From Solirubrobacterales bacterium (GTDB taxonomy: Bacteria; Actinomycetota; Thermoleophilia; Solirubrobacterales; 70-9): DNA of 64,000 nucleotides. Location of the stretch: positions 1,696 through 65,695 of the forward strand of contig DASSYI010000007.1 in the NCBI GenBank assembly GCA_035703365.1. The letters are read 5' to 3'. Within the stretch, counting starts at the first letter, position 1, and each line of letters starts with the position of its first letter. Under the pieces are notes generated by a model, which worked only from the letters and a program-made list of their open reading frames with translations, searched no databases and was not told the origin of the DNA. The translations under genes and the position numbers were made by a program. Positions 1 to 64,000 of this stretch are shown in pieces.

Positions 1-26
1 CGGCTTCGTGGAATAACCTCGCGCCC

Positions 27-494
27 ATGAAGACCGCCGGAGAGATCATGGCCAGGGACGTTCCCAGCGTCCATCCCAGCGACGATGCCCGCACGGCGAT
101 CGACCTGCTCTCGAAGTCTGATCTCGGCGCGATCCCGGTGGTCGACAACGACAACAAGCTGGTCGGCATCGTCAGCGAGTCGGACCTGATCCTCAGCGAG
201 GAGGAGTCGGACCTCCACCTGCCGCACTACCTCAACATCATGGGCGGCATCGTCTTCGTCGGCTCGATGAAGGGGTTCGAGGAGCGGCTGGAGAAAGCCT
301 TCGCCACCGAAGTCTCGGAGCTGATGACGCCGGACCCGATCGTCGCCCACGACTACGAGGCGGCGGACCGGGTAGCGAAGAAGATCGCCGACAAGCATCA
401 CAACCACCTCCCGGTCGTGGACGCCGACGGTTACCTCGTCGGGATGGTCACCAGGGCGGACGCGCTCGCGGCCCTGGTCGCCGAGCCGGAGTAA
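27..494 (+). CDS. CBS-pair domain protein
   Basis: 155-aa ORF with two CBS-like segments (GAIPVVDNDNKLVGIVSESDL and HLPVVDADGYLVGMVTRADAL). Confidence 0.8.
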   Translation: MKTAGEIMARDVPSVHPSDDARTAIDLLSKSDLGAIPVVDNDNKLVGIVSESDLILSEEESDLHLPHYLNIMGGIVFVGSMKGFEERLEKAFATEVSELMTPDPIVAHDYEAADRVAKKIADKHHNHLPVVDADGYLVGMVTRADALAALVAEPE

Positions 495-496
495 CG

Positions 497-1606
497 GTGG
501 AGCGGGCGGTCGCCCGCGTCGATCTCGACGCGATCCGCGCCAACTGCGAACGGCTGAAGGCCGAGCTGGCCACCGGCGCGGAGCTCTGCGCCGTAGTCAA
601 GGCCGACGGCTACGGCCACGGAGCCGACATCTGCGCCGAGGCGGCCCTGGCGGGAGGCGCGACCCGGCTGGCGGTGGCCACCGCGAGTGAGGCCGAGCAG
701 ATCGGCCGACGCCTCCAGCACGTGAAGCTGCTGACGATGGGGGCGTTGACCGAGGCGGAGGTTGACGCCGTGATCTCCGCCGGCTCGGAGCTGGCGCTCT
801 GGCGGGAGGACTTCCGGCGCGTCGTCGCGGCGCGGGCACGGGCCCACGGGCACCGGGCGCGCGTGCACGTCAAGTACGACACTGGCATGGGGCGGCTGGG
901 CAACCCGGACGCGGGCGAGGTGCTGGAGCTCTGCCGGGCCTGCGCCGAGGACCCCCACCTCGAGCTAGCCGGGATCTGGACTCACTTCGCGACCGCCGAC
1001 GAACTCGACTCCGAGTACTTCGACGAGCAGCTCGGGCGCTTCGACGAGGTGGCCGCGGCGGTCAAGGCCGAGCATCCGGGGACGATCGCCCACGCCGCCA
1101 ACAGCGCTGCCGTCCTCCGCGACAAGCGCTCCCACTACGACATGGCCCGTTGCGGGGTCGCCGTCTACGGCCTCGATCCGTTCCAGCGCGACCCGGCCGA
1201 GCACGGCCTGCAGCCGGCGATGTCGCTGTGCTCCCACGTCGCCGACGTCAAGCGCTTCCCCGCCGGCGCATCCGCCGGCTACGGGCGCAAGTGGAAGGCG
1301 CCGGTCGACACCTGGGTGGGGGTGATCCCGCTCGGCTACGGCGACGGCATCCGCCGCGCCCTGACCAACAACGCCGACGTCCTCGTCGGTGGCCGCCGGT
1401 ACCCACTGGTCGGGACCGTCTCGATGGACAACATCACGATCGACCTCGGTCCGGACCTCGAAGTCGAGCCCGGCGAGGAGGCGGTGCTGATCGGGCGGCA
1501 GGGCGACGAGGCGATCTTCGCCGAGGAGGTCGCCGGCCGGCTGGAGACGATCAACTACGAGGTCACCTGCGCGATCTCGCCGCGGGTCCCGCGGCGGCCG
1601 GCTTGA
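497..1606 (+). CDS. alr: Alanine racemase
   Basis: 369-aa ORF with a GTG start 2 nt after the CBS stop. It has the PLP-lysine motif AVVKADGYGHGA and typical alanine racemase length and C-terminal region. Confidence 0.9.
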   Translation: MERAVARVDLDAIRANCERLKAELATGAELCAVVKADGYGHGADICAEAALAGGATRLAVATASEAEQIGRRLQHVKLLTMGALTEAEVDAVISAGSELALWREDFRRVVAARARAHGHRARVHVKYDTGMGRLGNPDAGEVLELCRACAEDPHLELAGIWTHFATADELDSEYFDEQLGRFDEVAAAVKAEHPGTIAHAANSAAVLRDKRSHYDMARCGVAVYGLDPFQRDPAEHGLQPAMSLCSHVADVKRFPAGASAGYGRKWKAPVDTWVGVIPLGYGDGIRRALTNNADVLVGGRRYPLVGTVSMDNITIDLGPDLEVEPGEEAVLIGRQGDEAIFAEEVAGRLETINYEVTCAISPRVPRRPA

Positions 1607-1627
1607 CCGAGGCGTTTTCCTATCTCC

Positions 1628-3052
1628 ATGGCTGATCAAGGCGCCCCCGAGAAGCGAGTCGAGTCCGCGCCGGTCGCCGCCGCCGTCCGGGATGCGCTCG
1701 GCGGCGGGGACGGGGTCTGGGTGGTCGGCGGCGCGGTGCGCGACGCGGCTCTCGGCCGCGAGATCGCCGACCTCGACCTCGCCGTCGCCGGCGATCCCGG
1801 CGCGGCGGCCAAAGCGGTCGGCGCCGCCCTCGGCGAGCACGCCTTCGAGCTCTCCGCCGAGTTCGGCACCTGGCGGGTCGTCTCCCACTCGCGCGGGTGG
1901 CAGATCGACCTCACCGCCCTGCGCGCGGACACGATCGAGGCCGACCTGGCCGGGCGCGACTTCACGGTCGGCGCCGTCGCGGTGCCGTTGGCCGGCGGCG
2001 AGCCGGTCGACCCCTACGCCGGCCTCACCGACCTCGCCGAGAGGCGCCTGCGCGCCGTCGGCGAGGAGAGCTTCGCGAGCGACCCACTGCGGCTGCTGCG
2101 GGCGCCGCGGCTGGCGGCCGAGCTCGACCTCGAGATCGACGAGCGGACCGTCGTCCTCGCCCGCGCCGCCGCCGGGCGTGCGGCCGAGCCGGCGGGCGAG
2201 CGCCAGCTGGCGGAGCTGCGCCAGCTCGTCGGCGGCCCCGACCCGCTCCGCGGCCTGCGCTTGCTCGGCGAGCTCGGGATCACGCCCGTGGTCTTGCCCG
2301 AGCTGGAGACGCTGCGCGGCGTCGAGCAGGGGCCGAACCACCACCTCGACGTCTACGACCACACGATCGCCGTCCTCGAGCACACGCTCGAAGTTGAGGC
2401 CGAGCTCGATCGCTTCGCCGGCGAGCGCGCCGCCGAGGTCGCGGCTCTGCTCGACGAGCCCCTGGCCGATGAGGCGGACCGCCGCACCGCGCTGCGCTTC
2501 GGCGCCCTCTTCCACGACATCGCCAAGCCGGCGACGAAGGCGGAATTCAACGGTTTCGTCGGCTTCAAGGGACACGACGAGGTCGGAGCCGAGACGATCG
2601 GCGAGATTTGCGGCCGCCTGCGCGCCAGCCGCAAGCTCACCCAACATCTGCAGGGGCTGGCGCGCCACCACCTCCGGCTCGGCTTCCTGATCCCGGAGAT
2701 GCCGCTGCCCCCGCGCCGCGTCCACGCCTATCTGCGCGCCACCGACCCGGTCACCGTCGACGTCACCCTGCTGACCGTCGCCGATCGCCTCTCGGCCCGC
2801 GGCAAGGGGCCGATTGCCAGCCCGGAGATGGTCTCCGCCCACCTCCAGCTCGCCCGCACGATGATCGCCGCCGGGCTCGACTGGCGGCAGCAGGGACCGC
2901 CGGCGCCGCTCCTGCGCGGCGACGAGATCGCCGCCGAGCTGGGGATCGAGCCCGGTCCCGAGCTCGGCGCCGCGCTTGCCGAGCTGGAGGCCGCGCAGTA
3001 TGCAGGGGAAGTGACTGACCGCATGGGGGCACTCGATCACCTGCGCCGTTAG
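1628..3052 (+). CDS. cca: CCA tRNA nucleotidyltransferase / poly(A) polymerase family protein with HD-like domain
   Basis: 474-aa ORF with the N-terminal nucleotidyltransferase motif [22 protein letters not shown] and a downstream HD-like LFHDIAKP. Confidence 0.8.
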
Positions 3053-3068
3053 ATACGCTCCGCCCCGC

Positions 3069-3287
3069 ATGGCCAAAGAGGAAAAGATCGAAATGGAGGG
3101 GGAGATCACCGAGGCTCTCCCCAACACGATGTTCCGCGTCAAACTGGACAACGGGCACGACGTGCTCGGCCACATCTCGGGAAAGATGCGCCGCCACTAC
3201 ATCCGCATCCTCCCCGGCGACCGCGTGAAGATCGAGCTTTCGCCGTATGACCTCGACAGAGGTCGCATCACCTACCGCTACAAATAG
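3069..3287 (+). CDS. infA: Translation initiation factor IF-1
   Basis: 72-aa [75 protein letters not shown], the highly conserved IF-1 S1 fold sequence. Confidence 0.97.
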
Positions 3288-3293
3288 CGGCCC

Positions 3294-4478
3294 TCAGAGC
3301 GGCTTCGGATCCGCCAGCTCGGCGACGAGCGTCGACCAGGCGAAGTCCTTGGCGCCCTGCCCGTTGCCGTTCCGCGGGTCGTAGTACTCGCGCAGGCCTT
3401 CGCGGGCTGCGGCGCCGATCACGCCGTCAGCCAGCCGCTCCGCCTCGGCCGCGTAGCCCAGCCGCCGCAGCCCGAGCCAGACCATCCAGGCCGAGTTGAC
3501 CCAGGTCGGGCCGCGCCAGTAGCGGCGGATCGGCCCGCGGCCGCCGTCGGGTTCGTAGCCGCGCTCGCCGACGGCGACCGAGGGCGGCGCCACCGGGGTG
3601 AGGAACTCGCTCGCGTTCAGCAGGTGCTCCTCGACCAGGCGCCGACCGATCTCCTCCGGCAGGTCGGGCAGCGCCAGCGGCGCCAGCGAGGCCCAGGTCA
3701 GGGTCTGCGGCCGCAGGCCGCCGGGCTGCGCCTCGTCGAGGAAGAGGCCGCGCCGCTCGTCCCAGAGCCTGTCGACCAGGGCGGGGGTCGCCGAGGGCTG
3801 ACCCGTCGCCTGCAGGGAGAGGGACCAGAAGGTGTTGACCAGCGGTTCGCAGAGGACGGGACCGCCGGCATCGCGGATCCGTCGCGCATCCCAGCCCAGC
3901 CCGCGGTTGCGGTGGACCAGCAGCGGGAAGCCGATGCGGCCGTTGGCCCGCCTGCCCCAGACCTCTTCGAACTTCGGCGAGGCGTCGAGGCCGGACTCGT
4001 CGGGCTGGACGATCCAGAGCAGGCCGTCGCCCTCGAGGTCGCGGTTGCGGCGCAGCCACTCCATGTGGCGGGCGATCCGCGGCTCCTCGGCCGGGTCGCC
4101 GACGGCGACCCGCCAGGCCCAGGCCAGCAGCGGCGGCTGAATCGTCTCGGTCCGCTCGGCCCTTTTCGAGACGACGTTGTAGAAGAGCAGCCGCAGCCAG
4201 GAGACCCGGCTGCGCCAGAAGATCGTGTGGCCGAGGAACCCGTCCTCGCGCTGCGCGGCCAGCAGGCTCTCCAGCTCGGCGCGGGCGTGGGAGGGTTCGA
4301 AGCGGCGCCAGACGATCGCCGCAAAGCAGGAGTCCCAGTACCACTGCCAGGGGTAGCGGCCCGGGCTCGGCTCGGTGTAGCTGAATCGGGTCTCGCCGCG
4401 GCTGCCGACGACCCAGTTCTGGCGCAGCACCCGCTCGGCCTCGGCAAGGACCGCCTCGCGGGCGGCGCCCTCAGACAT
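3294..4478 (-). CDS. (alpha/alpha)6-barrel glycoside hydrolase, GH63/MGH1-like (mannosyl-/glucosylglycerate-hydrolase-like)
   Basis: 394-aa ORF with motifs WQWYWDSCFAAI and YWRGPTWVNSAWMVWLGL, recalled from GH63-clan enzymes. It overlaps the upstream permease by 8 nt. Confidence 0.6.
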   Translation of the reverse strand: MSEGAAREAVLAEAERVLRQNWVVGSRGETRFSYTEPSPGRYPWQWYWDSCFAAIVWRRFEPSHARAELESLLAAQREDGFLGHTIFWRSRVSWLRLLFYNVVSKRAERTETIQPPLLAWAWRVAVGDPAEEPRIARHMEWLRRNRDLEGDGLLWIVQPDESGLDASPKFEEVWGRRANGRIGFPLLVHRNRGLGWDARRIRDAGGPVLCEPLVNTFWSLSLQATGQPSATPALVDRLWDERRGLFLDEAQPGGLRPQTLTWASLAPLALPDLPEEIGRRLVEEHLLNASEFLTPVAPPSVAVGERGYEPDGGRGPIRRYWRGPTWVNSAWMVWLGLRRLGYAAEAERLADGVIGAAAREGLREYYDPRNGNGQGAKDFAWSTLVAELADPKPL

Positions 4479-5286
4479 TGGTGCGGCGCATCTCGCGCAG
4501 CGCGAGCGAGCCCAGGACCGCCAGCAAGCCCGCGATGGCGACGATGCCTGGCCAGGTGTCGGCCCAGGTGACCGAGCCGACGAACCCCTGCCGGGCCGCT
4601 TCCAGCACCTGCGTCAGCGGGTTGACGTTGGCGACCTTCTCCAGCCACGGCTGCAGCAGCGCCAGCGGCGCGTAGGCGGGGGTGAAGAGGATCAGCGCCA
4701 TCGTCCCGGCCTGCATCAGCGGCGCCGCCGACTGGCTCTTGAAGCGCAGCGCCAGCATCGATCCCCAGCAGGCGGCGACCGCGGCGGTCGCGGCGACCAT
4801 CAGGTAACAGATCAGCAGGCCGTCGACGCCCGGCCATTCGGCGCCGATTACGAAGGCGATCGACAGCACGAACGTCGCCGGGATCAGCGAGCGGGCGCTT
4901 GCCGCGAGCACGTTGCCGGCCAGCAGGACCCAGCGCGGGGCAGGGGAGACGAGCAGCCGGTCGACCCAGCCACCTTCGTAGTCGCGGGCGAGGTTGACCC
5001 CCGCCGCGGCGCCGGTGAAACCGGCCCCCTGCAGCATGCTGACCGGGACGATGAAGCTCTCGTACGAGCCCGTTTCGAACCCCTGCAGTTGGGTCAGGGC
5101 GCCGAAGACGCCGTTGAGGCCGAGGAAGAAGATCGTCGGCGCCAGCACCCCCGGGATCGCCGCCCCCGGCACCCGCACGAGCTCGTTCTTGGCCCGCGCC
5201 ATCAGGGCGCCGATCGTCGCCAGGTTCGCCCGCCAGGCTGGCGGTGCCAGGGTCTTCGCAGCCAGCCTCTGGGTGGCAGCCTCCAT
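4471..5286 (-). CDS. ABC-2 type transporter permease
   Basis: 271-aa polytopic membrane ORF directly downstream of a second permease and an ABC ATPase. Confidence 0.75.
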   Translation of the reverse strand: MEAATQRLAAKTLAPPAWRANLATIGALMARAKNELVRVPGAAIPGVLAPTIFFLGLNGVFGALTQLQGFETGSYESFIVPVSMLQGAGFTGAAAGVNLARDYEGGWVDRLLVSPAPRWVLLAGNVLAASARSLIPATFVLSIAFVIGAEWPGVDGLLICYLMVAATAAVAACWGSMLALRFKSQSAAPLMQAGTMALILFTPAYAPLALLQPWLEKVANVNPLTQVLEAARQGFVGSVTWADTWPGIVAIAGLLAVLGSLALREMRRTNV

Positions 5287-6071
5287 CAGCCCACTCGCAG
5301 CCGGTGCTTGAGGGCGCGGGCGCTGAGCATCAGCCCAAGGGCGACGATGCCGGCGATCGCCGCTACCGCCTCCAGCGTCTGGGTCGCGTCGATCCCGGAG
5401 ATGATCGGCTCCCGCACGCCTTCGACGATGAAGCTCAGCGGGTTGTACTCGGCGATCGTCTTCGCCGGCTCGATCATCAGTTCCTGGGGGAAGAAGGCAG
5501 AGGAAAGGAAGAGGACGACGAGGACCAGCGGGAAGAGTCCCTGGACGACGCTGGCGCTGCCGGTGCGCAGGGCGATCGCGGCGCCGATTCCGCCGACCGC
5601 GAGCGCCGAGGCGGTGACCAGCGCCATCGCCAGCAGGGCTCCCGGCACTCCGCCCTCGATCTCGGCGCCGAAGATCAGGCCGATCGCCAGGAACCAGATT
5701 GAGGCGAAAAGCCCCAGCGCCGCCGTCCCCGCCAGCCGGCCGAGGACGATCGCGAAGCGCGGGATCGGCGCCGCGAAGAGGCGGTCGGTGAAGCCCATCT
5801 CGATGTCGACCGCGAAGGCGATGCCGCCGCTGTTGCCGGCCAGCATCATCGACTGCATCATCGCGCCGGCGAGCATGAACTGGAGGAAGCTCTGAACTGG
5901 CGGGAAGCCGGGGAGTTCGATGCTGGCGCCGGCGCCGCCGGTCTGGACCGCCAGCAGCAGGGTGGGGAAGACGACGATCGGCGCCAGCAGCTGCGGCCGG
6001 CGGAAGGTCTGGCGGATCGAGCGCGCGCCCAGCGCCCGCACCACCCGCGCGCTCTTCGCCAGATTGCTCAC
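5286..6071 (-). CDS. ABC-2 type transporter permease
   Basis: 261-aa polytopic membrane ORF. It overlaps the ATPase by 4 nt and the next permease by 1 nt. Confidence 0.75.
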   Translation of the reverse strand: MSNLAKSARVVRALGARSIRQTFRRPQLLAPIVVFPTLLLAVQTGGAGASIELPGFPPVQSFLQFMLAGAMMQSMMLAGNSGGIAFAVDIEMGFTDRLFAAPIPRFAIVLGRLAGTAALGLFASIWFLAIGLIFGAEIEGGVPGALLAMALVTASALAVGGIGAAIALRTGSASVVQGLFPLVLVVLFLSSAFFPQELMIEPAKTIAEYNPLSFIVEGVREPIISGIDATQTLEAVAAIAGIVALGLMLSARALKHRLRVG

Positions 6072-7039
6072 GCCGGGGACAGCTCCCCGCCGCCGTCCTC
6101 GCTCTCCTCCTTTTCGAGGTGGTGGCCGGTCTTCTCGACGAAGACGTCGTCGAGGGTCGGGCGGACCAGCTCCAGCGACTCGACCGCGATCCCGGCCTCG
6201 TCGAGCGCCCGGACGACGCGGGGGATGTCGGCGGCGCCGTTCTCGACCTCGACCAGGACCCGCTTGCCGTCCTTCGGCGGCAGCAGCTTGCCGAGCCCGC
6301 CGCAGACCCGCTCGGCCTCCCCCACCGCGCCCTCGCCGACCGTCAGCTCGACGTGGGGGTTTCCGACCTCTTCCTTGAGCGAGTCCGGGGTTCCCCTGGC
6401 GACGATCCGGCCGCGGTCGATGATCCCGACCTCGTCGGCCAGCTGGTCGGCCTCCTCGAGGTACTGGGTGGTGAGGAAGACGGTGGTGCCGTCCTCGTTC
6501 AGCGCCCGCACCTCCTCCCAGATCGTTTTGCGGCTGACCGGGTCGAGGCCGGTGGTCGGCTCGTCGAGGAAGAGGACGCTCGGTTCGTGGACCAGGGCCG
6601 CGGCCAGGTCGAGACGGCGCTTCATCCCGCCCGAGTAGGTCCCGACCCGGCGGTCGGCGGCGGCGGTCAGGTCGACCCGTTCCAGCAGCGCATCGGCGCG
6701 CTCGCGCCCGGCGGTGGGCGGCAGCCCCTGCAGCGTCGCCTGCAGCCGGATCAACTCGCGGCCGGTCATCAGCGGGTCCAGGGCCGCTTCCTGCAGGGCG
6801 ACGCCGATCGAGGCGCGGACCGCTCGGGCCTCGGCGACGACGTCGTGGCCGGCGACGCTGGCCCGCCCGCCGGTCGGCAGCAGCAGCGTGGTCAGCATCC
6901 GCACCGTGGTCGTCTTGCCGGCGCCGTTGGGGCCAAGGAAGCCGTAGATCTCGCCCTCGGCGACCTCCAGGTCGATTCCCTGTACCGCGAGCACGTCGCC
7001 AAAAGCGCGCTCGAGCCCCGCGACCGCGATCGCCGGCAC
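6068..7039 (-). CDS. ABC transporter ATP-binding protein (DrrA-like exporter ATPase)
   Basis: Walker A GPNGAGKTT, signature YSGGMKRRL and Walker B VLFLDEPTTGLD are present. The track ORF (to 7240) runs into the amidase, so I trimmed the start to GTG at 7039, 1 nt after the amidase stop. Confidence 0.85.
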   Translation of the reverse strand: MPAIAVAGLERAFGDVLAVQGIDLEVAEGEIYGFLGPNGAGKTTTVRMLTTLLLPTGGRASVAGHDVVAEARAVRASIGVALQEAALDPLMTGRELIRLQATLQGLPPTAGRERADALLERVDLTAAADRRVGTYSGGMKRRLDLAAALVHEPSVLFLDEPTTGLDPVSRKTIWEEVRALNEDGTTVFLTTQYLEEADQLADEVGIIDRGRIVARGTPDSLKEEVGNPHVELTVGEGAVGEAERVCGGLGKLLPPKDGKRVLVEVENGAADIPRVVRALDEAGIAVESLELVRPTLDDVFVEKTGHHLEKEESEDGGGELSPA

Positions 7040-7040
7040 G

Positions 7041-8411
7041 CTAGGCCTCCAGCGGCTCGGCGCCGAGGGCGGGCGGCGTCGCCTCGACCCAGCGGCGCCC
7101 GTTGGCCCGCTCGAGCGCCTCGGCGGCGTCGAGCAGCAGCTCGTCGCGCCCCCAGGCGGCTTGCAGCTGCAGGGCCACCGGCAGCCCCTCCGAGGAGCCG
7201 ACCGGGACGCTGATCGCCGGGATGCCGGTGAGGTTGGCAAGGGCGCCGCCGCGGACGTTGGCTTCGTCGGCGGTGACGGTGCCGCTCGGCAGCTCGACCA
7301 TCGGCGCCTCCAACGGCGGCGCTACTGCCGGGACGGTCGGGCAAGCGAGCACGTCGACCTCCTCGAAGAGGCGGGCGACCGTCTGCCGTGCCATCGTCCG
7401 CACCAGGCCGGCCTTAATCGTTGCGATCGCCGGCACCAGCACCCGGTACTTGAGCAGGCCGCGGCCGAGCGGGCTCAGCTCCGGGTCGAGTTCGTTGAGC
7501 TTTTTGGGGGTGACGCCGCCGAGGCTCTCGCTGTTGGCGATCAGGACGGTCGCCAGCGTCGCCGCCGCGAGCTCCGGCAGCTCGACCTCCCGCAACTCGC
7601 TGCCGCTCTCGCGGCGCAGGTCCTCGATCGCGGCCTCGCAGGCTTCGCGCACCGCCGGCGCGACGTCATCGCTCAACTCACCGCGAATCACGCCGATCCG
7701 CAGCCCCCGCGGCTCGCCCGCCGCCAGCTCTTCGCCGAAGAGGACCGAGTCGAGCGCGCGGCAGTCGGCGGCGTCGGCGCAGAGGGCGCCGGAGACGATC
7801 GTGGTCGAGATCTCGGCCATGTGGTGGCCCGCCATCGCCGAGCGCCCGAAGGTCGGCTTCAGGCCGGTGAGGCCGCAGTAGGCGGCGGGGTAGCGGATCG
7901 AGCCGACCCCGTCGGCGCCGACCGCGCCGGCGACGAGCCGGGCGGCGACCGAGGCCGCGGGGCCGCTGGAGGATCCACCGGGGCAGCGCTCGGGATTCCA
8001 CGGGTTGTGGGCCGGCCCGTAGACCGAGATGTTGCCGGTGCTGCTGGCGCCGAGCTCATGCATGTTGCCGACGCCGACGATCACCGCGCCGGCGTCGCAC
8101 AGGGCGCGGTAGGGGCCTGACTCGCCCGGCGCCGCCGGCGCCAGCATCTCCGCGGCGCCGAACCGCTGCGCCCGCCAGGGCAGCGGCCACTCGTCCTTGA
8201 TCACGATCGGAACGCCGTACAGCGGCCCGCGGGGCGCGTCGGCGAGCATCTCCCGCGAGCGCTCGGGGAAGGTCTCGACGACGGCGTTGAGGGCCGGGTT
8301 GCGCTCCTCGATCCGCGCCAGGGTCGCCTCCAGCAGCTCGGCGGGGTCGAGCTCGCCGGCGGCGATCGCCGCCGCCTGCTGCCGCAGCGAGAGGTCGAGG
8401 CCGGCGCTCAT
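7041..8411 (-). CDS. Amidase-signature family amidase (GatA-like)
   Basis: Contains GGSSSGPAASVA...GSIRYPAAYCGLTGLKPTFGR and VPIVIKDEW. The start was trimmed to ATG at 8411 (MSAGLDLSLRQQ...), which forms an ATGA overlap with the upstream 67-aa ORF. Confidence 0.85.
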   Translation of the reverse strand: MSAGLDLSLRQQAAAIAAGELDPAELLEATLARIEERNPALNAVVETFPERSREMLADAPRGPLYGVPIVIKDEWPLPWRAQRFGAAEMLAPAAPGESGPYRALCDAGAVIVGVGNMHELGASSTGNISVYGPAHNPWNPERCPGGSSSGPAASVAARLVAGAVGADGVGSIRYPAAYCGLTGLKPTFGRSAMAGHHMAEISTTIVSGALCADAADCRALDSVLFGEELAAGEPRGLRIGVIRGELSDDVAPAVREACEAAIEDLRRESGSELREVELPELAAATLATVLIANSESLGGVTPKKLNELDPELSPLGRGLLKYRVLVPAIATIKAGLVRTMARQTVARLFEEVDVLACPTVPAVAPPLEAPMVELPSGTVTADEANVRGGALANLTGIPAISVPVGSSEGLPVALQLQAAWGRDELLLDAAEALERANGRRWVEATPPALGAEPLEA

Positions 8412-8611
8412 CGGCTCGGCGGCGCCTGCGAGAGGTCCGGGTCGCGCTCCAGCGGGACCTCGCCGGTGTCGAGGTCGAGCAGCTCGAGGACCGGCGGCCA
8501 GAGCGTCTGGTGGGCGGCGCGGATCACCATCAGCTCGATCTCGTCGGCCTCGATCCCGTAGGCGGCGAGGGCCGCCGGGATGAAGTCGTCCGTGTGCTCC
8601 GAGGCCTCCAT
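8408..8611 (-). CDS. Small acidic protein, possible GatC/AtzG-like partner of the amidase
   Basis: 67-aa ORF whose TGA overlaps the amidase ATG (ATGA). It is acidic and probably helical, with host-like codon usage. The functional call is inference from size and position. Confidence 0.5.
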   Translation of the reverse strand: MEASEHTDDFIPAALAAYGIEADEIELMVIRAAHQTLWPPVLELLDLDTGEVPLERDPDLSQAPPSR

Positions 8612-8740
8612 TCCGCGTCGCGAACCCTACTGGGCGGTTGGCCGGGATCGTGCAACGGCCACGTCGGCGCTGCATCCGGCCGGAGCGGACGGCAAGATTG
8701 GCGCCGCAACTGGGCTCCTAGCCCCGTGTTTGCCTGTTCG

Positions 8741-9502
8741 ATGCCGATCGCAGAAGACAAGACCACCTCCCGGCGCATTTGGGCCCTGCTCGGCGCCGCC
8801 TGCCTGCTGGCGGCGCTGGTCGCGATCGCGGCGCCGCGCCCGGCCGACTCGGCGCCGCTGCGGGTCGTCACCCTCGGCCAGACGCCGGAAACGCCGCCGC
8901 CCTCCTGTCCGGGGAAAGTCGTCAACGGCCAGGAGGTCACGCCCTGCCGCGCCGAGGGTCGGGTCACCGGGTTCCAGTCGATCGCCGGTGGCGTCCCGCG
9001 GCCGTTCGAGGCGCCCTTCGAAGGCAAAATCGTCGCCTGGTCGATCACCCTCGCCAAGCCCTCTTCGGTGGAAACGAAAACCACCACCGACGAGGTGGGC
9101 TTCTTCAATGACTTCTTCGGCAGCCCCTCGGAGGCTCGCATCGCCGTCCTCCGGCCGGTCGAAAACACCAAGCCGCCGCAGTACAAACTCGTCCGCCAGG
9201 GTCCGATCGAGGTCCTCAACCCTTACTTCGGCAGCACCCCGGTCTTCGCCCTCGACCACCCGCTGACCGTGCTCAAGGGCCAGATCGTGGCGCTGACCGT
9301 CCCGACCTGGGCGCCGATGTTCGCCTTCAACGTCGGCGCTGACAACACCTGGCGCGGCAGCCGCCTGCCCGAGCACTGCGTCGCCGAAAAAGACATCCAG
9401 GGCGGCCACCCCCAGCAGGGAGTCGGCAAAGTCAAGACCTACGGCTGCTACTACTCCGCCGCGCGTCTGCTCTACACGGCCACGCTCGTCAAGAAGCCGT
9501 AG
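8741..9502 (+). CDS. Secreted hypothetical protein
   Basis: Trimmed to ATG at 8741. The N-terminus MPIAEDKTTSRRIWALLGAACLLAALVAIAAPRPADSA looks like a signal peptide, and six Cys lie in the mature part. Confidence 0.6.
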   Translation: MPIAEDKTTSRRIWALLGAACLLAALVAIAAPRPADSAPLRVVTLGQTPETPPPSCPGKVVNGQEVTPCRAEGRVTGFQSIAGGVPRPFEAPFEGKIVAWSITLAKPSSVETKTTTDEVGFFNDFFGSPSEARIAVLRPVENTKPPQYKLVRQGPIEVLNPYFGSTPVFALDHPLTVLKGQIVALTVPTWAPMFAFNVGADNTWRGSRLPEHCVAEKDIQGGHPQQGVGKVKTYGCYYSAARLLYTATLVKKP

Positions 9503-9570
9503 CGGTTTAGCTCCAAAGATTTTGCTTTGCGCGCACCACGCGTGCGCTGCAGCCCGCCAGCATCGGCGCG

Positions 9571-9825
9571 ATGCTCGTTCTCGTGCTCGTCATCTGGCAA
9601 GCGCTTGGGCTTCCGGAAGTGGAAGATCCGACGCCGAACCGGATCGGCTTGGAATTCATCTTTGGCTTAGCCGGGGCAGGCGGGGTGCTGGGAGGCATCG
9701 TGGGGTTTGCGGCCTCACCCGCGAAGCGGGAACGTGCAGTCAGCAGGGGAGGCCTGGTCGGTTTCTGCATCGGTGCCACCGTCTATTGCCTTTCGCTCCT
9801 CGCCCAGCTACTGTCTAGTTCATGA
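9571..9825 (+). CDS. Small membrane protein (2 predicted TM)
   Basis: 84-aa ORF with two hydrophobic helices. It lies in a locally lower-GC stretch with atypical codon usage. Confidence 0.35.
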   Translation: MLVLVLVIWQALGLPEVEDPTPNRIGLEFIFGLAGAGGVLGGIVGFAASPAKRERAVSRGGLVGFCIGATVYCLSLLAQLLSSS

Positions 9826-9986
9826 AATCTTTTGTCCGAGACATTCTCCCGTTAGTGGCGGTGACGGTCGTGGTCTCGCTATCGATCACCGCGCTCGCAG
9901 GCGGCAGTGAAACCGTCTTCTACGTGTCTGCGCTTTCGTGCCTGGCCGTGGGGCTCTGGCGGGAAATACGCAGGGGCGCTCTTTAA
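9822..9986 (+). CDS. Small membrane protein (untracked, 54 aa)
   Basis: My translation is MKSFVRDILPLVAVTVVVSLSITALAGGSETVFYVSALSCLAVGLWREIRRGAL. Its ATG overlaps the preceding TGA (ATGA). It is below the 60-aa track cut-off. Confidence 0.3.
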   Translation: MKSFVRDILPLVAVTVVVSLSITALAGGSETVFYVSALSCLAVGLWREIRRGAL

Positions 9987-10246
9987 AGCGCTTCTTGACG
10001 GAGCCCGCAGTAGGGGCAGTCGCTCACGTCCAGCCCGATCAGCTGGTCGCAGCGGCGGCAGGCGCGGAGGTTCTCGGGGCTGCGGGGCAGGGAGGAGACC
10101 GAGGGCGCCAGGGGCAGGACTTGGGCGACCGGGGACATCTCCTCGCCGGTCTCGCGATCGACGTAGACCGAGCCGGGCTCGGCGTGGGCGAGGGCCTCGC
10201 GACCGGAGGCCGCGGCACGCATGCGGTAGAGCTGCTTCTCGTTCAT
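9983..10246 (-). CDS. Zinc-ribbon hypothetical protein
   Basis: 87-aa ORF ending in CRRCDQLIGLDVSDCPYCG (CxxC-x11-CxxC), divergent from the GT4 gene. Confidence 0.4.
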   Translation of the reverse strand: MNEKQLYRMRAAASGREALAHAEPGSVYVDRETGEEMSPVAQVLPLAPSVSSLPRSPENLRACRRCDQLIGLDVSDCPYCGLRQEAL

Positions 10247-10278
10247 CGCCGGGGAGATTAATAGTTTGGGCGGCTCCG

Positions 10279-11622
10279 ATGCGCGTCCTCATCTTCCACG
10301 GCTACATGCTGCGCGGCACCGGCAGCAACATCTACAACGTCAACCTGGCGCGGGCGCTGGCCCGGCTCGGGCACGAGGTGCACCTGCTTTGCCAGGACCG
10401 CGAGGTGCGGCTTGAGGGAGTGGAGATCCACAACCCCGACATCGGCGGCCTGCTTCCCGTCTACGTCAAAGACCCCTACGAGGGCTTCGAGGTCAAGACC
10501 TTCCCGGAGCTGACCGAGGCCGAGCTCGACCGCTACATCGAGGCCAACGTCGCCGCCGTGCGCGATGTGGCCGCTGCGGCCGGCGGCATCGATGTCGCCC
10601 TCGCCAACCACCTGGTGATGGGCCCGGCGATCCTCGCCCGGGCCGGCGTTGCCCCCTTTGCGGCGAAGATCCACGGCTCGGCGCTCGAGTACACGGTCAA
10701 ACCGCACCCCCGCTTCCTGCCCTACGCCCGCGAGGGGATGGAAGCCGCCCGCGGGGTCCTGATCGGGTCCGCGCACACGGCCGAATCCCTCTGGGAGGCG
10801 CTTGCGGACGTTCCCGGGCTGCGCGAGAAGTCGCGCCTCGGGCCGCCGGGGGTCGACGTCGAGGAGTTCCGGCCCGGCGGCGAGCGCGAGGACCTGGTCG
10901 CCTTCGTCGGCAAGCTGATCGTCTCCAAGGGGGTCGACCTGCTGCTCGCGGCCTGGCCGCTGGTGCGCGCGGCCCATCCGAGCGCCCGGCTGGAGATTGC
11001 CGGCTTCGGCGCCTACGAGAAGGGGCTGCGGCGGCTGCTGGCGGCACTGGAGCGCGGCGACCTCGACGACGCCCTCGAGGCGGCCCGCCGCGGCTGGGCG
11101 CTCGAGGGCGGAGAGGAGAGGCCGCTGCCGATCCTCTCTGCCTTCCTCGCCGATCCGCCTCAGGGCTATGCGGAGATGGCCCGCGCCGCGGCCGGCTCGG
11201 TCGAGTTCGTCGGGCGGCTGGAGCACCACGAGGTCGCCTCCTTCTTCCCCCGCGCCGAGGCGATGGTGATGCCGAGCACCTTCCCCGAGGCCTTCGGGAT
11301 GGTCGCCGTCGAGGCCGCCGCCTGCGGGACGCTGCCCGTCTCCGCTGGCCACTCGGGGATGCTCGAGGTCTCCCGCCAGCTTCAGGCCGACCTCCCGGGC
11401 GAGATCGGAGCGCTGACCTCGTTCCCGGTCGAGACCGGCGCGGTGGAGGCGATCGCGGCCCGCCTCGGCGCCTGGCTGGCCCTCCCGGAGGGGGAGCGGG
11501 TGCGCGCCCGGGTGGCCCTGGTCGAGACGGTCGCCCGGCTCTGGAGCTGGGAGGGAGTGGCCCGCGGAGTGCTCGCGGCAGCAGGTGGAGAGCTCGAGAA
11601 TCTGCCTCGCCCCGGGAGCTAG
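10279..11622 (+). CDS. GT4-family glycosyltransferase
   Basis: Trimmed to ATG at 10279 (MRVLIFHGYMLRGTGSNIYN...). It has the C-terminal EAFGMVAVEAAACG (E-x7-E) motif of retaining GT-B glycosyltransferases. Confidence 0.8.
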   Translation: MRVLIFHGYMLRGTGSNIYNVNLARALARLGHEVHLLCQDREVRLEGVEIHNPDIGGLLPVYVKDPYEGFEVKTFPELTEAELDRYIEANVAAVRDVAAAAGGIDVALANHLVMGPAILARAGVAPFAAKIHGSALEYTVKPHPRFLPYAREGMEAARGVLIGSAHTAESLWEALADVPGLREKSRLGPPGVDVEEFRPGGEREDLVAFVGKLIVSKGVDLLLAAWPLVRAAHPSARLEIAGFGAYEKGLRRLLAALERGDLDDALEAARRGWALEGGEERPLPILSAFLADPPQGYAEMARAAAGSVEFVGRLEHHEVASFFPRAEAMVMPSTFPEAFGMVAVEAAACGTLPVSAGHSGMLEVSRQLQADLPGEIGALTSFPVETGAVEAIAARLGAWLALPEGERVRARVALVETVARLWSWEGVARGVLAAAGGELENLPRPGS

Positions 11623-11672
11623 TGCGAAGCGTCACCTGAGGCCGCAAAGCCTCCCGCCGCCGCTTCAATAGA

Positions 11673-12479
11673 ATGCCCGCCGCCCCAATGTACGGCCGCC
11701 TGCCCATAGTGAAGATGCTGCTGGTGACGATCGCCCTGACGGTGGTCATCTCGGCGGTGATGGTCCCGATCAACTGGAACGGTCAGGGGGCCTCCACGGC
11801 TGCGCCGAAGATCGACCACCTGCTGAACGTGATGATCGTCCTCTCGGCGTTCGTCTTCTCGCTGGTGATGGTGATGCTCTTCTACGCGCTGTGGAAATTC
11901 AAAGCGAAGCCCGGCGACGAGTCCGACGGCGAGCCGATTCACGGCAACACCCGCCTGGAGATCGCCTGGACCCTGATCCCGACCGTCATCGTCCTCTTCG
12001 CCGGCGGCTACAGCTGGAAGGTCCTGGACGACATCGAAGAGCCGAACTCCAAGCACCTGACGGTCTCGGTCTTCTCCCAGCAGTACGCCTGGAGCTTCGC
12101 CTACCCAGGCAAAGGCTACGCCTACAGCGAAGGCGAGCTGCACGTGCCGGTCGATCGCCAGATTCAGTTCAAAATGCACGCGATGGACGTGATCCACTCC
12201 TTCTGGGTCCCCGAGTGGCGGATCAAGAAAGACAACGTCCCCGGCATCACCACCACCGCGATCGTCACCCCCGACAAGGAAGGGACCTACCAGCTGGTCT
12301 GCACCGAGCTCTGCGGCTTCGGCCACGCGACGATGCGCGCCAAAGTCGTCGTCGAGTCGCCGGCCAAGTTCAACGAATGGGTCGAAGGCCTCAAACAGGA
12401 CCTCCCCGAACCGTTCATGGACGTTCTCAAAGAAGAGAGCGTCTCGAACCCGCCGGCGCTGGACGCCGGAGGGGCATAA
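11673..12479 (+). CDS. ctaC: Cytochrome c oxidase subunit II (CuA-containing)
   Basis: Two N-terminal TM helices and a complete CuA site: DVIHSFWVPEW ... CTELCGFGHATM. Confidence 0.92.
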   Translation: MPAAPMYGRLPIVKMLLVTIALTVVISAVMVPINWNGQGASTAAPKIDHLLNVMIVLSAFVFSLVMVMLFYALWKFKAKPGDESDGEPIHGNTRLEIAWTLIPTVIVLFAGGYSWKVLDDIEEPNSKHLTVSVFSQQYAWSFAYPGKGYAYSEGELHVPVDRQIQFKMHAMDVIHSFWVPEWRIKKDNVPGITTTAIVTPDKEGTYQLVCTELCGFGHATMRAKVVVESPAKFNEWVEGLKQDLPEPFMDVLKEESVSNPPALDAGGA

Positions 12480-12491
12480 TGGAGCCAGCTG

Positions 12492-14399
12492 ATGGTTGAC
12501 GCGATCAAGAGACCCGGCTGGTGGCGTGGCCTGATCGGCGCCATCGCCTTCGGCGCCTTCGGCTTCGGCCTCGTCATCGCCCTGCGGGCGATCTCCGACC
12601 TGCCGCTCTACCAGACCGAACAGACCGGCTACCCGCACGTGATCGTGCCCGCGATCACCGCCCCGCTCGGCTTCCTGCTGGGCTTCGGCTGCTTCGACTA
12701 CTGGCTGCGCTGGGCCGCGGGGCTGCCGACGATTCCGGACGACCACTCCCAGCACGGCGCCAAGAGCTGGAGGGACTACTTCAAATTCAACACCGACCAC
12801 AAGGTGATTGGTGTCCAGTACGTCGTCACGACGTTCTTCTTCTTCTTCCTCGGCGGCCTGATGGCGATGCTGATCCGGGCCGAGCTCGCCCAGCCGGGCA
12901 CCCAGATCGTCGAAGCCTCGACCTACAACAGCCTCTTCTCGACCCATGCGGTGCTGATGATCTTCGTCTTCGTGATTCCGGTCTTTGCCGGGCTCGCGAA
13001 CTACGTCCTGCCGCTGATGATCGGCGCCCCGGACATGGCCTTCCCGCGCCTCAACGCGCTCAGCTTCTGGATGCTGCCGATCGCCGGGGTCCTCTTCATC
13101 GGCAGCTTCCTCGCCCCCGGCGGCGCCTTCGACGCCGGCTGGACGGGGTACGCGCCGCTTTCGACCGGAGCCCCCCTCGGGCAGTCGTTCTTCAACCTCG
13201 GCGTCCAGTTCGCAGGCGCCTCCTCGATCGCGACCGCGCTCAACTTCCTGGTCACGATCATCACCATGCGTGCGCCGGGGATGACCTTCTGGCGGATGCC
13301 GCTGCTGGTCTGGGCGAACCTCTCGACCTCGCTGCTGGTCGTCGCCGCCACCCCGTTCATCGCCGGCGTCCAGTTCATGGTCCTCTTCGACCGCGCCCTG
13401 CACACGAACTTCTTCGACTTCGCGGCCGGCGGCGACGTGATCAGCTACCAGCACATCTTCTGGTTCTACTCCCACCCGGCGGTCTACATCATGATGCTGC
13501 CCGGGTTCGGGATCATCTCCGAGGTCATCTCGACCCATGCCCGCAAGCCGATCTTCGGCTACCGGTTGATGGCCCTGGCGCTGATCGGGATCGTCGTCCT
13601 CAGCTACTCGGTCTGGGCGCACCACATGTTCGTCGCCGGGATGTTCTCTTGGCTGCGGGTGCCGATGATGATCACCACCCTGCTGATCGCGGTGCCGACC
13701 GGGATCAAGATCTTCTCCTGGCTGGGAACGCTCTACTTCGGCAAGATCCACACCTATTCGACGTCGATGCTGTTCGCGCTCGCTTTCATCGTCACCTTCA
13801 CGATCGGCGGGATCTCGGGCGTGATGCTCGGCATGGTGCCGATCGACATCCACGTCTCCGACACCTACTTCATCGTCGCCCACATCCACTTCGTCCTCTT
13901 TGGCGGCTCGGTGTTCACGATCTTCGCCGGCGTCTACCACTGGTTCCCGAAGATGACCGGGCGGATGTACGACGAGAAACTCGGCCGCGTCCACTTCTGG
14001 GGCACCCTGGTGGGCACCTGGGGCACCTTCATCCCGATGCACTGGGTGGGGATGGACGGGATGCCGCGCCGGGTCGCCGACTACGCCGAGCAGTTCGGCA
14101 ACTGGAACCTCTTGATCAGCGCCTTCGCCTTCATGCTCGGCGCGATGCAGCTCGTCTTCCTCTACAACATGGTCGTCAGCTGGCGCTTCGGCCCGAAGGC
14201 CGAGGCCAACCCCTGGCGGGCCAACTCGATCGAGTGGCAGGTCTCTTCGCCGCCGCCGATCTTCAACTTCGACGAGATCCCGCGCGTCGTCGGCGGCCCC
14301 TATGAGTTCGGGATCCCCGGCGCCAAACACGCGATCATGGCCGGCGAAGGGGCAGAGGTGCCCGCCGGTGAGAAAAGCGCGGTGGGCACCGGCTCATGA
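12492..14399 (+). CDS. ctaD: Cytochrome c oxidase subunit I (A-type, YS-motif A2-like)
   Basis: All six ligand histidines are present (STHAVLMIF, WFYSHPAVY, WAHHMF, AHIHFVLFGG), along with TMRAPGM and WFPKMTGR. The 635-aa protein has an N-terminal extension. Confidence 0.95.
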   Translation: MVDAIKRPGWWRGLIGAIAFGAFGFGLVIALRAISDLPLYQTEQTGYPHVIVPAITAPLGFLLGFGCFDYWLRWAAGLPTIPDDHSQHGAKSWRDYFKFNTDHKVIGVQYVVTTFFFFFLGGLMAMLIRAELAQPGTQIVEASTYNSLFSTHAVLMIFVFVIPVFAGLANYVLPLMIGAPDMAFPRLNALSFWMLPIAGVLFIGSFLAPGGAFDAGWTGYAPLSTGAPLGQSFFNLGVQFAGASSIATALNFLVTIITMRAPGMTFWRMPLLVWANLSTSLLVVAATPFIAGVQFMVLFDRALHTNFFDFAAGGDVISYQHIFWFYSHPAVYIMMLPGFGIISEVISTHARKPIFGYRLMALALIGIVVLSYSVWAHHMFVAGMFSWLRVPMMITTLLIAVPTGIKIFSWLGTLYFGKIHTYSTSMLFALAFIVTFTIGGISGVMLGMVPIDIHVSDTYFIVAHIHFVLFGGSVFTIFAGVYHWFPKMTGRMYDEKLGRVHFWGTLVGTWGTFIPMHWVGMDGMPRRVADYAEQFGNWNLLISAFAFMLGAMQLVFLYNMVVSWRFGPKAEANPWRANSIEWQVSSPPPIFNFDEIPRVVGGPYEFGIPGAKHAIMAGEGAEVPAGEKSAVGTGS

Positions 14400-15280
14400 G
14401 CGCCGTGCAGGCTGATGAGCGTAAACCGCTGCTGGTCTTCCTCAACGAGGTTGCCGGCGGCCGCAAGCTGCTGCAGGCGGTGCGTGAGCGTCAGGAGCAG
14501 GTCTCCGGCGTCGTCGTCGCGGCGCCGCAGAACCAGCCCTCGGTCGGGCAGCTGATCGACGCCAGCGAGGTGCGCGAGGCCGCTCGGGCCCGGGTCGAGG
14601 TGACGATGGCCGTGCTGGGCGAGTTCGGGATCGGCTCGGTCGGCGAGGTGATGGACCCCGAGCCTTCGCTGGCTCTCGACGACGCCGTCAGGGCGCACCG
14701 CCCGGGCGAGGTGCTCCTCTCCTGCCTGGCCGACACCCGCTTCGGCTTCTTGCGCCGCGACCTGGTCGAGTGGGCGCGCGAGCGGGTCGAACCCGAGGTG
14801 AAGTTCACCCACATCCCGGTGCGGATCGAGGACGACGCGATCCGCTGGGACCTCAACCACACCCTTGTCGTGGCGACCAAGACCGTCGCCGCCCCGGATC
14901 TGGTGGCGCGGATGAAGGACAGGGCGAGCATTCGACCGCACCGCTTCACGATCATCTGCCCGCGGGCCGAGGACGTGAGCGAGGGCCAGGTCGTCCGCGA
15001 CCTCGCCTCGACCCTGGCGGAGCTCTACCGCTCCGAGATCGACGCCACCGGCCAGCCGATGAGCCCGGATCCCTTCCTTGCGGTCAAGAACGCGATCGAG
15101 CACTATCGGATCGACGACATCCTGATCTCCACCTTTGCCGGCGAGCGTTCGCAGTGGCTCGAGGAGGATCTGATCGGCCGGGTGCGGGAGATAACCGAGA
15201 AGTCCGTCGAGCACATCGAGGTCGGCCGGCCCGCGGCAGCAGTCGCCGCGGCCGTCGCCGAGGGGGAGGCAAGCAGCTGA
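14396..15280 (+). CDS. Soluble tandem-repeat (USP-like/adenine-nucleotide-alpha-hydrolase-like) protein embedded in the cta operon
   Basis: 294-aa ORF with no TM segments and two homologous halves (GEVMDPEPSLALDDAVRAHRPGEVLLS vs GQPMSPDPFLAVKNAIEHYRIDDILIS). It has ATGA overlaps with both ctaD and ctaE. Confidence 0.7.
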   Translation: MSAVQADERKPLLVFLNEVAGGRKLLQAVRERQEQVSGVVVAAPQNQPSVGQLIDASEVREAARARVEVTMAVLGEFGIGSVGEVMDPEPSLALDDAVRAHRPGEVLLSCLADTRFGFLRRDLVEWARERVEPEVKFTHIPVRIEDDAIRWDLNHTLVVATKTVAAPDLVARMKDRASIRPHRFTIICPRAEDVSEGQVVRDLASTLAELYRSEIDATGQPMSPDPFLAVKNAIEHYRIDDILISTFAGERSQWLEEDLIGRVREITEKSVEHIEVGRPAAAVAAAVAEGEASS

Positions 15281-15906
15281 TGGAGAGCGCGTCGGTGGCC
15301 GTCGGCCACGCCCACGCCGATCATCACCACGGCCCGCCCGAGGCCAACCAGAGCTCGCGGATCGACCGCCAGACGCTGGGGATCCTGCTCTTCATCGTCT
15401 CCGAGGTAATGCTCTTCGGAGCGTTCTTCGCGTCCTACTTCTTCCTCCGGGTCGTCGTCGACCCGCCGAGCTGGCCGCCGGAACCGTATACGCTGCCGGT
15501 CGGGGTCGCGGGGATGAACACGGCGATCCTCGTCTCCTCCAGCTTCACGATCCACTACGCGCTGGAGTCGATCCGGCGCGGCAACCGCCAGGGCCTGAAA
15601 CTCGGCCTGGTAGCCACCTGGCTGCTCGGCGCCACCTTCCTCTTCATCCAGATCAACGAGTACGCGCACATCGGCTTCAGCGCCCGCGACCTCTCGTTCG
15701 GCTCGATCTTCTACAGCCTCACCGGGTTGCACGGAGCCCACGTCTTCGTCGGCCTGATGCTGCTCACGTTCGCGACGATCCGCGCCTTCCGCGGCCATTT
15801 CGGCCCCAAGGCGGAGGACCACCTAGGCGTCGAGGTGCCAGGGATCTACTGGCACTTCGTCGACATCATGTGGATCATCGTCTACGTGACCGTGTACATC
15901 CTCTAG
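15280..15906 (+). CDS. ctaE: Cytochrome c oxidase subunit III
   Basis: Trimmed to ATG at 15280 (MESASVAVGHAHADHHHG...). The 208-aa polytopic protein ends in HFVDIMWIIVYVTVYIL, typical of subunit III. Confidence 0.9.
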   Translation: MESASVAVGHAHADHHHGPPEANQSSRIDRQTLGILLFIVSEVMLFGAFFASYFFLRVVVDPPSWPPEPYTLPVGVAGMNTAILVSSSFTIHYALESIRRGNRQGLKLGLVATWLLGATFLFIQINEYAHIGFSARDLSFGSIFYSLTGLHGAHVFVGLMLLTFATIRAFRGHFGPKAEDHLGVEVPGIYWHFVDIMWIIVYVTVYIL

Positions 15907-15930
15907 CTCGAGCCGCCCCGCTCCACCGCC

Positions 15931-16107
15931 ATGCGACTGAACGAGGCGGCGGTATTCAAATGGGTGGTGATCGTCGGGATTGCCGGCGCGGCCGTCGTCG
16001 GCGTGACGCTGTTGACGCGGCCGTTGGTGGGGGCGCTGCTGGGGCTGGCGATCGTGATCGCCGCCTGTATCTACGCCTATCGCTGGGCCCGCGAGAGATG
16101 GCGCTGA
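15931..16107 (+). CDS. Untracked 58-aa two-TM protein downstream of ctaE (possible small oxidase subunit)
   Basis: My translation is MRLNEAAVFKWVVIVGIAGAAVVGVTLLTRPLVGALLGLAIVIAACIYAYRWARERWR. It starts 24 nt after the ctaE stop and uses GC-rich third positions like host genes. Confidence 0.5.
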   Translation: MRLNEAAVFKWVVIVGIAGAAVVGVTLLTRPLVGALLGLAIVIAACIYAYRWARERWR

Positions 16108-16169
16108 GCCGGCACAGAGAATTTACGAACTACGACAAAAAGTTGCACTTTTCTCTGTAGGCTGGCAAC

Positions 16170-16418
16170 ATGGAGACCATGGTCAGGGAGAGCTGGAGCG
16201 ACGGCCGTCTGGACGAGTTCGAGAAGCGGATCGACGAACGATTCGACCGGGTCGATGAGCGGTTCGATGATGTCGACAGGCGCTTCGAGCAGGTCGACAG
16301 GCGGTTGGACAAACTCGCCGGCAGCCTCGAATCCATGCAGCGCACGATGGTCCTCGGGGTGATCGCTCTGTTCTCTGCATATGCGGCCGGCTTCGCCGCT
16401 CTGATCACGCAGGTCTAG
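16170..16418 (+). CDS. Tail-anchored coiled-coil protein with heptad repeats
   Basis: 82-aa ORF with the heptads KRIDERF/DRVDERF/DDVDRRF/EQVDRRL followed by one C-terminal TM (VLGVIALFSAYAAGFAALI). An AT-rich putative promoter lies upstream. Confidence 0.6.
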   Translation: METMVRESWSDGRLDEFEKRIDERFDRVDERFDDVDRRFEQVDRRLDKLAGSLESMQRTMVLGVIALFSAYAAGFAALITQV

Positions 16419-17175
16419 TCCGCCGCCGGCCGATCTCCAGCGCCGCCAGCGTCAGCGCGATCGGGACGGTCGCCGGGGTCTGGTCGACCCAGAAGAAGAG
16501 CAGGTCGAAGGCCGGGCAGATCACGGCCGCCAGGGCCGCCCCCTGGAGCTGCAGGCGCCGGTCCGAGGCCAGCAAGGCGCCGAGGACGGCGGCGATGAAA
16601 AGGTCGCCGAAGCCCATCACCGCCGAGCCGAACGAGGCGAGCTGGAGGCGGGGGAGGTCGGCGACCGGGGCGGCGGCGTTGAGGACCGCGTTCGGCTCCT
16701 GGAGGAGGTTGGTGGCGACCAGGTAGGCGTCGACCGCGGCCATCGCGTAGATGCCGAGCTTCAGCCACCCCGCGGGCACGATGCAGGCGACCAGCCAGCC
16801 GAGGGTGATGCAGGCGAGGGCCGATAGCGCGAGGGCGGCGGTCTCGCCGGCGAGTGCCCCCTCGAACGCCCAGGCGAGGGCGAAGAGGGGAACGACGGCC
16901 AGCGCCAGGGTCGGCCTGGACCCCCGCACCAGCCAGGCCAGGGCCGCGGCTGCCAGCGGCGGCACGGCGACCAGCGCCAGATAGGTGAGAAAGCGGGCGC
17001 TGGCCGATTCGAGCGCGATCGCGGAGATGACGACGACGATCGAGAGCGGCAGGACGAGCGCCCACCATCTGCTCCGCAACCGGTTCGGCAGCAGGGCGGA
17101 GGGAGCCTTGGGGAGGGCGACGAGAAGGGCCTGCGAGAGGCTCAGGACCCCGATCGAGAGCCAGAAGGGAAGCAA
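16405..17175 (-). CDS. Polytopic membrane protein, possible GxGD-type intramembrane aspartyl protease
   Basis: 256-aa ORF with about 7-8 TM helices. It contains AAVDAYLV, MGFGDLFIAAVLGALL and VPIAL in successive helices. The protease call is speculative. Confidence 0.55.
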   Translation of the reverse strand: MLPFWLSIGVLSLSQALLVALPKAPSALLPNRLRSRWWALVLPLSIVVVISAIALESASARFLTYLALVAVPPLAAAALAWLVRGSRPTLALAVVPLFALAWAFEGALAGETAALALSALACITLGWLVACIVPAGWLKLGIYAMAAVDAYLVATNLLQEPNAVLNAAAPVADLPRLQLASFGSAVMGFGDLFIAAVLGALLASDRRLQLQGAALAAVICPAFDLLFFWVDQTPATVPIALTLAALEIGRRRTRPA

Positions 17176-17178
17176 GCC

Positions 17179-18153
17179 TCAGGCGTGCCCGGCGGCGGCC
17201 GCGGCGGGGCGCTCGGCTTCGCGACGCGCGGACGAGGGTTCGCCGCGGGGTTGAAGCCGCCCCGCCGCGGCAACCGCCCACAGCATCGCCAGCCAGTTGC
17301 CGGTGGCGATCCCGACGTGGACCCAGACGATTCCCGCCGGCAGTTCCAGCCACCACTGCACGCCGCCTACGAGGCCCTGGAGGGCGAGGAGGCCGATTAC
17401 CAGGGTCAGGGGCCTAAGGGCGCGCCGGTCGGCGCCAGGGCGGCGCAGGAGGAACCAGACGGCGATCGCCGCCAGGCCGTAGATCGCGGCGATCGCCGCG
17501 TGGCGCTGGACCACCCACTCGAGCGTCCCCGTGCCCTCGAAGTCGAAGCGGTGGACCAGCTGCCCTTCGTGCGCTCCGGCGTGGGGCCCCGAGGCCGTGG
17601 CGACCGTTCCGGCCAGGATCGTCAGTTGCCCCAGCGGGATTAGAGCCCGAACCGCCCAGACGCTCAGGCGGTCGCGCGAGCGGCGCCGCTCCCAGGGTTC
17701 GTAGCGCGAGCACCAGGCGAGCGCGAAGGCTGCGTCGAGCAGCATCATCGAGAGGATGAAGTGGGACATCACCAGGCCCGGCGCCAAGTGGTACTTGACG
17801 ACCAGGGCGCCGAGGATCGCCTGGCCGATCACCCCGAGCGGCAGCAGGGCGCCGAACAGCGCCAGGTGCCAGCGGTAGGGGCGGCGGAAGAAGGCGAGGA
17901 CGCTGGCGGCGATCACGGCGATGCCGACGAACCCGGTCAGCAGCCGGTTCCCGTACTCGATCACCGCGTGGGATTCGATCGGGGGCGTGGTGCCGCCGTA
18001 GCATTTGGGCCAGTCCGGGCAGCCGAGGCCGGAGCCGGTGAGGCGCACCCCAGCGCCGGTGAGGACGATCAGGGAAAGCGCCGCGAGGGCGACCATCGTC
18101 ACCTGGGCATAGCGCTGCGGAGCGATCTCGAAGCGGCTCAAGCGTTCGCGCAT
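17179..18153 (-). CDS. ctaA: Haem A synthase (COX15/CtaA)
   Basis: 324-aa polytopic ORF with the N-terminal GLGCPDWPKCYG motif and conserved His in TM helices. Confidence 0.88.
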   Translation of the reverse strand: MRERLSRFEIAPQRYAQVTMVALAALSLIVLTGAGVRLTGSGLGCPDWPKCYGGTTPPIESHAVIEYGNRLLTGFVGIAVIAASVLAFFRRPYRWHLALFGALLPLGVIGQAILGALVVKYHLAPGLVMSHFILSMMLLDAAFALAWCSRYEPWERRRSRDRLSVWAVRALIPLGQLTILAGTVATASGPHAGAHEGQLVHRFDFEGTGTLEWVVQRHAAIAAIYGLAAIAVWFLLRRPGADRRALRPLTLVIGLLALQGLVGGVQWWLELPAGIVWVHVGIATGNWLAMLWAVAAAGRLQPRGEPSSARREAERPAAAAAGHA

Positions 18154-18194
18154 CGGTCCCTACATCCTGGCAGCGGCCGCGCGGCCGCTGCCGC

Positions 18195-18893
18195 TCAGCC
18201 CTTGGCGCTGCCGCCGGCGGGCGAGTTTTCGATCAAGTACTGGACCAGGTCTTCGAGTTCTTTGGGGCTGAGGAGTTCGCCGAAGTTCGGCGGCATCACG
18301 TTCGGCTGGTAGCCCTTGACGATCTCTGCGTTGGGTTCGACGATCATCTCTTCGATCGAGGCCGCGTCGTCGTCGGGGGCCAGCGATTCGTCCAGGTTGG
18401 GGCCGGTGACGCCGCCGGATTTGGCGGCGGCGAAGGTGTGGCAGTTGCCGCAGCCGTTGCTGGCGTAGACCTGCGCGCCGGGGCCGCCGGGTACCTTGGG
18501 CGGCGCCGCGCCGGGGACGCCGGCCCATTCGCCGACGTAGGCGGCGACGTCGTCGAGGTCCTGGCCGGTGACGATGTCGGCGGGCATCGAGACAGCGGTG
18601 TTGCCGTTGCTGGGTCGCGGGTACTCGACCTGTGCTTTGACGACCCCCTCGATCGTGTCCGAATCGTTGCCTTCTTCACGCGCCGCGGCGAAGGCGTGGT
18701 CGAGGTTCGGGCCGGTCTGGCCGGTGGCTCCGGCCTGCGCCAGCGCGTGGCAGGTGCCGCACTTGACCCGGAAGAGTTCGCGCCCCCGCTGCGGGTCGGC
18801 GTCGGTGGTGCCGCAGCCCGAGGCGACCGCCATGAGGGCGGCAAGGGCCAGGAGGGCGAGCAGCGGGGGGATGAGTTTCGATACGCGGGCCAT
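18195..18893 (-). CDS. Dihaem c-type cytochrome lipoprotein
   Basis: Trimmed to ATG at 18893. It has a lipobox (LMAVASGCG) and two CxxCH motifs (CGTCH, CGNCH), each followed by TGPNLD. Confidence 0.88.
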   Translation of the reverse strand: MARVSKLIPPLLALLALAALMAVASGCGTTDADPQRGRELFRVKCGTCHALAQAGATGQTGPNLDHAFAAAREEGNDSDTIEGVVKAQVEYPRPSNGNTAVSMPADIVTGQDLDDVAAYVGEWAGVPGAAPPKVPGGPGAQVYASNGCGNCHTFAAAKSGGVTGPNLDESLAPDDDAASIEEMIVEPNAEIVKGYQPNVMPPNFGELLSPKELEDLVQYLIENSPAGGSAKG

Positions 18894-19019
18894 GGGGTGT
18901 AACGCGGGGCGGAGTCTATATGTCGGCGATGCCGGGAAGCGTGTCGTCAGGCACGGTCGCCAGGTAGTCTTTGAGGCGATCCGCACTAACTTTGAAATCA
19001 CGGTGACGGGAGGTCGCAG

Positions 19020-19433
19020 ATGCAGGTGAAGGACGGGATGTCGGAGATCACCTTGACCGTGGGCCCGTCCCACACGCTGCGTGAGGCGGCCGAGAAGATG
19101 GTCGAGAAAGGCACCGGCGCGGCGCTCGTGATCGACGCCGAGTTGCCGACGCCGTCGGTGGTCACCGAGCGCGACCTGCTGATCTCGATCGCCCGGGGTC
19201 AGGACCCCGACCGCGAGCACGTCGCCGACCACATGAGCGAGGGGGTCCTCACCGCCGCCCCCGACTGGAGCCTCGAGCGGGCGGCCGCCGAGATGTCCCG
19301 CCGCGGCGTCCGCCACCTCGTCGTCTTCGAAGAGGCGGAGGCGATCGGCGTCCTCTCGATGCGCGACATCGTCCGCTGCTGGACGTCAGACGGGGCAACG
19401 TCAGAAATGCGATTGCCCGACCCGACGGGCTGA
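19020..19433 (+). CDS. CBS-pair domain protein
   Basis: 137-aa ORF with two CBS-like segments (GAALVIDAE...VVTERDLL and RHLVVFEEAEAIGVLSMRDIV). Confidence 0.8.
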   Translation: MQVKDGMSEITLTVGPSHTLREAAEKMVEKGTGAALVIDAELPTPSVVTERDLLISIARGQDPDREHVADHMSEGVLTAAPDWSLERAAAEMSRRGVRHLVVFEEAEAIGVLSMRDIVRCWTSDGATSEMRLPDPTG

Positions 19434-19510
19434 GACCAAGCAGATCAAGGACGCAGGGAGCGTGGCGTGCTCTGCACGCGAGCGACCGAGGACGCCGATA
19501 TGCGCCGGTA

Positions 19511-19804
19511 TCAGCCCGTCGGCGGGGCGGAGATGGTTTCCACGGGGAGAGCGGCCCCCCGAGTCTCCTGGCGGCGCGGCAGGCGGTAGTAGTCGCGGAC
19601 CGAGCCGCGGACGATGCTGCGGAAGGCGGCGAGGGCGAAGATCAGGCCGAGCAGGCCCCAGATCTTCGGGGCGAAGATGAAGCCGGCCGCGTAGGTGCCG
19701 CAGATCAGCCCCAGGGCGCCGATGGCGAAGAAGATCGGGGCCCAGGAGGGACGCGGCAAGTAGATCGTCTCGCCCGGCTCGGGAACCTGTCGATGATCGG
19801 TCAC
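19511..19804 (-). CDS. Small membrane protein resembling the C-terminal half of actinobacterial oxidase subunit IV (CtaF-like)
   Basis: 97-aa ORF with 2 TM. LPRPSWAPIFFAIGALGL...RDYY resembles the FSPHSWWPI...EYY region that I recall from mycobacterial CtaF. Confidence 0.6.
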   Translation of the reverse strand: MTDHRQVPEPGETIYLPRPSWAPIFFAIGALGLICGTYAAGFIFAPKIWGLLGLIFALAAFRSIVRGSVRDYYRLPRRQETRGAALPVETISAPPTG

Positions 19805-19813
19805 GTCGAGCTC

Positions 19814-19927
19814 CTACTGGGCGATGTAGAGGAAGGCGGCGACGAAGCTGAGGGCGAAAATGCCGGCGGCGATGCCGCCTGCAACCAGCCCCGCTTTCAT
19901 CTGCCTGCGTGCGGTCTCGCGATCCAT
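19814..19927 (-). CDS. Untracked 37-aa single-TM mini-ORF
   Basis: My translation is MDRETARRQMKAGLVAGGIAAGIFALSFVAAFLYIAQ. It ends 9 nt upstream of the CtaF-like start. No strong Shine-Dalgarno sequence is visible. Confidence 0.3.
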   Translation of the reverse strand: MDRETARRQMKAGLVAGGIAAGIFALSFVAAFLYIAQ

Positions 19928-19985
19928 GAAGTGGGATTTCTATCAGGGATGGGGGCGCTAAGGAGGGTCCTGCGCCAAGCGTTGA

Positions 19986-20089
19986 GGAGGGTCGGGTACC
20001 CCTCTGCCAAAGACCGTCGCGCAGCTGGGCGAATTTGAGGGCGCCGCCGTGATTTCTTGAGCCTTTGTCAGAGGGGTACCCGACCCTCC
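19986..20089. repeat. Perfect 21-bp inverted repeat with a 62-nt spacer
   Basis: GGAGGGTCGGGTACCCCTCTG (19986-20006) has its exact reverse complement CAGAGGGGTACCCGACCCTCC at 20069-20089. It lies between ctaB and the mini-ORFs. Confidence 0.9.
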
Positions 20090-20125
20090 ATCCGGGCCGC
20101 GCTGAGGCTTCGGGGGTGGCTCTGG

Positions 20126-21040
20126 CTAGACGTTGGCTGCGATGGCCATCGAGAGGAAGAGCAGCGCTAGGTAGGCGAGGGAGAAGAGGTAGGTCCGCAG
20201 GGCCCAGCGGCGGTCTTTGGTGCGGAGGAGGCGGGCTGCGTAGTAGATGAAGCCGGCTCCGAGGAGGACCGAGGGGATCAGGTAGGCGACTCCGAGGCCG
20301 CCGGCGCAGAAGGGGAGCTGGGTTACGGCGTAGAGGAGGACCGTGTAGAGGAGGATCTGGCGGCGGGTCTCGTCCTCGCCGCGGACGACCGGCAGCATCG
20401 GGATCCCGGCCTTGGCGTACTCGTCCTTCATCAGCAGCGAGAGAGCCCAGAAGTGGGGCGGGGTCCAGAAGAAGATGATCGCGAACATGTAGAAGGCCAT
20501 GCCGCTGAGCTCGCCCGTGACGGCGGCCCAGGCGACCAGTGGCGGCACGGCGCCGGCCGCGCCGCCGATGACGATGTTCTGCGGCGTGCGGCGCTTCAGC
20601 CAGAGGGTGTAGACCCCGACGTAGCCGACGAAGCCGCTGAGCGAGAGCGTTGCCGCCAGGGGGTTGACGGTCAGCGAGAGCAACAGGAACGAGGAGGCGG
20701 CCAGAAGGAGGCCGAAGATCGTTGCCGCCTGCGGGGAGATGCGGCCGGCGGCGACCGGGCGGGTGGCGGTGCGCGCCATCGTCCGGTCGATGTCGCGGTC
20801 GACGGCGTGGTTGATCGCGCCGGCGCCGCCGGCGGAGAGGGCGCCGCCGAGGCAGGTGAGGAGGATCAGGCCGAGCGAGGGGTCGCCCGCCACGTACATC
20901 GTCGTCACCGTCGTGAATAGCAGCAGCGACTGCACCTTCGGCTTGGTCAGCGTCAGGTAGTCGCGGACGACGGTGGGGAGGACCGAGCGGGTGGCCGCCG
21001 TCGGATTGGGCGCGGTCTGCGCGCCGGCACCGGATTGCAT
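20126..21040 (-). CDS. ctaB: Protohaem IX farnesyltransferase (haem O synthase)
   Basis: 304-aa UbiA-family ORF with NHAVDRDIDRTMARTATRP. Confidence 0.9.
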   Translation of the reverse strand: MQSGAGAQTAPNPTAATRSVLPTVVRDYLTLTKPKVQSLLLFTTVTTMYVAGDPSLGLILLTCLGGALSAGGAGAINHAVDRDIDRTMARTATRPVAAGRISPQAATIFGLLLAASSFLLLSLTVNPLAATLSLSGFVGYVGVYTLWLKRRTPQNIVIGGAAGAVPPLVAWAAVTGELSGMAFYMFAIIFFWTPPHFWALSLLMKDEYAKAGIPMLPVVRGEDETRRQILLYTVLLYAVTQLPFCAGGLGVAYLIPSVLLGAGFIYYAARLLRTKDRRWALRTYLFSLAYLALLFLSMAIAANV

Positions 21041-21045
21041 GGCGC

Positions 21046-22731
21046 TCAGGCTACCGGCTGCGATTCGCGCGACGCCGCCCGCTCGGAGCGACGGGTGCGA
21101 TGGCCGATCGCCTCACGGATGTCGCGCAGCGGGCGGGCGCTGCGGACGTCGGGGAGGACGTCGAAGTTGTGCGGCTCCGGCGGCGAGAGGGTGAACCACT
21201 CCAGCGTGTCGCCGCCCCACGGGTCATGGCCGGCCTCGGGGCCGTTCTCGCGGCTGGCGATGGCGTTGACGATCGTCAGCAGGATCCCGATGGAGAGGAC
21301 GAAGACGCCGATCGAGGCGATCACGTTGTAGGCGGTGACGCCGGTGCCGGCGAAGTACTTGTAGGCGTCGATCACCTGACCCTGCTCGGTGCCGGCGAAG
21401 AACAGCGGCACGAAACCGAGCAGCAGGCCGGTCATGATCGTCCAGAAGGAGATTCGGGCGAGGGTCTCGCCCATCGTCCGTCCGGTCATCTTCGGGAACC
21501 AGAAGTGGAGCGCGGCGAAGCCGCCGAAGACCGAGCCGCCGATCAGGGTGAAGTGGGTGGCCGCAGTCGAGTCGACCGTGTTCTTCAGGTGCCAGGCGGA
21601 GGCGACCAGCGAGTGGCAGAGCTCGGAGGCGAGGCCGACCGTGATCGCGAAGATCGCCCCGGTTGCGAAGAGCAGCGGCGCCCGCATGTGCAGGGTGCCG
21701 CCGGCCAGGGTCGCGATCAGGTTGAAGAGGACGAGCCCGAAGGGGACGATCAGCGCCAGCGACATCAGCATCGCGAAGTACATCCAGCCGATGCCGATCG
21801 GCGCGGTCAGCATGTTCTGCATCCAGGCCATGGTCCCGATCACCGCGATCGCGGCCAGCGCGGCCATCACCACGGTGCGGTTGAAGAGCGGTTTGCGCGA
21901 GAAGGCAGAGGCGATTTCGGCGATCGCGCCGAAGGCGAAGATCAGGATCAGCATGTAGGCGCCGGTGTAGAAGATCCAGCTCAGGTGCTGCCAGAGGAGC
22001 GGCGCGCCGCCGGAGCCGTCGGCGAAGAAGATCCCGTCGTAGTGGCGGTCGATCATCAGCATCGTCAGCGCCGCCAGCAGAACCGGGCCGATCACGACCA
22101 TCAGCCAGGAGCCGACCGCGGCGGCCCAGGCGAAGACCGGCACCCGGCGCCAGGCCATTCCCGGCGCCCGCATCGTTTTCAGCGTCGCGATCAGGTTGAT
22201 CGCGAGGAAGACGAAGCCGAGGGTCGCGAGCCCCGACGAGGTCACCCAGGCGTCGACGCCGTTGTTGGAGAGGAAGGCCTTCTCGCTGAGCGGCGCCAGC
22301 GGGTTGACGCCGGCCTCAGACGGGGTGAAGAGGAAGGTCGCGTAGAGGGCCACGCCGCCGGTCACCCAGAGCGCCAGCCCGGTCTGCCCGAGGCGCGGCA
22401 GCGCCGTCCCGCGGGCGCCGATCTGCAGCGGCGTCACGTAGTAGAAGAGCCCCATCGTCAGCGGCAGCGCGAAGAGGAAGATCGCGCTGGCGCCGTAGAG
22501 CGAGAGCATCCGGTTGAAGGCGACGGGGGAGAGGAAGGTGTTCTCCGGCACCAGCAGCTGGATCCGCATCAGCACCAGCTCGACGAGGGCGAGGAAGAGG
22601 AAGCCGAGGGCGCCGCAGATCAGGATCTGCCCGATCTCCTTGTGGTCGGCGCTGGTCGCGAGCTGCGCCCAGCGCGGGCGCTTGGGGCTGTAGCCGCCGG
22701 CGACGAGCTCGGGGCGCGGGCTGGGGCTCAT
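21046..22731 (-). CDS. Haem-copper oxidase subunit I-like protein lacking 5 of 6 canonical His ligands
   Basis: 561-aa, 12-TM ORF with clear COX1 anchors (SADHKEIG, TMRAPGM, WFPKMTGR). The ligand columns read Y, T, QN and A. See findings. Confidence 0.9.
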   Translation of the reverse strand: MSPSPRPELVAGGYSPKRPRWAQLATSADHKEIGQILICGALGFLFLALVELVLMRIQLLVPENTFLSPVAFNRMLSLYGASAIFLFALPLTMGLFYYVTPLQIGARGTALPRLGQTGLALWVTGGVALYATFLFTPSEAGVNPLAPLSEKAFLSNNGVDAWVTSSGLATLGFVFLAINLIATLKTMRAPGMAWRRVPVFAWAAAVGSWLMVVIGPVLLAALTMLMIDRHYDGIFFADGSGGAPLLWQHLSWIFYTGAYMLILIFAFGAIAEIASAFSRKPLFNRTVVMAALAAIAVIGTMAWMQNMLTAPIGIGWMYFAMLMSLALIVPFGLVLFNLIATLAGGTLHMRAPLLFATGAIFAITVGLASELCHSLVASAWHLKNTVDSTAATHFTLIGGSVFGGFAALHFWFPKMTGRTMGETLARISFWTIMTGLLLGFVPLFFAGTEQGQVIDAYKYFAGTGVTAYNVIASIGVFVLSIGILLTIVNAIASRENGPEAGHDPWGGDTLEWFTLSPPEPHNFDVLPDVRSARPLRDIREAIGHRTRRSERAASRESQPVA

Positions 22732-23426
22732 GGGGTTTCTCCGTTTTCGATCTGGCCGACGACCTTTTCCTGTGCGGCCTCGATCTCTTCAGCCTGCGTT
22801 TCGACGAACTCTTCGTATTCCTCTGGCGAGACGACCTCGACTTCGGTCCGCATCGCCGCGTAGGCCTGGCCGGAAAGGGTGGCGGAGTCGCCCAGGTAGG
22901 CGCCTTCCTCGTCGGCGCTGAAGAGCACCTTGTTGGTCTTGCCCGGCACCGCGTCGGCCTTACGCGCCAGTTCTTCCACATTCCAAGTGTGGACGACGTC
23001 GGTCGACTGCAGCTCGAGCTCCACAGCGGTGTCGACCGGGACCACCAGCTTGTAGTAGGAGAAGGCGCCGTTCGGGTAGTCGTAGCGCCACAGCCACTGC
23101 TGGCCGGTCGCTTCGATCTTCAGCGGTTCCGATTTGTCCGAGGCAAGGCCCGCCTCGCCGGTCGTCGGCTTTTCCCGGGCGTTGTCGGTGAAGACAATCC
23201 CGAGGATGAAGAGCAGCGCCGCAAAGACGGTGAGGACGCCCCCGACCCGGAACTGCAGGCGCCGGCCGCCGAGCAACTGGCGCGGCTCGGCCCCCCGCTC
23301 GCCGCGGTAGCGGCGGACGACATAGAGGAGCGCGCCGACGATCGCGACGATCAGGATCGCCGCGGCGAAGAAGCCGATCCAAAACAGCGTGTCGATCTGG
23401 TCCGTGCCAGGGGAGTGGGACGCCAA
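22728..23426 (-). CDS. Oxidase subunit II-like protein without CuA ligands
   Basis: 232-aa ORF with 2 TM plus a cupredoxin-like domain (GQQWLWRYDY, DVVHTWNV). The CuA CxExCGxxHxxM stretch reads SATLSGQAYAAM. It has an ATGA overlap with the subunit I-like gene. Confidence 0.85.
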   Translation of the reverse strand: MASHSPGTDQIDTLFWIGFFAAAILIVAIVGALLYVVRRYRGERGAEPRQLLGGRRLQFRVGGVLTVFAALLFILGIVFTDNAREKPTTGEAGLASDKSEPLKIEATGQQWLWRYDYPNGAFSYYKLVVPVDTAVELELQSTDVVHTWNVEELARKADAVPGKTNKVLFSADEEGAYLGDSATLSGQAYAAMRTEVEVVSPEEYEEFVETQAEEIEAAQEKVVGQIENGETP

Positions 23427-23507
23427 AGCGCGGCCATTCTATTCACGCTGGGCGGCGCGACGCCCTCCCGGCCGGCTTCTGGCCCCGGACCTATACTCGC
23501 CGCCGCT

Positions 23508-24452
23508 ATGCGGAAGCGCTCCCGGCCATCGAATGCGCTCCATCTGGCGGTGCGGGCCGGCGCCCTCGGCGCGGTCGGCGCGGCCGTGGCGGTCCCCCTG
23601 CTCCGGCGCCGGTTGCGAATCCCGACCGCCGCCACCGTGACCGCCGTCGCGGCCGGCCCGTTGGCGCTGGCCGTGTTGAGTCCGCGCTCGAAGCGGCGCG
23701 ACGTCGTCCTCTTCGCGCTGCAGATGTGGGCCTTCACCGTCGCCCACGAGCTCCCTTATGACGACCCCGAGCGGCTGAAATCACGGCTTCGCACCCTCTA
23801 TCCGATCCACAGCGACCGGATCATCGGCGCAGGTCAGCTGCCCAACGTCCGCCTGCAGCGCGGTTTGGCCCGTCTGCCGCAGGTCGGGGCGCTGAACAAA
23901 TTCCTCGCCTGGACCCACTGGCTCTGGTTCATCGTGCCCTACGCTTCGCTGAGCTGGATCCTCGTCCGGCACAACGAGCGCTTCCCGCGCTCGGCGCGCC
24001 AGATGGCCGCCGTCTTCGACCTTGGCTGCGTCCTCTACTTCGCGGTCCCGACGGCGCCGCCGTGGTGGTCCTCCGAGCAGGGCCTGACCGGAGAAGAGGT
24101 GCGGCGGATCATGGTCGAGGTCGGCGAACCGACTTGGGGCCGGGCCTGGGAGCGGATGTACGACGCCCTCGGCGGCAACCCGTGGGCGGCGATGCCCTCG
24201 CTGCACTTCGCCACCTCGCTGCAGGCGGCGCTTTCGCTCTCGGAAGCGGGGAAGGTGGAGGGCGCGCTCGGCTGGGGGTACGCGGGCACGCTCGGCTTCG
24301 CCCTCGTCTACCTCGGTGAGCACTACGTCACCGACCTGATCGCCGGCGCGGTCCTGGTGGCGGCCGTGCGCAAGGGCGAGCCGCTCGCCGAACCCCTTAT
24401 ACGCAGGGTAAATGGAGGGCTACAGAGACTGGAGAGAATCGCGAGCGGGTAA
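23508..24452 (+). CDS. PAP2-superfamily membrane phosphatase/phosphotransferase
   Basis: Trimmed to ATG at 23508. This polytopic protein carries the PAP2 motifs MPSLHFATS and GEHYVTD. Confidence 0.7.
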   Translation: MRKRSRPSNALHLAVRAGALGAVGAAVAVPLLRRRLRIPTAATVTAVAAGPLALAVLSPRSKRRDVVLFALQMWAFTVAHELPYDDPERLKSRLRTLYPIHSDRIIGAGQLPNVRLQRGLARLPQVGALNKFLAWTHWLWFIVPYASLSWILVRHNERFPRSARQMAAVFDLGCVLYFAVPTAPPWWSSEQGLTGEEVRRIMVEVGEPTWGRAWERMYDALGGNPWAAMPSLHFATSLQAALSLSEAGKVEGALGWGYAGTLGFALVYLGEHYVTDLIAGAVLVAAVRKGEPLAEPLIRRVNGGLQRLERIASG

Positions 24453-24525
24453 TTTCCTACTCGTGTCTCCGGAGAACTCGGCTAACGGGGAGAGCCCGGC
24501 TAACGGGGAGAACCGCATCGCCGAA

Positions 24526-25641
24526 ATGCCGATCTTCACGACGCGGCGGCTGATCCAGACGATCGTCGTCGTCTTCCTCCTGCTCGGCGCGATCTACTTC
24601 CTCTTCCCGAAGCTGATCGGCCTCGGCGACGCGCTGGGCAAGCTCGACGAGGCCGACCCGCTCTGGATCGCGATCGCGATCGGGTTCAACGTGCTCGCCT
24701 ACGCGACCTATATCGCCCTCTTCAAGGCGGTGGTCGGCGGCGACGCGCTGCGCCTCACCTGGTCCGAGACCTACGAGATCAACATGGCCGGGGTCGCCGG
24801 GACGCTGCTCTTCTCTGCCGGCGGCGCCGGCGGCATCGCCGTCACCTACTGGGCGCTGCGCAAAGCGGGTATGCAGCGCCGTGACGTCGCCCGGCGGATG
24901 GTCGCCTTCGTCTCGCTTCACTACGCCTTCTACCCGATCGCCCTGATCGTCTTCGGGATCCTGCTGCGGACCGGGGTCCTCAACGGAGAGGACTCGGTCG
25001 AGCTGACGATCATCCCCGCCGCCGTCGCCGGCCTGCTGCTGATCCTCGGCGTCCTCGTCACTCTGATCCCGCCCGACGCCGAGCATCGCCTCGCCCGCTT
25101 CGCCCACAGCGAGCGATCGCGGAGCTGGTTGGAGACCGCCGGGAAAATTCCCGCCACGCTCGGGGAAGGGTTCCGCTTCGCTCTCGGCCTCTTCGCGCAT
25201 CCCCGCCGCGGCGGCCTCGCGGTGATCGGCGCCGCAGGCTTCTGGGCCGCGAGCATCGGGGTCCTCTGGGCCTCCTTCCACGCCTTCGGCGTCCACGTCC
25301 CGCTGGCGGTGGTCGTCCAGGGCTTCTTCCTCGGCATGGTCGCCAACCTCTTCCCGCTGGCGCCGGCCGGGGTGGGGGCGGTCGACGCCGGCATGATCGG
25401 CGCCTTCGTCCTCTTCGGGATCCCCGAGGAGACCGTCTTCCCGGCGATTCTGATCTTCCGGCTGGTTGCCTTCTGGATGCCGATCCCGCCGGGGATCTTC
25501 GCCTTCTTCCAGCTCCGCCACACCGTGCACCGCTGGGAAGAAGAGGGGTTGCCGGCCGAGCGCGGTGGCGAGCCCCACTCCCCGGTGGAGGAGGTCGCGG
25601 CGATTGCCTTCGACCCCGGAGAGAGCTACTATAAAAAGTAA
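24526..25641 (+). CDS. Flippase-like (lysyl-PG-synthase TM-region/UPF0104-like) membrane protein
   Basis: Polytopic ORF. The start is ambiguous: ATG at 24526, GTG at 24463, or the track start at 24412, which overlaps the PAP2 gene. Confidence 0.65.
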   Translation: MPIFTTRRLIQTIVVVFLLLGAIYFLFPKLIGLGDALGKLDEADPLWIAIAIGFNVLAYATYIALFKAVVGGDALRLTWSETYEINMAGVAGTLLFSAGGAGGIAVTYWALRKAGMQRRDVARRMVAFVSLHYAFYPIALIVFGILLRTGVLNGEDSVELTIIPAAVAGLLLILGVLVTLIPPDAEHRLARFAHSERSRSWLETAGKIPATLGEGFRFALGLFAHPRRGGLAVIGAAGFWAASIGVLWASFHAFGVHVPLAVVVQGFFLGMVANLFPLAPAGVGAVDAGMIGAFVLFGIPEETVFPAILIFRLVAFWMPIPPGIFAFFQLRHTVHRWEEEGLPAERGGEPHSPVEEVAAIAFDPGESYYKK

Positions 25642-25665
25642 AGTAATAGACTCCAGGCGGCAGAC

Positions 25666-26670
25666 ATGGCAGAGCAGAAGAAGGTCGAGAACGTAATCAT
25701 CGTCGGCGGCGGGCCCGCCGGCTACACCGCGGCGCTCTACACCGCGCGCGCCAACCTCGAGCCGCTCGTCTTCGAGGGCTTCCAGTGGGGCGGCCAGCTG
25801 CAGAACACGACCGATGTGGAGAACTACCCCGGCTACCCCGAGGGGATCATGGGGCCGGAGATGATGGCCCAGTTCCGCGCCCAGGCCGAGCGCTTCGGGA
25901 CCCGTTTCGTCACCGACGACGTCGACCGGGTCGAGCTCTCCGACGGCGGCGTCCACAAGGTCTTCCTCGGCGACGAGGAGCACCGGGCTAAGACCGTGAT
26001 CCTGGCGATGGGGGCGGAGCCGAAACGGCTCGGCGTCCCCGGCGAGATGGAGCTCGGCGGCCGCGGCGTCTCCACCTGCGGCGTCTGCGACGGCGCCTTC
26101 TTCAAAGACCAGAACGTGATCGTGGTCGGCGGCGGAGACTCGGCGATGGAGGACTCGATCTTCATCTCCAAGTTCGCCAAGAAGCTGACGATCGTCAACC
26201 GCCGCGACGAGTTCCGCGCCTCGAAGATCATGTTCGAGCGGGCGCGCGACAAGGAGAACATCGACCTCAAGACGCCGTTCGTCGCCGAGGAGTTCCTCGC
26301 CGGCGAGAGCGGCAAGCTGGAGAAGGTCCGCCTGCGGAACGCCGAGACCGGCGAGCAGGAGGAGCTCGCCACCGACGGCGCTTTCGTCGCGATCGGCCAC
26401 GTGCCGAAATCGGAGATCGTCAACGGCCAGGTGGAGACCGACGAGGACGGCTACATCGTCACCGAGGCCGGGTCGACCCGGACCAACCTCGGCGGCGTCT
26501 TCGCCGTCGGCGACGTCGTCGACCACACCTACCGCCAGGCCGTGACCGCGGCCGGGACCGGGTGCATGGGTGCGCTCGACGCCGAGCGCTACCTGCGCGA
26601 CGCCGACGTGCCGGTCGAGGCGCACTGGATGCCGGGCGGCGAGCCGGCCGAGATCGCCACCGGTCCCTGA
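25666..26670 (+). CDS. trxB: Thioredoxin-disulfide reductase
   Basis: FAD motif IIVGGGPAGYTAALY, redox CxxC (CGVCDG) and NADPH motif VVGGGDSAMEDS, in a 334-aa ORF. Confidence 0.92.
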   Translation: MAEQKKVENVIIVGGGPAGYTAALYTARANLEPLVFEGFQWGGQLQNTTDVENYPGYPEGIMGPEMMAQFRAQAERFGTRFVTDDVDRVELSDGGVHKVFLGDEEHRAKTVILAMGAEPKRLGVPGEMELGGRGVSTCGVCDGAFFKDQNVIVVGGGDSAMEDSIFISKFAKKLTIVNRRDEFRASKIMFERARDKENIDLKTPFVAEEFLAGESGKLEKVRLRNAETGEQEELATDGAFVAIGHVPKSEIVNGQVETDEDGYIVTEAGSTRTNLGGVFAVGDVVDHTYRQAVTAAGTGCMGALDAERYLRDADVPVEAHWMPGGEPAEIATGP

Positions 26671-26740
26671 CTCCCCAGTTCTTGGATAAAGATTCCTGGT
26701 TTAAGCCGTTCCGGGAGAGGGGCAGGTATATCTTGGCCCC

Positions 26741-27022
26741 GTGAGCTCTGATTGTTCCCATCTCGATTCGGTCAATTACCTCGACCTTCCCGGTGAGATC
26801 GCCGGCTGCGAGGAGTGCCTGGCGATGGGCATGACCTGGGTGCATCTGCGGATGTGCCAGACCTGCGGCCACATCGGCTGCTGCGACAACTCGATCGGCA
26901 AGCACGCCACCGCTCACCACCAGGACACCGGGCACCCGATCATCCGCTCGGCCGAGCCCGGCGAAGACTGGAGCTGGTGCTACGTGGACGAGCTGATGAT
27001 GCGACTCGAGCAAAATAAATAG
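26741..27022 (+). CDS. UBP-type zinc-finger protein
   Basis: 93-aa Cys/His-rich ORF: CEECLAMG..WVHLRMCQTCGHIGCCDNSIGKHATAHHQDTGHPI. Confidence 0.7.
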   Translation: MSSDCSHLDSVNYLDLPGEIAGCEECLAMGMTWVHLRMCQTCGHIGCCDNSIGKHATAHHQDTGHPIIRSAEPGEDWSWCYVDELMMRLEQNK

Positions 27023-27027
27023 CATTT

Positions 27028-27046
27028 GGATATCTTCTAGATATCC
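27028..27046. promoter_or_regulatory. Palindromic candidate VapB operator
   Basis: GGATATC-ttcta-GATATCC lies 19 nt upstream of the vapB ATG in an AT-rich gap. Confidence 0.35.
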
Positions 27047-27064
27047 TCCTGCTAAGGTGCTGGC

Positions 27065-27328
27065 ATGGCGAAGGCGACGAAGGTCCTCGTAACGATGCCC
27101 GACGATCTGCTTGAACGGATTGACCGGGAAACCAACATCTTGGGTCAGACTCGCAGCGAGTTCCTTCAAGAGGCCGTGCGGCGACGACTTGGCTCGCCTG
27201 ATCCCTTGGAGGTGGAGGCGGCATTGCTGCGAGGTCGTGCTGCCTTGAATGGGCTGGGCAGCTTCGAGTCGGCCGAGTTGATCCGTTCGGAGCGAGAGGA
27301 GCGCGATGCCCGCGATCGACGTCGTTAG
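27065..27328 (+). CDS. vapB: Ribbon-helix-helix (CopG-like) antitoxin
   Basis: 87-aa ORF with VLVTMPDDLLERIDRETNILGQTRSEFLQEAVRRRL (RHH pattern). It overlaps the PIN gene. Confidence 0.75.
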   Translation: MAKATKVLVTMPDDLLERIDRETNILGQTRSEFLQEAVRRRLGSPDPLEVEAALLRGRAALNGLGSFESAELIRSEREERDARDRRR

Positions 27329-27752
27329 CGATGCGAACGTCGTACTGAAGTGGTTTCACTCCAAGGGGGAGGAGGAAGTCGAGCCCGCGCGCGCTCTTCT
27401 CGACGCCCACAAGGAACGAACCGTCGTTCTCTCGGTCCTCGACCTGACGAAGTACGAGGTCGGGAATGCACTGATGCGGGGTAGGTCAGGCGCTAGCGCC
27501 GATCAGACTGCGATCGTGATCGAAGCCCTGCTTGAGATCTGCCCTTTTATCCGCCCGAGCCCCGAAGAGATGAAAGCCGCCACTCAACTGGCCGAATGCC
27601 ACAAACTGACTCTCTATGACGCTGTCTATGCGGCCGTCGCACAAGGTCGCTCGGCCGAGCTCGTGACCTTGGATCGCGCCCTCCTCGAGGCCAAGCTTGG
27701 AGTGAGGCCCAGCGAACTGGTCGCCGCCATGGCAAGTGCCGGGGGGAAGTAG
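27306..27752 (+). CDS. vapC: PIN-domain toxin
   Basis: 148-aa ORF with an N-terminal VVSDANVVLKWF (first acidic residue), a later YDAVYAAVA, and pairing with an RHH gene. Confidence 0.75.
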   Translation: MPAIDVVSDANVVLKWFHSKGEEEVEPARALLDAHKERTVVLSVLDLTKYEVGNALMRGRSGASADQTAIVIEALLEICPFIRPSPEEMKAATQLAECHKLTLYDAVYAAVAQGRSAELVTLDRALLEAKLGVRPSELVAAMASAGGK

Positions 27753-27761
27753 CGCTGACGC

Positions 27762-29663
27762 TCAGGCCTCGGGCGTGACGATCGCGAAGCTGGGGTCCGG
27801 CTCGTCGAGCAGCCCCAGTAGCTCGCCGATCTTCTCGCCGTCCCCCTCGACCCGCAGCCGGCCGCTCCCGGCGAGGTCCGCCAGGTCCGCCGTACCGCCG
27901 AGCAATTCGTTCAGCGCCCGGCGCTCGACCACGAGCGCCGCTTCGGTTTCGGCGCCGTCCCGCCAGGGCCGGTGGTTGAGGACGCCGTTTTCGACCCGCA
28001 GCAGGCGGCGCTCGTCGGGGTCGGTGACCCGCCACTCGATCGCCAGGCGTTTGCCCCAGGCACGGGGGCCGTTGAGACGCACCTTCATCCCGTCGAGGAT
28101 CTGGGCCACCGAGAGCTGGGCCAGGATCGCCGGGGCGCGGGTGTCGGAGGGGGTGCCGGTGACGCCGCTCCGCAGCTCCTCGGCGCCGACCAGGTAGAAG
28201 TTCCGCCAGGTCGCGTTCTCGGCCCCGTAGCCGAGCTGCTCGAGCGCGTCGGCCTGCAGCTGCCGCGCCGCCTCGTTGCCGGGCTCGGCGAAGACGACGT
28301 GGTTGACGACCTCGGCGACCCAGCGGTAGTCGCCCGCCCCGAAGGCGGCGCGTGCCTGCTCGAGCACCCGCTCAGCGCCGCCCATCGCGGCGACGTACCG
28401 CTCCGCCCGCTCGACCGGCGGGTGCTCCCAGAGGTGGGCCGGGTTGCCGTCGAACCAGCCCATGTAGCGCTGGTAGACGGCGCGCGCGTTGTGGCTGACC
28501 GAGCCGTAATAGCCGCGGCAGTGCCACTCGGAGGCGAGCTCCGGCGGCAGCTCCAGCTCCTCGGCGATCTCCGGCCCGGTGCGGCCGGCGTTGATCAGCC
28601 GCAGGGTCTGGTCGTGCAGGTAGCCGTAGAGGTCGCGCTGCTTGCGCAGGTACTCGACGATCCGCTCTTGCCCCCAGCGCGGCCAGTGGTGGCCGGCGAA
28701 GAGGACGTCGCTCTCGGCGCCGAACAGCTCGATCGCCTCGTCGAGGTAGGCGGCCCAGATATGCGGGTCGCGGACCAGGGCCCCGCGCAGGGTGAGGACG
28801 TTGTGCATCGTGTGGGTCGCGTTCTCGGCGATGCACAGGACCCGGTGCTCGGGGAAGTGGAAGTTCATCTCCGCCGGGGCCTCGGTCCCGGGCGTCAGCT
28901 GGAAGACCATCCGCACGCCGTCGACCGTCTCTTCCTGGCCGGTCTCGGTCACCTCGAGGTTCGGCGGGATCAGCGTCAGGGTCCCCAGCGAGGTCGTCTG
29001 GCCGAGGCCGGAGCCGATCCCGCCGTCGGGGCCGCGCTCCAGCCGCGCCCCGTACATGTAGCCGGCGCGGCGCCCCATCGCGGTGCCGGCGTAGACGTTC
29101 TCGCTGACCGCGTGGTGGAGGAAGCCTTCCGGGGCGAGGACCGGGATCCCGCGCTCGGCGACCTCCTCGGGGCTGACGATCCCGGCGGCGCCGCCGAAGT
29201 GGTCGATGTGGCAGTGGGTGTAGAGGAGGCCGGTGACCGGGCGATCGCCGCGATGCTCGCGGTAGAGCGCCAGCGCGGCGGCCGCGGTCTCGGCCGAGAT
29301 CAGCGGGTCGATGACGACGATCCCGTCGGTGCCCTCGACGACGTGCATGTTCGAGAGGTCGAAGCCGCGCAGCTGGTAGAAGCCCGGCGCGATCTCGAAG
29401 AGGCCGGCGTTGCGGTTCAGACGGCTCTGCCGCCAGAGGCTGGGGTGGGCCGTCTCCGGACAGTCCCCGTCGAGGAAGCCATAGGAGTCGAGGTCCCAGA
29501 CGACCTTGCCGCCGTCGCCCTCGATCCGGGCCGGCTCGAAGCGGGCGACGAGGCCGCGCTCGGCCTCGGCCAGGTCCTCACCGCCGTCGGGGGGCAGCGC
29601 CGCCGCGGCCTCGCGGTTGCGGCGTGCGGTGATCTCCGAGGCGGGCTTGCGGGCGGCGCTCAC
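27762..29663 (-). CDS. Alkyl/aryl-sulfatase (MBL-fold, SdsA1/BDS1-like)
   Basis: 633-aa ORF with the metallo-beta-lactamase motif THCHIDHFGG and a long C-terminal dimerisation/SCP2-like region. Confidence 0.8.
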   Translation of the reverse strand: MSAARKPASEITARRNREAAAALPPDGGEDLAEAERGLVARFEPARIEGDGGKVVWDLDSYGFLDGDCPETAHPSLWRQSRLNRNAGLFEIAPGFYQLRGFDLSNMHVVEGTDGIVVIDPLISAETAAAALALYREHRGDRPVTGLLYTHCHIDHFGGAAGIVSPEEVAERGIPVLAPEGFLHHAVSENVYAGTAMGRRAGYMYGARLERGPDGGIGSGLGQTTSLGTLTLIPPNLEVTETGQEETVDGVRMVFQLTPGTEAPAEMNFHFPEHRVLCIAENATHTMHNVLTLRGALVRDPHIWAAYLDEAIELFGAESDVLFAGHHWPRWGQERIVEYLRKQRDLYGYLHDQTLRLINAGRTGPEIAEELELPPELASEWHCRGYYGSVSHNARAVYQRYMGWFDGNPAHLWEHPPVERAERYVAAMGGAERVLEQARAAFGAGDYRWVAEVVNHVVFAEPGNEAARQLQADALEQLGYGAENATWRNFYLVGAEELRSGVTGTPSDTRAPAILAQLSVAQILDGMKVRLNGPRAWGKRLAIEWRVTDPDERRLLRVENGVLNHRPWRDGAETEAALVVERRALNELLGGTADLADLAGSGRLRVEGDGEKIGELLGLLDEPDPSFAIVTPEA

Positions 29664-30853
29664 GCGGCCTCCGCCTCGGTCCGCAGGCGCGGCGCGGCGA
29701 CGTAGGCCTCGCCGTGCTCGGCGCGCAGCCGGTCGAGCGTCTCGACCGCGCAGCGCGGGCCGATCAGCTCGGTAATCGCCAGCGGCCCGAGCGGCCAGTT
29801 GAAGCCGAGCTTCATCGCCGTCTCCATGTCCGCGCCGGAGGCGATCTCCTCTTCGCGGGCGAAGGCCGCCTCGTTGGCGATCTGGGCGAAGAGCCGGGTG
29901 AGGATCTCCTCGGCGGCCGGGTCGATCTTCGCCAGCTCGGAGGGGTCGAGGGTCGGCGCTGCGATCCCGAGATCGGGGTCGGGATCGCGCTGGTGCCCCT
30001 CGCCGTACTCGTAGTAGCCGTGGCCGCTCTTGCGCCCGAACCGGCCTTCGGCGACGAGCTGCTCCTGGATCGGGCTCGGGCGCCAGCGCTCAGGCTCGCC
30101 GCCCTGGGCGAAGAAGGAGCGGGCGATCTCGAGGTTGACGTCGAGGCCGATCAGGTCGAGCAGCTCGAAGGGCCCCATCCGAAAGCCGCCGCCGACGCGG
30201 ACGGCGCGGTCGATCGTCGCCGCGTCGGCGATACCGTCGCCGAGGATCCGCAGCGACTCCAGCGAGAAGGGGCGGGCCAGCCGGTTGGCGACGAACCCGG
30301 GGCTGTCCTTGGCTCGGATCGGGGTCCGGCCCATCCGCTCCGCGACCTCGGTCGCGGTTGCCAGCGCGTCCTCGGAGGAGTGCTCGGCGGCGACGACCTC
30401 GACCAACTTCATCAGCGCCGGCGGGTTGAAGAAGTGCATGCCGACCACCCGCTCGGGGCCGGGCACCCCGGCGGCGATCTCGGCCACCCGCAGCGAGGAG
30501 GTGTTGCTGGCGAAGACCGGCTCCGGGCCCACCGCGGCGGCCAGCGAGGTGAAGATCTCGCGCTTCAGCTCCAGCTTCTCCGGCGCCGCCTCGATCACCA
30601 GCTCGCAGCCGCGCAGCCCCTCCAGCTCGGACGCGGTCTCGACCCGCGCCGCGGCGGCCTTGGCGTCGTCGACGCTCCAGCGTCCCCGCTCGGCGCCCTT
30701 GTCGAGCGCGGCCCGCAGCCCTTCGGCGCCGGCCTCGACCAGGGCGGGCGCCACGTCGTAGAGAACCGTCTCGTAGCCGCCGAGCGCCGCCAGCTGGGCG
30801 ATGCCGCGGCCCATCGTCCCGGCGCCGAGGACGCCGACGCGGGAGGCGCTCAC
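29660..30853 (-). CDS. 3-hydroxyacyl-CoA dehydrogenase
   Basis: NAD motif VGVLGAGTMGRGIAQ in a 397-aa ORF with a duplicated C-terminal domain. It has 4-nt overlaps on both sides. Confidence 0.88.
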   Translation of the reverse strand: MSASRVGVLGAGTMGRGIAQLAALGGYETVLYDVAPALVEAGAEGLRAALDKGAERGRWSVDDAKAAAARVETASELEGLRGCELVIEAAPEKLELKREIFTSLAAAVGPEPVFASNTSSLRVAEIAAGVPGPERVVGMHFFNPPALMKLVEVVAAEHSSEDALATATEVAERMGRTPIRAKDSPGFVANRLARPFSLESLRILGDGIADAATIDRAVRVGGGFRMGPFELLDLIGLDVNLEIARSFFAQGGEPERWRPSPIQEQLVAEGRFGRKSGHGYYEYGEGHQRDPDPDLGIAAPTLDPSELAKIDPAAEEILTRLFAQIANEAAFAREEEIASGADMETAMKLGFNWPLGPLAITELIGPRCAVETLDRLRAEHGEAYVAAPRLRTEAEAA

Positions 30854-31620
30854 TTGCCCTGGAAGCGGGGCTCGCGTTTCTCGAGGAAGGCGGTCATCCC
30901 CTCGACCCGGTCCTCGCTCGCCATCGCCTCGTCGAACAGCGCCCGCTCCTCGCGCAGGCCCTCGCCGAGAGTCGTCTCCTGGGCGGCGAGCACCGCCCGT
31001 TTCGCCAGCCGCGCCGCCAGCGGCGGCCGCTCGGCGACCAGCCGCGCCAGCTCGATCGCCTCGGTCAGCCAGGTGCCTTTGCCGACGACCTTGTTGACCA
31101 GGCCCCAGCGCTCGGCCGTCTTCGCGTCCCAGCGCCGGCCGGTGAGGACGTACTCCATCGCCCGCTGCTTGCCGATCGCCCGCGCCAGCCGCTGGGTGCC
31201 GCCGCCGCCGGGGATGATCCCGAGGGTGATCTCGGGCTGCCCGAAGCGGGTCTTCTCGTCGCAGACGATCATGTCGCAGGCCAGCGCCAGCTCGCAGCCG
31301 CCGCCGAAGGCGTAGCCGGACACGGCGGCAATGGTCGGCGTCCCGATCGCGGTCAGGCGGGCCCAGAACTCCATGCCTTTGGGGTCCGGCGGGGTGTTCA
31401 GCGGGCGCTCGGCCATCGCCCGGATGTCGGCGCCGGCGGCGAAGTACTCCTCGGCGCCGGCGATCACGATGCAGCGCACGCTCGGGTCGCCGTCGAGGTG
31501 CTCGAGGCTGGTCGCGAGCTCCTCGCGCATCTCGGCCGAGAGGGCGTTCCGGGCCTCGGGCCGGTTCAGCCGCACGAGGGCGACGTGGAAGTCGTCGATC
31601 GCGACCTCGACCAGGGCCAA
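30850..31620 (-). CDS. Enoyl-CoA hydratase (crotonase family)
   Basis: Contains SGYAFGGGCELALACDMIV and RLNRPEARNAL. The track ORF (to 32916) is an artefactual read-through. The proposed TTG start at 31620, 2 nt after the acyl-CoA dehydrogenase stop, is uncertain. Confidence 0.82.
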   Translation of the reverse strand: MALVEVAIDDFHVALVRLNRPEARNALSAEMREELATSLEHLDGDPSVRCIVIAGAEEYFAAGADIRAMAERPLNTPPDPKGMEFWARLTAIGTPTIAAVSGYAFGGGCELALACDMIVCDEKTRFGQPEITLGIIPGGGGTQRLARAIGKQRAMEYVLTGRRWDAKTAERWGLVNKVVGKGTWLTEAIELARLVAERPPLAARLAKRAVLAAQETTLGEGLREERALFDEAMASEDRVEGMTAFLEKREPRFQGK

Positions 31621-31622
31621 GG

Positions 31623-32792
31623 TCAGGACTCCTCGAAGGGGAGCATCGCGTTGATGCCGGTGGCCTGGCGGCCGATGATCAGCTTCTGGATCTGCGAGGT
31701 CCCCTCGTAGAGGGTGGTGACGCGGGCGTCGCGCAGGTAGCGCTCGACCGGGTAGTCGTCGACGTAGCCGGAGCCGCCGTGGACCTGGATCGCCAGGTTG
31801 GCGCACTCGACCGCAGACTCGGTCGCGAACAGCTTCGCCACCGAGGTCTCGGTCAGGTTCGGTTTGCCTTCGTCCTTCAGCAGACCGGCGCGGAGGACCA
31901 GCATCCGGCTGGCATCGCGCTTCAAGATCATGTCGGCGATCATCTCCTGGACCAGCTGGAAGCGGGCGAGGGGGACGCCGAACTGCTTGCGCTCCTTCGC
32001 GTACTCCACCGAAGACTGGACGCAGCCTTCGCAGATCCCGACGCAGCCGGCGGCGACGCTGTAGCGGCCGTTTTCGAGCGCGCTCATCGCCACCTTGAAG
32101 CCGTCGCCGACCTCGCCGAGCATCGCGTCGTCGCCGACCTCGACCTCGTCGAGCGAGATTTCGGCGGTGTCGGAGGAGCGCAGCCCGAGCTTGCCGTGGA
32201 TCTCCTGGGTCGTGAACCCGTCGCTGTCGGTCGGGACCAGGAAGCAGGCGAGGCCGCGGTGCTTCTTCTCCGGATCGGTCTGGGCGAAGATCAGCGCCAC
32301 CTCGGAGTAGTTGCCGAGGCTGATCCACATCTTCTGGCCGCTGATCGACCAGCCGCCGTCGGTCTTGGTCGCGCGGGTGCGGAGGTTGGCGGCGTCGGAG
32401 CCGGTATCGGGCTCGGTCAGCCCGAAGCAGCCGAGCCCCTCGCCCGAGCAGAGCCGCGGCAGCCACCGCTGCTTCTGCTCCTCGGTGCCCCACTTCTCGA
32501 TCGGGCCGGCGACCAACGAGGTGACAACCGAGATCACGGTGCGGGCGGAGGAGTCGGCGCGGCCGATCTCCTCGGCGATCAGCCCGTAGCTGACGTAGTC
32601 GAGCCCGCGGCCGCCGTGCTCTTCGGCGACCGGCGCGCCCAGGAAGCCGATCTCGCCCAGCTTGCGGGCCAGCTCGCGGTCGAAGCGGCCCTCGCGGTCG
32701 TTCTCCTTGATCTTCGGCAGGATCTCGCGCTCGGCGAACTCGCGCGCCGTCTCGCGGATCAGCTTCTGCTCGTCGCTGTAGGTGAAGTCCAT
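31623..32792 (-). CDS. Acyl-CoA dehydrogenase
   Basis: 389-aa ORF with C-terminal YEGTSQIQKLIIGR and the typical ACAD domain order. Confidence 0.9.
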   Translation of the reverse strand: MDFTYSDEQKLIRETAREFAEREILPKIKENDREGRFDRELARKLGEIGFLGAPVAEEHGGRGLDYVSYGLIAEEIGRADSSARTVISVVTSLVAGPIEKWGTEEQKQRWLPRLCSGEGLGCFGLTEPDTGSDAANLRTRATKTDGGWSISGQKMWISLGNYSEVALIFAQTDPEKKHRGLACFLVPTDSDGFTTQEIHGKLGLRSSDTAEISLDEVEVGDDAMLGEVGDGFKVAMSALENGRYSVAAGCVGICEGCVQSSVEYAKERKQFGVPLARFQLVQEMIADMILKRDASRMLVLRAGLLKDEGKPNLTETSVAKLFATESAVECANLAIQVHGGSGYVDDYPVERYLRDARVTTLYEGTSQIQKLIIGRQATGINAMLPFEES

Positions 32793-32794
32793 CT

Positions 32795-33595
32795 CTACAG
32801 CTCCCGCAGCTCGCGGCCGAGGGTCTCGGCGAAGGCGGCCTGGGCCTCCTGCGTGCGCGGTCCCGGCGCCACCGGGAAGACCCGGCCATCGACCGAGGAG
32901 ACGGGCTGGATTTCACGCGTGGTCGAGGCGAGGAAGGCCTCGCTCGCCGCCCGCAGGTCGTCGAGGTGCCAGCTGCCCTCTTCGACGTGCAGGGCCTTGA
33001 TCATCCGATCGCGGGTGATCGACTCCAGCACGCCGTCGGTCAGCGCCGGGGTCCGCAGCTCGCCTTCGGCGGAGACCCAGAAGACCGAGGAGGTGGGTGG
33101 CTCCAGGACAGTCCCGTCGGGGCGGACGAGGACCGCCTCGTCGGCGCCCTTGCCTTTGGCAATCCGGGTGGCCTGCATGTTCGCCGCGTAGCTGAGCGAC
33201 TTGACGCCGTTGAGGATCACCGAAGGGCAGTAGGTGACGGAGACGAGCGCGACCGTCTCGGGGTGGGGCGGGATCGGCTCGGTGGCGGCAATCCGGCGGC
33301 CGCCGCGGGTGACGATCAGCCGCATCTGGCCTTCGACCGGGCCGGCCTGCGCGAGCAGGGCATCGATCTCGCCCTCCAGCGCAGCGCGGTCGAAGCTCAG
33401 TTCGATCGCCCCAGCCGAGCGCTCCAGCCGGTCGAGGTGGTCGACCAGCGCGAAGGGCTTGCCCTCATAGAGACGGATCACCTCGAAGGCGCCGTCGCCC
33501 CGGTAGATCCCGTCGTCCTTGAGGCCGATCATCGCCTCGCCCGTCGGCCCGATCGTTCCGTCGACGCTGGCCAGCTCTTCGAAGCTTGCGCTCAC
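32795..33595 (-). CDS. Class IV (fold type IV) aminotransferase
   Basis: 266-aa ORF. EAFLASTTREIQPV and the overall length match the BCAT/D-AAT/ADC-lyase family. Confidence 0.78.
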   Translation of the reverse strand: MSASFEELASVDGTIGPTGEAMIGLKDDGIYRGDGAFEVIRLYEGKPFALVDHLDRLERSAGAIELSFDRAALEGEIDALLAQAGPVEGQMRLIVTRGGRRIAATEPIPPHPETVALVSVTYCPSVILNGVKSLSYAANMQATRIAKGKGADEAVLVRPDGTVLEPPTSSVFWVSAEGELRTPALTDGVLESITRDRMIKALHVEEGSWHLDDLRAASEAFLASTTREIQPVSSVDGRVFPVAPGPRTQEAQAAFAETLGRELREL

Positions 33596-33626
33596 GCGGC
33601 GAGGCTATCTGGTCCGCGCGGCGGGT

Positions 33627-34823
33627 TCAGCCGTGTTTGCTGTGGATGCGGCAGCCAACGCCCTTGAACTCCTTGGCGACGCAGCGCTGCGGAGCCCAGC
33701 GGACCTGGTAGTGGCTGTCCCAGGCGAAGGTCTGCTGCTTGCGGACGTAGAAGGGCGAGATGATCCCGGCGTAGATCGTGCCTTTGGCGATCCAGGCGAT
33801 TTCGCAGCGGAACCGGGTTTTGCTCACCCGTTTGCAGTTGCCGACGAGGCGGCTGGCCGAGCTGAAGCGCTCGCCGAAGGCGTGGAAGAGGGTGAAGACC
33901 GCGAACTCTTCGCCGGTCGACTTCTTCATCTGCGGCAGCGGCGCCCCTGGATCGACGAATGGCGCCGGTCCGCCGCTTTCGGTAGCCGCGATCCATTCGT
34001 TCACCCAAGTGGAGACGTAGTCGACCCGGGTGAGGACGTTTGGGGTCTGCGGGCTGCAGAGCGGGCCGACGACGCTGATCACCGCCAGCTCGACCGGCGT
34101 CCCGTCGGCGCGGGTGGCGACTGCAGGGCCGCCGCTGTCGCCGAAGCAGGTGCCCGACGTCTTCTTCGGCGTCGCCAGCAGGCAGAGCTGGACGGCGCCG
34201 GAGTAGTCCTTGTAGAAGCCTTTGGTCTTGCGCTTGCAGGTGCTGTCCTTCTGCACCGTCATCGTCGTCGTCCGCATGTTCGCGGGCGCCTGGCGGTTCT
34301 GCGCCTGGGTCACTCCCCAGCCGGCGACGGAGACCGTCGCGCCGCCTCCGTAGAGCGCCGCCTCGGCCGGGCCGGCGATCGCCAGCGGCGGCGCGGTGGT
34401 CGGCCGGGAGAGGATCAGCACCGCCGCGTCGCCGTGGACGACGCCGGGGTCGAAGGAGGGGAAGACGTGGGTGGCGACGACCTCGAAGACGTTTTCCGGC
34501 TGGGCCTGCTTCGGGTTGGCGACGCCGGTCGCAACCGCGTATTCGGCCGGCTTGGAGAAGGTCCCGGTCTCGACGTCCTCGACGCAGTGGGCGGCGGTGA
34601 GAACGACCCGCGGCGCGACCACCGTGCCGGTGCAGGCAAAGCCGTTGCGTTCGTTGCCGGCCTCGATGTAGGCGAGATAGGGGAACTGCTCGATGGTCGC
34701 GGGCTGGCCGCCGACGATCGAGGCCTGCGCCCCGCCCGAGGCCGACGCCGCCGCGGGCGCGCACAGCGCCAGCGCGAGGATCGCGCCGCTCAGAACCGCC
34801 AGCAGTCGTCGTTGCCCCTGCAT
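33627..34823 (-). CDS. Secreted trypsin-like (S1) serine protease with extra C-terminal domain
   Basis: Trimmed to ATG at 34823, which gives a signal peptide (LAVLSGAILALALCAPAAASA). It has IVGG, TAAHC and GDSGGP, plus a roughly 130-aa C-terminal extension. Confidence 0.85.
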   Translation of the reverse strand: MQGQRRLLAVLSGAILALALCAPAAASASGGAQASIVGGQPATIEQFPYLAYIEAGNERNGFACTGTVVAPRVVLTAAHCVEDVETGTFSKPAEYAVATGVANPKQAQPENVFEVVATHVFPSFDPGVVHGDAAVLILSRPTTAPPLAIAGPAEAALYGGGATVSVAGWGVTQAQNRQAPANMRTTTMTVQKDSTCKRKTKGFYKDYSGAVQLCLLATPKKTSGTCFGDSGGPAVATRADGTPVELAVISVVGPLCSPQTPNVLTRVDYVSTWVNEWIAATESGGPAPFVDPGAPLPQMKKSTGEEFAVFTLFHAFGERFSSASRLVGNCKRVSKTRFRCEIAWIAKGTIYAGIISPFYVRKQQTFAWDSHYQVRWAPQRCVAKEFKGVGCRIHSKHG

Positions 34824-34851
34824 CTGCACCTCCAACACCCTAATTGAGCGT

Positions 34852-36051
<1,200 letters not shown>

Positions 36052-36075
36052 CGGGGCGAACCGTATCCTTCCCGT

Positions 36076-36369
36076 GTGCTCTTCATCCTCGGAACCCTCG
36101 GGTTGCTGGCCTTCATGGTCGGCGTTTTGCTGATCGTCGGCCACTACTACCCCGGCAGCTCCGCCGGCCTCGTCGACTGGGTCCCGACCCGCTCGCCCGA
36201 GGTCGAGGCGCAGAACGAGATCGACGACGTCCGCCAGATGCTGGAGGCGCAGAACGAGATGCGGCGGCGACGCGGGGCTCCGGAGATGACCGAAGAGGAG
36301 CTGCATAAGAGCGTCGCCGAGGACGAGAAGATGCGGCTGCGCGGGCGCGGCCCCTTCGAGGCGACCTAG
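36076..36369 (+). CDS. Small membrane-anchored protein with charged C-terminal tail
   Basis: GTG start at 36076 (VLFILGTLGLLAFMVGVLLIVG...), 97 aa. It ends immediately before the next gene. Confidence 0.45.
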   Translation: MLFILGTLGLLAFMVGVLLIVGHYYPGSSAGLVDWVPTRSPEVEAQNEIDDVRQMLEAQNEMRRRRGAPEMTEEELHKSVAEDEKMRLRGRGPFEAT

Positions 36370-36807
36370 GTGGCGCGGGCCCTGATCGTCGGCTGCGGCT
36401 GCCGCGGCCGGGAGCTCGGCGCGCAGCTGCTCGCCGAGGGCTGGGCGGTGCGCGGGACCAGCCGCCGGGAGGAGGGGCTAGCGCCGATCGAGGCGGCGGG
36501 CATCGAGGCGGCGCTGGCCGACCCCGACCGCCCGGGGACGATCCTCGACCTGGTCAACGACGTCGCCGTCCTCGTCCTGTTGCTCGGCGGCGCCGAAGGA
36601 AGCGTCGAGGAGCTGGAGGCGATCCACGGCCCGCGCCTGGAGCGGCTGATGGAACACCTGGTCGAAACCCCGGTCAGGGGTGTGGTCTACGAGGGAACCG
36701 CGGGGGGCGATGAGATAGTCAGCGCCGCGAGCCGCACCTGGCGGATCCCGGTCCGGATTGTCGACGGGGGAGACCTTGCCACCCAGGTGGCCGACGTTCT
36801 TAAATAG
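36370..36807 (+). CDS. Short Rossmann-like NAD(P)-binding domain protein
   Basis: 145-aa ORF starting ALIVGCGCRGRELGAQLLAEGWAVRG (a GxGxxG-like beta-alpha-beta). It is much shorter than typical epimerases. Confidence 0.5.
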   Translation: MARALIVGCGCRGRELGAQLLAEGWAVRGTSRREEGLAPIEAAGIEAALADPDRPGTILDLVNDVAVLVLLLGGAEGSVEELEAIHGPRLERLMEHLVETPVRGVVYEGTAGGDEIVSAASRTWRIPVRIVDGGDLATQVADVLK

Positions 36808-36864
36808 CTAAACTCCGATAAGGATTTAGGTAATAGACGAAGAAGCGCGAGAGGAGCACCTTTC

Positions 36865-37536
36865 ATGGCTCTGCAGCTCGGAGACGTAGCACCCGATTTC
36901 GAGGCCGACACGACCCAGGGTCGGATCAAGTTCCACGACTGGCTCGGCGATTCGTGGGGGGTCCTGTTCTCCCACCCGAAGGACTTCACCCCGGTCTGCA
37001 CCACCGAGCTCGGCTACATGGCCAGCATCGAGCCGGAGTTCGAGAAGCGCGGCGTGAAGATCGCCGGCCTCTCGATCGACCCGCTCGATAAACACGAGCT
37101 TTGGGCCGACGACATCGAGGAGACGCAAGGCGCCCGGCCCGGTTACCCGATCATCAGCGACGCCGACTTCTCGATCGCCAAGGCCTACGGGATGCTCGCG
37201 GCCGACGTCTCCGGCGACCCCGGCGACCGCACCCCGGCCGACAACCAGACGGTCCGCAACGTCTTCGTCGTCGGCCCCGACAAGAAAATCAAACTCATCC
37301 TCGTCTACCCGATGACCACCGGGCGCAACTTCGACGAGGTGCTGCGGGTGATCGACTCGCTGCAGCTGACCGCCAACCACAAAGTCGCGACCCCGGCGCA
37401 GTGGCAGCAGGGCGACGACGTGATCATCGCCGGCTCGGTTAAAGAGGACGAGGCGAAAGAGCTCTGGCCTGAGGGCTGGGAGTCGCCGAAGCCGTACATC
37501 CGGATCGTGCCTCAGCCCGAGGAGTCGAAGAGCTAG
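36865..37536 (+). CDS. 1-Cys peroxiredoxin (Prx6-type)
   Basis: GDVAPDFEADTTQG...LFSHPKDFTPVCTTELG in a 223-aa ORF. Confidence 0.92.
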   Translation: MALQLGDVAPDFEADTTQGRIKFHDWLGDSWGVLFSHPKDFTPVCTTELGYMASIEPEFEKRGVKIAGLSIDPLDKHELWADDIEETQGARPGYPIISDADFSIAKAYGMLAADVSGDPGDRTPADNQTVRNVFVVGPDKKIKLILVYPMTTGRNFDEVLRVIDSLQLTANHKVATPAQWQQGDDVIIAGSVKEDEAKELWPEGWESPKPYIRIVPQPEESKS

Positions 37537-38009
37537 TCGAGGCGGTCCAGCAGGTCGCTCAAGATCCGCGCGGTCGCTCCCCAGATCAGGTGCCCTTCGA
37601 CCTCGTAGGTCGGGGTGTGGATGGGGATCCCGCGGCGGATCAGGCGGCGCATCTCGTAGCCCTCGCGCAGTAGCTCGAGGGAGAAGGTGAGGACGGTCTC
37701 GACCTCGCCCGGGTTCGGTTGCAGGTCCAGTTCCCGCGGGTGGGGGACGTAGCCGACGAAGGGGTGGACGACGAAGTTGGTGACGAAGGTCCGCGTGGCC
37801 GGCAGCGCCTCGCCGATCTCCACCTGGGCCGGGTCGAGTGCGATCTCCTCCTGCGCCTCGCGCAGCGCCGTCGCCCGCAGGTCGGCGTCGCCGGGGTCGC
37901 GGCGGCCGCCCGGGAACGAGATCTCCCCGGCGTGGCGGCGCAGGTCGGCGCGGCGCTCGGTGAAGACGAGGCCGGGCTCCTGCGGCCACCCGTAGAGGGG
38001 CAGCAGCAC
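37533..38009 (-). CDS. NUDIX hydrolase (CoA pyrophosphatase-like)
   Basis: Nudix box GGRRDPGDADLRATALREAQEEIAL. The start was trimmed to GTG at 38009, which is uncertain; the track ORF extends through the SDR gene. Confidence 0.7.
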   Translation of the reverse strand: MLLPLYGWPQEPGLVFTERRADLRRHAGEISFPGGRRDPGDADLRATALREAQEEIALDPAQVEIGEALPATRTFVTNFVVHPFVGYVPHPRELDLQPNPGEVETVLTFSLELLREGYEMRRLIRRGIPIHTPTYEVEGHLIWGATARILSDLLDRLD

Positions 38010-38032
38010 CGCGGCCTCGACGGTGCCGCGGC

Positions 38033-38845
38033 TCAGATGATCACCTGGACGGTGCCCCCGTCCACCGACCAGGCGGCGCCGGCGACATATGAAGCGCGCT
38101 CGCTGCAGAGGAAGACGATCGTCGCGGCGATCTCCTCCGGCTGGGCGAGGCGGCCGATCGGGCGCTTGGCGCCGGCTTCGGCCAGGGCCTGCTCCCGATC
38201 TCGGGCGCCGGAGATCTCCATCGACTGGTCGAGCAGGCCGCCGGGTTCCATCCACATCTCCGCTTCGACCGGCCCCGGCGCGACCGCGTTCACCAGCACG
38301 CCGGTCTTCGCGTAGCGGTCGGCGAACAGGCGCGAGAGCGAGAGCTCCGCCGCCTTGGCGACCGAGTACTCGGCCATCGCCGCCGAGGGCCGCTTGCCGG
38401 CGGTCGAGCAGACGTTGACGACGCGGCCCCAGCCACGCTCGGCCATCAGCGGGATCGCTGCCCGCATCGCCCGCAGCGGCGCCATCACGTTCAGCTCGTA
38501 CTGGGCGCGCCAGTCCTCGTCGGGGACCTCGTCGAGGTCGCGCCACTTGGCGGCGCCGGCGTTGTTGACGAGGACGTCCAGCTGGCCGAAGTGCTCCTCG
38601 GCGGCCGCCAGCATGTGCCGGCCCGCGTTCTCCTCGGTGATGTCGATCGCCAGCGCCGCCGCCGCACCGTGTGCCGGTTCCGCTGCCCGCGCCGCCTCCT
38701 CGGTCGCCTCCCTCAGCCGCTCCTCGCCGCGCGCCACCAGCAGCACCCGGGCGCCCTCGGCGCAGAGCTGCAATGCGGTCTCGCGGCCGATCCCGGCGCT
38801 GGCGCCGGTGACGACGCAGGCGCGCCCGGCCAGGCCGAGGTCCAT
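38033..38845 (-). CDS. Short-chain dehydrogenase/reductase
   Basis: Trimmed to ATG at 38845. It has VVTGASAGIGRETA and YSVAKAA (YxxxK), and overlaps the OsmC stop by 1 nt. Confidence 0.88.
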   Translation of the reverse strand: MDLGLAGRACVVTGASAGIGRETALQLCAEGARVLLVARGEERLREATEEAARAAEPAHGAAAALAIDITEENAGRHMLAAAEEHFGQLDVLVNNAGAAKWRDLDEVPDEDWRAQYELNVMAPLRAMRAAIPLMAERGWGRVVNVCSTAGKRPSAAMAEYSVAKAAELSLSRLFADRYAKTGVLVNAVAPGPVEAEMWMEPGGLLDQSMEISGARDREQALAEAGAKRPIGRLAQPEEIAATIVFLCSERASYVAGAAWSVDGGTVQVII

Positions 38846-39243
38846 CAGCTCTCCTCCAGGCGCTCGACGACGCGGACGTGTCCTTCGCCCGCGAGCACCT
38901 TGTGGACGGGGCATTTGGTCGCGATCACCAGGAGTCGCCGGCGCTGCTCCTCGTCGAGGTCGGCGGGGAGCTTCACCCCGACCTCGAAGCTGTTCGGCAC
39001 CGGGCCCTCGTAGCCCATCTCGACGTCGACCTCGAGCTCGCCGACGTCCCAGCCTTTGCGATCGGCGTACATCTCGATCGTGATCGCGGTGCAACCCGCG
39101 AGGCTGGCGCCGAGCAGGTCGGTGGGGCGGGGGCCGGTGTCGCTGCCGCCGCGGTGGGCCGGCTCGTCGACCCGCAGGTCGTGGCTGCCGTCGAGATCGA
39201 CGTCGTGGGCGAAGCCCTCGACCCGGCGGGCGACGATCCGCAC
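38845..39243 (-). CDS. OsmC/Ohr-family peroxiredoxin
   Basis: 132-aa ORF with two conserved Cys contexts (SLAGCTAIT, ATKCPVHKVL). Confidence 0.85.
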   Translation of the reverse strand: MRIVARRVEGFAHDVDLDGSHDLRVDEPAHRGGSDTGPRPTDLLGASLAGCTAITIEMYADRKGWDVGELEVDVEMGYEGPVPNSFEVGVKLPADLDEEQRRRLLVIATKCPVHKVLAGEGHVRVVERLEES

Positions 39244-39245
39244 GC

Positions 39246-39812
39246 TCAGCCCTTGCCGCGGCCCTCGAAAAGGGCGGGGTCGTCGACGTCGGCGAAGCGG
39301 GCCATCGCGTAGACCGCGTCGGAGGCGCGGTTGACGAAGTGGATCACGGTCTCGCCCGCGATCTCACCCTTTTCATTCAGTTCCGAGATCCGGCGCTCGG
39401 CGCGGCGCACCGTGGTGCGGGCGACGTCGAGCTGGGCGGAGAGCTGGTTGCCGCCGGGGATGACGAACTTCGGCGGCAGCTCGACTCGCTCCATGTAGCG
39501 GTCGATCAGCGCCTCCAGCTCGGCGACCATCTCCTCGGTCGTGCGGCTGACCCCGTCTTCGAGCCGGTCGGCCGCTGCCGGCGCGGTCGCCAGCTCGGCC
39601 CCGGCGACGAAGATGTCGTCCTGGAGGCGGAGGATGTCGGCGGCGAGCTCGGCCTGGTCGGGGCCGCAGAGGGCGCGGGCGACCCCGAGCTGGGAGCAGG
39701 CCTCGTCGAGGGTGCCGTAGGCATCGGTGCGGCCGTGGTGCTTGGGCACCCGGCCGCCGTACCAGAGCGAGGTGGTCCCGTCGTCGCCCTTCTTGGTGTA
39801 GATCTTGACCAC
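39246..39812 (-). CDS. ATP:cob(I)alamin adenosyltransferase, PduO type
   Basis: N-terminal IYTKKGDDGTTSL motif in a 188-aa ORF. Confidence 0.88.
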   Translation of the reverse strand: MVKIYTKKGDDGTTSLWYGGRVPKHHGRTDAYGTLDEACSQLGVARALCGPDQAELAADILRLQDDIFVAGAELATAPAAADRLEDGVSRTTEEMVAELEALIDRYMERVELPPKFVIPGGNQLSAQLDVARTTVRRAERRISELNEKGEIAGETVIHFVNRASDAVYAMARFADVDDPALFEGRGKG

Positions 39813-39813
39813 G

Positions 39814-41097
39814 TCAGCGCACCGGGTTGAAGGCGAAGCCGGTCATCACCTTGGGGAAGAAGAAGGTCGACTTCGGCGGCATCACGGCGTCGGTGTTGCA
39901 GATTTCCTTGACCTGCTCGACCGGGACCCCCCGCAGGATGAAGGCGACGTCGTAGGGGCCGTCGTCGACCATCTGCAGGGCGGCTTCGACGGTCTTTGCG
40001 TATTCGAGGCCCTCGCGCTCGTCGATGTCGTGGTCGCTCATCCCGGCGAGGCCCTTGAGGACGAGGGTCTCGAGGATCGCCGAGTCGAGCCGGCGGTAGG
40101 CCTCGGGCATGCCCTCGAGGCGGCGGTCGACCTCGCCGGGGTCCTTGAGGCGGAGGCGGAAAGCCTTCTTGTGGAAGGAGTCGTAGAGGCCGAAGACGCC
40201 GACGCCCTCCTCGCCGGCCGGGTCGATCTCCTCGCGGGGGACCTCCTCGGCGTCGAAGAGCTGGCGCAGGCCGTTGCCGAGTGCCTGCTGGCGCTCCGGG
40301 TTGTCGGCGAAGCCGGAGAGCAGGCGGTGGGTGGGGAAGACGGTGAGGCCCGGGTCGTCGAGCCCGGTCAGCGACATCAGCGTGTAGTTGTGCGGGCCCT
40401 CGCCGCCGACCTCGTCGCGGAAGGTGCGCGCGGTCTCGTAGCGGTGGTGGCCGTCGGCGATCAGCAGCTGGGCGCCCGCCAGGCGCTCGGTCACGGCTGC
40501 GTGAATGTCTGGGTCCTCGATCTTCCAGAGCCGGTTGACGGTGCCGTCTTCGTCGCGGGCCTCACCCCACGGCTCGTCCGGCAGGCCGGGCTCGACCAGC
40601 AGCCAGGCGTCCTCGGTCGAGAGCGAGAAGATCGGCGAGAGGTTGTACCCGGTGGCGCGGGTCAGCTCCAGGCGGTCGAGCAGCGGGCCGGGGTGGGTGC
40701 GCTCGTGGGGGCGGACAGTGCCGCTCTCGTAATCCTCGACCCGCACCCGGGCGAGGATCCCGTTGCGGCTGTAGCTGCGGCCGTCGGGGGCGGCGTAGTC
40801 CTGGGTCATCGCCCAGAGCGAGGGCTCGTCGTCCTGGACCAGGGCCCCGTCGGATTTCCAGCTCTCGATCCGCGCCGCCGCCTCGGCGTAGGGGTCGCCG
40901 CTGGGGTTGCTGTCGGGGTCGGCCGGGTCGAACGGTTTCGGCAGGTCGATCGCCACCGCGTTGTAGGGCGAGCGCTCAAGCAGCGCTTTGCGCTGCGGCG
41001 CGTCGATCACGTCGTAGGGCGGCGCCGCGACCGCGTCCAGCGAGCCGACCTTCCCGAGGTCGTAGTGCAGAGCCTTGAAGGGAAGCACCTCCGCCAT
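39814..41097 (-). CDS. DUF1015-family protein
   Basis: 427-aa ORF with an N-terminal PFKALHYD...APPYDVID pattern that I recall for DUF1015. Confidence 0.75.
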   Translation of the reverse strand: MAEVLPFKALHYDLGKVGSLDAVAAPPYDVIDAPQRKALLERSPYNAVAIDLPKPFDPADPDSNPSGDPYAEAAARIESWKSDGALVQDDEPSLWAMTQDYAAPDGRSYSRNGILARVRVEDYESGTVRPHERTHPGPLLDRLELTRATGYNLSPIFSLSTEDAWLLVEPGLPDEPWGEARDEDGTVNRLWKIEDPDIHAAVTERLAGAQLLIADGHHRYETARTFRDEVGGEGPHNYTLMSLTGLDDPGLTVFPTHRLLSGFADNPERQQALGNGLRQLFDAEEVPREEIDPAGEEGVGVFGLYDSFHKKAFRLRLKDPGEVDRRLEGMPEAYRRLDSAILETLVLKGLAGMSDHDIDEREGLEYAKTVEAALQMVDDGPYDVAFILRGVPVEQVKEICNTDAVMPPKSTFFFPKVMTGFAFNPVR

Positions 41098-41125
41098 CGC
41101 CTCCAGAACCTACACTTGCCTTCGA

Positions 41126-41199
41126 CGGGGTGTGGCGCAGCCTGGTAGCGCGCCGCCTTTGGGTGGCGGAGGTCCCCGGTTCGAATCCGGGCACCCCGA
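41126..41199 (+). tRNA. tRNA-Pro (anticodon TGG)
   Basis: Cloverleaf folded by hand: acceptor CGGGGTG/CACCCCG, D arm GCGC-AGCCTGGTA-GCGC, anticodon arm CCGCC-TTTGGGT-GGCGG, T arm CCCGG-TTCGAAT-CCGGG, discriminator A. Confidence 0.93.
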
Positions 41200-41282
41200 T
41201 GTACTCGCCAGGCGGTCATGGATGATCCTCGTATTCGGCGGGTAGGTGAGGCTGAAGACGTTTCCGGGTTGAGGAGGTTGAG

Positions 41283-41666
41283 ATGGAGAGTTGGGATCTG
41301 ACCACGGTCGACGTGGAGCCGCGCCAGCCGCGGATTCTCGCTTCGGCGGAGGATGCGCGGACGATCGTCCTGCAGCTGCCGGCGGGGGAGGAGATGCAGG
41401 AGCACGAGGTGCACGAGCGGGCACGGGTGATCGTGGTCGAGGGGGAGGTCGACGTCACCACCGAGGACGGGGCCGATTTCGCCAACGCGAAAGCCGGTCA
41501 CCTGCTCGAGTTTGCGCCCGGCGAGCGGCGGACGATCGTCGCCCGTTCCGACGCGCGGCTGTTGATGGTTCTCTCGCCCTGGCCCGGGGACGGCCACCCC
41601 GGCGCGATGACGCTCGAGGAGAAGGCCCAAGCGCGCGAGAAAGCCGCCCAGCACGCCGAGGGGTAG
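41283..41666 (+). CDS. Cupin-domain protein
   Basis: 127-aa ORF with a beta-barrel pattern (EMQEHEVHERARVIVVEGEVDV ... GHLLEFAPGERRTIVA). Confidence 0.65.
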   Translation: MESWDLTTVDVEPRQPRILASAEDARTIVLQLPAGEEMQEHEVHERARVIVVEGEVDVTTEDGADFANAKAGHLLEFAPGERRTIVARSDARLLMVLSPWPGDGHPGAMTLEEKAQAREKAAQHAEG

Positions 41667-41735
41667 CGCGGGAATTCCCGCCCGGCCCTTGGGGCGGGGT
41701 CAAGTTCCCCCGCCGCCCGGTCGAAGACCTAGGTA

Positions 41736-42026
41736 GTGAACGAGATTTTTGGAAGCCAAGTCGAGGATCCGGCCGAAACCCGCGAGCGGCGGCGCGTGGA
41801 GCGGGCCGTGTTCGAAACCGACCGCCAGCTGATCGAGGGCGACCTGACGTTGCCTCCGGCCGGCTACCAGAGCCGCTTCTCGGACTCGCTCAACCGCGGC
41901 GAGTTCGAATTCGTGCCGCTGACCAACGTCCAGATCACCTCGCTGGCCGACGGCAAGGTCAGCCAGGTGCCGTTCCTGGTCCTCTCCAAGCGCCAGATCC
42001 GGATCGCCTACCCGACCGAGGGGTAG
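41736..42026 (+). CDS. Hypothetical protein
   Basis: 96-aa ORF with a GTG start and host-like codon usage, followed by a strong hairpin. Confidence 0.5.
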   Translation: MNEIFGSQVEDPAETRERRRVERAVFETDRQLIEGDLTLPPAGYQSRFSDSLNRGEFEFVPLTNVQITSLADGKVSQVPFLVLSKRQIRIAYPTEG

Positions 42027-42033
42027 GCGTGTC

Positions 42034-42062
42034 GACTTTGTTCGGCAGAGCCGAACAAAGTC
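42034..42062. terminator. Bidirectional hairpin between convergent genes
   Basis: GACTTTGTTCGG-cagag-CCGAACAAAGTC gives a 12-bp perfect stem between the 41736 (+) and 42064 (-) ORFs. Confidence 0.6.
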
Positions 42063-42063
42063 G

Positions 42064-42336
42064 CTAGTCCCGCCGCACCCGGCCCCGGTTCGCGTAGGAG
42101 CCGAGGTCGATGACGAAGGCGAGGATGACGATGAACCACTCGAAGCCGGTGACCTCGTTGCTGCTCGCCGACCACATCACGGCGTAGGCGAGCGTCGTCC
42201 AGGGCAGCAAGAAGAACCCGAGGAGCGGGACGAACCAGCTGTCGAAGGCGCGGCTGAGCAGGTCGGAGAAGAGGAAGATCGCGAACAGCGCCAGCCGCGG
42301 CGAGATGAACGCGAGCAAAACCACCAAGCAGGCCAT
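42064..42336 (-). CDS. Small membrane protein (3 TM)
   Basis: 90-aa strongly hydrophobic ORF with a basic C-terminus. Confidence 0.5.
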   Translation of the reverse strand: MACLVVLLAFISPRLALFAIFLFSDLLSRAFDSWFVPLLGFFLLPWTTLAYAVMWSASSNEVTGFEWFIVILAFVIDLGSYANRGRVRRD

Positions 42337-42370
42337 GCGCAGACGCTACCTTCTCCGTAGGAGGTAGACG

Positions 42371-43048
42371 ATGAACAGACTCGGAAAGCTGATGACGATG
42401 ATGCACCCGGAGAAGACGAAGCTGGTCGCCGCGGACGAAGCGCTGCCCGGGCGCAGCGAGCGCGCCTTCGACGTGCCGGCCACCCATGCGGTTCTCGGGA
42501 CGCCGCTGGAGCCGCCGTTCCCCGAGGGGATCGAGGTCGCCTATTTCGCGCTCGGCTGCTTCTGGGGCGCGGAGCGGCTCTTCTGGGAGCTCGACGGCGT
42601 CTACTCGACGGCGGTCGGCTACCAGAACGGGACCACCCCGAACCCGACCTACGAGGAGGTCTGCACGGCGAAGACCGGCCACGCCGAGGCGGTGATGGTC
42701 GCCTTCGACCCGAAGAAGGCCTCCTACGCCGACCTGCTCAAGGTCTTCTTCGAGGAGCACGACCCCACCCAGGGGATGCGCCAGGGAAACGACGTCGGCA
42801 CCCAGTACCGCTCGGGGATCTACTTCACGAACGACGCCCAGAAGGCGACGGCGGAGATGGTCCGCGACGCCTACGACAAGTCCCTGCGCGCCGCCGGCAA
42901 GGACCCGGTGACGACGGAGATCGAGCCCGCCGGGCCGTTCTACTACGCCGAGGACTACCACCAGCAGTACCTGCACAAGGTCCCCAACGGCTACTGCGGA
43001 TTGAAAGGGACCGGAGTCGCCTGCAGCATCCCCGCCCCTGCGGCGTAG
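42371..43048 (+). CDS. msrA: Peptide-methionine (S)-S-oxide reductase
   Basis: Active-site GCFWGAE plus [16 protein letters not shown] and [10 protein letters not shown]. Confidence 0.92.
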
Positions 43049-43105
43049 CCGCGTTCTTGGGCGCGGCGGTGCCCGGCGGGCGCGCCGAATAGCATCCCGG
43101 CCTTC

Positions 43106-45325
43106 GTGGCACCCTCCTTCGGCTCCTACATCGCCGGCTGCCTCGCCCTGATCGGGATCGTCGCGGCTCTCGGTCTCGGCGGCTACTGGCTGCGGCGTTG
43201 GATCGTGCCGGAATTCAGCGGCGCCCTGGCGCGGCTCGCCGACGCGACGCTGGCGGTGGCGCTGCTCGTCGTCTGCCTGCAGATCCTCGGCTCGCTCAGC
43301 CTCCTCTACTTCGGCTGGATCGTCGTCGGCTGCATCGGCGTCGGCCTCGGCGCCGCCTGGCTCGGGCGCTTGAAAGCGGGCGGGCAGGGGCGCGAGGTGG
43401 CGGCCCCGCGGGTGCAGGACATCGCCCTGCTGATTGCCCTCGGCGTCGCCTCCTGGACCGTCGCCGAGTGGACCTTCCCGGCCCAGTCGAGCCTCGACTT
43501 CGGCATGTTCGGCGGCGACACCACCTGGTACCACATGCCCTTCTCGGCGTTCATCGCCCAGGAACACTCGACGGTCCATCTTCACTACACGGACCCGCTG
43601 CGGCTGGCCGCCTGGTTCTACCCGGCTTCTACCGAGCTCGTCAATGCGGCGACGATCGTTCTTTTCAAGAGCGACTGGCTGGCCCCGCTGCAGAACCTGA
43701 TCTGGCTGCCGATCGGGCTGCTGGCGGCCTGGTGCATGGGGCGCCCCTACAAGGTCGGGCCGGCGACCCTGGTGGCGGCGGCGATCGTCCTCGACGCGGG
43801 GGTGATGATCGAAACCCAGCCCGGCGAGGCGCGCAACGACATCATGGGGCTGGCTTTCCTGCTCGCCTTCGCCGCCTTCCTGATCAACGGCCACCAGCGA
43901 AGAGCGCCGGCGGCGGGGGCTGTCCAGGACGCGCCGGAGCGCGACGCCCCCCTGCTCGACAAAGGGCCGCTGGTGATGGCGGGGATCGCGGCCGGGCTCG
44001 CCGCCTCGGTGAAGACCACCTTCTTGGTGCCGGTCGTGGCGATCGCGATCGGCGTCGTCCTCTTCAGCGGCCGGGGCCGGCGCTGGACCACTGCCTGGGT
44101 GATGGGTCTGCCGATGCTCGTGGTCGGCGGCTACTGGTACCTGCGGGCGGCGATCAAGACCGGCGGCAACCCGATCCCGATCACCAAATTCGGGCCGCTG
44201 AACTTGCCCAAGCCCGACCAGATGCCGCTCGACCCGCGACCCCGCTTCGCGGTCATCGACTACATCACCAACCCGACCATCTACCGGCGCTGGTTCTTCC
44301 CCGAGCTCGACAACGCCTTCGGGCCGCTCTGGCCGCTGATCCTGATCATGGCCGTCAGCGCCGCCGTCTACATCGCCTGGAAATCGCGCAACAAGATCCT
44401 GCGGGTGATCGCCGTCGCCTCGTTGCTGACCGCGGTCGTCTACGTCTTCACGCCGCTGACCGCGGCCGGGCAGGAAGGCTCGCCGACGGGCTTCTTCACC
44501 AACACCCGCTACCTGGTGCCGGGGCTGGTCCTGGCGATGGCGATGCTGCCCCTGGCGCGCCCGATCCGGGCGCCCGACCGGCGCGCCTGGCAGACGCTGC
44601 TCTTCCTCACCGCGGTCTTCGCGATCACTGTGCTGACGACGCCGCGGTGGTTCACCTCCTACATCGTCGGCACGGTCTTTCTCACGCTCTGCCTCGTCTG
44701 GGCGCCGGCGGCGTTCTCGCTGGCGCGGACGCGGGGCGGGTTCAGCCGGCGGGCGGTCGCGGTTGGCGCGGCGGTCCTGCTGTTGCTGGCGGTGGTGCTG
44801 GGGCGCGCGCAGCAGGTCCAGTACGCAGACCAGCACTACGTCAACCCGAGCCCGTTCCTCGGCGAAGGCGGGCCGAAGGAAGCCTACGAATACACCCAGA
44901 AGCTGCACGACCAGCGGATCGGGATCATCGGCTCCAGCCAGATCATCTTCGGCCAGTATGGGTTCTACGGAAACGACGCCTCGAACCACGTCGAATACAT
45001 CGGGGTCCACGGCCCGCACGGCGCCAACCGGCTGCCGACCAGCTGCCGGCAGCTGCGCGCCCTGATCAACGCGGGCGACTACGACTACCTGGTGATGAGC
45101 CAGTACACGCAGGACACCGGGCCCTACAACACCGGCGTCGCCAACCCGTACCAGTTCCCCGTCTATGGCTGGGTGAAGGGCGACCCGGCGGTGAAGCTGG
45201 TGGTCAAGGACAACCTCGCCTCGCCCCAGCCCGACTACGTCTTCAAGGTCGAAGGCAAGCTCGACCCGGCGGCCTGCAAGCCGGAAAAGCGGCCCGTGGT
45301 GCCCGGCGAAGAACCGATCGAGTAG
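43106..45325 (+). CDS. Large polytopic membrane protein with C-terminal extracytoplasmic domain (GT-C-like; function unknown)
   Basis: 739-aa ORF with a GTG start, more than 12 hydrophobic helices and a roughly 170-aa soluble C-terminus. I recognised no specific catalytic motif. Confidence 0.65.
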   Translation: MAPSFGSYIAGCLALIGIVAALGLGGYWLRRWIVPEFSGALARLADATLAVALLVVCLQILGSLSLLYFGWIVVGCIGVGLGAAWLGRLKAGGQGREVAAPRVQDIALLIALGVASWTVAEWTFPAQSSLDFGMFGGDTTWYHMPFSAFIAQEHSTVHLHYTDPLRLAAWFYPASTELVNAATIVLFKSDWLAPLQNLIWLPIGLLAAWCMGRPYKVGPATLVAAAIVLDAGVMIETQPGEARNDIMGLAFLLAFAAFLINGHQRRAPAAGAVQDAPERDAPLLDKGPLVMAGIAAGLAASVKTTFLVPVVAIAIGVVLFSGRGRRWTTAWVMGLPMLVVGGYWYLRAAIKTGGNPIPITKFGPLNLPKPDQMPLDPRPRFAVIDYITNPTIYRRWFFPELDNAFGPLWPLILIMAVSAAVYIAWKSRNKILRVIAVASLLTAVVYVFTPLTAAGQEGSPTGFFTNTRYLVPGLVLAMAMLPLARPIRAPDRRAWQTLLFLTAVFAITVLTTPRWFTSYIVGTVFLTLCLVWAPAAFSLARTRGGFSRRAVAVGAAVLLLLAVVLGRAQQVQYADQHYVNPSPFLGEGGPKEAYEYTQKLHDQRIGIIGSSQIIFGQYGFYGNDASNHVEYIGVHGPHGANRLPTSCRQLRALINAGDYDYLVMSQYTQDTGPYNTGVANPYQFPVYGWVKGDPAVKLVVKDNLASPQPDYVFKVEGKLDPAACKPEKRPVVPGEEPIE

Positions 45326-45355
45326 GGCGGGGCGCGAAGGTCAACCAGGGGTTGA

Positions 45356-46162
45356 CTAAAGCGCCCCGGCGAGCGCGTGCTCGCGGATCAGCTCGGCGGA
45401 ACGCTGGGGCTGCTCCCACCAAAACATGTGGCCGACGCCCTCGAGGACCTCGAAGCGGGCCGCCGGCATCAGCGAGGCGATCAGCTCCCCGTTGGGGAAG
45501 GGGAGGACGCCGTCCTCGGTGCCGTGGATTATCAGCGTCGGGGTTGAGATCTCGCCGAGGCGGCCGCTGGTGTCGTGGCTGAAGATCGCCTGCGCCTGCA
45601 GTTCGATCGTCGCTTTCGCCGCCGGCACCGTGGTCGCCATCTCGTGGAAGGCGGCGTAGGTCGACTCGTCGGCCCGGAAGGCGGGCGAGAGGTTGACTTC
45701 GTAGCCGGCTCGGATCGCCTTCTTGCGATCGCCGGAGGCCATCCCGGCGACGAGCTTCTGCAGATTCTCCTCGGGCATCAGCTGCGAGCCGGGCCCGCCG
45801 CAGTAGGTGCAGCCGAGCGTCAGCGAGCGCAGCTTCGCCGGGTGGGCGAGCGCCAGCTCCTGGGCGATCATGCCTCCCATCGAGATGCCGACCACGTGCG
45901 CGCTCTCCAGCCCCAGCGCGTCGAGCAGCCCGGCGGTGTCCGTGGCCATCTCCTCGATCGTGAACGGCCCGTCGACCGGAGCCGAGAGCCCGATCCCGCG
46001 GTTGTCGAAGGCGATGACGTCGAAGCCCTCCTCCAGTGCCCCTTTGAACGGCTCCCCCCAGGAGACATGCGTCCCGCTCATCCCCTGGATCAGCAGCAAC
46101 GGCTCGCCCGAACCGGCCCGCTCGTAGTGGAACTCCCTGCCCGCAACCTCGACTTTCGCCAT
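45356..46162 (-). CDS. Alpha/beta-fold hydrolase
   Basis: 268-aa ORF with the nucleophile elbow GISMGGMIAQE and a C-terminal GHMFWWE His. Confidence 0.85.
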   Translation of the reverse strand: MAKVEVAGREFHYERAGSGEPLLLIQGMSGTHVSWGEPFKGALEEGFDVIAFDNRGIGLSAPVDGPFTIEEMATDTAGLLDALGLESAHVVGISMGGMIAQELALAHPAKLRSLTLGCTYCGGPGSQLMPEENLQKLVAGMASGDRKKAIRAGYEVNLSPAFRADESTYAAFHEMATTVPAAKATIELQAQAIFSHDTSGRLGEISTPTLIIHGTEDGVLPFPNGELIASLMPAARFEVLEGVGHMFWWEQPQRSAELIREHALAGAL

Positions 46163-46212
46163 GGCCGGATCCTAAGCGAGCCGCCCGAACAGCGCCTAAC
46201 CTTGCCTGACCC

Positions 46213-46285
46213 GCCCCCGTAGCTCAGTGGACAGAGCACCGGACTTCTAATCCGACGGTCGCTGGTTCGAATCCAGCCGGGGGCG
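46213..46285 (+). tRNA. tRNA-Arg (anticodon TCT)
   Basis: Acceptor GCCCCCG/CGGGGGC, D arm GCTC-AGTGGACA-GAGC, anticodon loop CTTCTAA, T arm GCTGG-TTCGAAT-CCAGC, discriminator G. Confidence 0.93.
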
Positions 46286-46287
46286 CT
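46243..46287 (+). repeat. attL core (3' half of tRNA-Arg)
   Basis: ACTTCTAATCCGACGGTCGCTGGTTCGAATCC is identical to 50678-50709. The next 13 nt differ at 2 positions. Confidence 0.85.
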
Positions 46288-46344
46288 AGTAAATCGGCTT
46301 GTAGAGCGGAATTATAAAGAGCCAGTTGATACGAACTGGCGAAA

Positions 46345-46363
46345 TTGGTCCCCAATTGGTCCC
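46345..46363 (+). repeat. Paired TTGGTCCC motifs (candidate integrase arm-type sites, attL side)
   Basis: aaATTGGTCCCCAATTGGTCCCGAAac lies just upstream of int. The same two motifs recur at 50574-50593. Confidence 0.6.
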
Positions 46364-46384
46364 GAAACCGGCTAGAATGGGGGC

Positions 46385-47542
46385 ATGGTTCAGCCTGAGC
46401 AGCGGCCGATTTCGGGGCACGTCTTCAAGCGCAAAGGCAAGCGCGGGACGGTCTGGTACGCGAAGTACCGGCTTCCGGATGGGCGGCAGCAGAAAAAGCG
46501 GCTGGGCCTGAACTGGACCGAGAAGACCGCGCCGCCTGATGGCTACTTCACGAAAACGACGGCGCAGGCGCAGCTTGACGCGATCCTGCGGCAGGCACGG
46601 GCGGGGACGCTGCCGGGGCAGGTGCAGACCGGCAAGACCTTCCGCGAGGCCAGCGCCGAGTGGCTGGCCTACTGCGAGAACGTCCGGGACTGCAAGGCAT
46701 CGACGCTCCGCGATTACGAGGCGCTTGCCGCCGTTCTCAATCGCCAGTTCGGGGACCGTAAGATCGAGACGATCACCGAGCGCGACATCGAGACTTGGAT
46801 CAGCGGCTATCCCGGCTCCAACCGGACGCGGCAGAAGTACCTCGTCTGCCTCGGCTCGATCTTCAAGCGGGCGATGAAGGTCTACGGTCTGCCGCGAAAT
46901 CCGGTTGAGCTGGTGGAGCGGCCACGGGTGCGCAAGGCGGCGACGATCGACGTGCTGCGGCCGGAGGAGGTGATGGCGCTGGTGCGCGCTGCTGACGATG
47001 AACAGGACGCGGCGCTGTTCCATACCGCCGCCTTCGCGGGTCTGCGAATGGGGGAGCTGCTGGCGCTGCGCTGGCGCGACGTTGATTTCACGCGCCGGAC
47101 GATCCACGTCCGCGAGAACTGGACGCAGGGGGAGACGACGACGCCGAAGGGCGGCACCGAGCGGGCGGTGCCGATGGCGGAGGAGGTCGCCGAGCGGCTG
47201 GCGCGGCTCGGCCAGCGCAGCCACCACACCGCCGACGCCGATCTCGTCTTTTGCACCGACCGGGGCCAGCACCTCGGATACAAGTCGTTGAAGGACCGCT
47301 ATCGCGCCGCCCTGCGAGCGGCCGACCTCCGCGAGGACTTCCGGTTCCACAACCTGCGCCACACGTTCGGCAGCACGGTCATTCGCCACGCCGACTCGCG
47401 CGAGGTCATGGAGTGGATGGGCCACGCCGATCTGGCGACGACGCGGCGCTACCTCGCCTTCGTCGACCGTGGCGACGCCGCCAACCGAGTCTCGGAAGCG
47501 TTCCGCCTCGAGGAGCCGGACGCCTCGCCTGTCTCGGCTTGA
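46385..47542 (+). CDS. Tyrosine-type site-specific integrase
   Basis: 385-aa ORF with the catalytic pattern GLRMGELLALRWRDVD ... HNLRHTF ... GHADLATTRRY. Confidence 0.92.
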   Translation: MVQPEQRPISGHVFKRKGKRGTVWYAKYRLPDGRQQKKRLGLNWTEKTAPPDGYFTKTTAQAQLDAILRQARAGTLPGQVQTGKTFREASAEWLAYCENVRDCKASTLRDYEALAAVLNRQFGDRKIETITERDIETWISGYPGSNRTRQKYLVCLGSIFKRAMKVYGLPRNPVELVERPRVRKAATIDVLRPEEVMALVRAADDEQDAALFHTAAFAGLRMGELLALRWRDVDFTRRTIHVRENWTQGETTTPKGGTERAVPMAEEVAERLARLGQRSHHTADADLVFCTDRGQHLGYKSLKDRYRAALRAADLREDFRFHNLRHTFGSTVIRHADSREVMEWMGHADLATTRRYLAFVDRGDAANRVSEAFRLEEPDASPVSA

Positions 47543-47546
47543 CGAT

Positions 47547-47765
47547 CTAGCGTCGTCTGCGCGTCCCATAGGTGTTCTCCGCGATCCACTCGTCAAGGTC
47601 AGAGCGGGTGAACCGCAAGCCACGCTCGCCAATGCGAACGTGGGGCAGGCCCCGCGAGCGGACCAACTCGTAGAGGGTGGAGCGCGGGACACGAAGGAGC
47701 CGCGCGGCTTCGTCGGTCGTGAGCAGCGGTTGGGATTGCTGGAGCCGATTGGCAGCGCTGCTCAT
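47547..47765 (-). CDS. Excisionase-family helix-turn-helix DNA-binding protein
   Basis: 72-aa ORF with LTTDEAARLLRVPRSTLYELVRSRGLPHVRIGERGLRFTRSDLDEWI (MerR-like Xis/HTH_17 pattern). Confidence 0.7.
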   Translation of the reverse strand: MSSAANRLQQSQPLLTTDEAARLLRVPRSTLYELVRSRGLPHVRIGERGLRFTRSDLDEWIAENTYGTRRRR

Positions 47766-48551
47766 TGCTTGCCCTCGCCGATCCAGTTCACCGCTTCTTG
47801 CGGCTCGCCGACCGCGTAGAAGATCGGGGCAAAGGGGCCGCGATCCTTGAGGTCGTCAAGGAAGCAGAAGTAGATCGACACGTCATAGGCACGGTCGAGC
47901 GCGGGATGATTTCCGAGCAGCCAGAGCGCGACATCGAGTCGCCGACGCAGCGCCTCCCGCGATCCGCCGGTCAAGGCACAGATCACGGCCGGGAAGCTGT
48001 AGTAGTAATAGCTCCACAGCAGATTGCCGCTGCCTTTCTCCCGCGCCCGGTAAAGCTGCCCGTAGCGCGCGAGCTCGGCGACCAGCCTTTCAGCCGAGAG
48101 CGTGGCGCGATCCACCTCAACGAAGCGCTGATAGATCGCGATCTGCCGATCCTCGGGGCGGACGTAGGTGAAGACCGCATCGGCGATCAACGAGCGGCGC
48201 GCGGCCGCGGCCGCGGTTGAGGGGATGGGCGACCTCATGCCGCCAGGAAAGCGGCAGGAATTCGTCGCCCCTTTCCCCCGCCGCCTGCAGGAAGCTGATC
48301 CCGACCTCGTTGACGCCGAGGGTGTGGGCGGTCAGCGGCCCCGCCGCTTGCTTCGGGGTGAGAACCTTGGGCCGCTCTCGGGTTTCGCCGGCGGTGATCA
48401 CCGCATCAGCGCCGGCATCGGTCAGGAACCACACACGCCGGGGAGTGCGGCGAGTATCGACGTGGGCGATCAGGCCCGCCCGCTCCAAGTAGGCGAGCGC
48501 CTGTTGGGTGCGGCGCGGGCTGCGATCCGGGTAGTGGATCGCCGCGTTCAT
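47762..48551 (-). pseudogene. Replication-relaxation-family gene split by a frameshift
   Basis: The N-terminal frame (48551 down to about 48215) reads ...VWFLTDAGADAV...HTLGVNEVGISF...LSWRHEVAHPL. The C-terminal frame reads ...SLIADAVFTYV...VEVDRATLS. The frames switch inside a CGCGGCCGCGGCCGCGCGCCGC tract near 48195-48220. Confidence 0.6.
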
Positions 48552-48640
48552 GACGTACTTCTTGACTGAACGAGAATCTCCGATTATTATATGGACCCGT
48601 AACAAATGTGTCTCGGGGAGGCACAGACTGGGGAGAGATC

Positions 48641-49111
48641 ATGAGAATAGGCCAATGTGTTCTTGGAAGTTCAGGCCGTTTATCGGAAAGTCGGAGTCCT
48701 AGGCGACTCCGGTTGCGCTTTGTGGTCTTGTCTTTGTCTCTAGTTACCTGGGCATTGGTATTTGCTGCTCCGGCCATTTCCACCTGTGGAGGAGGGGAAA
48801 GCGGGTCAGAACGAATCGATATCAAACCCGACTCCTACAAGTTCACTACGTGGGGCACTAAAACTTTCACGCTGACGAATACCGGTACGGTGAGCGTCAC
48901 GCTCGTACATCCTCCAAAAACCAGCGCGAACAAACCAGGGTTCAGCTATAGCGAAGGCACTTGTGCAAATGTACAGCTACCCTTCAAACCCGGTCAATCG
49001 TGTAGCTTCACCATTACGGTCAACGCATGGGAACTTGATGGGTCTCTAGAATGGTATACCTCAACTTTGTTTGGGGCGTCAGACAAAGTTCTGGTGAACT
49101 CAACACCCTGA
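48641..49111 (+). CDS. Exported small beta-rich protein (island cargo)
   Basis: ATG at 48641 is preceded by GGGGAGAG. It has a signal/lipobox-like LVFAAPAISTCGG and FTLTNTGTVSVTL-type strands, at about 50% GC. Confidence 0.5.
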   Translation: MRIGQCVLGSSGRLSESRSPRRLRLRFVVLSLSLVTWALVFAAPAISTCGGGESGSERIDIKPDSYKFTTWGTKTFTLTNTGTVSVTLVHPPKTSANKPGFSYSEGTCANVQLPFKPGQSCSFTITVNAWELDGSLEWYTSTLFGASDKVLVNSTP

Positions 49112-49141
49112 CCCTGACCCTGAACAGAACCATCACAGACT

Positions 49142-49765
49142 GTGCCGCGAAGGCTGCAGACCTGGGTGATACGTAGCGGACTCGGTCTCGTATTGATAAT
49201 GGGTGCGCTCTGTGTTCAAGGGTGTGGGGGCCCAGCAGATACGGAAATGTCCCAGCAGCAGGCTTCTTCCGGGGGACTGAGGGTGGAGGCCGCCAGTGAA
49301 CTGATGGTGAGAAGCCCCGCTCTCGAAAACGGTCATGCCTCGGAAAAGCTCCCACTGCGCTATAGATGCAGCGAATCCTTTATTTGGCTTCCCTTGGAAT
49401 GGGGAACGGTCCCAGAGGGGACGAGTGAGGTTGTCGTTACCATCGTCGCGAGAACGCTCCACCGAAGAGGCAACGCAGTCTCTTCAGAACTCTTTAGCGA
49501 GTGGGTGATCGGGGGACTCTCACCTGGAACCCATGTGCTCTATCCAGGTCCGCTTCCTTCAGGGGCGTTTGTGACTGGGCATAACGTCAACATTTCCAAT
49601 TGCCCCCCGCGATCGCAAGAAACCGGGTTTGTATTTACCGTAATCGCCTTGCCGGAGGGCCACCAGCTTCAAAATATTGATTCAATTGACCTATCGACGA
49701 TTGAAGACTTGGAAGCGCGGGCTCTCGCAAAAGGCTACGTACTTGCCACCTATGGGAATGGATAG
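49142..49765 (+). CDS. PEBP/YbhB-like lipoprotein (island cargo)
   Basis: Lipobox LIMGALCVQGCGG. The layout LPLEWGTVPEGTSEVVVTIV ... FVFTVIALPEG resembles PEBP-family spacing, though the typical HW/HRY motifs are not clear. Confidence 0.5.
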   Translation: MPRRLQTWVIRSGLGLVLIMGALCVQGCGGPADTEMSQQQASSGGLRVEAASELMVRSPALENGHASEKLPLRYRCSESFIWLPLEWGTVPEGTSEVVVTIVARTLHRRGNAVSSELFSEWVIGGLSPGTHVLYPGPLPSGAFVTGHNVNISNCPPRSQETGFVFTVIALPEGHQLQNIDSIDLSTIEDLEARALAKGYVLATYGNG

Positions 49766-49782
49766 CACGCCAAAACAGTAGT

Positions 49783-50565
49783 TCAGGGAGAGCGTGGCGT
49801 AGGAGTGGCTGGTTGCAGTCCGATTAGAGACTCCCCGCCAAACTTCCCCCAGGTTGCTCCGGCGAAGGCGTCAATGGCCGCAAGCGTCTTTAGTTGGTGG
49901 TAGGAACGACAGCCGATTAAGTTCGTCCAAGTGGTGGCCGCGACCATGTAGGGCATGTCTGGATTCGGAAAGAGGATGGTTCCTCCGTAGATGGAGTTGT
50001 AAAACCCGATCAGTTCGAGCTGTGCTTGCTCGGGCAGATCGGGGCGGTATTGGATCGCGAGGCGGCCGTGCTCGAGGGAGTGCACGACGCTGGCGGGAGG
50101 AGGGGTCTTGCGATAGGCGCCGTCCGCCTGCTGTTCATCGACGTGGTCGCCGGACGTTGGGGGCTTCGTTTTGTAGCCCGGTTCTGGGGCGCTGGCCGGA
50201 ATGTGTTCGTGGCCCTCATCCGGTAAGCGCAGTCGAAGCTCGCAGCCGGCGGCTCGTACAGCCTTTTGGAGGCTTTGCTCTTTGAGCTCGGGAGGGTCGA
50301 TGCCGGCGCGGGTGTCCAGGGCGATGCCGTTGGTGATCCCGCTATCCAGGTTGATATGGGGGTCGCCGCGAGCGGCGGAGTCCGATCCGGAGGACAGGAC
50401 GACGATGCTAACGATCGCGATGAGAGCCACCAGTACGACGATGCCGTAGGCAGCTAGGAGGCGTCCTCTGCCTTGCGCGGAGGGCTGCCGAGGCCCAGAG
50501 TCGGCTGACTCTTGTTCCGTCTCGTCTCCCACCACCAGGAACTCTATTGACCAATGGCCCTGCAC
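49783..50565 (-). CDS. DUF3105-like membrane-anchored protein (island cargo)
   Basis: 260-aa ORF with one TM (LLAAYGIVVLVALIAIVSIVVL), then KPPTSGDHV and VHSLEHGRLAIQY, which I recall as DUF3105 hallmarks. The start is uncertain. Confidence 0.6.
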   Translation of the reverse strand: MQGHWSIEFLVVGDETEQESADSGPRQPSAQGRGRLLAAYGIVVLVALIAIVSIVVLSSGSDSAARGDPHINLDSGITNGIALDTRAGIDPPELKEQSLQKAVRAAGCELRLRLPDEGHEHIPASAPEPGYKTKPPTSGDHVDEQQADGAYRKTPPPASVVHSLEHGRLAIQYRPDLPEQAQLELIGFYNSIYGGTILFPNPDMPYMVAATTWTNLIGCRSYHQLKTLAAIDAFAGATWGKFGGESLIGLQPATPTPRSP

Positions 50566-50573
50566 TTCAACTT

Positions 50574-50593
50574 TTGGTCCCGAAATTGGTCCC
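50574..50593 (+). repeat. Paired TTGGTCCC motifs (candidate arm-type sites, attR side)
   Basis: ttTTGGTCCCGAAATTGGTCCCCAAct has the same two motifs as at 46345-46363, in swapped order and the same orientation. Confidence 0.6.
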
Positions 50594-50677
50594 CAACTCC
50601 AGCGAACTCAGCCGAACTCCTTGGACGTAGTCGGCTCTATCAGCCTAGATTTGGCCTGCTAGACACCTTCCGGCTGA

Positions 50678-50722
50678 ACTTCTAATCCGACGGTCGCTGG
50701 TTCGAATCCTGCCGGTGGCGCT
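50678..50722 (+). repeat. attR (displaced partial tRNA-Arg 3' half)
   Basis: 45-nt copy of 46243-46287 with two mismatches. Both fall at stem positions (T-stem 3' strand and acceptor 3' strand), and no 5' tRNA half is present. Confidence 0.85.
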
Positions 50723-50775
50723 GACGGCCGCGCTACCGTCCCGGCGTCTGGAAACCGCAAATTTGGAGGACGTCG

Positions 50776-51381
50776 ATGCCGGACACCACCTGCCATATGT
50801 CGATCTCGCTCGACGGCTTCGCCGCCGGGCCGGAGCAGAGCCGGGACGATCCGCTCGGGAAGCGCGGGATGGAGGTCCATAAGTGGCACCTCGGCGACGA
50901 GCGGGCGAACGAGGCCGACGCGACGGCGGAAGGCTGGCTGATGCGACCGCGCGGCGCTTACGTCATGGGCCGCAATATGTTCGGGCCGATCCGCGGCGGG
51001 TGGGATGAGGACTGGGATGGATGGTGGGGCTCCGATCCGCCCTACCACGCGCCGGTCTTCGTGCTCACCCACCACGCTCGCGAGCCGGTCGAGATGGAGG
51101 GCGGCACGAGCTTCCATTTCGTCACCGACGGTTTTGAGGCCGCCTACGCGCAGGCGCTCGAGGCGGCTGGCGAGGACGGCGTCGACATCGCGGGCGGCGC
51201 CTCGACCGTCCGTCAGGCGCTCGCCGCCGGCGTGATCGACGAACTCACGCTCGATGTGGTCCCGGTCCTGCTCGGCGCCGGCGAGCGGCTGTTCGACGGC
51301 GTCGAGTCCTTCGAGTTCGAGCCGGTCGAGGTGCTCCACTCTCCGCTCGCCACCCACATCCGCTACCGGCGGGCGGGGTGA
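50776..51381 (+). CDS. Dihydrofolate-reductase-like (RibD C-terminal domain) family protein
   Basis: 201-aa ORF with MSISLDGFAAGP... and C-terminal IDELTLDVVPVLLGAGERLF. Confidence 0.78.
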   Translation: MPDTTCHMSISLDGFAAGPEQSRDDPLGKRGMEVHKWHLGDERANEADATAEGWLMRPRGAYVMGRNMFGPIRGGWDEDWDGWWGSDPPYHAPVFVLTHHAREPVEMEGGTSFHFVTDGFEAAYAQALEAAGEDGVDIAGGASTVRQALAAGVIDELTLDVVPVLLGAGERLFDGVESFEFEPVEVLHSPLATHIRYRRAG

Positions 51382-52193
51382 GCAGCCGGAGGGCGCTGGC
51401 GGCGGCGCGCTCAGTGGCGCGGGAGCAGGGAGTGCCTTGCGAGCGGGCGGTGGTCGCCTACTCGGGCAGCAACGTTCTCGTCCATCTGGCGCCCTCGCCG
51501 GTCGTGGCGCGGGTGATGACGGGGACGGTGGCTTTGCACGATGACCCGGAGGTCTGGCTGGCCCGCGAGGTCGAGGTTCTGAAGTTCCTCGAGCCGACTG
51601 GGCTCGCGGTCGCTCCGAGCCCGTCGGTCGACCCGGGCCCGTACGAGGCCGACGGCCTGTGGATGACGTTCTGGGCCCGGGTGGAGGTGGAGGGCCGGAC
51701 CGAAGCGGACGATCCGGTGCGGCTGGGTCGATCACTGCGCGAGCTGCACGACGCGCTTTCGGGGTTCTCGGGCGAGCTGGCCGGGTTCCGGGACCTCCAG
51801 GAGGACATCGAGCGTCTGCGCCTGCAGCTGCGGCCATCGGCGACCCTCGGCGCCGACAAGATCGAGGCCCTGGCGGAAAGTCTGGAGGAGCTCAGCGATT
51901 CGGTCTTCGGGCTCTCCCTGCCGACCCAAGCGCTGCATGGCGATGCCACCCTGGGCAACCTGCTCTCGACCCCCGAAGGTCCGGTCTGGAACGACTTCGA
52001 GGACACCTTCCGCGGCCCGGTCGAGTGGGACCTGGCCGGCTATGCGATGAGCCTCGAATACAACGGCGCGGACTCAGATTTCGTCCAGCGGGCGCTCGCC
52101 GCCTATGGCTGGGGCGACCGGCGGGAGCTCGATCCTTTCACCGCCGCGCACAAGGTCTACGACGAGATCTGGCACCTGTACTGCTCCCAATAG
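51378..52193 (+). CDS. Aminoglycoside/choline-kinase-type phosphotransferase (APH family)
   Basis: Brenner-like LHGDATLGNLL and WNDFEDT motifs. The GTG start overlaps the upstream stop. Confidence 0.75.
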   Translation: MSSRRALAAARSVAREQGVPCERAVVAYSGSNVLVHLAPSPVVARVMTGTVALHDDPEVWLAREVEVLKFLEPTGLAVAPSPSVDPGPYEADGLWMTFWARVEVEGRTEADDPVRLGRSLRELHDALSGFSGELAGFRDLQEDIERLRLQLRPSATLGADKIEALAESLEELSDSVFGLSLPTQALHGDATLGNLLSTPEGPVWNDFEDTFRGPVEWDLAGYAMSLEYNGADSDFVQRALAAYGWGDRRELDPFTAAHKVYDEIWHLYCSQ

Positions 52194-52257
52194 GCAATTC
52201 GTCCAGATCGATCGTTTTCGGGCCTAGCCATCCGCTCCGGCTGGAAGAGTCCCGCAA

Positions 52258-53889
52258 ATGGTGCGGCGCCCGAGCCAAAAGCTGTTCGCGATCCTTGTCA
52301 CCCTGAGCTTGCTGGTCTTTGCCGGCTGCGGCTCGAGTGGCGGGGGCTCGGAGTCGGGCACCCTGAAAGCGACGTTCGGCTCCTTCCCCGACTACCTCGA
52401 CCCGGCGCTCTCGCACTCCGAGGAAGGGTGGACGGCGATCTACGACACCTACATCCCGCTGCTCACCTACAAGCACGCCTCCGGCAAAGAAGGCAGCCAG
52501 GTGATCCCGGGGCTGGCGCGCTCGCTGCCGAAGATCAGCTCCGACCGGAAGACGTATGAGCTGCGGCTGCGAGACGGGCTGCGCTACTCGGACGGGTCGC
52601 CGGTCAAGGCCTCGGACTTCGCGCGGGCGATGGAACGGGTCTTCCTGCTCAACTCCAGCGGCTCGCCCTTCTACACCGACATCGTCGGCGCCGCGGAGTT
52701 CGCGAAGAGCAAGAAGGGCGGCATCCCGGGCATCGTCACCGACGACGCGACGGGCGAGATCACGATCCACCTGGCGCGGCCGCGCGGCACCTTCCTGCAG
52801 GAGCTGGCGCTGCCGTTCGCGGCGCCGCTGCCCGCCGGCACCGCCGACCAGGATCTGACGGCCGACCCGCCGCCGGCCACCGGCCCCTACGAGATCGTCT
52901 CCTCCAAGCCGGGCCGCGGCTGGTCGTACGCGCGCAACCCGTTCTGGGAAAAGGCCAACGCCGAGCGGATGCCGGAGCTCCCCAGCGGCCACGTCGACAA
53001 GATCGAGGTGACGGTGCTGCGCAACCCGGCGACCCAGGTCAGCGACATCGAAAACGGGACCTACGACTGGATGGAGAACCCGCCGCCGCCCGACCAGTAC
53101 GCGGCGGTGAAGGAGAAGTACGAGGGCACCCAGTTCCGCGTCGAGGAGACCGAGAGCACCTACTTCTTCTGGATGAACGTGACCGAGCCGCCGTTCGACG
53201 ACCTGGCGGTGCGCCAGGCGGTCAACCACGCCGTCGACCCGCGCGCGCTGGAACGGATTTACGCCGGCCAGCTGGTCGGCACCCAGCAGATCCTGCCGCC
53301 CGGGATGCCCGGCTTCGAGCGCTACGAGCTCTACCCCTACGACCTGGAGAAGGCGAAGCGGATGATCGCCGAAGCCGACCCGGCCGACCGCGAGATCACC
53401 GTCTGGACCGACAACGAAAAGACCCAGGAAGAAGCCGGCACCTACTACGCAGCGGTGCTGGAAGACATCGGCTTCGACGTGAAGCTGCAGGTGATGAACG
53501 CCGACAACTACTTCACGATCATCGGCAATGCCTCGACCCCGAACCTCGACACCGGCTGGGCGAGCTGGTTCCAGGACTACCCGCACCCCAACGACTTCTT
53601 CCAGCCGCTGCTCTCCGAAGAAAGCATCTTTCCGACCAACACCTCGAACCTCTCGCGGATTGCCGACCCGACCCTGAGCGCGAAGATCGCGACCCTCGCC
53701 GAACAGCCGCTCGACGCCGGGGTCGAAGCCGAATACGCCGCCCTCGACCGCGAATTCATGGAACAGGCGCCGTGGGCCCCCTACGGCACCGGCACGATTC
53801 CGACCTTCGTCTCCGCGGCGATCGACCTCGACGAAGTGATTTACAACCCGACCTTCAACCAGGACCTGACCAGCTTCCGCTTCAAGTAG
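52258..53889 (+). CDS. ABC transporter substrate-binding lipoprotein, family 5 (peptide/nickel type)
   Basis: 543-aa ORF with lipobox LLVFAGCGSSGG and SBP_bac_5-like length and motifs (YDWMENPPP, FFWMNVTEPPFDD). Confidence 0.85.
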   Translation: MVRRPSQKLFAILVTLSLLVFAGCGSSGGGSESGTLKATFGSFPDYLDPALSHSEEGWTAIYDTYIPLLTYKHASGKEGSQVIPGLARSLPKISSDRKTYELRLRDGLRYSDGSPVKASDFARAMERVFLLNSSGSPFYTDIVGAAEFAKSKKGGIPGIVTDDATGEITIHLARPRGTFLQELALPFAAPLPAGTADQDLTADPPPATGPYEIVSSKPGRGWSYARNPFWEKANAERMPELPSGHVDKIEVTVLRNPATQVSDIENGTYDWMENPPPPDQYAAVKEKYEGTQFRVEETESTYFFWMNVTEPPFDDLAVRQAVNHAVDPRALERIYAGQLVGTQQILPPGMPGFERYELYPYDLEKAKRMIAEADPADREITVWTDNEKTQEEAGTYYAAVLEDIGFDVKLQVMNADNYFTIIGNASTPNLDTGWASWFQDYPHPNDFFQPLLSEESIFPTNTSNLSRIADPTLSAKIATLAEQPLDAGVEAEYAALDREFMEQAPWAPYGTGTIPTFVSAAIDLDEVIYNPTFNQDLTSFRFK

Positions 53890-53916
53890 CCGCGGGTCAG
53901 ATCTCCAGTCGCGGCT
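53888..53916. terminator. Weak hairpin between convergent genes
   Basis: AGCCGCG-15 nt-CGCGGCT spans both stop codons. The stem is short, so support is low. Confidence 0.3.
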
Positions 53917-55792
53917 ATTTGCTGGCGGTGGCGGTAGCGCTGGTGTAGCCGGTCGAGGCGGCGGTGATCGTGTGGGTGAAGCTGCCGCTCGCCGGCGGTT
54001 TGTAGGTGAATTCGGCGGTCGAGAGCGCGGCGCCCGTTTCCGGGATTGCGATCGGCGAACCGGTGATGGTGCTGCCGGAGGTGGCGGTGACGGTTACCGA
54101 TTTGCCGGCCAGGTTGGAGACGAGGTTGCCGACGCTGTCGGTGATCGAGACCTTGGCTTTGACCGTGCCGGCGTTGGTCAGCGCGGTGATCGTGCAGGTG
54201 AAGAAGCAGGTGGAGCTGACCGAGCCCGGAGTGGCCGTCAGGCCCGAGAAGGCGACCCGGTTGGCGGCGCCGGTCGAGACCGTGAGGGCGAGCGCGGCGG
54301 CGGTCGAGATCGTTCCGTCGCTCGCGGTGACGCTGGCCGTCTCCACCTTGTTCAGTTTCGTGAACCCGTTTTTGGAGGAGGCCGGCGTGGCGACGCCGTT
54401 GGTGAAGGTGAGCGCCGCCGCGGTGCCGAAGTTGACCGCGGTGCCGGCGGCGTTGACGACCGTCGGCAGGGCGCCGCTGGGGCTGGCGGTGGCACCGGCG
54501 AAGGTGATGCTCTTCGAGCCCGCGTATCCGGTCGCCGTGTTGCCGTAGACGTCCTGCGCGGTGGTCGTCAGGTTGAACCCGGTCGCCGCCACCGGCGTCG
54601 CGGTCGAGGAGGAGAGGACGAGCTTGGTCGCCGTGCCCGCCGCCACCGTCACGGTCACGGCGGTCGGGGTGGTGAGCGCTTCCTCGGTTGCTTTGACGCT
54701 GGTCGAACCAGACTTGTAGAGCTTCATCCCGCCGCCGTCGGCTTCGCTCGCTTTGGCGACGCCGGCGGTGAAGTCGAGCGTCGTTGCGGCGCCGAAGGCG
54801 ATGTCGGCGCCGGTCGAGTCGCTGACCGTCGGGTTGGTCCCGCTGGGGCTGGCGGAGGCGCCGGAGAAGACGAGGCTGTGGGCGCCGGTGTAGGAGGTGG
54901 CGGTGTTCCCATAGGTGTCCTGCGCGGTCGTCGTCAGCTCGTCGACGGCGCCGGCGGTCGGGGTTGCCGAGGCGGCCGCGAGGACGAATTTGGAAGCGGT
55001 GGTGGCGGCGACCGTGATTGCCGGCGGGTTCGGCGTCGTCACCGCGCCCTCGGTGGCGACGATGTTCGCGGTGCCCGCCTGGTAAAGCCTGACGACTCCG
55101 TTTTTACTGGAAGAGACGGTAGCGACGCCCGTGGTGAAGCTGATCGCGGTCGCAGTGCCGAAGTTCGTGGCGGTCCCGGAGCTATTGGCGACCGTCGGTT
55201 TGGTGCCGCTCGCCGAGGCGTTGGCGCCGGAGAAGACGAGCGAGTGCGAGCCGACGTAGGTCGTGACGGTGTTCCCGGCTTCGTCCTTGGCGGTGATCGT
55301 CAGGTTGCTGGTGCCGCCGGCGGCGATGTTGGTCGCGCTGGCCGCGACGGTGAACGAGGTAACCGCGCCGACGGTGATTTTCGACGTTTTGCCGGCGCTG
55401 GTCACTTTCCAGGTGCGCCAGATCGCAGTCACTTCGTAGACGTGTTCGCCGATCGGAACGGCACCGTCGGTGCAGGTCGTGACCGCCGTCGGCGCCGACT
55501 GTTCGGGGCAGTTGCCGGCCGGTTTGCCGCCGTCGCGGGTCACGTAGTAGGTCACGGTCCCTTCCCCCGGGGGCGTCATCGCGCTCCAGGTGAGGCTGAC
55601 GGCGCCCCCGGCCGCCGGGGTGGCGGCGGTGATCGTCGGCGCGGTCAGTTTCGAGACGGCTGCGGCAGCGTTGCCGGTGCCACTGCCGGAGAAGTAGGCG
55701 ATCGCGGTACCCGCCAGGGCGACGGCAAGCACGCCGAGGAGGAAGCCGGCGACGCCGCTGCGGCGGACGCGTTTCGACCCCGGCCGCTTCAT
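53915..55792 (-). CDS. Exported surface protein with FN3-like domain and tandem Ig-like repeats
   Basis: 625-aa, Thr/Ala/Ser/Gly-rich ORF with an N-terminal anchor/leader ...LAVALAGTAIAYFSGSGTG. It has three roughly 120-aa repeats plus a degenerate fourth. Confidence 0.8.
   Translation of the reverse strand: MKRPGSKRVRRSGVAGFLLGVLAVALAGTAIAYFSGSGTGNAAAAVSKLTAPTITAATPAAGGAVSLTWSAMTPPGEGTVTYYVTRDGGKPAGNCPEQSAPTAVTTCTDGAVPIGEHVYEVTAIWRTWKVTSAGKTSKITVGAVTSFTVAASATNIAAGGTSNLTITAKDEAGNTVTTYVGSHSLVFSGANASASGTKPTVANSSGTATNFGTATAISFTTGVATVSSSKNGVVRLYQAGTANIVATEGAVTTPNPPAITVAATTASKFVLAAASATPTAGAVDELTTTAQDTYGNTATSYTGAHSLVFSGASASPSGTNPTVSDSTGADIAFGAATTLDFTAGVAKASEADGGGMKLYKSGSTSVKATEEALTTPTAVTVTVAAGTATKLVLSSSTATPVAATGFNLTTTAQDVYGNTATGYAGSKSITFAGATASPSGALPTVVNAAGTAVNFGTAAALTFTNGVATPASSKNGFTKLNKVETASVTASDGTISTAAALALTVSTGAANRVAFSGLTATPGSVSSTCFFTCTITALTNAGTVKAKVSITDSVGNLVSNLAGKSVTVTATSGSTITGSPIAIPETGAALSTAEFTYKPPASGSFTHTITAASTGYTSATATASK
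54278..55366 (-). repeat. Three tandem coding repeats of about 360 bp (Ig-like modules)
   Basis: Repeat signature: LT(I/T)TA(K/Q)D..GNT.T.Y.G.(H/K)S(L/I).F.GA.AS.SG..PTV....G....FG.A....FT.GVA, seen three times (about aa 143-262, 263-384 and 385-505). Confidence 0.75.
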
Positions 55793-56619
55793 CCGCGTGC
55801 CTCACCGCTGAAGGCGAGCCGGACGGCGGCGCCCTGGCAGGCGTTCTGGTCACTGGGCAGTTCGCGCAGCGCCAGTGTGGGGGCGGCGGCGGAACCGCTC
55901 GGCAGGCTGGCGCTGCCGCCGGCGGGGACGACGAGCGGCGCCGCGGCGCTGAGGCTCGCCGGCGTGACCGCGAAGTTGGGGTCGGCGGGGCATCCCGGGG
56001 GGTCCGGGGAGACGGCGACGGTGAGCGCGGTGACTTCGATCGGCACCGGGTTCGGGTTGCCGATCCGCACCGGCAGCTGCTGCGCCGGGGCGCCGGGCAT
56101 CAGGTCCTGCAGCGAGCTCGTGTCGGGGTCGATCGTGAACCCCTTCGGCTCCAGCTGCGCCCAGCGGTAGTGGGCAGCGGGGCCGGCGAGGCCTCGCCGG
56201 TTTAGGGCCCTGACCGCGAAGGCGTGGTCGCCGGGCTCCAGGCTGCGGATGATGTGCGGGGAGGAGCAGCCGCCCCACTCGCCGCCTTCGAAACGGCACT
56301 GGAACCGGCGCCAGCGGGTCGGCGCCGGGGGCGGCGCGGTGCCAGGTTTGCCCTCGGCCGGCTTCTGGGGCGGCGGGGCGACGTGGAAGCGGAACTGGAC
56401 ATCGGCGGCGAGCCCGCCGCTGGGCGGGACTTCGATGAAGCGAGGGCGCGCCGGGCCGTCCGCCTGCCCGCGAGAGGGGCGGTTCTTCCCGCCCTTCCTC
56501 GTTGCCGGGTCGGGAAGCGTCGCGGCATAGGCGACGCTGCCGAGGCAGGCGACGGCGGCGACCAGGGCGACGATCGCCCTGGTCGCTCGGTCGGGCCCGA
56601 TGTGTCGACGCCCATGCAT
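55789..56619 (-). CDS. Exported protein sharing a C-terminal Cys-bracketed beta domain with the 156-aa neighbour
   Basis: Signal peptide AIVALVAAVACLGSVAYA, a FQCRFEGGEWGGCSSPH...GDHAFAVRA module, and a C-terminus ...SDQNACQGAAVRLAFSGE. It overlaps the downstream gene by 4 nt. Confidence 0.7.
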   Translation of the reverse strand: MHGRRHIGPDRATRAIVALVAAVACLGSVAYAATLPDPATRKGGKNRPSRGQADGPARPRFIEVPPSGGLAADVQFRFHVAPPPQKPAEGKPGTAPPPAPTRWRRFQCRFEGGEWGGCSSPHIIRSLEPGDHAFAVRALNRRGLAGPAAHYRWAQLEPKGFTIDPDTSSLQDLMPGAPAQQLPVRIGNPNPVPIEVTALTVAVSPDPPGCPADPNFAVTPASLSAAAPLVVPAGGSASLPSGSAAAPTLALRELPSDQNACQGAAVRLAFSGEARG

Positions 56620-56644
56620 CGCTCGACTTGGCCCGACCTGGTCG

Positions 56645-57115
56645 CTAGTTGCTGGAGAGCGCGAGCGTGAGTTCGGCTCCCTGGCAGGCGTTCTGGTTGA
56701 CGCCGGTGTCGTTCATGGTCAGCGTGCCTTTCGGCGTCACCGCCTGCCCGTTGCCGGGGGGAAAGGTGGCGTTGACCGCGACGGCGGGCATCGAGAAATC
56801 GGGGTTGCCGCCGGTGATGACCACGCTGCAGGTCGAGTGGCCGGCGTCGACCGTGATCCCGGCCAGAGAGATGGTGCCGACGCGCTGGGCGCCACCCGAC
56901 GGGTTGTCCACGGTGAAGGAGACCTGCGAGGAGGCGCCGGGGTAGAGGTTGCCGGCGACGGTCCCTTTCAAGGTGACCGCCGAGCTGGTCCCGACTTTGG
57001 CGGTTGCCGTTCCCGAGCCGGTGCTCGTGAAGTAGGCGTACGCGACGGCGGCGAGGGCCAGAGCGCCAAGGCAGCCGATGACGGCGAGCGCCCGTTTACT
57101 GGTGAGGTGGTGCAT
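56645..57115 (-). CDS. Small exported protein (candidate major subunit; TasA/camelysin-like leader)
   Basis: 156-aa ORF with leader ...LALAAVAYAYFTSTGSGTA and C-terminus ...VNQNACQGAELTLALSSN. It is the first gene of the three-gene cluster. Confidence 0.7.
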   Translation of the reverse strand: MHHLTSKRALAVIGCLGALALAAVAYAYFTSTGSGTATAKVGTSSAVTLKGTVAGNLYPGASSQVSFTVDNPSGGAQRVGTISLAGITVDAGHSTCSVVITGGNPDFSMPAVAVNATFPPGNGQAVTPKGTLTMNDTGVNQNACQGAELTLALSSN

Positions 57116-57267
57116 GGGTTCTCATTTCGTTCAAATGCGAGCGCTGAAACGCTCCGGATTGCCCCCTCATCGACAATCTGTCCAGCTGGCTTAAGTTTTG
57201 AGCGGTTGGGTGTTACCGAGCAGATCGGGAAGTCAGTTCGGTTGCATCTCTACATCGCGCTGCGGGT

Positions 57268-57687
57268 ATGCCGAAACAGATTGAGATGCCGGCCGAGCGC
57301 GACAGAGAGGTCTTGAAGATGACGTTGCCGGCCGAGCCGGCCTCGGTGCCGGCCTTGAGGCGCAGGACCTCCAACTTCGCCGCGGCTCAGGGAGCCGGCC
57401 GGGAGCTGGTGGCCGACGTCGCCCTCGCCGTCTCCGAGGCGGTGACCAACGCGGTCAAGTACGCGAAGGTGAGCGGGACCGAATCGGTCCTCGACCTCTG
57501 CGCCGCGCGCCGCGGCGACTGGCTGGAGGTGCGGGTCCGGGACCGCGGCGAGGGGTTCGGCAAAGGCTCGCCCGACGGCCTCGGCCTGGGTCTTTCGATC
57601 ATCGCCCGCCTCGCGACCGACCTGCGGATCGTGCAGGAAGGGGAGGGGACCGAGGTGCGGATGCGATTCCCGCTCCCCGCGGGTTGA
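57268..57687 (+). CDS. Anti-sigma regulatory factor-type Ser/Thr kinase (HATPase_c_2)
   Basis: N-box SEAVTNAVKYA, G1 box DRGEGF and G2 box GLGLSIIARL in a 139-aa ORF. The start may be the internal Met. Confidence 0.7.
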   Translation: MPKQIEMPAERDREVLKMTLPAEPASVPALRRRTSNFAAAQGAGRELVADVALAVSEAVTNAVKYAKVSGTESVLDLCAARRGDWLEVRVRDRGEGFGKGSPDGLGLGLSIIARLATDLRIVQEGEGTEVRMRFPLPAG

Positions 57688-57697
57688 GCCGCCGCGG

Positions 57698-58285
57698 CTA
57701 GCGACCCCTCGCACGGGGCATCTTGAAGAGGCTATGGCTGCTTGAGACATTGGTGCCCTCTTCGCCGGACTCCAAGATCCGCGCAGCGCTGCGGGCCTCG
57801 ACCTCGAGAAGCTCCAGCCGGGCCTTTTCCTGGACCTCGAGCGCTTCCTGCAAGCCCTCCTCGTCGAGGACCAGGGGGGTGCGGGTGAGGTGGAAGTCCT
57901 TGTCGCCGCCGATCAGCTGCGCCTTCGCCGAGACGACGAAGTCGTTGATCATCTTCTGCATGATTTCGCCGAGGATTCCCTCGGCCACCAGCGGGTCCAG
58001 CTCTTCCCACTCCTCGGTGTCGATCAGGTGGCGCTCGGTGGCGCGGTAGAAATGCTCCAGCGCACCCCGCACTGGTCGGGTGCTGACCAGCTCGGCGCAC
58101 TCGAATCCGACCAGCTGTTTGGTGTGGTAGCTGACGTTTGACAGGTCCTCGTCGAGCTCGCGCGCCATTTCGGCTGGGCTCGCGGTGCGGTCCGCGAGGA
58201 TGCGAAGAATCGAAGCCCGCAGCGGATGGCTCATCGCCTTGATCCGGTTTTCGGTGGCTTTACGGCGCTGAGATTTCGTCGACAT
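57698..58285 (-). CDS. ArsR-family winged-helix transcriptional regulator with C-terminal extension
   Basis: HPLRASILRILADRTASPAEMARELDEDLSNVSYHTKQL in a 195-aa ORF. Confidence 0.8.
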   Translation of the reverse strand: MSTKSQRRKATENRIKAMSHPLRASILRILADRTASPAEMARELDEDLSNVSYHTKQLVGFECAELVSTRPVRGALEHFYRATERHLIDTEEWEELDPLVAEGILGEIMQKMINDFVVSAKAQLIGGDKDFHLTRTPLVLDEEGLQEALEVQEKARLELLEVEARSAARILESGEEGTNVSSSHSLFKMPRARGR

Positions 58286-58528
58286 CGCTCTTCCTTATCG
58301 AGGGCTGATTACTGGCGAGGCTTTGATCCTAACTGGATCACTGGACATCGTGTAAAAATCAGCCTGTATTGCTGAAAATTATCTCAATGGTGGAACCAGA
58401 CTCACCAAACTCCCGGTCCACCCACAGAGAGTCGATAGCCGGGGAGGAGGTGAAGACGGATGGATCTCCGCACCGAGCGCGTGGCGCCCCACGATTCGAT
58501 CGCCAAGGGCAGCTAGACACCAGCCGTC

Positions 58529-58557
58529 AAGGCCGGCCTCAGACCGAGGCCGGCCTT
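58529..58557. terminator. GC-rich hairpin downstream of the NlpC/P60 gene
   Basis: AAGGCCGGCCTC-agacc-GAGGCCGGCCTT gives a 12-bp stem, 17 nt past the NlpC/P60 stop. The T-run lies on the + strand, so orientation is ambiguous. Confidence 0.6.
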
Positions 58558-58573
58558 TTAAGTTCGCCCGCCG

Positions 58574-59290
58574 CTACAGCCCGGGCGGGTGCCGGGCGAC
58601 GAACCCGGCGGTCGAGACGGTCGCCAGGTGCCAGCGCGGCCCGGAGCCCTGTTCGGCGCCGACGGTGTCGAAGCGCAGGCCGGCGATTTCGACGAAGGTG
58701 TGGCCGGGGTTGGCGTAGACGGTGATCCACTTTCCGCGCCCTGGCGCTCCCCAGCGCATCAGATCGCCGGAGGTGAGCGGCTGGGGGATCAGGCCGCCGC
58801 CGAAGAGGGCGAAGCTGACGGCGCCGGAGCAGTCGTAGGAGTTGCTGTAGAAGGAGGCGTGGCCGCCGCCCCAGACGTATGGGCGGCCGACGATCGTGTT
58901 GGCGGCGTTGATCGCGCCCTGCACCGGTTCGGGGGCGTCCGGCGGCGCCAGGGCGACGCCGGTGAGGAGGATCGCGGTCGAGTTCGGGTCGCCGCCGCGG
59001 CGGTGGGCGAAGATCTCCGCCGGGCTGAGCCCTGAGGAGTGGGGGACGTGGGTGCCGTTGCTCCCGGCCGAGGCCGGCGGCAGCACCGTCGGGTCGGCAG
59101 CGATTTCCTCCGGCGTCGGCATGTCCGCCTTCTTCCCCGCCGGGCGCGGCGCGGCGGCCGGCGCCGCTTCGATCCGGTGCCGCGCTTCGACCATCGCCAG
59201 GCTGTCGCTCAGCGTGCTCGCGGCCTGGTTGCCGCCGCTGACGCCGACCAGAGCGATCGCTACCTGCAGGACTGCTGCCGTCGGACCCAT
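58574..59290 (-). CDS. Secreted NlpC/P60 (C40) peptidoglycan endopeptidase
   Basis: GRPYVWGGGH...YDCSGAVSFAL (catalytic Cys) and GHTFVEI (His), with an N-terminal signal-like segment. Confidence 0.88.
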   Translation of the reverse strand: MGPTAAVLQVAIALVGVSGGNQAASTLSDSLAMVEARHRIEAAPAAAPRPAGKKADMPTPEEIAADPTVLPPASAGSNGTHVPHSSGLSPAEIFAHRRGGDPNSTAILLTGVALAPPDAPEPVQGAINAANTIVGRPYVWGGGHASFYSNSYDCSGAVSFALFGGGLIPQPLTSGDLMRWGAPGRGKWITVYANPGHTFVEIAGLRFDTVGAEQGSGPRWHLATVSTAGFVARHPPGL

Positions 59291-59313
59291 TCCCGTTGCA
59301 AGACTACGCGCCC

Positions 59314-59466
59314 GTGAAACTCCTGCTGGTCCCGCTGGCGATCATCGCCTTCGTCCTCTTCCTCCTGGTCCTCGGGGCGATCGGCCTGGCGATCTCCTTC
59401 GCCGTCATCTACTTGGTCGGCGGCGCCTGGCGCCTCGTCTCCGGTGGCCGCCGCCGCAATCGCTGA
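59314..59466 (+). CDS. Untracked 50-aa membrane mini-ORF
   Basis: GTG start. My translation is MKLLLVPLAIIAFVLFLLVLGAIGLAISFAVIYLVGGAWRLVSGGRRRNR. It could instead be non-coding leader sequence. Confidence 0.3.
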   Translation: MKLLLVPLAIIAFVLFLLVLGAIGLAISFAVIYLVGGAWRLVSGGRRRNR

Positions 59467-59551
59467 TCTTGTCCCGGCGCCGTTTGCGGCTCCTCGTAAC
59501 GGGAAAAACTTCCTTAAGGGAAGGGAAACCAACGGAGAGAGGTGTGGGGCG

Positions 59552-60772
59552 ATGGCCCAGGAGACCAAACGGAAAAGCAACCGCAGCCGGTCGAAATCGA
59601 ATGCCTCGCAGGGGAAAAGGAAAAAACCGACCCGGCGGGGCAACCAGGGCAGCGGCCGCAACAAAAGCCCGACCGAGAAGAGGGACCGGCAGCGCGAAAG
59701 CTCCGTGAACGGGGAGCGGCAGAGCGAGATCCGCAACCAGGGCTCTGACAAAACCATGCCCGAGCGGATGTACGAGGACTACACGCTCGTCGATCCGGTC
59801 GAAATCAGCGACACCGACGAGCCTGACGTGATCGTCGATGTTCCCGTCGTCAAGGTCGACGAGATCCACTTCGAGCTCGACGACCTTATGGCGCGGGTCT
59901 CGTTGCACGCCGAGGTTCTCGACCTGGTCAAGCTGAGCGTCGGGGTCCACGTCGAGCTCGGCAAGGTCGAACTCAACATCAAAGGCGTCGAAGCGCAGGC
60001 CCTGATGCGGGCGCGGCTCGACCACGTGACGGCGATCATCGATCGCGTCCTGACCACGCTCGACCGCAACCCCGACGTGCTGCAAGAGATCGCGAAGTCG
60101 CTCAAACCGATTTCCGAGGGCGCCGGCAAGGCGGTCGGCGAAGTCGGCGAGGGGGCCAACAAAGCGGTCGGCCAGATCGGCGAAGGCGCCGGCAGCGCGG
60201 TCGAGGACGTCGGCGAGGGCGCCGGGGGCGCCGTCAAAGACGTCGGCAAAGGCGCAGGCGGAGCTGTCGAAGATGTCGGCGGCGGTGCCGGAAAAGCCGT
60301 CGGCGAGGTAGGCGAAGGTGCCAACAAAGCGGTCGGCCAGGTCGGCGAAGGCGCCGGCGATGCCGTCGGCGGTCTCGGCGAAGGCGCCGGCCAGGCGGTC
60401 GGTGGGCTCGGCCAGGGAGCCGGGGCGCTCGGCGGGCTGGCGGGCCTGAGCTCGGGTGGCGGCAACGGCGGTGGAAACGGCGGCAACGGCGAAGGCAGCT
60501 CAGGCGGGTTCGCCAAACAGATCGCCAAGCTCGTCGCCAAAGAAATCGGCGCTGCCGCGACGGACGAGGCCAAAGAGCTCGGCCTCGCCGCCACCCACAA
60601 GGCGATGGAGCTCGGCGAGCGGCGGCGTCAGCGGCGGGCGGCGAAACACAATGCCACCGAGGCTGCGCTGCGCAAGGCCGAGGAGCACGGGGTCGACATC
60701 GACAACGTCGACGGCACCGGCGCCGAAGGCCGCGTCACGGTCCACGACGTCGAGAAGGCGGCGGCCTCGTGA
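59552..60772 (+). CDS. Basic-tail / 11-mer-repeat protein with C-terminal E3-binding (PSBD)-like module
   Basis: ATG at 59552 follows GGAGAGAGG. The layout is a roughly 68-aa Lys/Arg/Ser-rich N-terminus, a beta-rich core, ten EGAGKAVGEVG-type 11-mers, a Gly/Asn linker, and C-terminal ATEAALRKAEEHGVDIDNVDGTGAEGRVTVHDVEKA. Confidence 0.75.
   Translation: MAQETKRKSNRSRSKSNASQGKRKKPTRRGNQGSGRNKSPTEKRDRQRESSVNGERQSEIRNQGSDKTMPERMYEDYTLVDPVEISDTDEPDVIVDVPVVKVDEIHFELDDLMARVSLHAEVLDLVKLSVGVHVELGKVELNIKGVEAQALMRARLDHVTAIIDRVLTTLDRNPDVLQEIAKSLKPISEGAGKAVGEVGEGANKAVGQIGEGAGSAVEDVGEGAGGAVKDVGKGAGGAVEDVGGGAGKAVGEVGEGANKAVGQVGEGAGDAVGGLGEGAGQAVGGLGQGAGALGGLAGLSSGGGNGGGNGGNGEGSSGGFAKQIAKLVAKEIGAAATDEAKELGLAATHKAMELGERRRQRRAAKHNATEAALRKAEEHGVDIDNVDGTGAEGRVTVHDVEKAAAS
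60119..60448 (+). repeat. Ten tandem 33-bp coding repeats
   Basis: GGCGCCGGCAAGGCGGTCGGCGAAGTCGGCGAG and nine diverged copies lie head to tail, encoding (E/K/G)GA(G/N)xAV(G/E/K)x(V/I/L)G. Confidence 0.9.
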
Positions 60773-61074
60773 GCGGCCGCCGTCCCGACCTCGAGTTCTT
60801 CACCTCGGTGAAGGCGAAGGAGGTCGAGTTCGGGAAGGTGCCGGAGAAGCGGAAGGTCACCTACTACGGCGAGCCGGGCCACGAGACCGAGGTGCACGTG
60901 GAGCGGGAGAACATCCCTGAGGAGCCCGAGGAGGGAGTCGTCTACCGCGACGTCAAGGTCGACTGGGCGGTGGAGCAGTGGGTCGTCCACCCGGCCGAAG
61001 CCGAGGGCTACGAGGCCGAGGATGTTGCGCGGGAAGTGGAGGAGCGGCGAAGGCGGGAATCGGAGGCGGACTGA
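60769..61074 (+). CDS. Acidic hypothetical protein, translationally coupled to the repeat protein
   Basis: 101-aa ORF whose GTG overlaps the upstream TGA (GTGA). It is Glu-rich. Confidence 0.5.
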   Translation: MSGRRPDLEFFTSVKAKEVEFGKVPEKRKVTYYGEPGHETEVHVERENIPEEPEEGVVYRDVKVDWAVEQWVVHPAEAEGYEAEDVAREVEERRRRESEAD

Positions 61075-61141
61075 GTTTGGGCTGGCGGCCGCGCGTCCCG
61101 TGCGCGCGGCCGCCGCCATGTCCTCAGGGCCAGCCCTGGCG

Positions 61142-61798
61142 CTAGCGCCTCGCGGTGAGTCCCTGTAGAACGACCTCAACCGGGGAGCGATGCCTTCCGT
61201 TTTTCCCCGACGCGGCGGTCTCCAGACCGCCTGCAATCTCGCTTACCTGCGCGCTCAGGGTCCCAACTCCCTTGGCCGCCTTGGCGACGTCCTTGGAGTC
61301 CACCTTGATCTTCGGCGCCTTGACCTTGATCTTCGGCCTCCGCGTCATCGCCTTGCCGAGCCCGCTCTTTTTGCCGCCTTTGGAGGCGGCCAGAGCGAGA
61401 CCACCAGCGGCTCCGGCTACGGCCGCTCCGCTGGCGACGAGCGGGACCTTCGCTTTGCTCGCGGCTTTGCCGACGCTCTTGCCGGCGCTCTTGGCTTTGC
61501 CGCCGATGTCCTCGACCGCGTGTTTCACGGCATCGACGTTCGAGTGTTTGCTCGACGAGCCGTTCGACCGCGATTTGCCGTTCGACGCGCCGTTGCCCGA
61601 GCTGGGGCGGGCTTTGCTGGCGACCGATTTCGCTTTCGCTTTCGCTTTCGCCGCGACTTTCGGTTTCGATGATCTCGAAGTCGATTTCGTCGATCTCGAT
61701 TTCGCCGCCGCTTTGGTCGCTTTCGGTTTCGACGATCTCGACGTCGATTTCGGTTTCGACGTCGATCGTTTTTTTGCTTTGGTTTTCGTCTGGGCCAT
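61142..61798 (-). CDS. Lys/Ser-rich low-complexity (histone H1-like tail) protein
   Basis: 218-aa ORF. The N-terminal 60 aa are KxK/STSRSSKPK repeats, followed by a central Ala/Gly hydrophobic patch and a C-terminal KIKVKAPKIKV. Confidence 0.6.
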   Translation of the reverse strand: MAQTKTKAKKRSTSKPKSTSRSSKPKATKAAAKSRSTKSTSRSSKPKVAAKAKAKAKSVASKARPSSGNGASNGKSRSNGSSSKHSNVDAVKHAVEDIGGKAKSAGKSVGKAASKAKVPLVASGAAVAGAAGGLALAASKGGKKSGLGKAMTRRPKIKVKAPKIKVDSKDVAKAAKGVGTLSAQVSEIAGGLETAASGKNGRHRSPVEVVLQGLTARR

Positions 61799-61882
61799 CG
61801 TCCTCTCTCCTCGGAGCTTTGTTCCCTTTGTGGATCCCGTGACTGGCTCAATAGATCGGGTACCCGATCTATTGCAGGGAAA

Positions 61883-62884
61883 TCAGCATGGACGGATGGC
61901 TGCAGCGCTTTTCACCGCCTCGAAGGCGCGGCCGGGGATGCGCTTCAGCTGGTTGAGGTTCTCGTCGTCCCAGCGGCGGTCGCTGGTTCCCGAGAAGAAC
62001 CAGTTGGAGCCGTTGTCGGCGACGATCAGGCCGTAGCGCTTCATCGCCACGGCGATCGTTTTTGCGGGGCCGCTGAGGCGGCCGAGGGGGTAGCCGGCCT
62101 TGAGGCGCAGGCGCAGCCCCATCGGCGGCGCACTCGCGGCAGAGGTGTCGCCGGCGCAGTGCGAGGCTGGGTGGACCCAGGCGTTGCGGGTGCTCTCGAC
62201 GGTGACCCGGATCGCGTGGTCGAGGCGGCCGGAGGCGACCTCGTCGTAGCGGAGGAGGCCGGGGAAGATCGGCAGGCCGGCGGCGTCGGCCGAGGTCCAG
62301 CCGTCGGGGCGGCGGGCGGCGGAGCGCAGGTCCCACTCGGTGCCCGAGTCGGCGTTCCAGTGGGGTCGCGGCTTGGCGACGTAGAAAGCGCGGTAGAGCT
62401 CGTAGAGCTTGCAGGCGGCGCGGTCGACGACGAGCACGTGGCGGTCGCCGTCGCTGCGGTTGCCGCCCTCGACCGGGGCGCCGGCCGGGGCCGGGAACGG
62501 CCCGGGGTCGCTCTCGTCGCCGTAGGCGGTGTAGTGGACCGGCAGCTGCCGCTGACCGGCGCCGACGACGGAGTAGGGGAACCCGTAGGCGCGCGGCGAG
62601 CCGAAGTCCGGGTGGAGGACGTCGCCGCCGTGGCCGTTTATGTAGGCGATGTAGGCGTTCGAGCGCGGGTCCCGCGGCGCCTTCGAGACGTCCTGGTTCC
62701 AAGCCGCCTCGGTCGGCAGCGAGGGCGCCCGCGGCGAGAGCGACGCGGGCGGGCTCGGGAAGACCGTGCAGGGGGAGAGGGCGGGGTAAGGGCCGACGGC
62801 GTTGGCCGAGGAAGTGATGAAGACGAGCGCGACGAGAGCTCCCATCAGTCCCACAAGCACAGCGGTGTTCCTTTTCCCCCTCAT
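61883..62884 (-). CDS. Secreted hypothetical protein
   Basis: Trimmed to ATG at 62884 (MRGKRNTAVLVGLMGALVALVFITSSANA signal). I recognised no family for the 333-aa product. Confidence 0.65.
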   Translation of the reverse strand: MRGKRNTAVLVGLMGALVALVFITSSANAVGPYPALSPCTVFPSPPASLSPRAPSLPTEAAWNQDVSKAPRDPRSNAYIAYINGHGGDVLHPDFGSPRAYGFPYSVVGAGQRQLPVHYTAYGDESDPGPFPAPAGAPVEGGNRSDGDRHVLVVDRAACKLYELYRAFYVAKPRPHWNADSGTEWDLRSAARRPDGWTSADAAGLPIFPGLLRYDEVASGRLDHAIRVTVESTRNAWVHPASHCAGDTSAASAPPMGLRLRLKAGYPLGRLSGPAKTIAVAMKRYGLIVADNGSNWFFSGTSDRRWDDENLNQLKRIPGRAFEAVKSAAAIRPC

Positions 62885-62994
62885 AGGGTGGATAAGGCAC
62901 ACCGCTGAGTAGAGCGCGCCGCGGGCTTCGGCCCCGCGTGCCTTGGCGTTCGCCTTGGCGAGCTTCATGCCGGGCAGGCTAGCCTGACGCCCCG

Positions 62995-63711
62995 ATGAGC
63001 CTGGACGAGCGTCCGACCCTGCTGGCGGTCCAGCACGTGCCCTGGGAGGGGCCGCACCGGATCCTCGACGCCTGCGGCGCGCTGCGGGTGCGGACGGCGA
63101 AACCGCTCGCCGGCCAGCCGCTGCCCGACCACGACGAGGTCGCCGGCGCCGTCTTCATGGGCGGGCCGATGAACGTCGACGAAGTCGAGCGCCACCCGGC
63201 GCTCGCGGCCGAGCGCGAGTGGCTGGCCGCGGCGGTCGAGCGCGGGATGCCGGTGCTCGGCGTCTGCCTCGGTGCGCAGCTGCTGGCTCGGGCGCTCGGC
63301 GCCGAGGTGCGGCCGGGGGAAGCGCCGGAGATCGGTTTCGCCCCGGTCGAGGTCGCCGACCCCGCCGACCCGCTGCTCGGCGGCCTCGCGCCGCGGACCG
63401 AGGTCCTCCACTGGCACGGGGACGTGTTCGACCTGCCGGCCGGCGCCGAGCACCTCGCCTCCTCCGAGCTCACCGCCTGCCAAGCCTTCCGCGCCGGCAA
63501 CGCCTGGGGCGTGCTCTTCCACCCCGAGGCCGACTTCGCCCTGGTCGAGGCCTGGCTGGCGGTGCCGGCGATGGTCGAGGAGGCGGTCGCGGCGCTCGGC
63601 GAGCGCGGGACGCACGAGCTGCCGGAACGCGCCGCCGCGCTGGAGGCGGGGCTGGTCGAGCGCACCGCGCCGGGCTTCGCCGCCTTCGCTGAAATCGTCG
63701 CCGCCGGGTAG
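62995..63711 (+). CDS. Class I glutamine amidotransferase-like protein
   Basis: Nucleophile elbow PVLGVCLGAQLLA and HWHGDVF, in a 238-aa ORF. Confidence 0.85.
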   Translation: MSLDERPTLLAVQHVPWEGPHRILDACGALRVRTAKPLAGQPLPDHDEVAGAVFMGGPMNVDEVERHPALAAEREWLAAAVERGMPVLGVCLGAQLLARALGAEVRPGEAPEIGFAPVEVADPADPLLGGLAPRTEVLHWHGDVFDLPAGAEHLASSELTACQAFRAGNAWGVLFHPEADFALVEAWLAVPAMVEEAVAALGERGTHELPERAAALEAGLVERTAPGFAAFAEIVAAG

Positions 63712-63721
63712 GGGAGGGGCG

Positions 63722-64000
63722 ATGGAGATCTGCCTGATGGTCGAGGGACAGGAGGACGTGACCTGGGAGGACTGGCGCGCCCTCGCCGCCGCCTGCGAAG
63801 AGCACGGCGTCGGGACGATGTTCCGCTCCGACCACTACCTCTCGGTCGACGACAAGCGCGAGCGCGGCTCGCTCGACGCCTGGGGGACGATCGCGGCGCT
63901 CGCCGCCGTGACCGAGAAGCTGCGGCTGGGGACGATGGTCTCGCCGGCGACCTTCCGCCATCCCGCCGTGCTGGCGAAGCTGGCAGTGACCGCCGACCAC
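63722..64000 (+). CDS. Luciferase-like monooxygenase / F420-dependent oxidoreductase (5' partial; runs off the window)
   Basis: Untracked open frame from ATG at 63722: MEICLMVEGQEDVTWEDWRALAAACEEHGVGTMFRSDHY..., typical of the LLM-class N-terminus. Confidence 0.7.
   Translation, partial: MEICLMVEGQEDVTWEDWRALAAACEEHGVGTMFRSDHYLSVDDKRERGSLDAWGTIAALAAVTEKLRLGTMVSPATFRHPAVLAKLAVTADH

What the first reader, a model, noticed from the sequence alone, without database searches (positions are those of the whole stretch)
21046..22731. Oxidase subunit I paralogue that has lost five of the six canonical haem/CuB histidine ligands but remains an intact, operon-embedded gene
I aligned this 561-aa ORF by eye against the bona fide CtaD in the same window (12492-14399). 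The anchors are firm: SADHKEIG/TDHKVIG, TMRAPGM, QHxxW, RKPxF, GGSVF and WFPKMTGR.

The ligand columns are nevertheless substituted:
- Helix II: LFSTHAVLMIF becomes MLSLYGASAIF (His to Tyr).
- Helix VI: [21 protein letters not shown] becomes QHLSWIFYTGAYMLILIFAFG (CuB His to Thr, cross-linked Tyr to Met).
- Helix VII: WAHHMF becomes WMQNML (His-His to Gln-Asn).
- Helix X: AHIHFVLFGGSVF becomes AATHFTLIGGSVF (first His to Ala, second His kept).

To my knowledge, the characterised haem-copper oxidase and NO-reductase families retain nearly all of these ligands, so a canonical binuclear centre cannot form here. Yet the frame is open end to end and uses host-like codons. It is ATGA-coupled to a subunit II-like gene and sits 5 nt upstream of ctaB. 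This looks like a maintained non-canonical derivative (a scaffold or assembly factor, a haem-handling partner of CtaB, or a differently liganded centre) rather than a decaying pseudogene. The functional reading is inference.
Basis: partly seen in the sequence, partly recalled or inferred. Interest (0 to 1): 0.85.

Follow-up and report, generated by a model that had tools for sequence, protein, structure and literature searches.

The report
Cofactor-less oxidase subunit pair beside ctaB
This is a real, selectively maintained copy of the two core subunits of cytochrome oxidase that has lost essentially every metal, haem and proton-channel residue yet stays welded to the haem O synthase gene, so it probably acts as a non-catalytic membrane partner rather than as an enzyme.

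Summary
It is a full-length COX1 homologue (PF00115, E=1.8e-80). The predicted fold matches actinobacterial CtaD (TM-score 0.90-0.92). Five of the six His ligands are replaced (Y79, T256, Q305, N306, A391); H393 is kept.

Also lost are the cross-linked Tyr, the D- and K-channel residues, the haem-propionate Arg pair (R to D455) and an Mg-site Asp. The ATGA-coupled subunit II gene has lost its CuA site as well (Cys/Cys/His to Ser/Ser/Tyr).

It is not a pseudogene. The pattern is invariant in 121 close homologues. The family is intact in 19 further loci (17 GTDB species genomes, 2 metagenome contigs) down to 46% identity. dN/dS is 0.13-0.21.

In sister Thermoleophilia lineages the same chromosomal slot holds a canonical ctaC-ctaD-(ctaA)-ctaB operon, so this pair descends from a working A1-type oxidase.

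Six other ligand-deficient COX1-like clusters I looked up also sit beside ctaB. A ligand-less COX1-like gene next to ctaB has already been reported in Acetobacter.

Best reading, by inference only: a permanently cofactor-free scaffold for the haem O/haem A synthases. I rate it a new variant of a sparsely described kind, of moderate to high interest.

The parts
21046..22731 (-). COX1-like (subunit I-like) gene, 561 aa. It has 12 predicted TM helices. It lacks 5 of 6 His ligands, the cross-linked Tyr, the D- and K-channel residues, the propionate Arg pair and an Mg-site Asp.
   Evidence: PF00115 E=1.8e-80. TIGR02891 scores 370 bits against a cut-off of 670.75. Ligand columns read. AF2 model pLDDT 90.4; Foldseek TM-score 0.90-0.92 to actinobacterial CtaD. 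dN/dS 0.13-0.21.
22728..23426 (-). COX2-like (subunit II-like) gene, 232 aa, TTG start, two TM helices plus a cupredoxin domain. The CuA site is lost (Cys to Ser, Glu to Thr, Cys to Ser, His to Tyr). Its stop codon overlaps the COX1-like start (ATGA).
   Evidence: PF00116 E=2.8e-18. TIGR02866 scores 142.4 against a cut-off of 147.7. Aligned to T. thermophilus 2yev_B. The same S/A..S..Y..M pattern is in all 19 family loci, while syntenic canonical neighbours keep CxExCxxxHxxM. dN/dS 0.10-0.21.
20126..21040 (-). ctaB, haem O synthase, 304 aa. It starts 5 nt after the COX1-like stop and is presumably co-transcribed and translationally coupled.
   Evidence: NF003349 scores 359 bits against a cut-off of 246; PF01040. 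Spacing read. Adjacency is conserved in all family loci.
23427..23549 (.). Divergent intergenic region between the COX2-like gene and a PAP2_3 phosphatase-family gene (about 23550-24452, plus strand). Presumed promoter region of the COX2like-COX1like-ctaB operon (inferred).
   Evidence: Gene calls of the orthologous locus L084. No sigma-70 consensus was found, which is uninformative for a 69% GC actinobacterium.
17179..18153 (-). ctaA, haem A synthase, on the same strand downstream in the conserved cluster.
   Evidence: PF02628 E=1.3e-24. Conserved position in L004-L013 and L084. In deeper family branches (L015, L017, L018) a CtaA-like gene lies directly between COX1-like and ctaB.
18195..18893 (-). 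Di-haem c-type cytochrome in the same conserved cluster. The start is uncertain; it is taken from the orthologous gene call.
   Evidence: PF00034 and PF13442.
11673..15906 (+). The working oxidase operon that presumably consumes the haem A. It comprises ctaC (11673-12479, CuA intact), ctaD (12492-14399, A2-type, all six His), the conserved unknown orf294 (14396-15280) and ctaE (about 15286-15906).

Best explanation
**What it is (shown).** The COX2-like and COX1-like genes are the redox-dead descendants of subunits II and I of an A1-type haem-copper oxidase. Their operon already contained the haem A pathway genes, in the order ctaC-ctaD-(ctaA)-ctaB. In one branch of Solirubrobacterales (Thermoleophilia, Actinomycetota) both subunits lost every residue that binds haem a, haem a3, CuB, CuA or Mg, and every residue that conducts protons. 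They kept the 12-helix and cupredoxin folds and remained under purifying selection.

**How it most likely works (inferred).** The pair forms a permanently cofactor-free 'apo-oxidase' module in the membrane. The module serves as a docking or stabilising (possibly regulating) platform for haem O synthase CtaB and haem A synthase CtaA. Those enzymes feed the remaining A2-type oxidase encoded about 5 kb away. On this view a transient assembly-stage contact between apo-subunit I and the haem A machinery has been frozen into a dedicated non-catalytic partner.

**Confidence by step.** About 0.9 that it is a maintained, non-redox pseudo-enzyme pair derived from a working oxidase. About 0.45 that its role is tied to CtaB/CtaA.
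For: **Homology and fold**
- PF00115 and PF00116 hits.
- Full-length alignment to CtaD structures at E about 1e-83.
- AF2 model pLDDT 90.4, TM-score 0.90-0.92 to 9gy6_F and 6adq_F.

**Loss of function sites**
- 44 canonical near-invariant positions are lost, including the ligands, both proton channels, the Arg pair and an Mg-site Asp. 60 positions, mostly structural, are kept.
- CuA is lost in all family subunit II proteins.

**Maintenance**
- The pattern is invariant in 121/121 close homologues although 300 of 561 columns vary.
- The family is monophyletic: 20 sequences, including the window, down to 46% identity.
- dN/dS is 0.13-0.21.
- Amino-acid replacement is 2.5-4.2 times that of the A2 CtaD in the same genome pairs. 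The canonical positional orthologue shows only 1.05-1.4 times. This indicates relaxed but real constraint.

**Origin**
- Canonical CtaC (CuA intact) and CtaD (HHHHHH), then (CtaA) and CtaB, occupy the same syntenic slot in Thermoleophilaceae, Solirubrobacteraceae and Paraconexibacter loci L021-L030.

**Link to CtaB**
- ATGA coupling and the 5-nt gap.
- Adjacency is conserved in every family locus, with ctaA inserted between the two genes in some.
- Six of six other ligand-deficient COX1-like clusters looked up are next to UbiA/CtaB, in three different gene orders, two of them downstream of ctaB.
- Only about 2 of about 50 canonical non-Thermoleophilia CtaD loci have ctaB within 500 bp.

**Literature**
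- CtaA and CtaB form a complex, and CtaA possibly binds apo-subunit I (PMC9145763).
Against: - There is no expression, protein or interaction data for this family.
- ctaB adjacency is ancestral for this operon type, since canonical relatives have it too. It proves history, not physical interaction.
- In Paracoccus, no stable CtaA-subunit I association could be shown (PMC5249081).
- The extra degenerate clusters came from one similarity-ranked list and are not phylogenetically independent. They form about three arrangement types.
- dS estimates are compressed by GC3 of about 0.97, so absolute dN/dS values are rough.
- The high-confidence AF2 model used an alignment containing canonical oxidases. 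It shows fold compatibility, not that the haem cavities are filled.
Confidence: 0.45

Rival explanations
1. Haem-handling protein with a new ligand set. In the window's clade, Tyr79 (helix II) and His393 (helix X) sit exactly at the two axial positions of the former low-spin haem site. They could bind haem O or A transiently, making the protein a haem chaperone or buffer for CtaB/CtaA.
For: - Y79 and H393 are invariant in 121/121 close homologues and in L004-L013.
- The gene is coupled to ctaB.
- From my own knowledge, not tested here: Tyr/His or Tyr ligation is typical of haem-transfer proteins such as HasA, IsdC and ShuT.
Against: - The pair is not conserved in the wider orthologous family. 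It co-varies as F-F, A-L, A-I, G-G and L-W. That pattern looks like packing of a collapsed pocket.
- The Arg that binds haem propionates is an invariant Asp (D455), and its neighbour is Val.
- All other haem a3/CuB ligands are gone.
Confidence: 0.15
2. Structural subunit, or a protein with a new function, unrelated to CtaB. Examples: a non-catalytic partner in a respiratory supercomplex with the A2-type oxidase and the nearby cytochrome c, or a new transport or sensing role built on the oxidase scaffold.
For: - The whole cluster (cytochrome c, ctaA, the A2 ctaCD-orf294-ctaE operon) is syntenic across the family.
- New residues are fixed family-wide: Q305, N306, D455, G257, L145, A320, L367.
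- 'Deranged' respiratory subunits retained for structural reasons have been proposed for bc1 in Acetobacteraceae.
Against: - No specific signature of a transporter or sensor was found.
- The known proton pathways are destroyed rather than remodelled.
- This reading does not explain why degenerate COX1-like genes in other lineages are specifically next to ctaB.
Confidence: 0.2
3. Functionless relic. The ORFs persist only because nonsense or frameshift mutations would be polar on the essential downstream ctaB. The protein itself does nothing.
For: - The genes lie upstream of ctaB and are translationally coupled to it.
- Amino-acid replacement is 2.5-4 times faster than in the working CtaD.
- One copy, L041, is frameshifted. 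It comes from a long-read MAG, so this may be a sequencing error.
Against: - dN/dS of 0.13-0.21, not about 1.
- 60 canonical positions and many family-specific ones are conserved to 46% identity.
- The pattern is invariant in 121 homologues.
- In the P0143 and P0193 arrangement the degenerate COX1-like gene lies downstream of ctaB, where polarity cannot protect it.
Confidence: 0.05

Closest known systems
Ligand-less ('deranged') COX1-like/ctaD remnant next to ctaB in Acetobacter (Matsutani et al. 2014, BBA 1837:1810, as described in Degli Esposti et al. 2023, PMC10715153)
   Same: A COX1 homologue lacking the residues that bind the metal cofactors, retained intact in a cluster with haem O synthase ctaB, and proposed to stabilise CtaB structurally.
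   Different: - Different phylum (Alphaproteobacteria versus Actinomycetota), and presumably an independent origin. I could not compare sequences: the paper is not held and no Acetobacter sequence was recovered.
- Acetobacter has lost cytochrome c oxidase altogether and uses the haem for a bo3/ba3 quinol oxidase. Here an intact A2-type ctaCDE sits 5 kb away.
- Here a CuA-less subunit II partner is retained too.
- Conservation across the family, purifying selection and a canonical positional orthologue are documented here.
Canonical A1-type ctaC-ctaD-(ctaA)-ctaB operon of Thermoleophilaceae, Solirubrobacteraceae and Paraconexibacter (loci L021-L030)
   Same: Same chromosomal slot: TrxR and LPG-synthase on one side, CBS and the A2 oxidase operon on the other. 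Same gene order. They are the nearest canonical relatives by identity, at 37-43%.
   Different: Those proteins keep all six His, the GHPEVY motif, the D- and K-channel residues, the PRR motif and the CuA motif. The window pair has lost all of them and evolves about 3 times faster.
Actinobacterial aa3 oxidase subunit I (CtaD; M. smegmatis 6adq_F, 9gy6_F; C. glutamicum 7q21_D)
   Same: Best sequence match (E about 1e-83, about 33% identity) and best structural match (TM-score 0.90-0.92). The C-terminal 'PxVRSxxP' tail is shared.
   Different: These are catalytic enzymes with a full ligand set and proton channels.
CuA-less subunit II of quinol oxidases (CyoA of E. coli bo3, QoxA)
   Same: A cupredoxin subunit II that has lost the CuA ligands (one search lists these as weaker matches).
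   Different: In quinol oxidases subunit I remains fully catalytic. Here both subunits are cofactor-less.
Assembly-stage contacts of apo-Cox1 with the haem A machinery (Cox15-Cox1 intermediates in yeast; CtaA-CtaB complex; Surf1)
   Same: These provide the functional logic: apo-subunit I is the natural client of CtaA/CtaB (PMC9145763).
   Different: Those contacts are transient and end with haem insertion. This protein cannot accept haem in the canonical way. A stable CtaA-subunit I complex was not seen in Paracoccus.

Membership tests
Haem-copper oxidase superfamily, subunit I (PF00115) | Sequence homology and the 12-TM COX1 fold | tested here: met
   PF00115 E=1.8e-80 over residues 33-478. 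E=7e-83 to 6adq_F. AF2 model pLDDT 90.4; Foldseek TM-score 0.90-0.92.
Haem-copper oxidase superfamily, subunit I (PF00115) | Six invariant His ligands: two for the low-spin haem, one for the high-spin haem, three for CuB/FeB | tested here: not met
   The columns read Y79, T256, Q305, N306, A391, with only H393 kept. All 63 canonical relatives in the same alignment are HHHHHH.
Haem-copper oxidase superfamily, subunit I (PF00115) | Active-site cross-linked Tyr (O2 reductases) or FeB Glu (NO reductases) | tested here: not met
   The Tyr column is M260. No compensating Tyr or Glu pattern is conserved across the family.
Haem-copper oxidase superfamily, subunit I (PF00115) | Proton-input channel residues: D-channel Asp/Asn, K-channel Lys/Thr | tested here: not met
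   D to G108, N to G115, T to F331, K to V334.
Haem-copper oxidase superfamily, subunit I (PF00115) | Bound haems and copper; O2 or NO reductase activity | not testable with these tools
   This needs purified protein: pyridine haemochrome, ICP-MS and an activity assay.
CtaD/CoxA equivalog (TIGR02891) and actinobacterial aa3 subunit I (NF050116) | Score at or above NCBI's curated cut-off | tested here: not met
   370.5 bits against 670.75, and 335 against 880.
Cytochrome c oxidase subunit II with CuA (TIGR02866, PF00116) - applies to the partner gene | CuA motif H...CxExCxxxHxxM and a score at or above the cut-off | tested here: not met
   PF00116 domain present (66 bits). TIGR02866 scores 142.4, below 147.7. 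The motif reads H...SATLSGQAYAAM.
Ligand-less COX1-like gene retained with ctaB (Acetobacter type; a phenomenon, not a homology family) | COX1 homologue lacking the metal-binding residues | tested here: met
   description in PMC10715153.
Ligand-less COX1-like gene retained with ctaB (Acetobacter type; a phenomenon, not a homology family) | Retained in a cluster with haem O synthase ctaB | tested here: met
   5-nt gap to ctaB. Conserved in all family loci.
Ligand-less COX1-like gene retained with ctaB (Acetobacter type; a phenomenon, not a homology family) | Common descent with the Acetobacter gene | not tested
   No Acetobacter sequence was available. Synteny instead points to an origin within Thermoleophilia.
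Ligand-less COX1-like gene retained with ctaB (Acetobacter type; a phenomenon, not a homology family) | Host has lost its functional cytochrome c oxidase | tested here: not met
   The window encodes an intact A2-type CtaC/CtaD/CtaE with all ligands.
Pseudogene | Frameshifts or stops, random substitutions, dN/dS near 1 | tested here: not met
   Open frame in the window, in 120 close homologues and in 19 more distant loci. dN/dS 0.13-0.21. Replacement residues are fixed. One frameshifted copy, L041, comes from a long-read MAG.

The most novel reading that the evidence does not exclude
Cofactor-less subunit I (with or without subunit II or III) is a recurrently evolved, dedicated structural partner of haem O/haem A synthase: a 'pseudo-oxidase-CtaB module'. 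It would have arisen independently in Solirubrobacterales, in other Actinomycetota lineages (the P0143/P0193 and P0154/P0174 types) and in Acetobacter. This would imply that CtaB/CtaA normally need an apo-subunit-I surface to be stable or active, and that haem A synthesis is physically organised on the client protein.
Probability: 0.3. Interest if true: 0.75.

Novelty: new variant of a known kind. Interest (0 to 1): 0.6.

Why it matters
How haem O and haem A are made, held and handed to oxidase subunit I is still unresolved. Reviews say the insertion mechanism and the players involved remain open.

A protein that keeps the whole subunit I/II architecture, cannot take up the cofactors, and is kept under selection right next to ctaB is a natural 'trapped client'. 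If it binds CtaB/CtaA, it offers a stable complex for structural work on the haem A pathway.

It is also a clean evolutionary series. Canonical, partly degenerate (P0127, P0149) and fully ligand-less states occupy the same chromosomal slot. This shows how a core respiratory enzyme can turn into a pseudo-enzyme.

There is a practical point too. Automated pipelines label these genes 'cytochrome c oxidase subunit I' or even 'cbb3-type', so metagenomic inventories of aerobic respiration over-count oxidases in these soil actinobacteria.

Tried and rejected
- **First AF2 model.** The run with the 8-sequence family alignment gave pLDDT 55. I replaced it with a 66-sequence alignment.
- **NJ tree.** The tree shows the family is monophyletic. 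Midpoint rooting places it as sister to everything, which is a long-branch effect, so it cannot name the sister group. I rely on synteny for the origin.
- **Promoter and terminator scan.** It found no sigma-70 promoter and only two chance-level terminator matches. This is uninformative in a 69% GC actinobacterium.
- **dN/dS.** Values for pairs below about 85% identity are unreliable, because GC3 of about 0.97 compresses dS. Only the L086 and L084 comparisons are used. The CtaC/CtaD rows with dN/dS above 1 are paralogue comparisons, made where the locus lacked the true orthologue. They are meaningless.
- **PAP2 query.** My query for the context tblastn was translated in the wrong frame. The identity of that neighbour rests on the Pfam-labelled gene calls.
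- **Matsutani 2014.** The paper could not be read. What I say about it comes from PMC10715153.
- **Acetobacter sequence.** Two cluster look-ups did not turn up an Acetobacter sequence for direct comparison.
- **NO-reductase or novel-NOR reading.** Rejected. Those families keep the His ligands, and this protein does not.
- **Assembly or sequencing artefact.** Rejected because of 121 concordant independent sequences.
Full report
**1. The observation**

The ORF at 21046-22731 is real but lies on the minus strand: 561 aa, ATG start. Reading the minus strand shows three things:
- Its ATG (22731-22729) overlaps the TGA (22730-22728) of an upstream 232-aa ORF at 22728-23426.
- Its own TGA (21048-21046) is followed after 5 nt by the ATG of a 304-aa ORF at 20126-21040.
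- Its GC3 is 0.97, in line with its neighbours in a 69% GC window.

Pfam and NCBIfam identify the three ORFs as follows:
- COX2-like: PF00116, E=2.8e-18. TIGR02866 scores 142 bits, just below the cut-off of 147.7.
- COX1-like: PF00115, E=1.8e-80. TIGR02891 scores 370 bits against a cut-off of 670.75.
- Haem O synthase CtaB: NF003349 scores 359 bits against a cut-off of 246.

**2. Ligand columns**

HMMER alignment to the M. smegmatis CtaD structure 6adq_F (E=7e-83, residues 16-541) and BLASTP to the window's own CtaD (33% identity over 510 residues) place the six ligand columns as:

| Canonical residue | This protein |
|---|---|
| Helix II His | Y79 |
| CuB His (helix VI) | T256 |
| Helix VII His-His | Q305-N306 |
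| Haem a3 His (helix X) | A391 |
| Second haem a His (helix X) | H393 (kept) |

- The cross-linked Tyr is M260.
- In a MAFFT alignment with 63 canonical relatives recovered from GTDB genomes, every canonical sequence reads HHHHHH.
- Comparing columns at least 90% conserved in the canonical set, 44 are lost in the family:
  - D-channel Asp (G108) and Asn (G115);
  - K-channel Thr/Lys (F331/V334);
  - the haem-propionate Arg pair (V454, and D455 at 100%);
  - an Mg-site Asp (N384).
- Sixty positions are kept, mostly Gly, Pro, Trp and loop residues.
- The partner subunit II has lost CuA. Against T. thermophilus caa3 subunit II (2yev_B), 'CAELCGASHARM' reads 'SATLSGQAYAAM'.

**3. It is maintained, not decaying**

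- A search of 5.8 billion proteins found 6093 relatives at E<=1e-20 among 8000 scored candidates (most are canonical oxidases). The 120 best are 84-97% identical. Nearly all are 561 aa, and those that carry a source organism name are from Solirubrobacterales MAGs.
- Among these plus the window, 300 of 561 columns vary. Yet Y79, T256, M260, Q305, N306, H393 and D455 are invariant in 121/121.
- A search of 50%-identity representatives and a scan of GTDB species genomes recovered 19 further full-length loci at 46-86% identity: 17 GTDB species genomes and 2 metagenome contigs. All are Solirubrobacterales, Thermoleophilia or Conexibacteraceae MAGs, and all lack the ligands. Everything at 43% identity or below is canonical.
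- The family is monophyletic in an NJ tree.
- Pairwise Nei-Gojobori dN/dS for the two closest comparisons:

| Gene | dN/dS (L086, L084) |
|---|---|
| COX1-like | 0.13, 0.21 |
| COX2-like | 0.10, 0.21 |
| Working CtaD | 0.09 (L084) |
| CtaB | 0.09 (L084) |
| Neighbouring membrane proteins | 0.18-0.27 (L084) |

- Using the A2-type CtaD of the same genome pairs as a clock, the ligand-less protein accumulates 2.5-4.2 times as many replacements. The canonical protein at the equivalent position in sister lineages accumulates only 1.05-1.4 times. The catalytic constraint is gone, but substantial constraint remains.

**4. Where it came from**

Gene order around the pair is conserved throughout the family:
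- On one side, on the opposite strand: thioredoxin-reductase-like, LPG-synthase-like and PAP2_3.
- Then COX2-like, COX1-like, [CtaA-like in L015, L017, L018], CtaB, a small ORF, CBS (opposite strand), cytochrome c, CtaA and a 256-aa membrane protein.
- Then the A2-type ctaC-ctaD-orf294-ctaE operon.

In Thermoleophilaceae, Solirubrobacteraceae and Paraconexibacter loci (L021-L030) the same slot holds a canonical A1-type pair. CtaC has an intact CxExCxxxHxxM motif. CtaD has all six His, GHPEVY, GARD and TGxK. These are followed by (CtaA and) CtaB. The window pair is therefore the positional orthologue of a working two-subunit oxidase whose operon already carried the haem A pathway genes.

Two further representatives lie in the same synteny, as far as those contigs reach (the P0149 contig ends soon after the COX1-like gene). 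They show other, partial loss states: P0127 reads HHLRYG and P0149 reads SHTTHQ.

**5. Structure**

- With a 66-sequence alignment, AlphaFold2 gives pLDDT 90.4 and pTM 0.92, with twelve long helices.
- Foldseek against the PDB returns actinobacterial CtaD chains first (9gy6_F, 6adq_F; TM-score 0.90-0.92), followed by bo3, caa3 and aa3 subunit I.
- The alignment contained canonical oxidases. The model therefore shows that the sequence is compatible with the fold, not what fills the former cofactor cavities.

**6. What it does**

Nothing here measures function, so what follows is inference.

The strongest clue is the link to ctaB:
- There is translational coupling in the window.
- Adjacency is invariant across the family, and ctaA is inserted between the two genes in deep branches.
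- The association recurs. About 35 of the 150 nearest representatives are COX1-like proteins missing one to six His ligands.
- All six that I looked up lie beside a UbiA/CtaB gene, in three different arrangements:
  - COX2-COX1like-UbiA (P0154, P0174);
  - UbiA-COX1like-COX3, followed after one or two further genes by a canonical COX2-COX1-COX3 set (P0143, P0193);
  - the Thermoleophilia order (P0127, P0149).
- By contrast, only about 2 of about 50 canonical non-Thermoleophilia CtaD loci from the same scan have ctaB within 500 bp.

The literature contains one precedent. [quoted passage not shown] 2014). CtaA and CtaB are known to form a complex, and CtaA is thought to dock on apo-subunit I (PMC9145763).

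I therefore favour a permanently cofactor-free subunit I/II module that serves as a platform, or possibly a regulator, for the haem O/A synthases supplying the A2-type oxidase nearby. My confidence is about 0.45.

Points against this reading:
- The adjacency is ancestral.
- The extra cases are not independent.
- In Paracoccus no stable CtaA-subunit I complex was detected (PMC5249081).

**7. Rivals**

- **Tyr79/His393 haem site.** This is attractive for the window's clade, where both residues are invariant. Across the orthologous family, however, the two columns co-vary as F-F, A-L, A-I, G-G and L-W, and the propionate-binding Arg is an invariant Asp. Confidence 0.15.
- **Structural role in another respiratory complex, or a new function.** This cannot be excluded. 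Confidence 0.2.
- **Pure operon-polarity relic.** This is contradicted by dN/dS, by fixed residues, and by degenerate COX1-like genes lying downstream of ctaB in other lineages. Confidence 0.05.

**8. Novelty**

- The phenomenon of a ligand-less COX1 kept with ctaB has been noted once, for Acetobacter.
- I found no description of this Solirubrobacterales family, of the paired CuA-less subunit II, or of the canonical positional orthologue. I also found no description of the recurrence of the association across lineages.
- I rate it a new variant of a known, barely characterised kind, with interest 0.6.

Noticed in passing
window 19986-20012 and 20063-20089: A 27-nt inverted repeat, 96% complementary, with a 50-nt spacer. 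It lies 37 nt downstream of the ctaB stop. The arm sequence occurs nowhere else in the window. It could be a large terminator or attenuator hairpin, or a small mobile or REP-like element.
   Followed up: partly
window 12492-14399 and 14396-15280: The working CtaD is A2-type (FYSHPAVY, no helix VI Glu) and has an N-terminal extension of about 95 aa. A conserved 294-aa ORF with no Pfam or NCBIfam hit overlaps its stop by 4 nt and sits between ctaD and ctaE. It is conserved at this position across Thermoleophilia loci at 28-96% identity (weakest in L017).
   Followed up: partly
P0127-P0264 (representatives); loci L087-L092: About 35 of the 150 nearest 50%-identity cluster representatives are COX1-like proteins lacking one to six His ligands. 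Many keep both low-spin haem ligands but lack the CuB and a3 ligands, for example the pattern H-T/Y-x-E-A/M-H in P0143, P0175 and P0193. All six looked up are adjacent to UbiA/CtaB. This appears to be a largely undescribed population of degenerate oxidase subunits.
   Followed up: partly
L089 4303-6027 (P0127) and L091 2861-4588 (P0149): These lie in the same Thermoleophilia synteny as the window but show different, partial ligand loss (HHLRYG and SHTTHQ). This suggests stepwise or independent decay of the same ancestral oxidase in sister lineages.
   Followed up: no
L015, L017, L018, L021, L023 (for example L023 8672-9730; L018 about 8800-9773): A second haem A synthase-like gene of the Cys-pair type (weak match: NF045570 E=1.4e-8, and 29-38% identity to the window CtaA) lies between COX1 or COX1-like and ctaB in some lineages. 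In L018 no window-type CtaA was found in the 15.6-kb stretch I examined. The window lineage instead has ctaA after the cytochrome c gene.
   Followed up: partly
window 20126-21040 versus L010, L012, L018, L019 and L022-L030: CtaB itself diverges faster in the ligand-less lineages: 57-61% identity where the A2 CtaD is 79-85%. In lineages with the canonical pair it is 67-85% at 71-88%. This could reflect co-evolution with the degenerate subunits or general relaxation.
   Followed up: no
P0015, P0036, P0271 and others: NCBI annotation names these ligand-less proteins 'cbb3-type cytochrome c oxidase subunit I', and JGI names them 'cytochrome c oxidase subunit 1'. Metabolic inventories of these soil actinobacteria would therefore over-count terminal oxidases.
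   Followed up: no
L041 about 7000-8605: The copy in this long-read MAG is frameshifted in the helix II-VI region. It is either a sequencing indel or a genuine pseudogenised member.
   Followed up: no

Follow-up and report, generated by a model that had tools for sequence, protein, structure and literature searches.

The window, a 64,000-nucleotide stretch of DNA from a Solirubrobacterales bacterium, carries two adjacent genes encoding homologues of subunits II and I of haem-copper oxidases in which the cofactor sites have been dismantled. CuA is lost from the subunit II-like protein and the haem and copper sites are lost from its subunit I-like partner, and for this reason the pair (hereafter the dead pair, and with its relatives the dead clade) cannot be expected to respire. 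Taken as a whole, the evidence makes it reasonably probable that the two proteins form a cofactor-less “pseudo-oxidase” retained as a non-redox scaffold. Few membrane enzymes have been studied as thoroughly as haem-copper oxidases, whose metal ligands are regarded as invariant. The dead pair breaks this rule: selection has long maintained a full two-subunit core, apparently with no cofactor left, in a soil lineage that is abundant. We found no published description of a cofactor-less haem-copper oxidase in the literature searched. The features of the locus are collected in Table 1.

Table 1. Features of the dead pair and its surroundings, in window coordinates.
Feature	Position	Strand	Description
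Subunit II-like gene	22728..23426	minus	TTG start, 232 aa; two TM helices, CuA-less cupredoxin domain, C-terminal helix
Former CuA loop S181-M192, SATLSGQAYAAM	22851..22886	minus	Cys to Ser, Glu to Thr, Cys to Ser, His to Tyr, Met kept
H146 codon, retained first CuA His (DVVHTWN)	22989..22991	minus	Invariant in dead clade
Subunit I-like gene	21046..22731	minus	561 aa; oxidase fold of 12 TM helices, lacking the haem, CuB and proton-channel residues
WMQNML, helix VII	21808..21825	minus	Conserved Gln-Asn replaces two CuB His (WAHHMF in ctaD)
ATGA overlap	22728..22731	minus	II-like stop codon overlaps I-like start codon; translational coupling; read from sequence
ctaB, haem O synthase	20126..21040	minus	NF003349 at 359 bits, above cut-off
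97-aa two-helix membrane ORF	19511..19804	minus	Downstream of ctaB; position conserved in family
Dihaem c-type cytochrome	18195..18902	minus	Pfam Cytochrom_C, two stretches; lipoprotein-like N-terminus; start codon uncertain; conserved position
ctaA, haem A synthase (COX15/CtaA family)	17179..18153	minus	PF02628, E 1.3e-24; synteny
Comparator, canonical A2-type oxidase	11673..14399	plus	ctaC 11673-12479 and ctaD 12492-14399, all ligands present

The CuA site of the subunit II-like protein

The earlier note, made from the sequence alone, had recognised in this gene a cupredoxin scaffold with two TM helices and the motifs GQQWLWRYDY, DVVHTWNV and AVPGKTN, and had reported Ser/Ser/Tyr in place of the CuA Cys/Cys/His. 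All three motifs are present in the translation, and the scaffold is borne out by profile matches and by an AlphaFold model. When aligned to the COX2 profile, the protein matched PF00116 with an E-value of 2.8e-18. It also matched TIGR02866 (CoxB; E 1.3e-41), where its 142.4 bits fall just under the cut-off of 147.7 and thus short of the equivalog score, and it scored 95 for NF050117, below the cut-off of 250. The model (mean pLDDT 77.8) comprises N-terminal helices at residues 8–42 and 55–85, a beta-sandwich and a C-terminal helix, matching the two N-terminal TM helices and C-terminal cupredoxin domain of CoxB/CtaC proteins; the former CuA loop is modelled with low confidence. The top Foldseek matches were oxidase subunit II chains, and the soluble CoxB domain 4w9z aligned at an rmsd of 1.8 Å.

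Alignment to the ctaC product of the window (CTELCGFGHATM) set S181 and S185 against the two Cys and Y189 against the His of the CuA loop, and an independent HMMER alignment to the Thermus caa3 subunit II (2yev_B) gave the same ligand losses. The CuA positions read H146, S181, T183, S185, Y189 and M192, leaving H146 and M192 as the only ligands kept and no binuclear CuA ligand set; nucleotides 22980–23003 of the minus strand translate to TDVVHTWN. The Ser/Ser/Tyr reading therefore stands for this copy but is not fixed among its relatives, as the pattern across 75 species of the clade is H-[S/A]-x-S-[Y/F]-M, with Ser or Ala at the first Cys position and Tyr or Phe at the His position. An alternative constellation of Cys and His that could bind copper was looked for in the family and is absent: the protein of this window contains no Cys, and among the 21 family members checked, 19 are without any Cys and H146 is the only conserved His.

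The loss of CuA has counterparts in quinol oxidases. E. coli bo3 CyoA and B. subtilis QoxA are likewise membrane-anchored cupredoxin subunits II without CuA, and the ligand positions of CyoA (SASYSGPGFSGM, S-A-S-Y-S-G-P-G-F-S-G-M) present Ser, Ser, an aromatic residue and Met, as in the II-like protein. The first His has become Asn in CyoA, whereas H146 is invariant in the dead clade, and the two proteins are not close in sequence.

The subunit I-like partner and the surrounding locus

The earlier note had described the partner as also lacking its redox ligands, and had accordingly predicted both subunits to be redox-dead by canonical criteria. Its membership of the family is clear from a Pfam COX1 match at E 1.8e-80 and from a model (pTM 0.86) with Foldseek TM-scores of 0.85–0.9 to CtaD and CyoB chains. 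Five of the six His ligands are missing from it, as are the cross-link Tyr, the residues of the D- and K-channels, the Mg-site Asp and the haem-propionate Arg pair. In place of the six His ligands and cross-linked Tyr of an A-family haem-copper oxygen reductase, the haem a His is Tyr, the CuB His is Thr, the His-His pair is Gln-Asn, the haem a3 His is Ala and the cross-link Tyr is Met; the sixth His is kept here and lost in many relatives. At the proton-channel positions (R. sphaeroides numbering), D132, which sits within IGAPDMAFPR, is replaced by Gly, N121 by Tyr, N139 by Gly, E286 (or the YS motif) by Ala, K362 by Val and T359 by Phe, so that neither the D- nor the K-channel is present, and similar residues occur across the clade. 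The haem-propionate Arg-Arg reads Ile-Asp, and in helix IX a Gly has given way to Leu367, a change that might help to fill a haem pocket.

These losses extend well beyond the window. In a ligand alignment of 79 sequences, including four intact controls that keep His-His, the helix VII positions hold Gln in 73 and Asn in 74. Canonical subunit I residues are confined to the four controls, barring the helix X His (56/79) and one extra His at the CuB2 and Arg482 positions. The near-invariant replacements of the dead clade are this Gln-Asn at the CuB site and an Asp at the second Arg (Arg482) position, accompanied in subunit II by H146 and M192. The ligand columns thus bear out the description of the partner, and the prediction that both subunits are redox-dead is supported; the ligand loss is conserved across relatives and reflects neither an alignment error nor a local mutation.

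At the junction downstream of the pair, ctaB starts 5 nt past the I-like stop codon on the same strand. In ~48 of 76 genomes the corresponding gap does not exceed about 20 nt, and most of the others have a ctaA paralogue in between. No subunit III gene adjoins the pair, as had been remarked from the sequence; the sole COX3 match in the genome is the canonical ctaE. This absence is ancestral, since sister families likewise have no subunit III adjacent to their intact oxidase at the syntenic position. The 97-aa ORF gave no family match in Pfam or NCBIfam profile searches. It is present in 27 of 28 family genomes and was considered as a partner specific to dead-pair genomes, but was rejected because it also occurs, weakly, in families with an intact oxidase. 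A scan of positions 19400–23800 found no promoter-like site, and terminator-like matches were at shuffle level.

Distribution, selection and ancestry

The II-like and I-like genes occur together in each of the 20 other genomes of the window's family that were examined, which span all 13 other sampled genera, and in 75 further species-level Solirubrobacterales MAGs. Gene order in these genomes is always II-I-(ctaA)-ctaB. All carriers are uncultured MAGs, with no cultured carrier among the named matches. Both genes are under purifying selection: in the closest genome pairs, at dS values of 0.26–0.61, dN/dS was 0.12–0.15 for the II-like gene and 0.13–0.16 for the I-like gene, similar to neighbouring genes and to intact orthologues. 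Full-length open frames are kept down to about 46% identity in ~95 species, and many loop and C-terminal motifs of the pair are invariant.

The ratio of conservation in the dead clade to that in the intact clade was 0.95–1.06 for the N-terminus, loops 1–2, 4–5, 5–6 and 11–12 and the C-terminus of subunit I, and 0.59–0.64 for TM6, TM8 and TM11. In subunit I, the loops on the periplasmic and cytoplasmic sides remain constrained, as does the C-terminal tail, and the greatest relaxation is seen in helix XI and the catalytic helices VI and VIII.

In sister families, the same II-I-ctaB position is occupied by proteins with CxExCGxxHxxM and GHPEVY/HH/HxH, an intact A1-type, CuA-bearing oxidase. This shared position indicates that the dead pair is, as judged from sequence, a degenerated orthologue of the intact A1-type II/I oxidase. 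The likeness extends to the A1-type aa3 oxidase CtaC/CtaD of Actinomycetota (M. smegmatis 6adq, C. glutamicum 7q21): the two-subunit gene order is the same in these and in the intact sister-family oxidase, the folds correspond (at the TM-scores and cupredoxin rmsd given above), and the loop motifs GQQWxWRY, PLQIGA, RAPGM, WFPKxTG and SPPxHNF are held in common. The sister-family oxidase also shares the place upstream of ctaB. What sets the dead pair apart from the A1-type enzymes is Ser/Ser/Tyr for the CuA Cys/Cys/His, the replacement of five of six subunit I His, and scores below the NCBIfam cut-offs. Homology, lost cofactor residues, purifying selection and persistence in ~95 species genomes together suggest that the pair qualifies as a pseudoenzyme.

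A 76-row tree that included other long-branch, ligand-poor representatives put the dead clades near the midpoint with a support of 71, a weak placement that is probably due to long-branch effects. In a reduced tree, the dead clades and the order's intact second oxidase were separated from the canonical A2 enzymes and outside representatives with a support of 100; this tree is unrooted, so that the dead clades lie on the same side as the intact oxidase, with no nesting within the intact group implied.

Altered active sites have been described in other members of the superfamily, namely gNOR and further variant haem-copper families (Murali et al., PNAS 2024, PMC11214002). The cupredoxin subunit of gNOR lacks the CuA residues, and gNOR was called the first family in which any active-site His is replaced, these His being otherwise completely conserved; the variant families, gNOR included, all keep their haems (PMC11214002). 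In contrast to gNOR, the dead pair has lost essentially every ligand.

Possible roles of the dead pair

We propose that the ancestral second terminal oxidase, encoded as II-I-(ctaA)-ctaB, would have been an A1-type, CuA-containing cytochrome c oxidase. In this lineage, CuA would have disappeared from subunit II; from subunit I, both haems and CuB would have gone, together with the His-Tyr cofactor, the Mg site, the two proton channels and the haem-propionate arginines. The models predict that both proteins keep the full oxidase fold, and the pair very probably still assembles as a I-II membrane heterodimer that transfers no electrons. Its job would then be protein-protein scaffolding. More tentatively, and with considerable doubt, we suggest that the haem O/A synthases encoded alongside it might use it as a platform, or that the single active aa3-type oxidase might be assembled on it. 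The link to ctaB is itself ancestral, being shared by the intact sister-family oxidases, and so gives by itself no indication of a role in haem synthesis.

A comparable fate is found in complex I, where NuoD/NuoB derive from [NiFe] hydrogenase subunits, lost their metal ligands and persist in a structural capacity within a membrane complex. They belong to an unrelated protein family and, in distinction to the dead pair, have a known new role, at the quinone site of complex I. A scaffold function for the dead pair would mean that the oxidase fold has a use beyond redox chemistry, and the pair provides a natural “apo” form for studies of oxidase folding and assembly.

Close to the scaffold idea, and overlapping with it, is the reading that the dead pair belongs to a respiratory supercomplex as a structural subunit, filling the second oxidase's old place beside the active aa3 oxidase or the bc-type complex. 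In structure and in sequence alike, the pair is best matched by CtaD/CtaC of actinobacterial III2-IV2 supercomplexes, surface loops and the C-terminal tail are constrained while the core is relaxed, and the gene cluster also encodes a dihaem cytochrome c. We nevertheless hold this to be unlikely, as a partner specific to dead-pair genomes was not found, the 97-aa ORF having failed in that role.

A similarly unlikely reading is that the former metal sites have taken on a new role in ligand binding or transport. Subunit I would then have a non-haem site of Thr/Gln/Asn/Asp, or a single residual haem on Tyr79/His393; subunit II, a mononuclear metal site built from His146/Met192/Tyr189. The conserved Gln-Asn in place of the CuB His-His, the Asp at the Arg482 position, H146 and M192 could represent such a new binding site rather than simple packing. 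At the former haem a site, the helix II Tyr and helix X His (Tyr79/His393) are both present in 57 of 95 sequences and the His occurs only alongside the Tyr (in 0 of 31 sequences without it), a pattern that is suggestive and rests on three independent pairs only. Against a new site, many members that carry the genes have lost Tyr79 and His393, neither the haem-propionate arginines nor the two proton channels survive, and the former CuA loop is a low-confidence part of the model. The variability at the former CuA ligands, between Ser and Ala and between Tyr and Phe, points to packing and not to chemistry.

A combination of these ideas, to which we assign a still smaller chance, is that the pair may serve as a hand-over chaperone for haem (or copper) from CtaB/CtaA to the active aa3 oxidase, with a new site that may transiently hold one haem O/A or a metal ion. 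Candidate residues for this site are His146/Met192 (with Tyr189) of subunit II, Thr/Gln/Asn/Asp of subunit I and the co-retained Tyr79/His393. Such a chaperone would operate in an order in which SURF1 was found in 0 of 121 Solirubrobacterales genomes, a uniform result that does not discriminate between the readings.

It is very improbable that the two ORFs are functionless relics, persisting as an operon leader between a promoter and the essential ctaB/ctaA. The location directly upstream of ctaB is invariant, in most pairs the proteins evolve faster than ctaB by a factor of about 1.5–3.5, there is free drift at the old ligand positions, and a few MAG loci have odd ORF lengths (possible frameshifts or assembly errors), all of which would suit a relic. 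A relic would not be expected to show dN/dS values as low as those of neighbouring genes, full-length frames over so wide a range of identity and species, invariant loop and C-terminal motifs, or a conserved ATGA coupling, and bacteria normally delete useless membrane-protein genes of 2.4 kb.

Finally, we give virtually no credence to the proposal that an active quinol oxidase of the CyoAB/QoxAB type has the II-like protein as its CuA-less subunit II, with electrons entering from quinol in subunit I and CuA dispensable, despite the identical Ser/Ser/aromatic/Met pattern of E. coli CyoA and weak matches to TIGR01433 (CyoA) and TIGR01432 (QoxA): scores are far below the cut-offs (CyoA 60 bits against 266, QoxA 52 against 241, CyoB 311 against 1020), and the CyoB quinol residues R71/D75/H98/Q101 read L/E/A/R in a partner that also lacks the haem and CuB ligands, which together exclude a quinol oxidase. 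CyoB, by contrast, is fully liganded and quinol-binding and its gene is followed by cyoC/cyoD, whereas subunit III/IV genes do not follow the dead pair and ctaB lies directly downstream. The pair does not group within a quinol-oxidase clade, the outcome against which the earlier note had cautioned; its nearest intact relatives are the CuA-bearing A1-type II/I proteins at the same genomic position.

In databases, the dead-pair genes carry the names “cytochrome c oxidase subunit 1/2” or “cbb3-type cytochrome c oxidase subunit I”. Surveys that count terminal oxidases in metagenomes, or that infer aerobic capacity, will consequently credit Solirubrobacterales with one enzyme too many per genome.

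The CuA-less subunit II homologue and its partner

The II-like protein, the subunit II homologue lacking CuA, matches Pfam COX2 (PF00116; E 2.8e-18) and, across its full length, the CoxB model TIGR02866 (E 1.3e-41; 142.4 bits, slightly below the curated 147.7). Alignment to ctaC, subunit II of the canonical oxidase in the window (CuA region CTELCGFGHATM), puts S181 and S185 where CuA has its Cys ligands and Y189 where it has its second His (SATLSGQAYAAM, window 22851–22886, minus strand), with Thr replacing the Glu between the Cys pair. The first CuA His (H146; TDVVHTWN at window 22980–23003, minus strand) and the Met (M192) are retained. Aligning II-like by HMMER with subunit II of the solved Thermus caa3 oxidase (2yev_B) yielded identical CuA columns, upholding the earlier note's reading of Ser/Ser/Tyr for Cys/Cys/His. 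The AlphaFold model (29 relatives, mean pLDDT 77.8) comprises two transmembrane helices, a beta-sandwich and a C-terminal helix, with low confidence in the former CuA loop; Foldseek searches with it returned oxidase subunit II chains and the soluble CoxB domain 4w9z at 1.8 Å.

Throughout the dead clade, whose II-like and I-like proteins lack the canonical set of redox ligands, subunit II has the pattern H-[S/A]-x-S-[Y/F]-M at the CuA positions. Because 19 of 21 such proteins lack Cys altogether and H146 is their sole conserved His, there is no alternative Cys/His constellation for copper, a possibility the earlier note had raised.

Location and properties of the genes discussed (window coordinates unless a contig or locus is named)
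Feature	Coordinates	Strand	Remarks
II-like gene	23426..22728	−	232-aa ORF, TTG start; COX2/CoxB profile matches
I-like gene	22731..21046	−	561 aa; Pfam COX1, E 1.8e-80
97-aa two-helix ORF past ctaB	19511–19804	−	no family match
ctaC	11673–12479	+	canonical subunit II
ctaD	12492–14399	+	canonical subunit I
294-aa ORF between ctaD and ctaE	14396–15280	+	no hydrophobic helices; position conserved order-wide, 27–65% identity
Cytochrome bd oxidase subunit I	G000:C73:11730–12992		outside the window
Dead pair of genus g18	L035:2018–4809; also L139–L144	−	strand given for L035; ligand readings in text

The II-like stop codon overlaps the I-like start codon (ATGA; …CCATGAGC…). The I-like model adopts the 12-helix subunit I fold (pTM 0.86), with Foldseek TM-scores of 0.85–0.9 to CtaD and CyoB chains. 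Read against the window's ctaD, five of the six His ligands are replaced: the helix II haem a ligand by Tyr, CuB ligand 1 by Thr, CuB ligands 2–3 by Gln-Asn and the haem a3 ligand by Ala. The helix X haem a ligand is kept, so the suspected loss of redox ligands from the partner holds for all but one His. The cross-link Tyr has become Met, D-channel D132, N121 and N139 are Gly, Tyr and Gly, K-channel K362 and T359 are Val and Phe, the Mg-site Asp is Asn, and the haem-propionate Arg-Arg pair is Ile-Asp. Within the dead clade, the former haem-ligand positions vary (Y/F/A/G/H/S in helix II; A/D/S/T at haem a3; H or around ten other residues in helix X); the Gln-Asn that replaces the CuB His pair and the Asp that replaces the second Arg are almost fixed. 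At the former haem a site (I-like Y79/H393), the helix X His and helix II Tyr occur together in 57 of 95 cases and the His in 0 of 31 without the Tyr, a pattern comprising three independent contrasts only.

Constraint on the pair

E. coli CyoA reads SASYSGPGFSGM (Ser, Ser, Phe, Met) at the CuA positions; with such similar residues, the II-like replacement represents a known way for a cupredoxin to survive without CuA. Membership of the quinol oxidases is nevertheless excluded: CyoB keeps all its ligands and the quinol residues R71/D75/H98/Q101, whereas I-like has L/E/A/R there, and scores of both proteins against the CyoA, QoxA, CyoB and QoxB models fall far below the cut-offs. This speaks against a place in a quinol-oxidase clade with a liganded subunit I, which the earlier note had considered.

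Decaying pseudogenes are likewise ruled out. In the three closest genome pairs (NG86, dS 0.26–0.61), dN/dS is 0.12–0.15 for II-like and 0.13–0.16 for I-like, as low as in neighbouring genes (0.04–0.29) and in intact orthologues from sister families (two closest pairs; 0.11–0.16 for subunit I, 0.14–0.38 for subunit II). A few dead-pair loci in metagenome-assembled genomes (MAGs) have odd ORF lengths.

Constraint was compared as mean pairwise identity in 21 dead and 19 intact subunit I sequences. The dead/intact ratio is 0.95–1.06 for the N-terminus, periplasmic loops 1–2, 5–6 and 11–12, cytoplasmic loop 4–5 and the C-terminal tail, and just 0.56–0.64 for helix VI, loop 6–7, helix VIII and helix XI. 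In A-type oxidase structures, the periplasmic loops of subunit I face the cupredoxin domain of subunit II. The retained loop constraint, together with the ATGA coupling, supports the survival of a putative I–II heterodimer whose surfaces, rather than core, would matter.

Origin and distribution

Four further families of the order have their best II-like match within the same neighbourhood (a divergent PAP2-like gene upstream, then II, I, (ctaA) and ctaB), with CuA intact (CxExCGxxHxxM) and an intact A1-type subunit I (GHPEVY, HH, HxH, K, RR). This syntenic second oxidase (L017–L034) is A1-type, and the window's canonical oxidase is A2-type (YSHPAVY, no D-channel Glu). II-like shares 30–40% identity (111–177 bits) with the intact sister-family proteins, compared with 27% (84 bits) for its own ctaC. 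In a reduced tree, for which no root was inferred, a branch with support of 100 separates the dead clades and intact second oxidases from the canonical A2 enzymes and outside representatives; a larger, earlier tree was affected by long branches. No subunit III gene is adjacent to the pair, as first noted, and the genome has a single COX3; since the intact syntenic oxidases have none adjacent either, its absence is ancestral.

A fifth family (f5; genus g18, 7 genomes) also has a dead pair at the II–I–ctaB position, the second such pair and decayed in a different way. The CuA positions of its subunit II are S..S..Y..M or G..N..Y..M, with the first His also lost in some copies, and its subunit I retains only the first CuB His, plus the Tyr in most. 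The g18 pair clusters with the window's dead clade in the tree, and it is plausible, though not proven, that CuA was lost once and early. Among the best 150 representatives (50% identity) for I-like, several clusters outside the window's clade lack many haem/CuB ligands (P0263/P0295/P0313, P0274/P0294, P0247/P0269 and others); cofactor-poor homologues of subunit I may have had several origins.

The 20 genomes fetched from the window's family, which represent the 13 other genera sampled there, all have the ligand-replaced pair. Another 80 loci came from scanning GTDB species genomes: 76 have a dead I-like gene, with a dead pair wherever subunit II read cleanly, and the remaining four (labelled Solirubrobacteraceae) are intact. 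A relative of the II-like protein, whether an orthologue of II-like itself or a subunit II of the canonical kind, occurs in 120 of 121 sampled genomes of the order. Soil metagenomes are rich in close homologues of both proteins, all source-named ones being Solirubrobacterales MAGs, and every carrier of the dead pair is an uncultured MAG.

Gene neighbourhood and possible role

Gene order is strongly conserved: trxB<, lysylPG-synthase-like<, PAP2<, II>, I>, (ctaA>), ctaB>, 97-aa ORF>, CBS<, dihaem cyt c>, ctaA>. The haem O synthase gene ctaB starts 5 nt past the I-like stop codon, and the gap is at most ~20 nt in ~48 of 76 genomes. An extra ctaA-like (haem A synthase) gene sits between I-like and ctaB at L043, L046–L049, L051 and L053–L056 and at about 16 of the 76 species loci; the window has none there, its ctaA lying farther downstream.

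Judging from sequence, the pair is very probably non-redox, and a membrane scaffold is the preferred reading. Organisation of haem O/A synthase or aa3 assembly would be the likeliest role for it, which we propose tentatively. The ctaB linkage is older than the cofactor loss and is therefore weak evidence for haem O/A supply. The main alternatives are that the pair is structural within a supercomplex or that it carries a new binding site. According to Murali et al. (2024, PMC11214002), active-site histidines are completely conserved in every haem-copper family save gNOR. Our literature search found no description of a cofactor-less haem-copper oxidase of this kind. SURF1 (PF02104) had no match in the 121 sampled genomes of the order and one in a control Corynebacterium genome.

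Of 28 family genomes, 27 have the 97-aa ORF, and other families show weak matches to it close to oxidase genes. In the window's genome, COX1 and COX2 are each represented by exactly two loci, and COX3 and cytochrome bd oxidase occur once each; given the bd gene, the oxygen reductases of this genome are one A2-type haem-copper oxidase and bd.

Follow-up and report, generated by a model that had tools for sequence, protein, structure and literature searches.

Peripheral-subunit-binding domains (PSBDs; Pfam E3_binding, PF02817) are normally confined to the E2 chains of 2-oxoacid dehydrogenase complexes. Eleven-residue amphipathic repeats are known from group-3 LEA proteins, alpha-synuclein, apolipoproteins, and perilipin-4. 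The gas vesicle shell protein GvpA, which presents a hydrophobic face, is built in the order helix, beta-hairpin, helix. Members of the SigB/SigF regulons of Actinomycetota and Firmicutes are preceded by promoters with the consensus GTTT-N14-19-GGG(T/A)A (PMC8346170, PMC4694148).

The 406-aa protein described here is encoded in a 64-kb stretch of DNA from a Solirubrobacterales bacterium (GCA_035703365.1, contig DASSYI010000007.1), which was analyzed as a whole and is called the window below. Its C-terminal module keeps the G-T-G-x-x-G-R-V-x-x-x-D-V pattern of the E2-chain PSBD and is 42 to 48% identical to solved PSBDs. Unlike E2 or E3-binding protein chains, however, the protein has no lipoyl domain and no 2-oxoacid_dh core, and its PSBD is preceded by a long helix rather than an Ala/Pro linker, with the domain's N-terminal S-P replaced by A-T. 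As in the 11-mer amphipathic-repeat proteins as generally described, the repeats have a period of 11, a hydrophobic moment at the 11/3-helix angle, a hydrophobic face of small residues, predicted disorder when free, and a variable copy number. In contrast to those proteins, to which no homology is detectable, three positions in every 11 hold a fixed Gly, the polar face is not Lys rich but acidic, and the repeats share their chain with a folded beta core. The upstream GTTT-N15-GGGAAA element conforms to the SigB/SigF consensus and, as for members of these regulons, an RsbW-like kinase gene is found in the vicinity; an extra palindrome sets the locus apart from them. The resemblance to GvpA, in predicted order, amphipathic hairpin, and an IDRVL helix motif, is superficial. 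Homology suggested by this order and by the ARVSL and IDRVL strings was rejected (hhalign probability of 1.4% over 10 columns), and no gvp genes were found in any family neighborhood examined.

Gene, architecture, and family

Translation of the open reading frame (ORF) yields the 406-aa protein quoted in the initial annotation (Table 1). The longest ORF in this frame starts at an upstream GTG (position 59444), a start that we reject because the promoter, conserved in an alignment of seven loci, would fall within that longer ORF. The ATG taken as the start by the initial annotation is backed across the same seven loci by the conserved promoter, the ribosome-binding site, and the sequence ATGGCNCAG. 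An identical architecture is kept in more than 100 independently assembled homologues with 70 to 97% identity. This disposes of a shadow ORF and of an assembly artefact, a caveat that the initial annotation had attached to the repeat region. PADLOC models of antiphage defense gave no match, PHROGs gave just weak matches of the repeat region to tape-measure proteins (E = 5e-4), and no Rfam family was found within positions 58000 to 62200.

Table 1. Features of the locus and its surroundings (positions in the window)
Feature	Position	Strand	Basis
RsbW-like anti-sigma kinase gene	57268-57687	+	HATPase_c_2 (4e-24) and RsbW NCBIfam matches
ArsR/HTH_20 regulator gene	57698-58285	-	HTH_20 (7.6e-10)
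Small hydrophobic 56-aa ORF, upstream, outside the promoter	59296..59466	+	Clade synteny
SigB/SigF-type promoter: GTTT (-35), 15-nt spacer, GGGAAA (-10)	59482..59506	+	Motif match and conservation
Inverted repeat TTCCTTAAGGGAA, candidate operator, just 3' of the -10 element	59510..59522	.	Uniqueness and conservation
Ribosome-binding site GGAGAGAGG, 9 nt before ATG	59534..59542	+	GAGAGG invariant in seven-locus alignment
CDS, 406-aa protein (stop codon included)	59552..60772	+	Translation, homologues, conserved ATGGCNCAG at start
Polybasic N-terminal tail, residues 1-68, net charge +14	59552..59755	+	Composition; pLDDT <50
Acidic linker with E-x-x-Y-E-D-Y motif, residues 69-92, net charge -8	59756..59827	+	Composition
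Core domain, residues 93-187, net charge -5: predicted long amphipathic beta-hairpin, then amphipathic helix	59828..60112	+	Family defining, unnamed
Ten 11-residue repeats (x-G-A-G-x-A-V-x-D/E-V-G), residues ~188-298, net charge -9	60113..60442	+	Tandem Repeats Finder
Gly/Asn-rich flexible linker, residues 298-318	60443..60505	+	Composition; pLDDT <50
Charged helix with three more 11-mers (AKEIGAAATDE / AKELGLAATHK / AMELGERRRQR), residues 319-366	60506..60649	+	Repeat and model
PSBD (E3_binding) module, residues 367-406, net charge -5	60650..60769	+	PF02817, PDB sequence matches, Foldseek
Small acidic partner ORF, 101 aa, GTGA overlap	60769..61074	+	Homologue downstream in 72/83 loci
Lys/Ser-rich (SKPK-type) 218-aa protein with Gly/Ala-rich hydrophobic segment, convergent	61142..61798	-	Clade synteny

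A phmmer search with the core as query returned 1,092 representative clusters at 50% identity; the related-loci search used a profile built from an 8-sequence subset. The family occurs in at least 486 species, almost all of them Actinomycetota, including Streptomyces, Nocardiopsis, Saccharopolyspora, Nonomuraea, and Thermoleophilia, and one member was found in the haloalkaliphile Alkalilimnicola. The common architecture consists of the core followed by GAGxAVxxVG 11-mers, with variable ends, and most members have no PSBD. A polybasic Ser/Lys/Arg tail is present once in every lineage; it is usually C terminal, as in Streptomyces, Nocardiopsis, and others, and has shifted to the N terminus only in the Solirubrobacterales clade, the only one to have gained the helix and the PSBD. 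The protein had been called chimeric, a term that holds in an evolutionary sense, because the PSBD was added in a single clade to a widespread core-plus-repeat family. A literature search with family peptide strings gave no match. The protein is thus a real and conserved, uncharacterized protein of soil actinobacteria, and the core and 11-mers together define a large family that has no name, Pfam or NCBIfam model, structure, or literature.

The tail and the core domain

The initial annotation had drawn attention to an N-terminal stretch of about 68 residues rich in Lys, Arg, Ser, and Asn, and the computed charge makes this a polybasic tail. In the acidic linker that follows, an EREYxDY motif recurs in other members of the family. 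For the core, the initial annotation could name no family, and indeed no Pfam or NCBIfam model covers it, nor does it have a PDB or Foldseek relative. When PDB sequences were searched with a core profile and a partner-protein profile, chance matches alone emerged (E ≥ 0.18), and Foldseek runs against the PDB with the full-length and core-only models returned no significant match for the core. A likeness to aerolysin-type pores was rejected as a coincidence of shape between long hairpins (Foldseek E > 0.6, probability ≤ 0.14). Weak matches to Pfam RIP_P131-like were seen in 13 of 45 core sequences (13 to 16 bits against a cut-off of 27).

AlphaFold2 models residues ~93 to 187 as beta strands and helices with a pLDDT of 66 to 86. 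The hairpin is predicted to form a two-stranded ribbon with a single hydrophobic face, and the hydrophobic moment of the core strands is maximal at 156 to 165 degrees. Confidence in the two models is moderate (pTM, 0.26 to 0.33), and they disagree on the length of the hairpin strands, which is 19 residues in the full-length model versus ~30 in the core-only model.

The eleven-residue repeats

Tandem Repeats Finder detected a 33-nt unit in 9.4 copies (positions 60115 to 60423; 74% matches, no indels) and, therefore, ten 11-mers at the protein level. This is the number of consecutive repeats counted in the initial annotation, the tenth being degenerate. Superperiods of 66 and 132 nt were also detected. 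Among homologues the copy number ranges from 6 to 13, and a period of 11 or 22 was found in 91 of 111 family representatives. The hydrophobic moment of the repeats peaks at 98 degrees in the window protein, where it is about four times the beta harmonic, and at 95 to 100 degrees in 88 of 105 representatives; 98 degrees is the value for an 11/3 amphipathic helix. Judged by this period and this peak, the 11-residue amphipathic periodicity is real, as was initially proposed.

The repeats are modeled below a pLDDT of 50 (AlphaFold2). They are 36% Gly and net acidic and would, for that reason, be poor at forming a helix and at binding anionic membranes. Below threshold, they resemble amphipathic-helix families solely, namely Apolipoprotein (best score, 25.3 bits versus a cut-off of 90, in the relative P0161), the spartin Senescence domain (21.4 bits versus 24.6), Chlorosome CsmC, and tape-measure proteins. 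No Pfam match to LEA_4, another LEA family, Synuclein, or Perilipin was found at E values up to 1. Going by their sequence, the repeats may bind a surface. A further 33-nt repeat (2.5 copies, positions 60536 to 60617) lies within the charged-helix segment, and AlphaFold2 predicts a helix over residues 319 to 378 with a pLDDT of 71 to 92 by 10-residue block.

The C-terminal PSBD module

The likeness of the C terminus to an E3-binding domain, first noted as a pattern in the letters, is borne out at the level of both sequence and fold. Residues 371 to 401 match PF02817 with an E value of 8.7e-9 and 35.9 bits, above the gathering cut-off of 23.7, and the model, a two-helix fold with a structured loop at a pLDDT of ~90 (AlphaFold2), superposes on solved PSBDs. 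In Foldseek it matches 2eq8_C with a probability of 0.99 (target-normalized TM score of 0.64, rmsd of 2.0 Å, 34 columns, 47% identity) and, similarly, 1w85_I and 1w88_I; the PDB sequence matches are E2 PSBDs as well. At E values up to 1, the C terminus matches E3_binding only and not SAP, HeH, or Rho_N. Biotin_lipoyl and 2-oxoacid_dh gave no match in the same range, in agreement with the initial statement that lipoyl and catalytic domains are missing. NCBIfam E2 models cover only residues ~316 to 404, at 13 to 24 bits versus cut-offs of 378 to 722.

Among the matches listed, all 120 of 120 homologues have a precomputed PF02817 match. The domain is nearly invariant across these 120 clade members, and by this sequence criterion it is under strong purifying selection. 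Its interface is nevertheless unlike that of an E2-chain PSBD. In the Bacillus stearothermophilus domain, Arg135, Arg139, and Arg156 are the residues that we take to contact E3 and E1. In gapless HMMER alignments to 2pdd and 1w4i these correspond to Leu373, Glu377, and Arg394. The first position is Leu or Met in 120/120 clade members and the second is Glu or Gln in 114/120, a charge reversal at the interface, so that only the third of the three contact arginines is kept; basic residues are shifted by one position. With two of these three contact positions no longer occupied by arginine, canonical binding of E3 or E1 is doubtful on sequence grounds. Some divergent family members, such as P0177 (AARRRARESG), retain the canonical Arg pattern. 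No E1 or E3 gene was found in the 64-kb window or in the syntenic loci.

Regulatory region and gene neighborhood

The promoter motif ends 45 nt ahead of the ATG and is the single match to GTTT-N13-17-GGGWAW in the window. In seven Solirubrobacterales loci CGTTTG...GGGAA is invariant and the spacer sequence variable. The candidate promoter fits the published SigB/SigF consensus. Outside this order the motif was found in a minority of loci only; among 58 distant loci, 8 carry it upstream (expectation, 0.01 per 700 nt). The inverted repeat, which matches both strands because it is palindromic, is the sole site in the window at up to one mismatch (0.11 matches expected), and its TTCC...GGAA is conserved in the seven loci. 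As an RNA hairpin it is not significant (z = -1.26). At the sequence level, the palindrome points to another level of control besides the promoter.

The coupling to an acidic ORF of 101 aa, remarked on in the initial annotation, is as described: the TGA stop and the GTG start of the following ORF share nucleotides (GTGA, positions 60769 to 60772), and the encoded protein has 28 Asp and Glu versus 16 Lys and Arg residues (pI of 4.7). Of 83 loci with room for it, 72 have a homologue of this ORF as the next gene downstream in the same orientation, often with a 4-nt overlap, and this small ORF is hence a conserved partner of the gene. The partner family comprises 513 proteins, none of which has a name or a Pfam domain. 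Both the partner and the core N terminus begin with PD[IV], and distant paralogy of the two was considered and rejected (hhalign probability, 0.1%).

The other neighbors vary, and none with a membrane, lipid, or nucleoid function recurs consistently from lineage to lineage. Within the clade, an opposite-strand gene of 164 to 218 aa occupies the position of the SKPK-type gene in 6 of 7 loci (the window, L002, and L083 to L086), and the six products align; in L001, the gene called at this place encodes just 70 aa. The link of this convergent gene to the gene pair is uncertain. An ORF of 47 to 56 aa is found at the same upstream position in L002, L083, L084, and L086. The HTH_20 gene is syntenic in all seven loci and the RsbW-like gene, 2 kb upstream of the 406-aa gene, in three. 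Neighbors in other genomes include SRPBCC lipid-binding proteins (19 loci), Asp23, and PP2C, and a lipase/LCAT-like gene lies close by in two of the seven clade loci.

Discussion

Taking the conserved architecture, the partner gene, the promoter motif, and the fold of the PSBD as given, we infer, tentatively and with more doubt than conviction, that the protein is a self-associating scaffold that is induced by general stress, binds polyanions, and forms a coat on a surface; the PSBD would be an adaptor for a client, specific to this clade. The gene would be the leading member of a two-gene module, conserved in Actinomycetota and turned on by a general-stress sigma factor of the SigB/SigF type, and its product would act as a scaffold or coat protein. 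Oligomerization may be driven by the amphipathic beta-hairpin of the core, probably together with the cotranslated small acidic partner, since a two-stranded ribbon with one hydrophobic face cannot stand alone. The repeat of ~110 residues, presumably disordered when free, could become a long 11/3 helix with a narrow face of Ala and Val, either at an interface, for which the surface of the cytoplasmic membrane is the likeliest candidate, or upon dehydration. The polybasic tail would tether the assembly to a polyanion, for example, DNA, RNA, polyphosphate, or anionic lipid. With the basic tail moved to the N terminus in the Solirubrobacterales clade, the rigid helix and PSBD gained at the C terminus would form a docking module, the client of which may be dihydrolipoamide dehydrogenase (E3), an E1-like partner, or, conceivably, because the interface is altered, a new partner.

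Several features of this scaffold would also befit a LEA-like hydrophilin, that is, a protectant against desiccation or osmotic stress in which the 11-mers fold on water loss and shield membranes and proteins nonspecifically, the core multimerizes, and the PSBD and tail are accessories. The amphipathic periodicity, the Gly content of the whole protein (17%), the predicted disorder, and the stress-type promoter motif are all consistent with such a role. The same holds for the occurrence of a member in Alkalilimnicola and for the apparent prominence of the family among actinomycetes that are halophilic or come from dry soil or the sea (Streptomonospora, Prauserella, Nocardiopsis, Allosalinactinospora, and marine Streptomyces). 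In addition, one report describes Solirubrobacter as abundant in desert soils (PMC10722151). Yet no LEA model is matched, and one would not expect a simple hydrophilin to have a folded core that is strongly conserved, an obligate partner gene, or a conserved PSBD. We regard this explanation as unlikely.

It is quite unlikely that the protein is primarily an adaptor of 2-oxoacid dehydrogenases, in which the PSBD would bind E3 or E1 and the protein would cluster, localize, or sequester these subunits, for instance, to throttle PDH or ODH in stress. The PSBD is genuine by sequence and fold, is strongly selected in the 120 homologues, and in the model is carried on the tip of a rigid helix of 60 residues, a good position for docking, and the Arg pattern of the divergent members would suit such a function. 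Against this stand the replaced arginine equivalents, insofar as the residue roles that we assume for them apply, the missing lipoyl and catalytic domains, and the lack of E1 and E3 genes in the window and the syntenic loci. Moreover, because most family members have no PSBD, this role cannot be the ancestral function of the module.

Perilipin-4 and apolipoprotein B coat neutral-lipid bodies, and the Rhodococcus protein MLDS reportedly links such bodies to DNA. By analogy, the beta-hairpin and a weakly hydrophobic giant helix might coat lipid droplets that the basic tail tethers to DNA, a very unlikely arrangement in our view. The narrow Ala/Val face of the long repeat helix, the subthreshold Apolipoprotein, Senescence, and CsmC matches, and the SRPBCC and lipase/LCAT-like neighbors would fit. 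However, every one of these family matches is below threshold and may reflect composition only, genes for triacylglycerol or wax-ester synthesis are not linked, and Solirubrobacterales are not known to form lipid bodies. A nucleoid-associated protein that binds DNA through its tail and possibly the helix-loop-helix PSBD, oligomerizes through its core, and compacts or protects the chromosome in stationary phase has a similarly low probability: a polybasic tail in every lineage, the syntenic convergent neighbor with histone H1-like SKPK repeats, and the stress-type promoter motif are set against the acidic bulk of the protein (core, -5; repeats, -9; PSBD, -5), a C terminus that resembles E3_binding and none of the three other folds searched, and the absence of any detected DNA-binding domain.

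Returning to the self-associating scaffold, a more elaborate version, which we hold to be barely plausible, treats the protein as a block polyampholyte (+14 tail, acidic core and repeats, basic helix) that under SigB/SigF-type stress would, jointly with its partner, form a condensate or lattice at the membrane or the nucleoid. A retuned PSBD would then, in Solirubrobacterales, capture E3- or E1-type dimers, so that a peripheral subunit is physically withheld from the pyruvate and 2-oxoglutarate dehydrogenase complexes. If true, this would make the protein a "hibernation factor" for central carbon metabolism, on a fold without known relative.

In conclusion, the family seems to form part of the general-stress response by which soil and halotolerant actinobacteria survive drought and salt. 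The domain boundary, the partner gene, and the candidate promoter and operator provide a basis for naming and studying it. The Solirubrobacterales version carries one of the few PSBDs found on an unrelated scaffold and offers a handle on two questions, namely, whether PSBDs are put to general use in docking and whether scaffolds of the stress response reach into central metabolism.

A conserved two-gene module

The gene is genuine: more than 100 independently assembled homologues with 70 to 97% identity have the same complete architecture, which excludes both an assembly artefact and a shadow ORF. Translation of its forward-strand coordinates reproduced exactly the protein sequence quoted in the initial annotation. 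The longest ORF opens at GTG 59444, a start that we rejected because the conserved promoter and ribosome-binding site (RBS) fall within the extension, so that the ATG at 59552 originally chosen stands. The reported GTGA overlap between the stop codon and the GTG of an acidic 101-aa ORF (pI 4.7), here called the partner, was likewise recovered.

The core of the protein had been described as belonging to no nameable family, and indeed Pfam gave nothing above noise, and neither PDB sequence nor Foldseek searches gave a relative. Searching with the full-length protein recovered only Solirubrobacterales (Thermoleophilia) proteins, annotated either as "E3 binding domain-containing protein" or simply as "hypothetical protein." An exhaustive search of 1.84 billion representatives with 120 core residues alone yielded 1092 clusters at E <= 1e-3 and 755 at E <= 1e-10. 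The members of this family, 130 to 580 aa long, share a core of ~100 residues (consensus PDVLLDVPxLKVDEIxLEVEDLRARVSLxAEVLDLLKLxVGADVxLGxVxLxIKGVEAQALLKVRLDNVAAIxDRVLTTIDRNPxILE), followed by the same Gly/Ala/Val 11-mers as in the window protein. None of the best 120 profile matches carries a name or a Pfam domain, and a literature search on the family found no paper. Rare variants fuse the core to a C-terminal 3-keto-disaccharide hydrolase domain (PF06439; P0201 and P0254), and P0247 and P0252 have an N-terminal domain of ~185 aa of no recognized kind.

Scanning one genome per species confirmed 486 family loci, the best 80 of which come from Streptomyces, Nonomuraea, Saccharopolyspora, Nocardiopsis, Actinomadura, Prauserella, Streptomonospora, Thermoleophilaceae, and others. 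Most metagenomic relatives carry no taxonomy, and halophilic, marine, and dry-soil taxa may be overrepresented in the family. One representative (P0131, WP_116304123.1) is attributed to the haloalkaliphilic gammaproteobacterium Alkalilimnicola ehrlichii, which could reflect horizontal transfer or contamination.

A profile of small downstream ORFs placed a partner homologue directly downstream of the gene, on the same strand and frequently with a 4-nt overlap, in 72 of the 83 loci with room for it; selection thus acts on the two-gene module as a unit. The partner motif is PDIEF.A.V.A.E.RF.E.PET.V.F.G.P..ES.SGS.RTNLPD.V....TYRDV.VDYRL. Its profile retrieved 513 proteins, and the 120 listed are all unnamed and devoid of Pfam domains. 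No PDB relative of the partner was found, and kinship between partner and core was considered and rejected. Core and partner have no known relative.

Predicted structure of the core

The full-length AlphaFold2 monomer (100 aligned sequences) had a mean pLDDT of 59 and a pTM of 0.26, with values below 50 in the N-terminal tail and repeats 3 to 10, 66 to 83 in the core (strands 93-97, 104-122, 126-144, and 152-156, then helices 159-209), and 71 to 92 by 10-residue block in helix 319-378 and the C-terminal module. Modeled alone (116 sequences; pLDDT 70 to 86, pTM 0.33), the core forms a single very long hairpin (residues ~93-122 and 126-154) plus helices. Strand length differs between the two models, and the topology, predicted from monomers at moderate confidence, is provisional. 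The hydrophobic moment of the strands peaks at 156 to 165 degrees, which corresponds to one hydrophobic and one charged face. Since such a two-faced ribbon needs a partner surface, we infer that the core oligomerizes.

Eleven-residue repeats and a mobile polybasic tail

The ten 11-mers initially noted (x-G-A-G-x-A-V-x-x-V-G) are present and derive from a 33-nt tandem repeat; three further 11-mers lie in the helix ahead of the C-terminal module. Members of the Solirubrobacterales clade have between 6 and 13 repeats, and a period of 11 or 22 occurs in 91 of 111 family representatives. The hydrophobic moment of the repeat region is maximal at exactly 98 degrees, the 11/3-helix harmonic, at ~4 times the beta harmonic, and maxima at 95 to 100 degrees recur in the repeats of 88 of 105 representatives. 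In our reading of the consensus, an 11/3 wheel would show a narrow stripe of Ala3, Ala6, Val7, and Val10 flanked by three fixed glycines, with charged positions opposite. Below threshold, the repeats resembled only families of amphipathic helices (Apolipoprotein, the Senescence domain of spartin, Chlorosome CsmC, and tape-measure proteins of phages), a similarity that may be compositional.

Residues 1-68 are Lys/Arg/Ser/Asn-rich, as annotated, with a net charge of +14, and residues 69-92 are acidic. In the genome-scan proteins the N terminus is acidic as a rule and the Lys/Arg/Ser tail is C terminal (+5 to +12 across the last 40 residues), often finishing ...E-x-P-P, whereas in the clade of the window protein the basic tail is N terminal and helix and module occupy the C terminus. 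The polybasic tail is therefore a family constant, and its position is not. In Streptomyces and relatives (L023-L081), the basic tail of many members is followed by a conserved C-terminal "...R-E-R-D/E-E-P-P" or "...R-P-P."

A lineage-specific PSBD

The C-terminal module belongs to a known domain family in an undescribed context. The suspected peripheral-subunit-binding domain (PSBD) scored 35.9 bits against PF02817 (gathering score, 23.7) at residues 371-401, and the Pfam search agreed that lipoyl and catalytic domains are absent. NCBIfam E2 models reach only the C-terminal ~90 residues (from ~316), far under threshold. The modeled domain matches PSBDs of solved structure, 2eq8_C among them (probability 0.99, target-normalized TM 0.64, rmsd 2.0 A, 47% identity). 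Only ~12 of 150 family representatives end in a PSBD; of the 58 family genes called at fetched loci, one does (L002, itself from Solirubrobacterales), whereas none of the 57 among them that came from the genome scan does. The PSBD is thus an acquisition specific to a lineage. The segment N-A-T-x-A-A-[LM]-R-K-A-[EQ]-E-x-G...G-T-G-x-x-G-R-V is near-invariant in 120 clade members, and on that account the domain is functional.

Promoter and neighborhood

Alignment of the 120 nt 5' of the start in seven syntenic Solirubrobacterales loci revealed an invariant CGTTTG, a variable spacer, an invariant GGGAA, a TTCC...GGAA inverted repeat, and the RBS, in that order. The window motif (Table) fits both the SigB consensus of Bacillus subtilis, GTTTAA-N12-14-GGG(A/T)A(A/T), also quoted for nine Streptomyces SigB homologues (PMC8346170), and the SigF consensus of Mycobacterium smegmatis, GTTT-N14-19-GGGTA, with many GTTT-N15/16-GGGAA examples (PMC4694148). 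Of 58 other loci, 8 also carry it ahead of the family gene (Nocardiopsis, Actinomadura, and Streptomonospora; expected, 0.01 per 700 nt). The palindrome was not significant as an RNA hairpin and is perhaps an operator, maybe for the syntenic ArsR/HTH_20 regulator; no second copy lies 5' of the regulator gene.

The seven loci share the order ArsR/HTH_20 (-), NlpC/P60-like, 240 aa (-), hydrophobic 47- to 56-aa ORF (+), gene (+), partner (+), Lys/Ser-rich protein (-), and ~345-aa protein (-), and in three of them, the window included, an RsbW-like anti-sigma kinase gene adjoins the ArsR gene. The Lys/Ser-rich protein has N-terminal SKPK-type, histone-H1-like repeats, a hydrophobic segment rich in Gly and Ala, and a C terminus that is conserved (...HRSPVEVVLQGLTARR), matches no Pfam family, and may be functionally linked to the gene pair; L001 has just a 70-aa gene called at this position. 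In other lineages the commonest neighbor after the partner, in 19 of 58 loci and in varying orientation, encodes an SRPBCC (Polyketide_cyc) protein of ~380 aa whose N terminus is extended by an amphipathic stretch and whose C-terminal tail is very acidic; Asp23 and PP2C/SpoIIE genes occur near the family gene in a few. Promoter motif and neighbors together would point to a general-stress, envelope-related setting.

Elsewhere in the window, tRNA-Arg(TCT) is directly followed by integrase and excisionase genes, past which GC falls to 0.58 (48-50 kb), and the region resembles a small mobile element in integrated form. Three consecutive exported proteins without Pfam or NCBIfam matches may form a surface fiber or adhesin operon; an N-terminal motif, "A-Y-(A-Y)-F-S/T-x-x-G-S-G-T," preceded by a segment resembling a signal anchor, is common to the 625-aa protein (Thr/Ala/Ser-rich, internal repeats of ~95 aa) and the 156-aa protein. 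Two genes for subunit I of cytochrome/quinol oxidase (COX1) are less than 10 kb apart.

Table. Features of the window
Feature	Coordinates	Strand	Remarks
COX1 gene	12492-14399	+	
COX1 gene	21046-22731	-	
Putative mobile element	46213-50000		
tRNA-Arg(TCT)	46213-46286		
Tyrosine integrase	46385-47542		Phage_integrase, 1.7e-32
Excisionase family	47547-47765		TIGR01764, 2.9e-17
Exported proteins	53915-57115	-	625, 276, and 156 aa
ArsR/HTH_20 regulator	57698-58285	-	
Candidate promoter, GTTT-N15-GGGAAA	59482-59506	+	Sole GTTT-N13-17-GGGWAW match in the 64-kb window
Perfect palindrome TTCCTTAAGGGAA	59510-59522		Over expected transcription start; unique in window; TTCC...GGAA kept in seven loci
Gene	59552-60772	+	406 aa
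Main 33-nt repeat (Tandem Repeats Finder)	60115-60423		9.4 copies; 74% matches; 0 indels; super-periods of 66 and 132 nt
Second 33-nt repeat (Tandem Repeats Finder)	60536-60617		2.5 copies
Partner	60769-61074	+	101 aa
Lys/Ser-rich protein	61142-61798	-	218 aa; convergent with gene pair; syntenic in 6 of 7 clade loci

Discussion

The analysis established how the protein is built and that this architecture is conserved, and it established the partner, the promoter motif, and the fold of the PSBD. Beyond this, we propose that the window protein could be a stress-induced scaffold. Its beta-hairpin core would form an oligomer with the partner, the 110-residue amphipathic repeat would lie along an interface, most likely the membrane surface in view of the neighbors, or fold upon dehydration, the polybasic tail would bind polyanions, and in this clade helix and PSBD would dock a client. 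As a whole, this explanation is the likeliest of those considered but tentative.

The rival explanations diverge chiefly in surface and client. On paper, the repeats would work like the 11-mers of LEA proteins, synucleins, apolipoproteins, and perilipins, although they are not homologous to them; perilipin-4, MLDS, and LEA are analogies that we assume. A nonspecific LEA-like protectant seems unlikely. Less likely again is an adaptor for 2-oxoacid dehydrogenases. Gapless alignments to Bacillus stearothermophilus and other PSBDs equate Leu373, Glu377, and Arg394 with Arg135, Arg139, and Arg156, which we take to engage E3 and E1 through salt bridges (crystal structures 1EBD and 1W85, with accompanying mutagenesis). 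Two of these three arginines are thus substituted, one by an acidic residue, which makes canonical E3/E1 binding uncertain; Arg374 and Lys375 are conserved, shifted by one position, and some divergent family members retain the canonical pattern. Neither the window nor the syntenic loci contain E1 or E3 genes. A lipid-droplet coat or tether, with its amphipathic repeat on another surface, and a nucleoid-associated protein are both improbable.

The stress scaffold would belong with the amphipathic-repeat stress and coat proteins and would not be categorically new, since we infer its mechanism and uncharacterized stress proteins are common. Should the PSBD capture E3/E1 on such a scaffold, which we consider highly improbable, it would connect the stress response with central metabolism in a novel manner.
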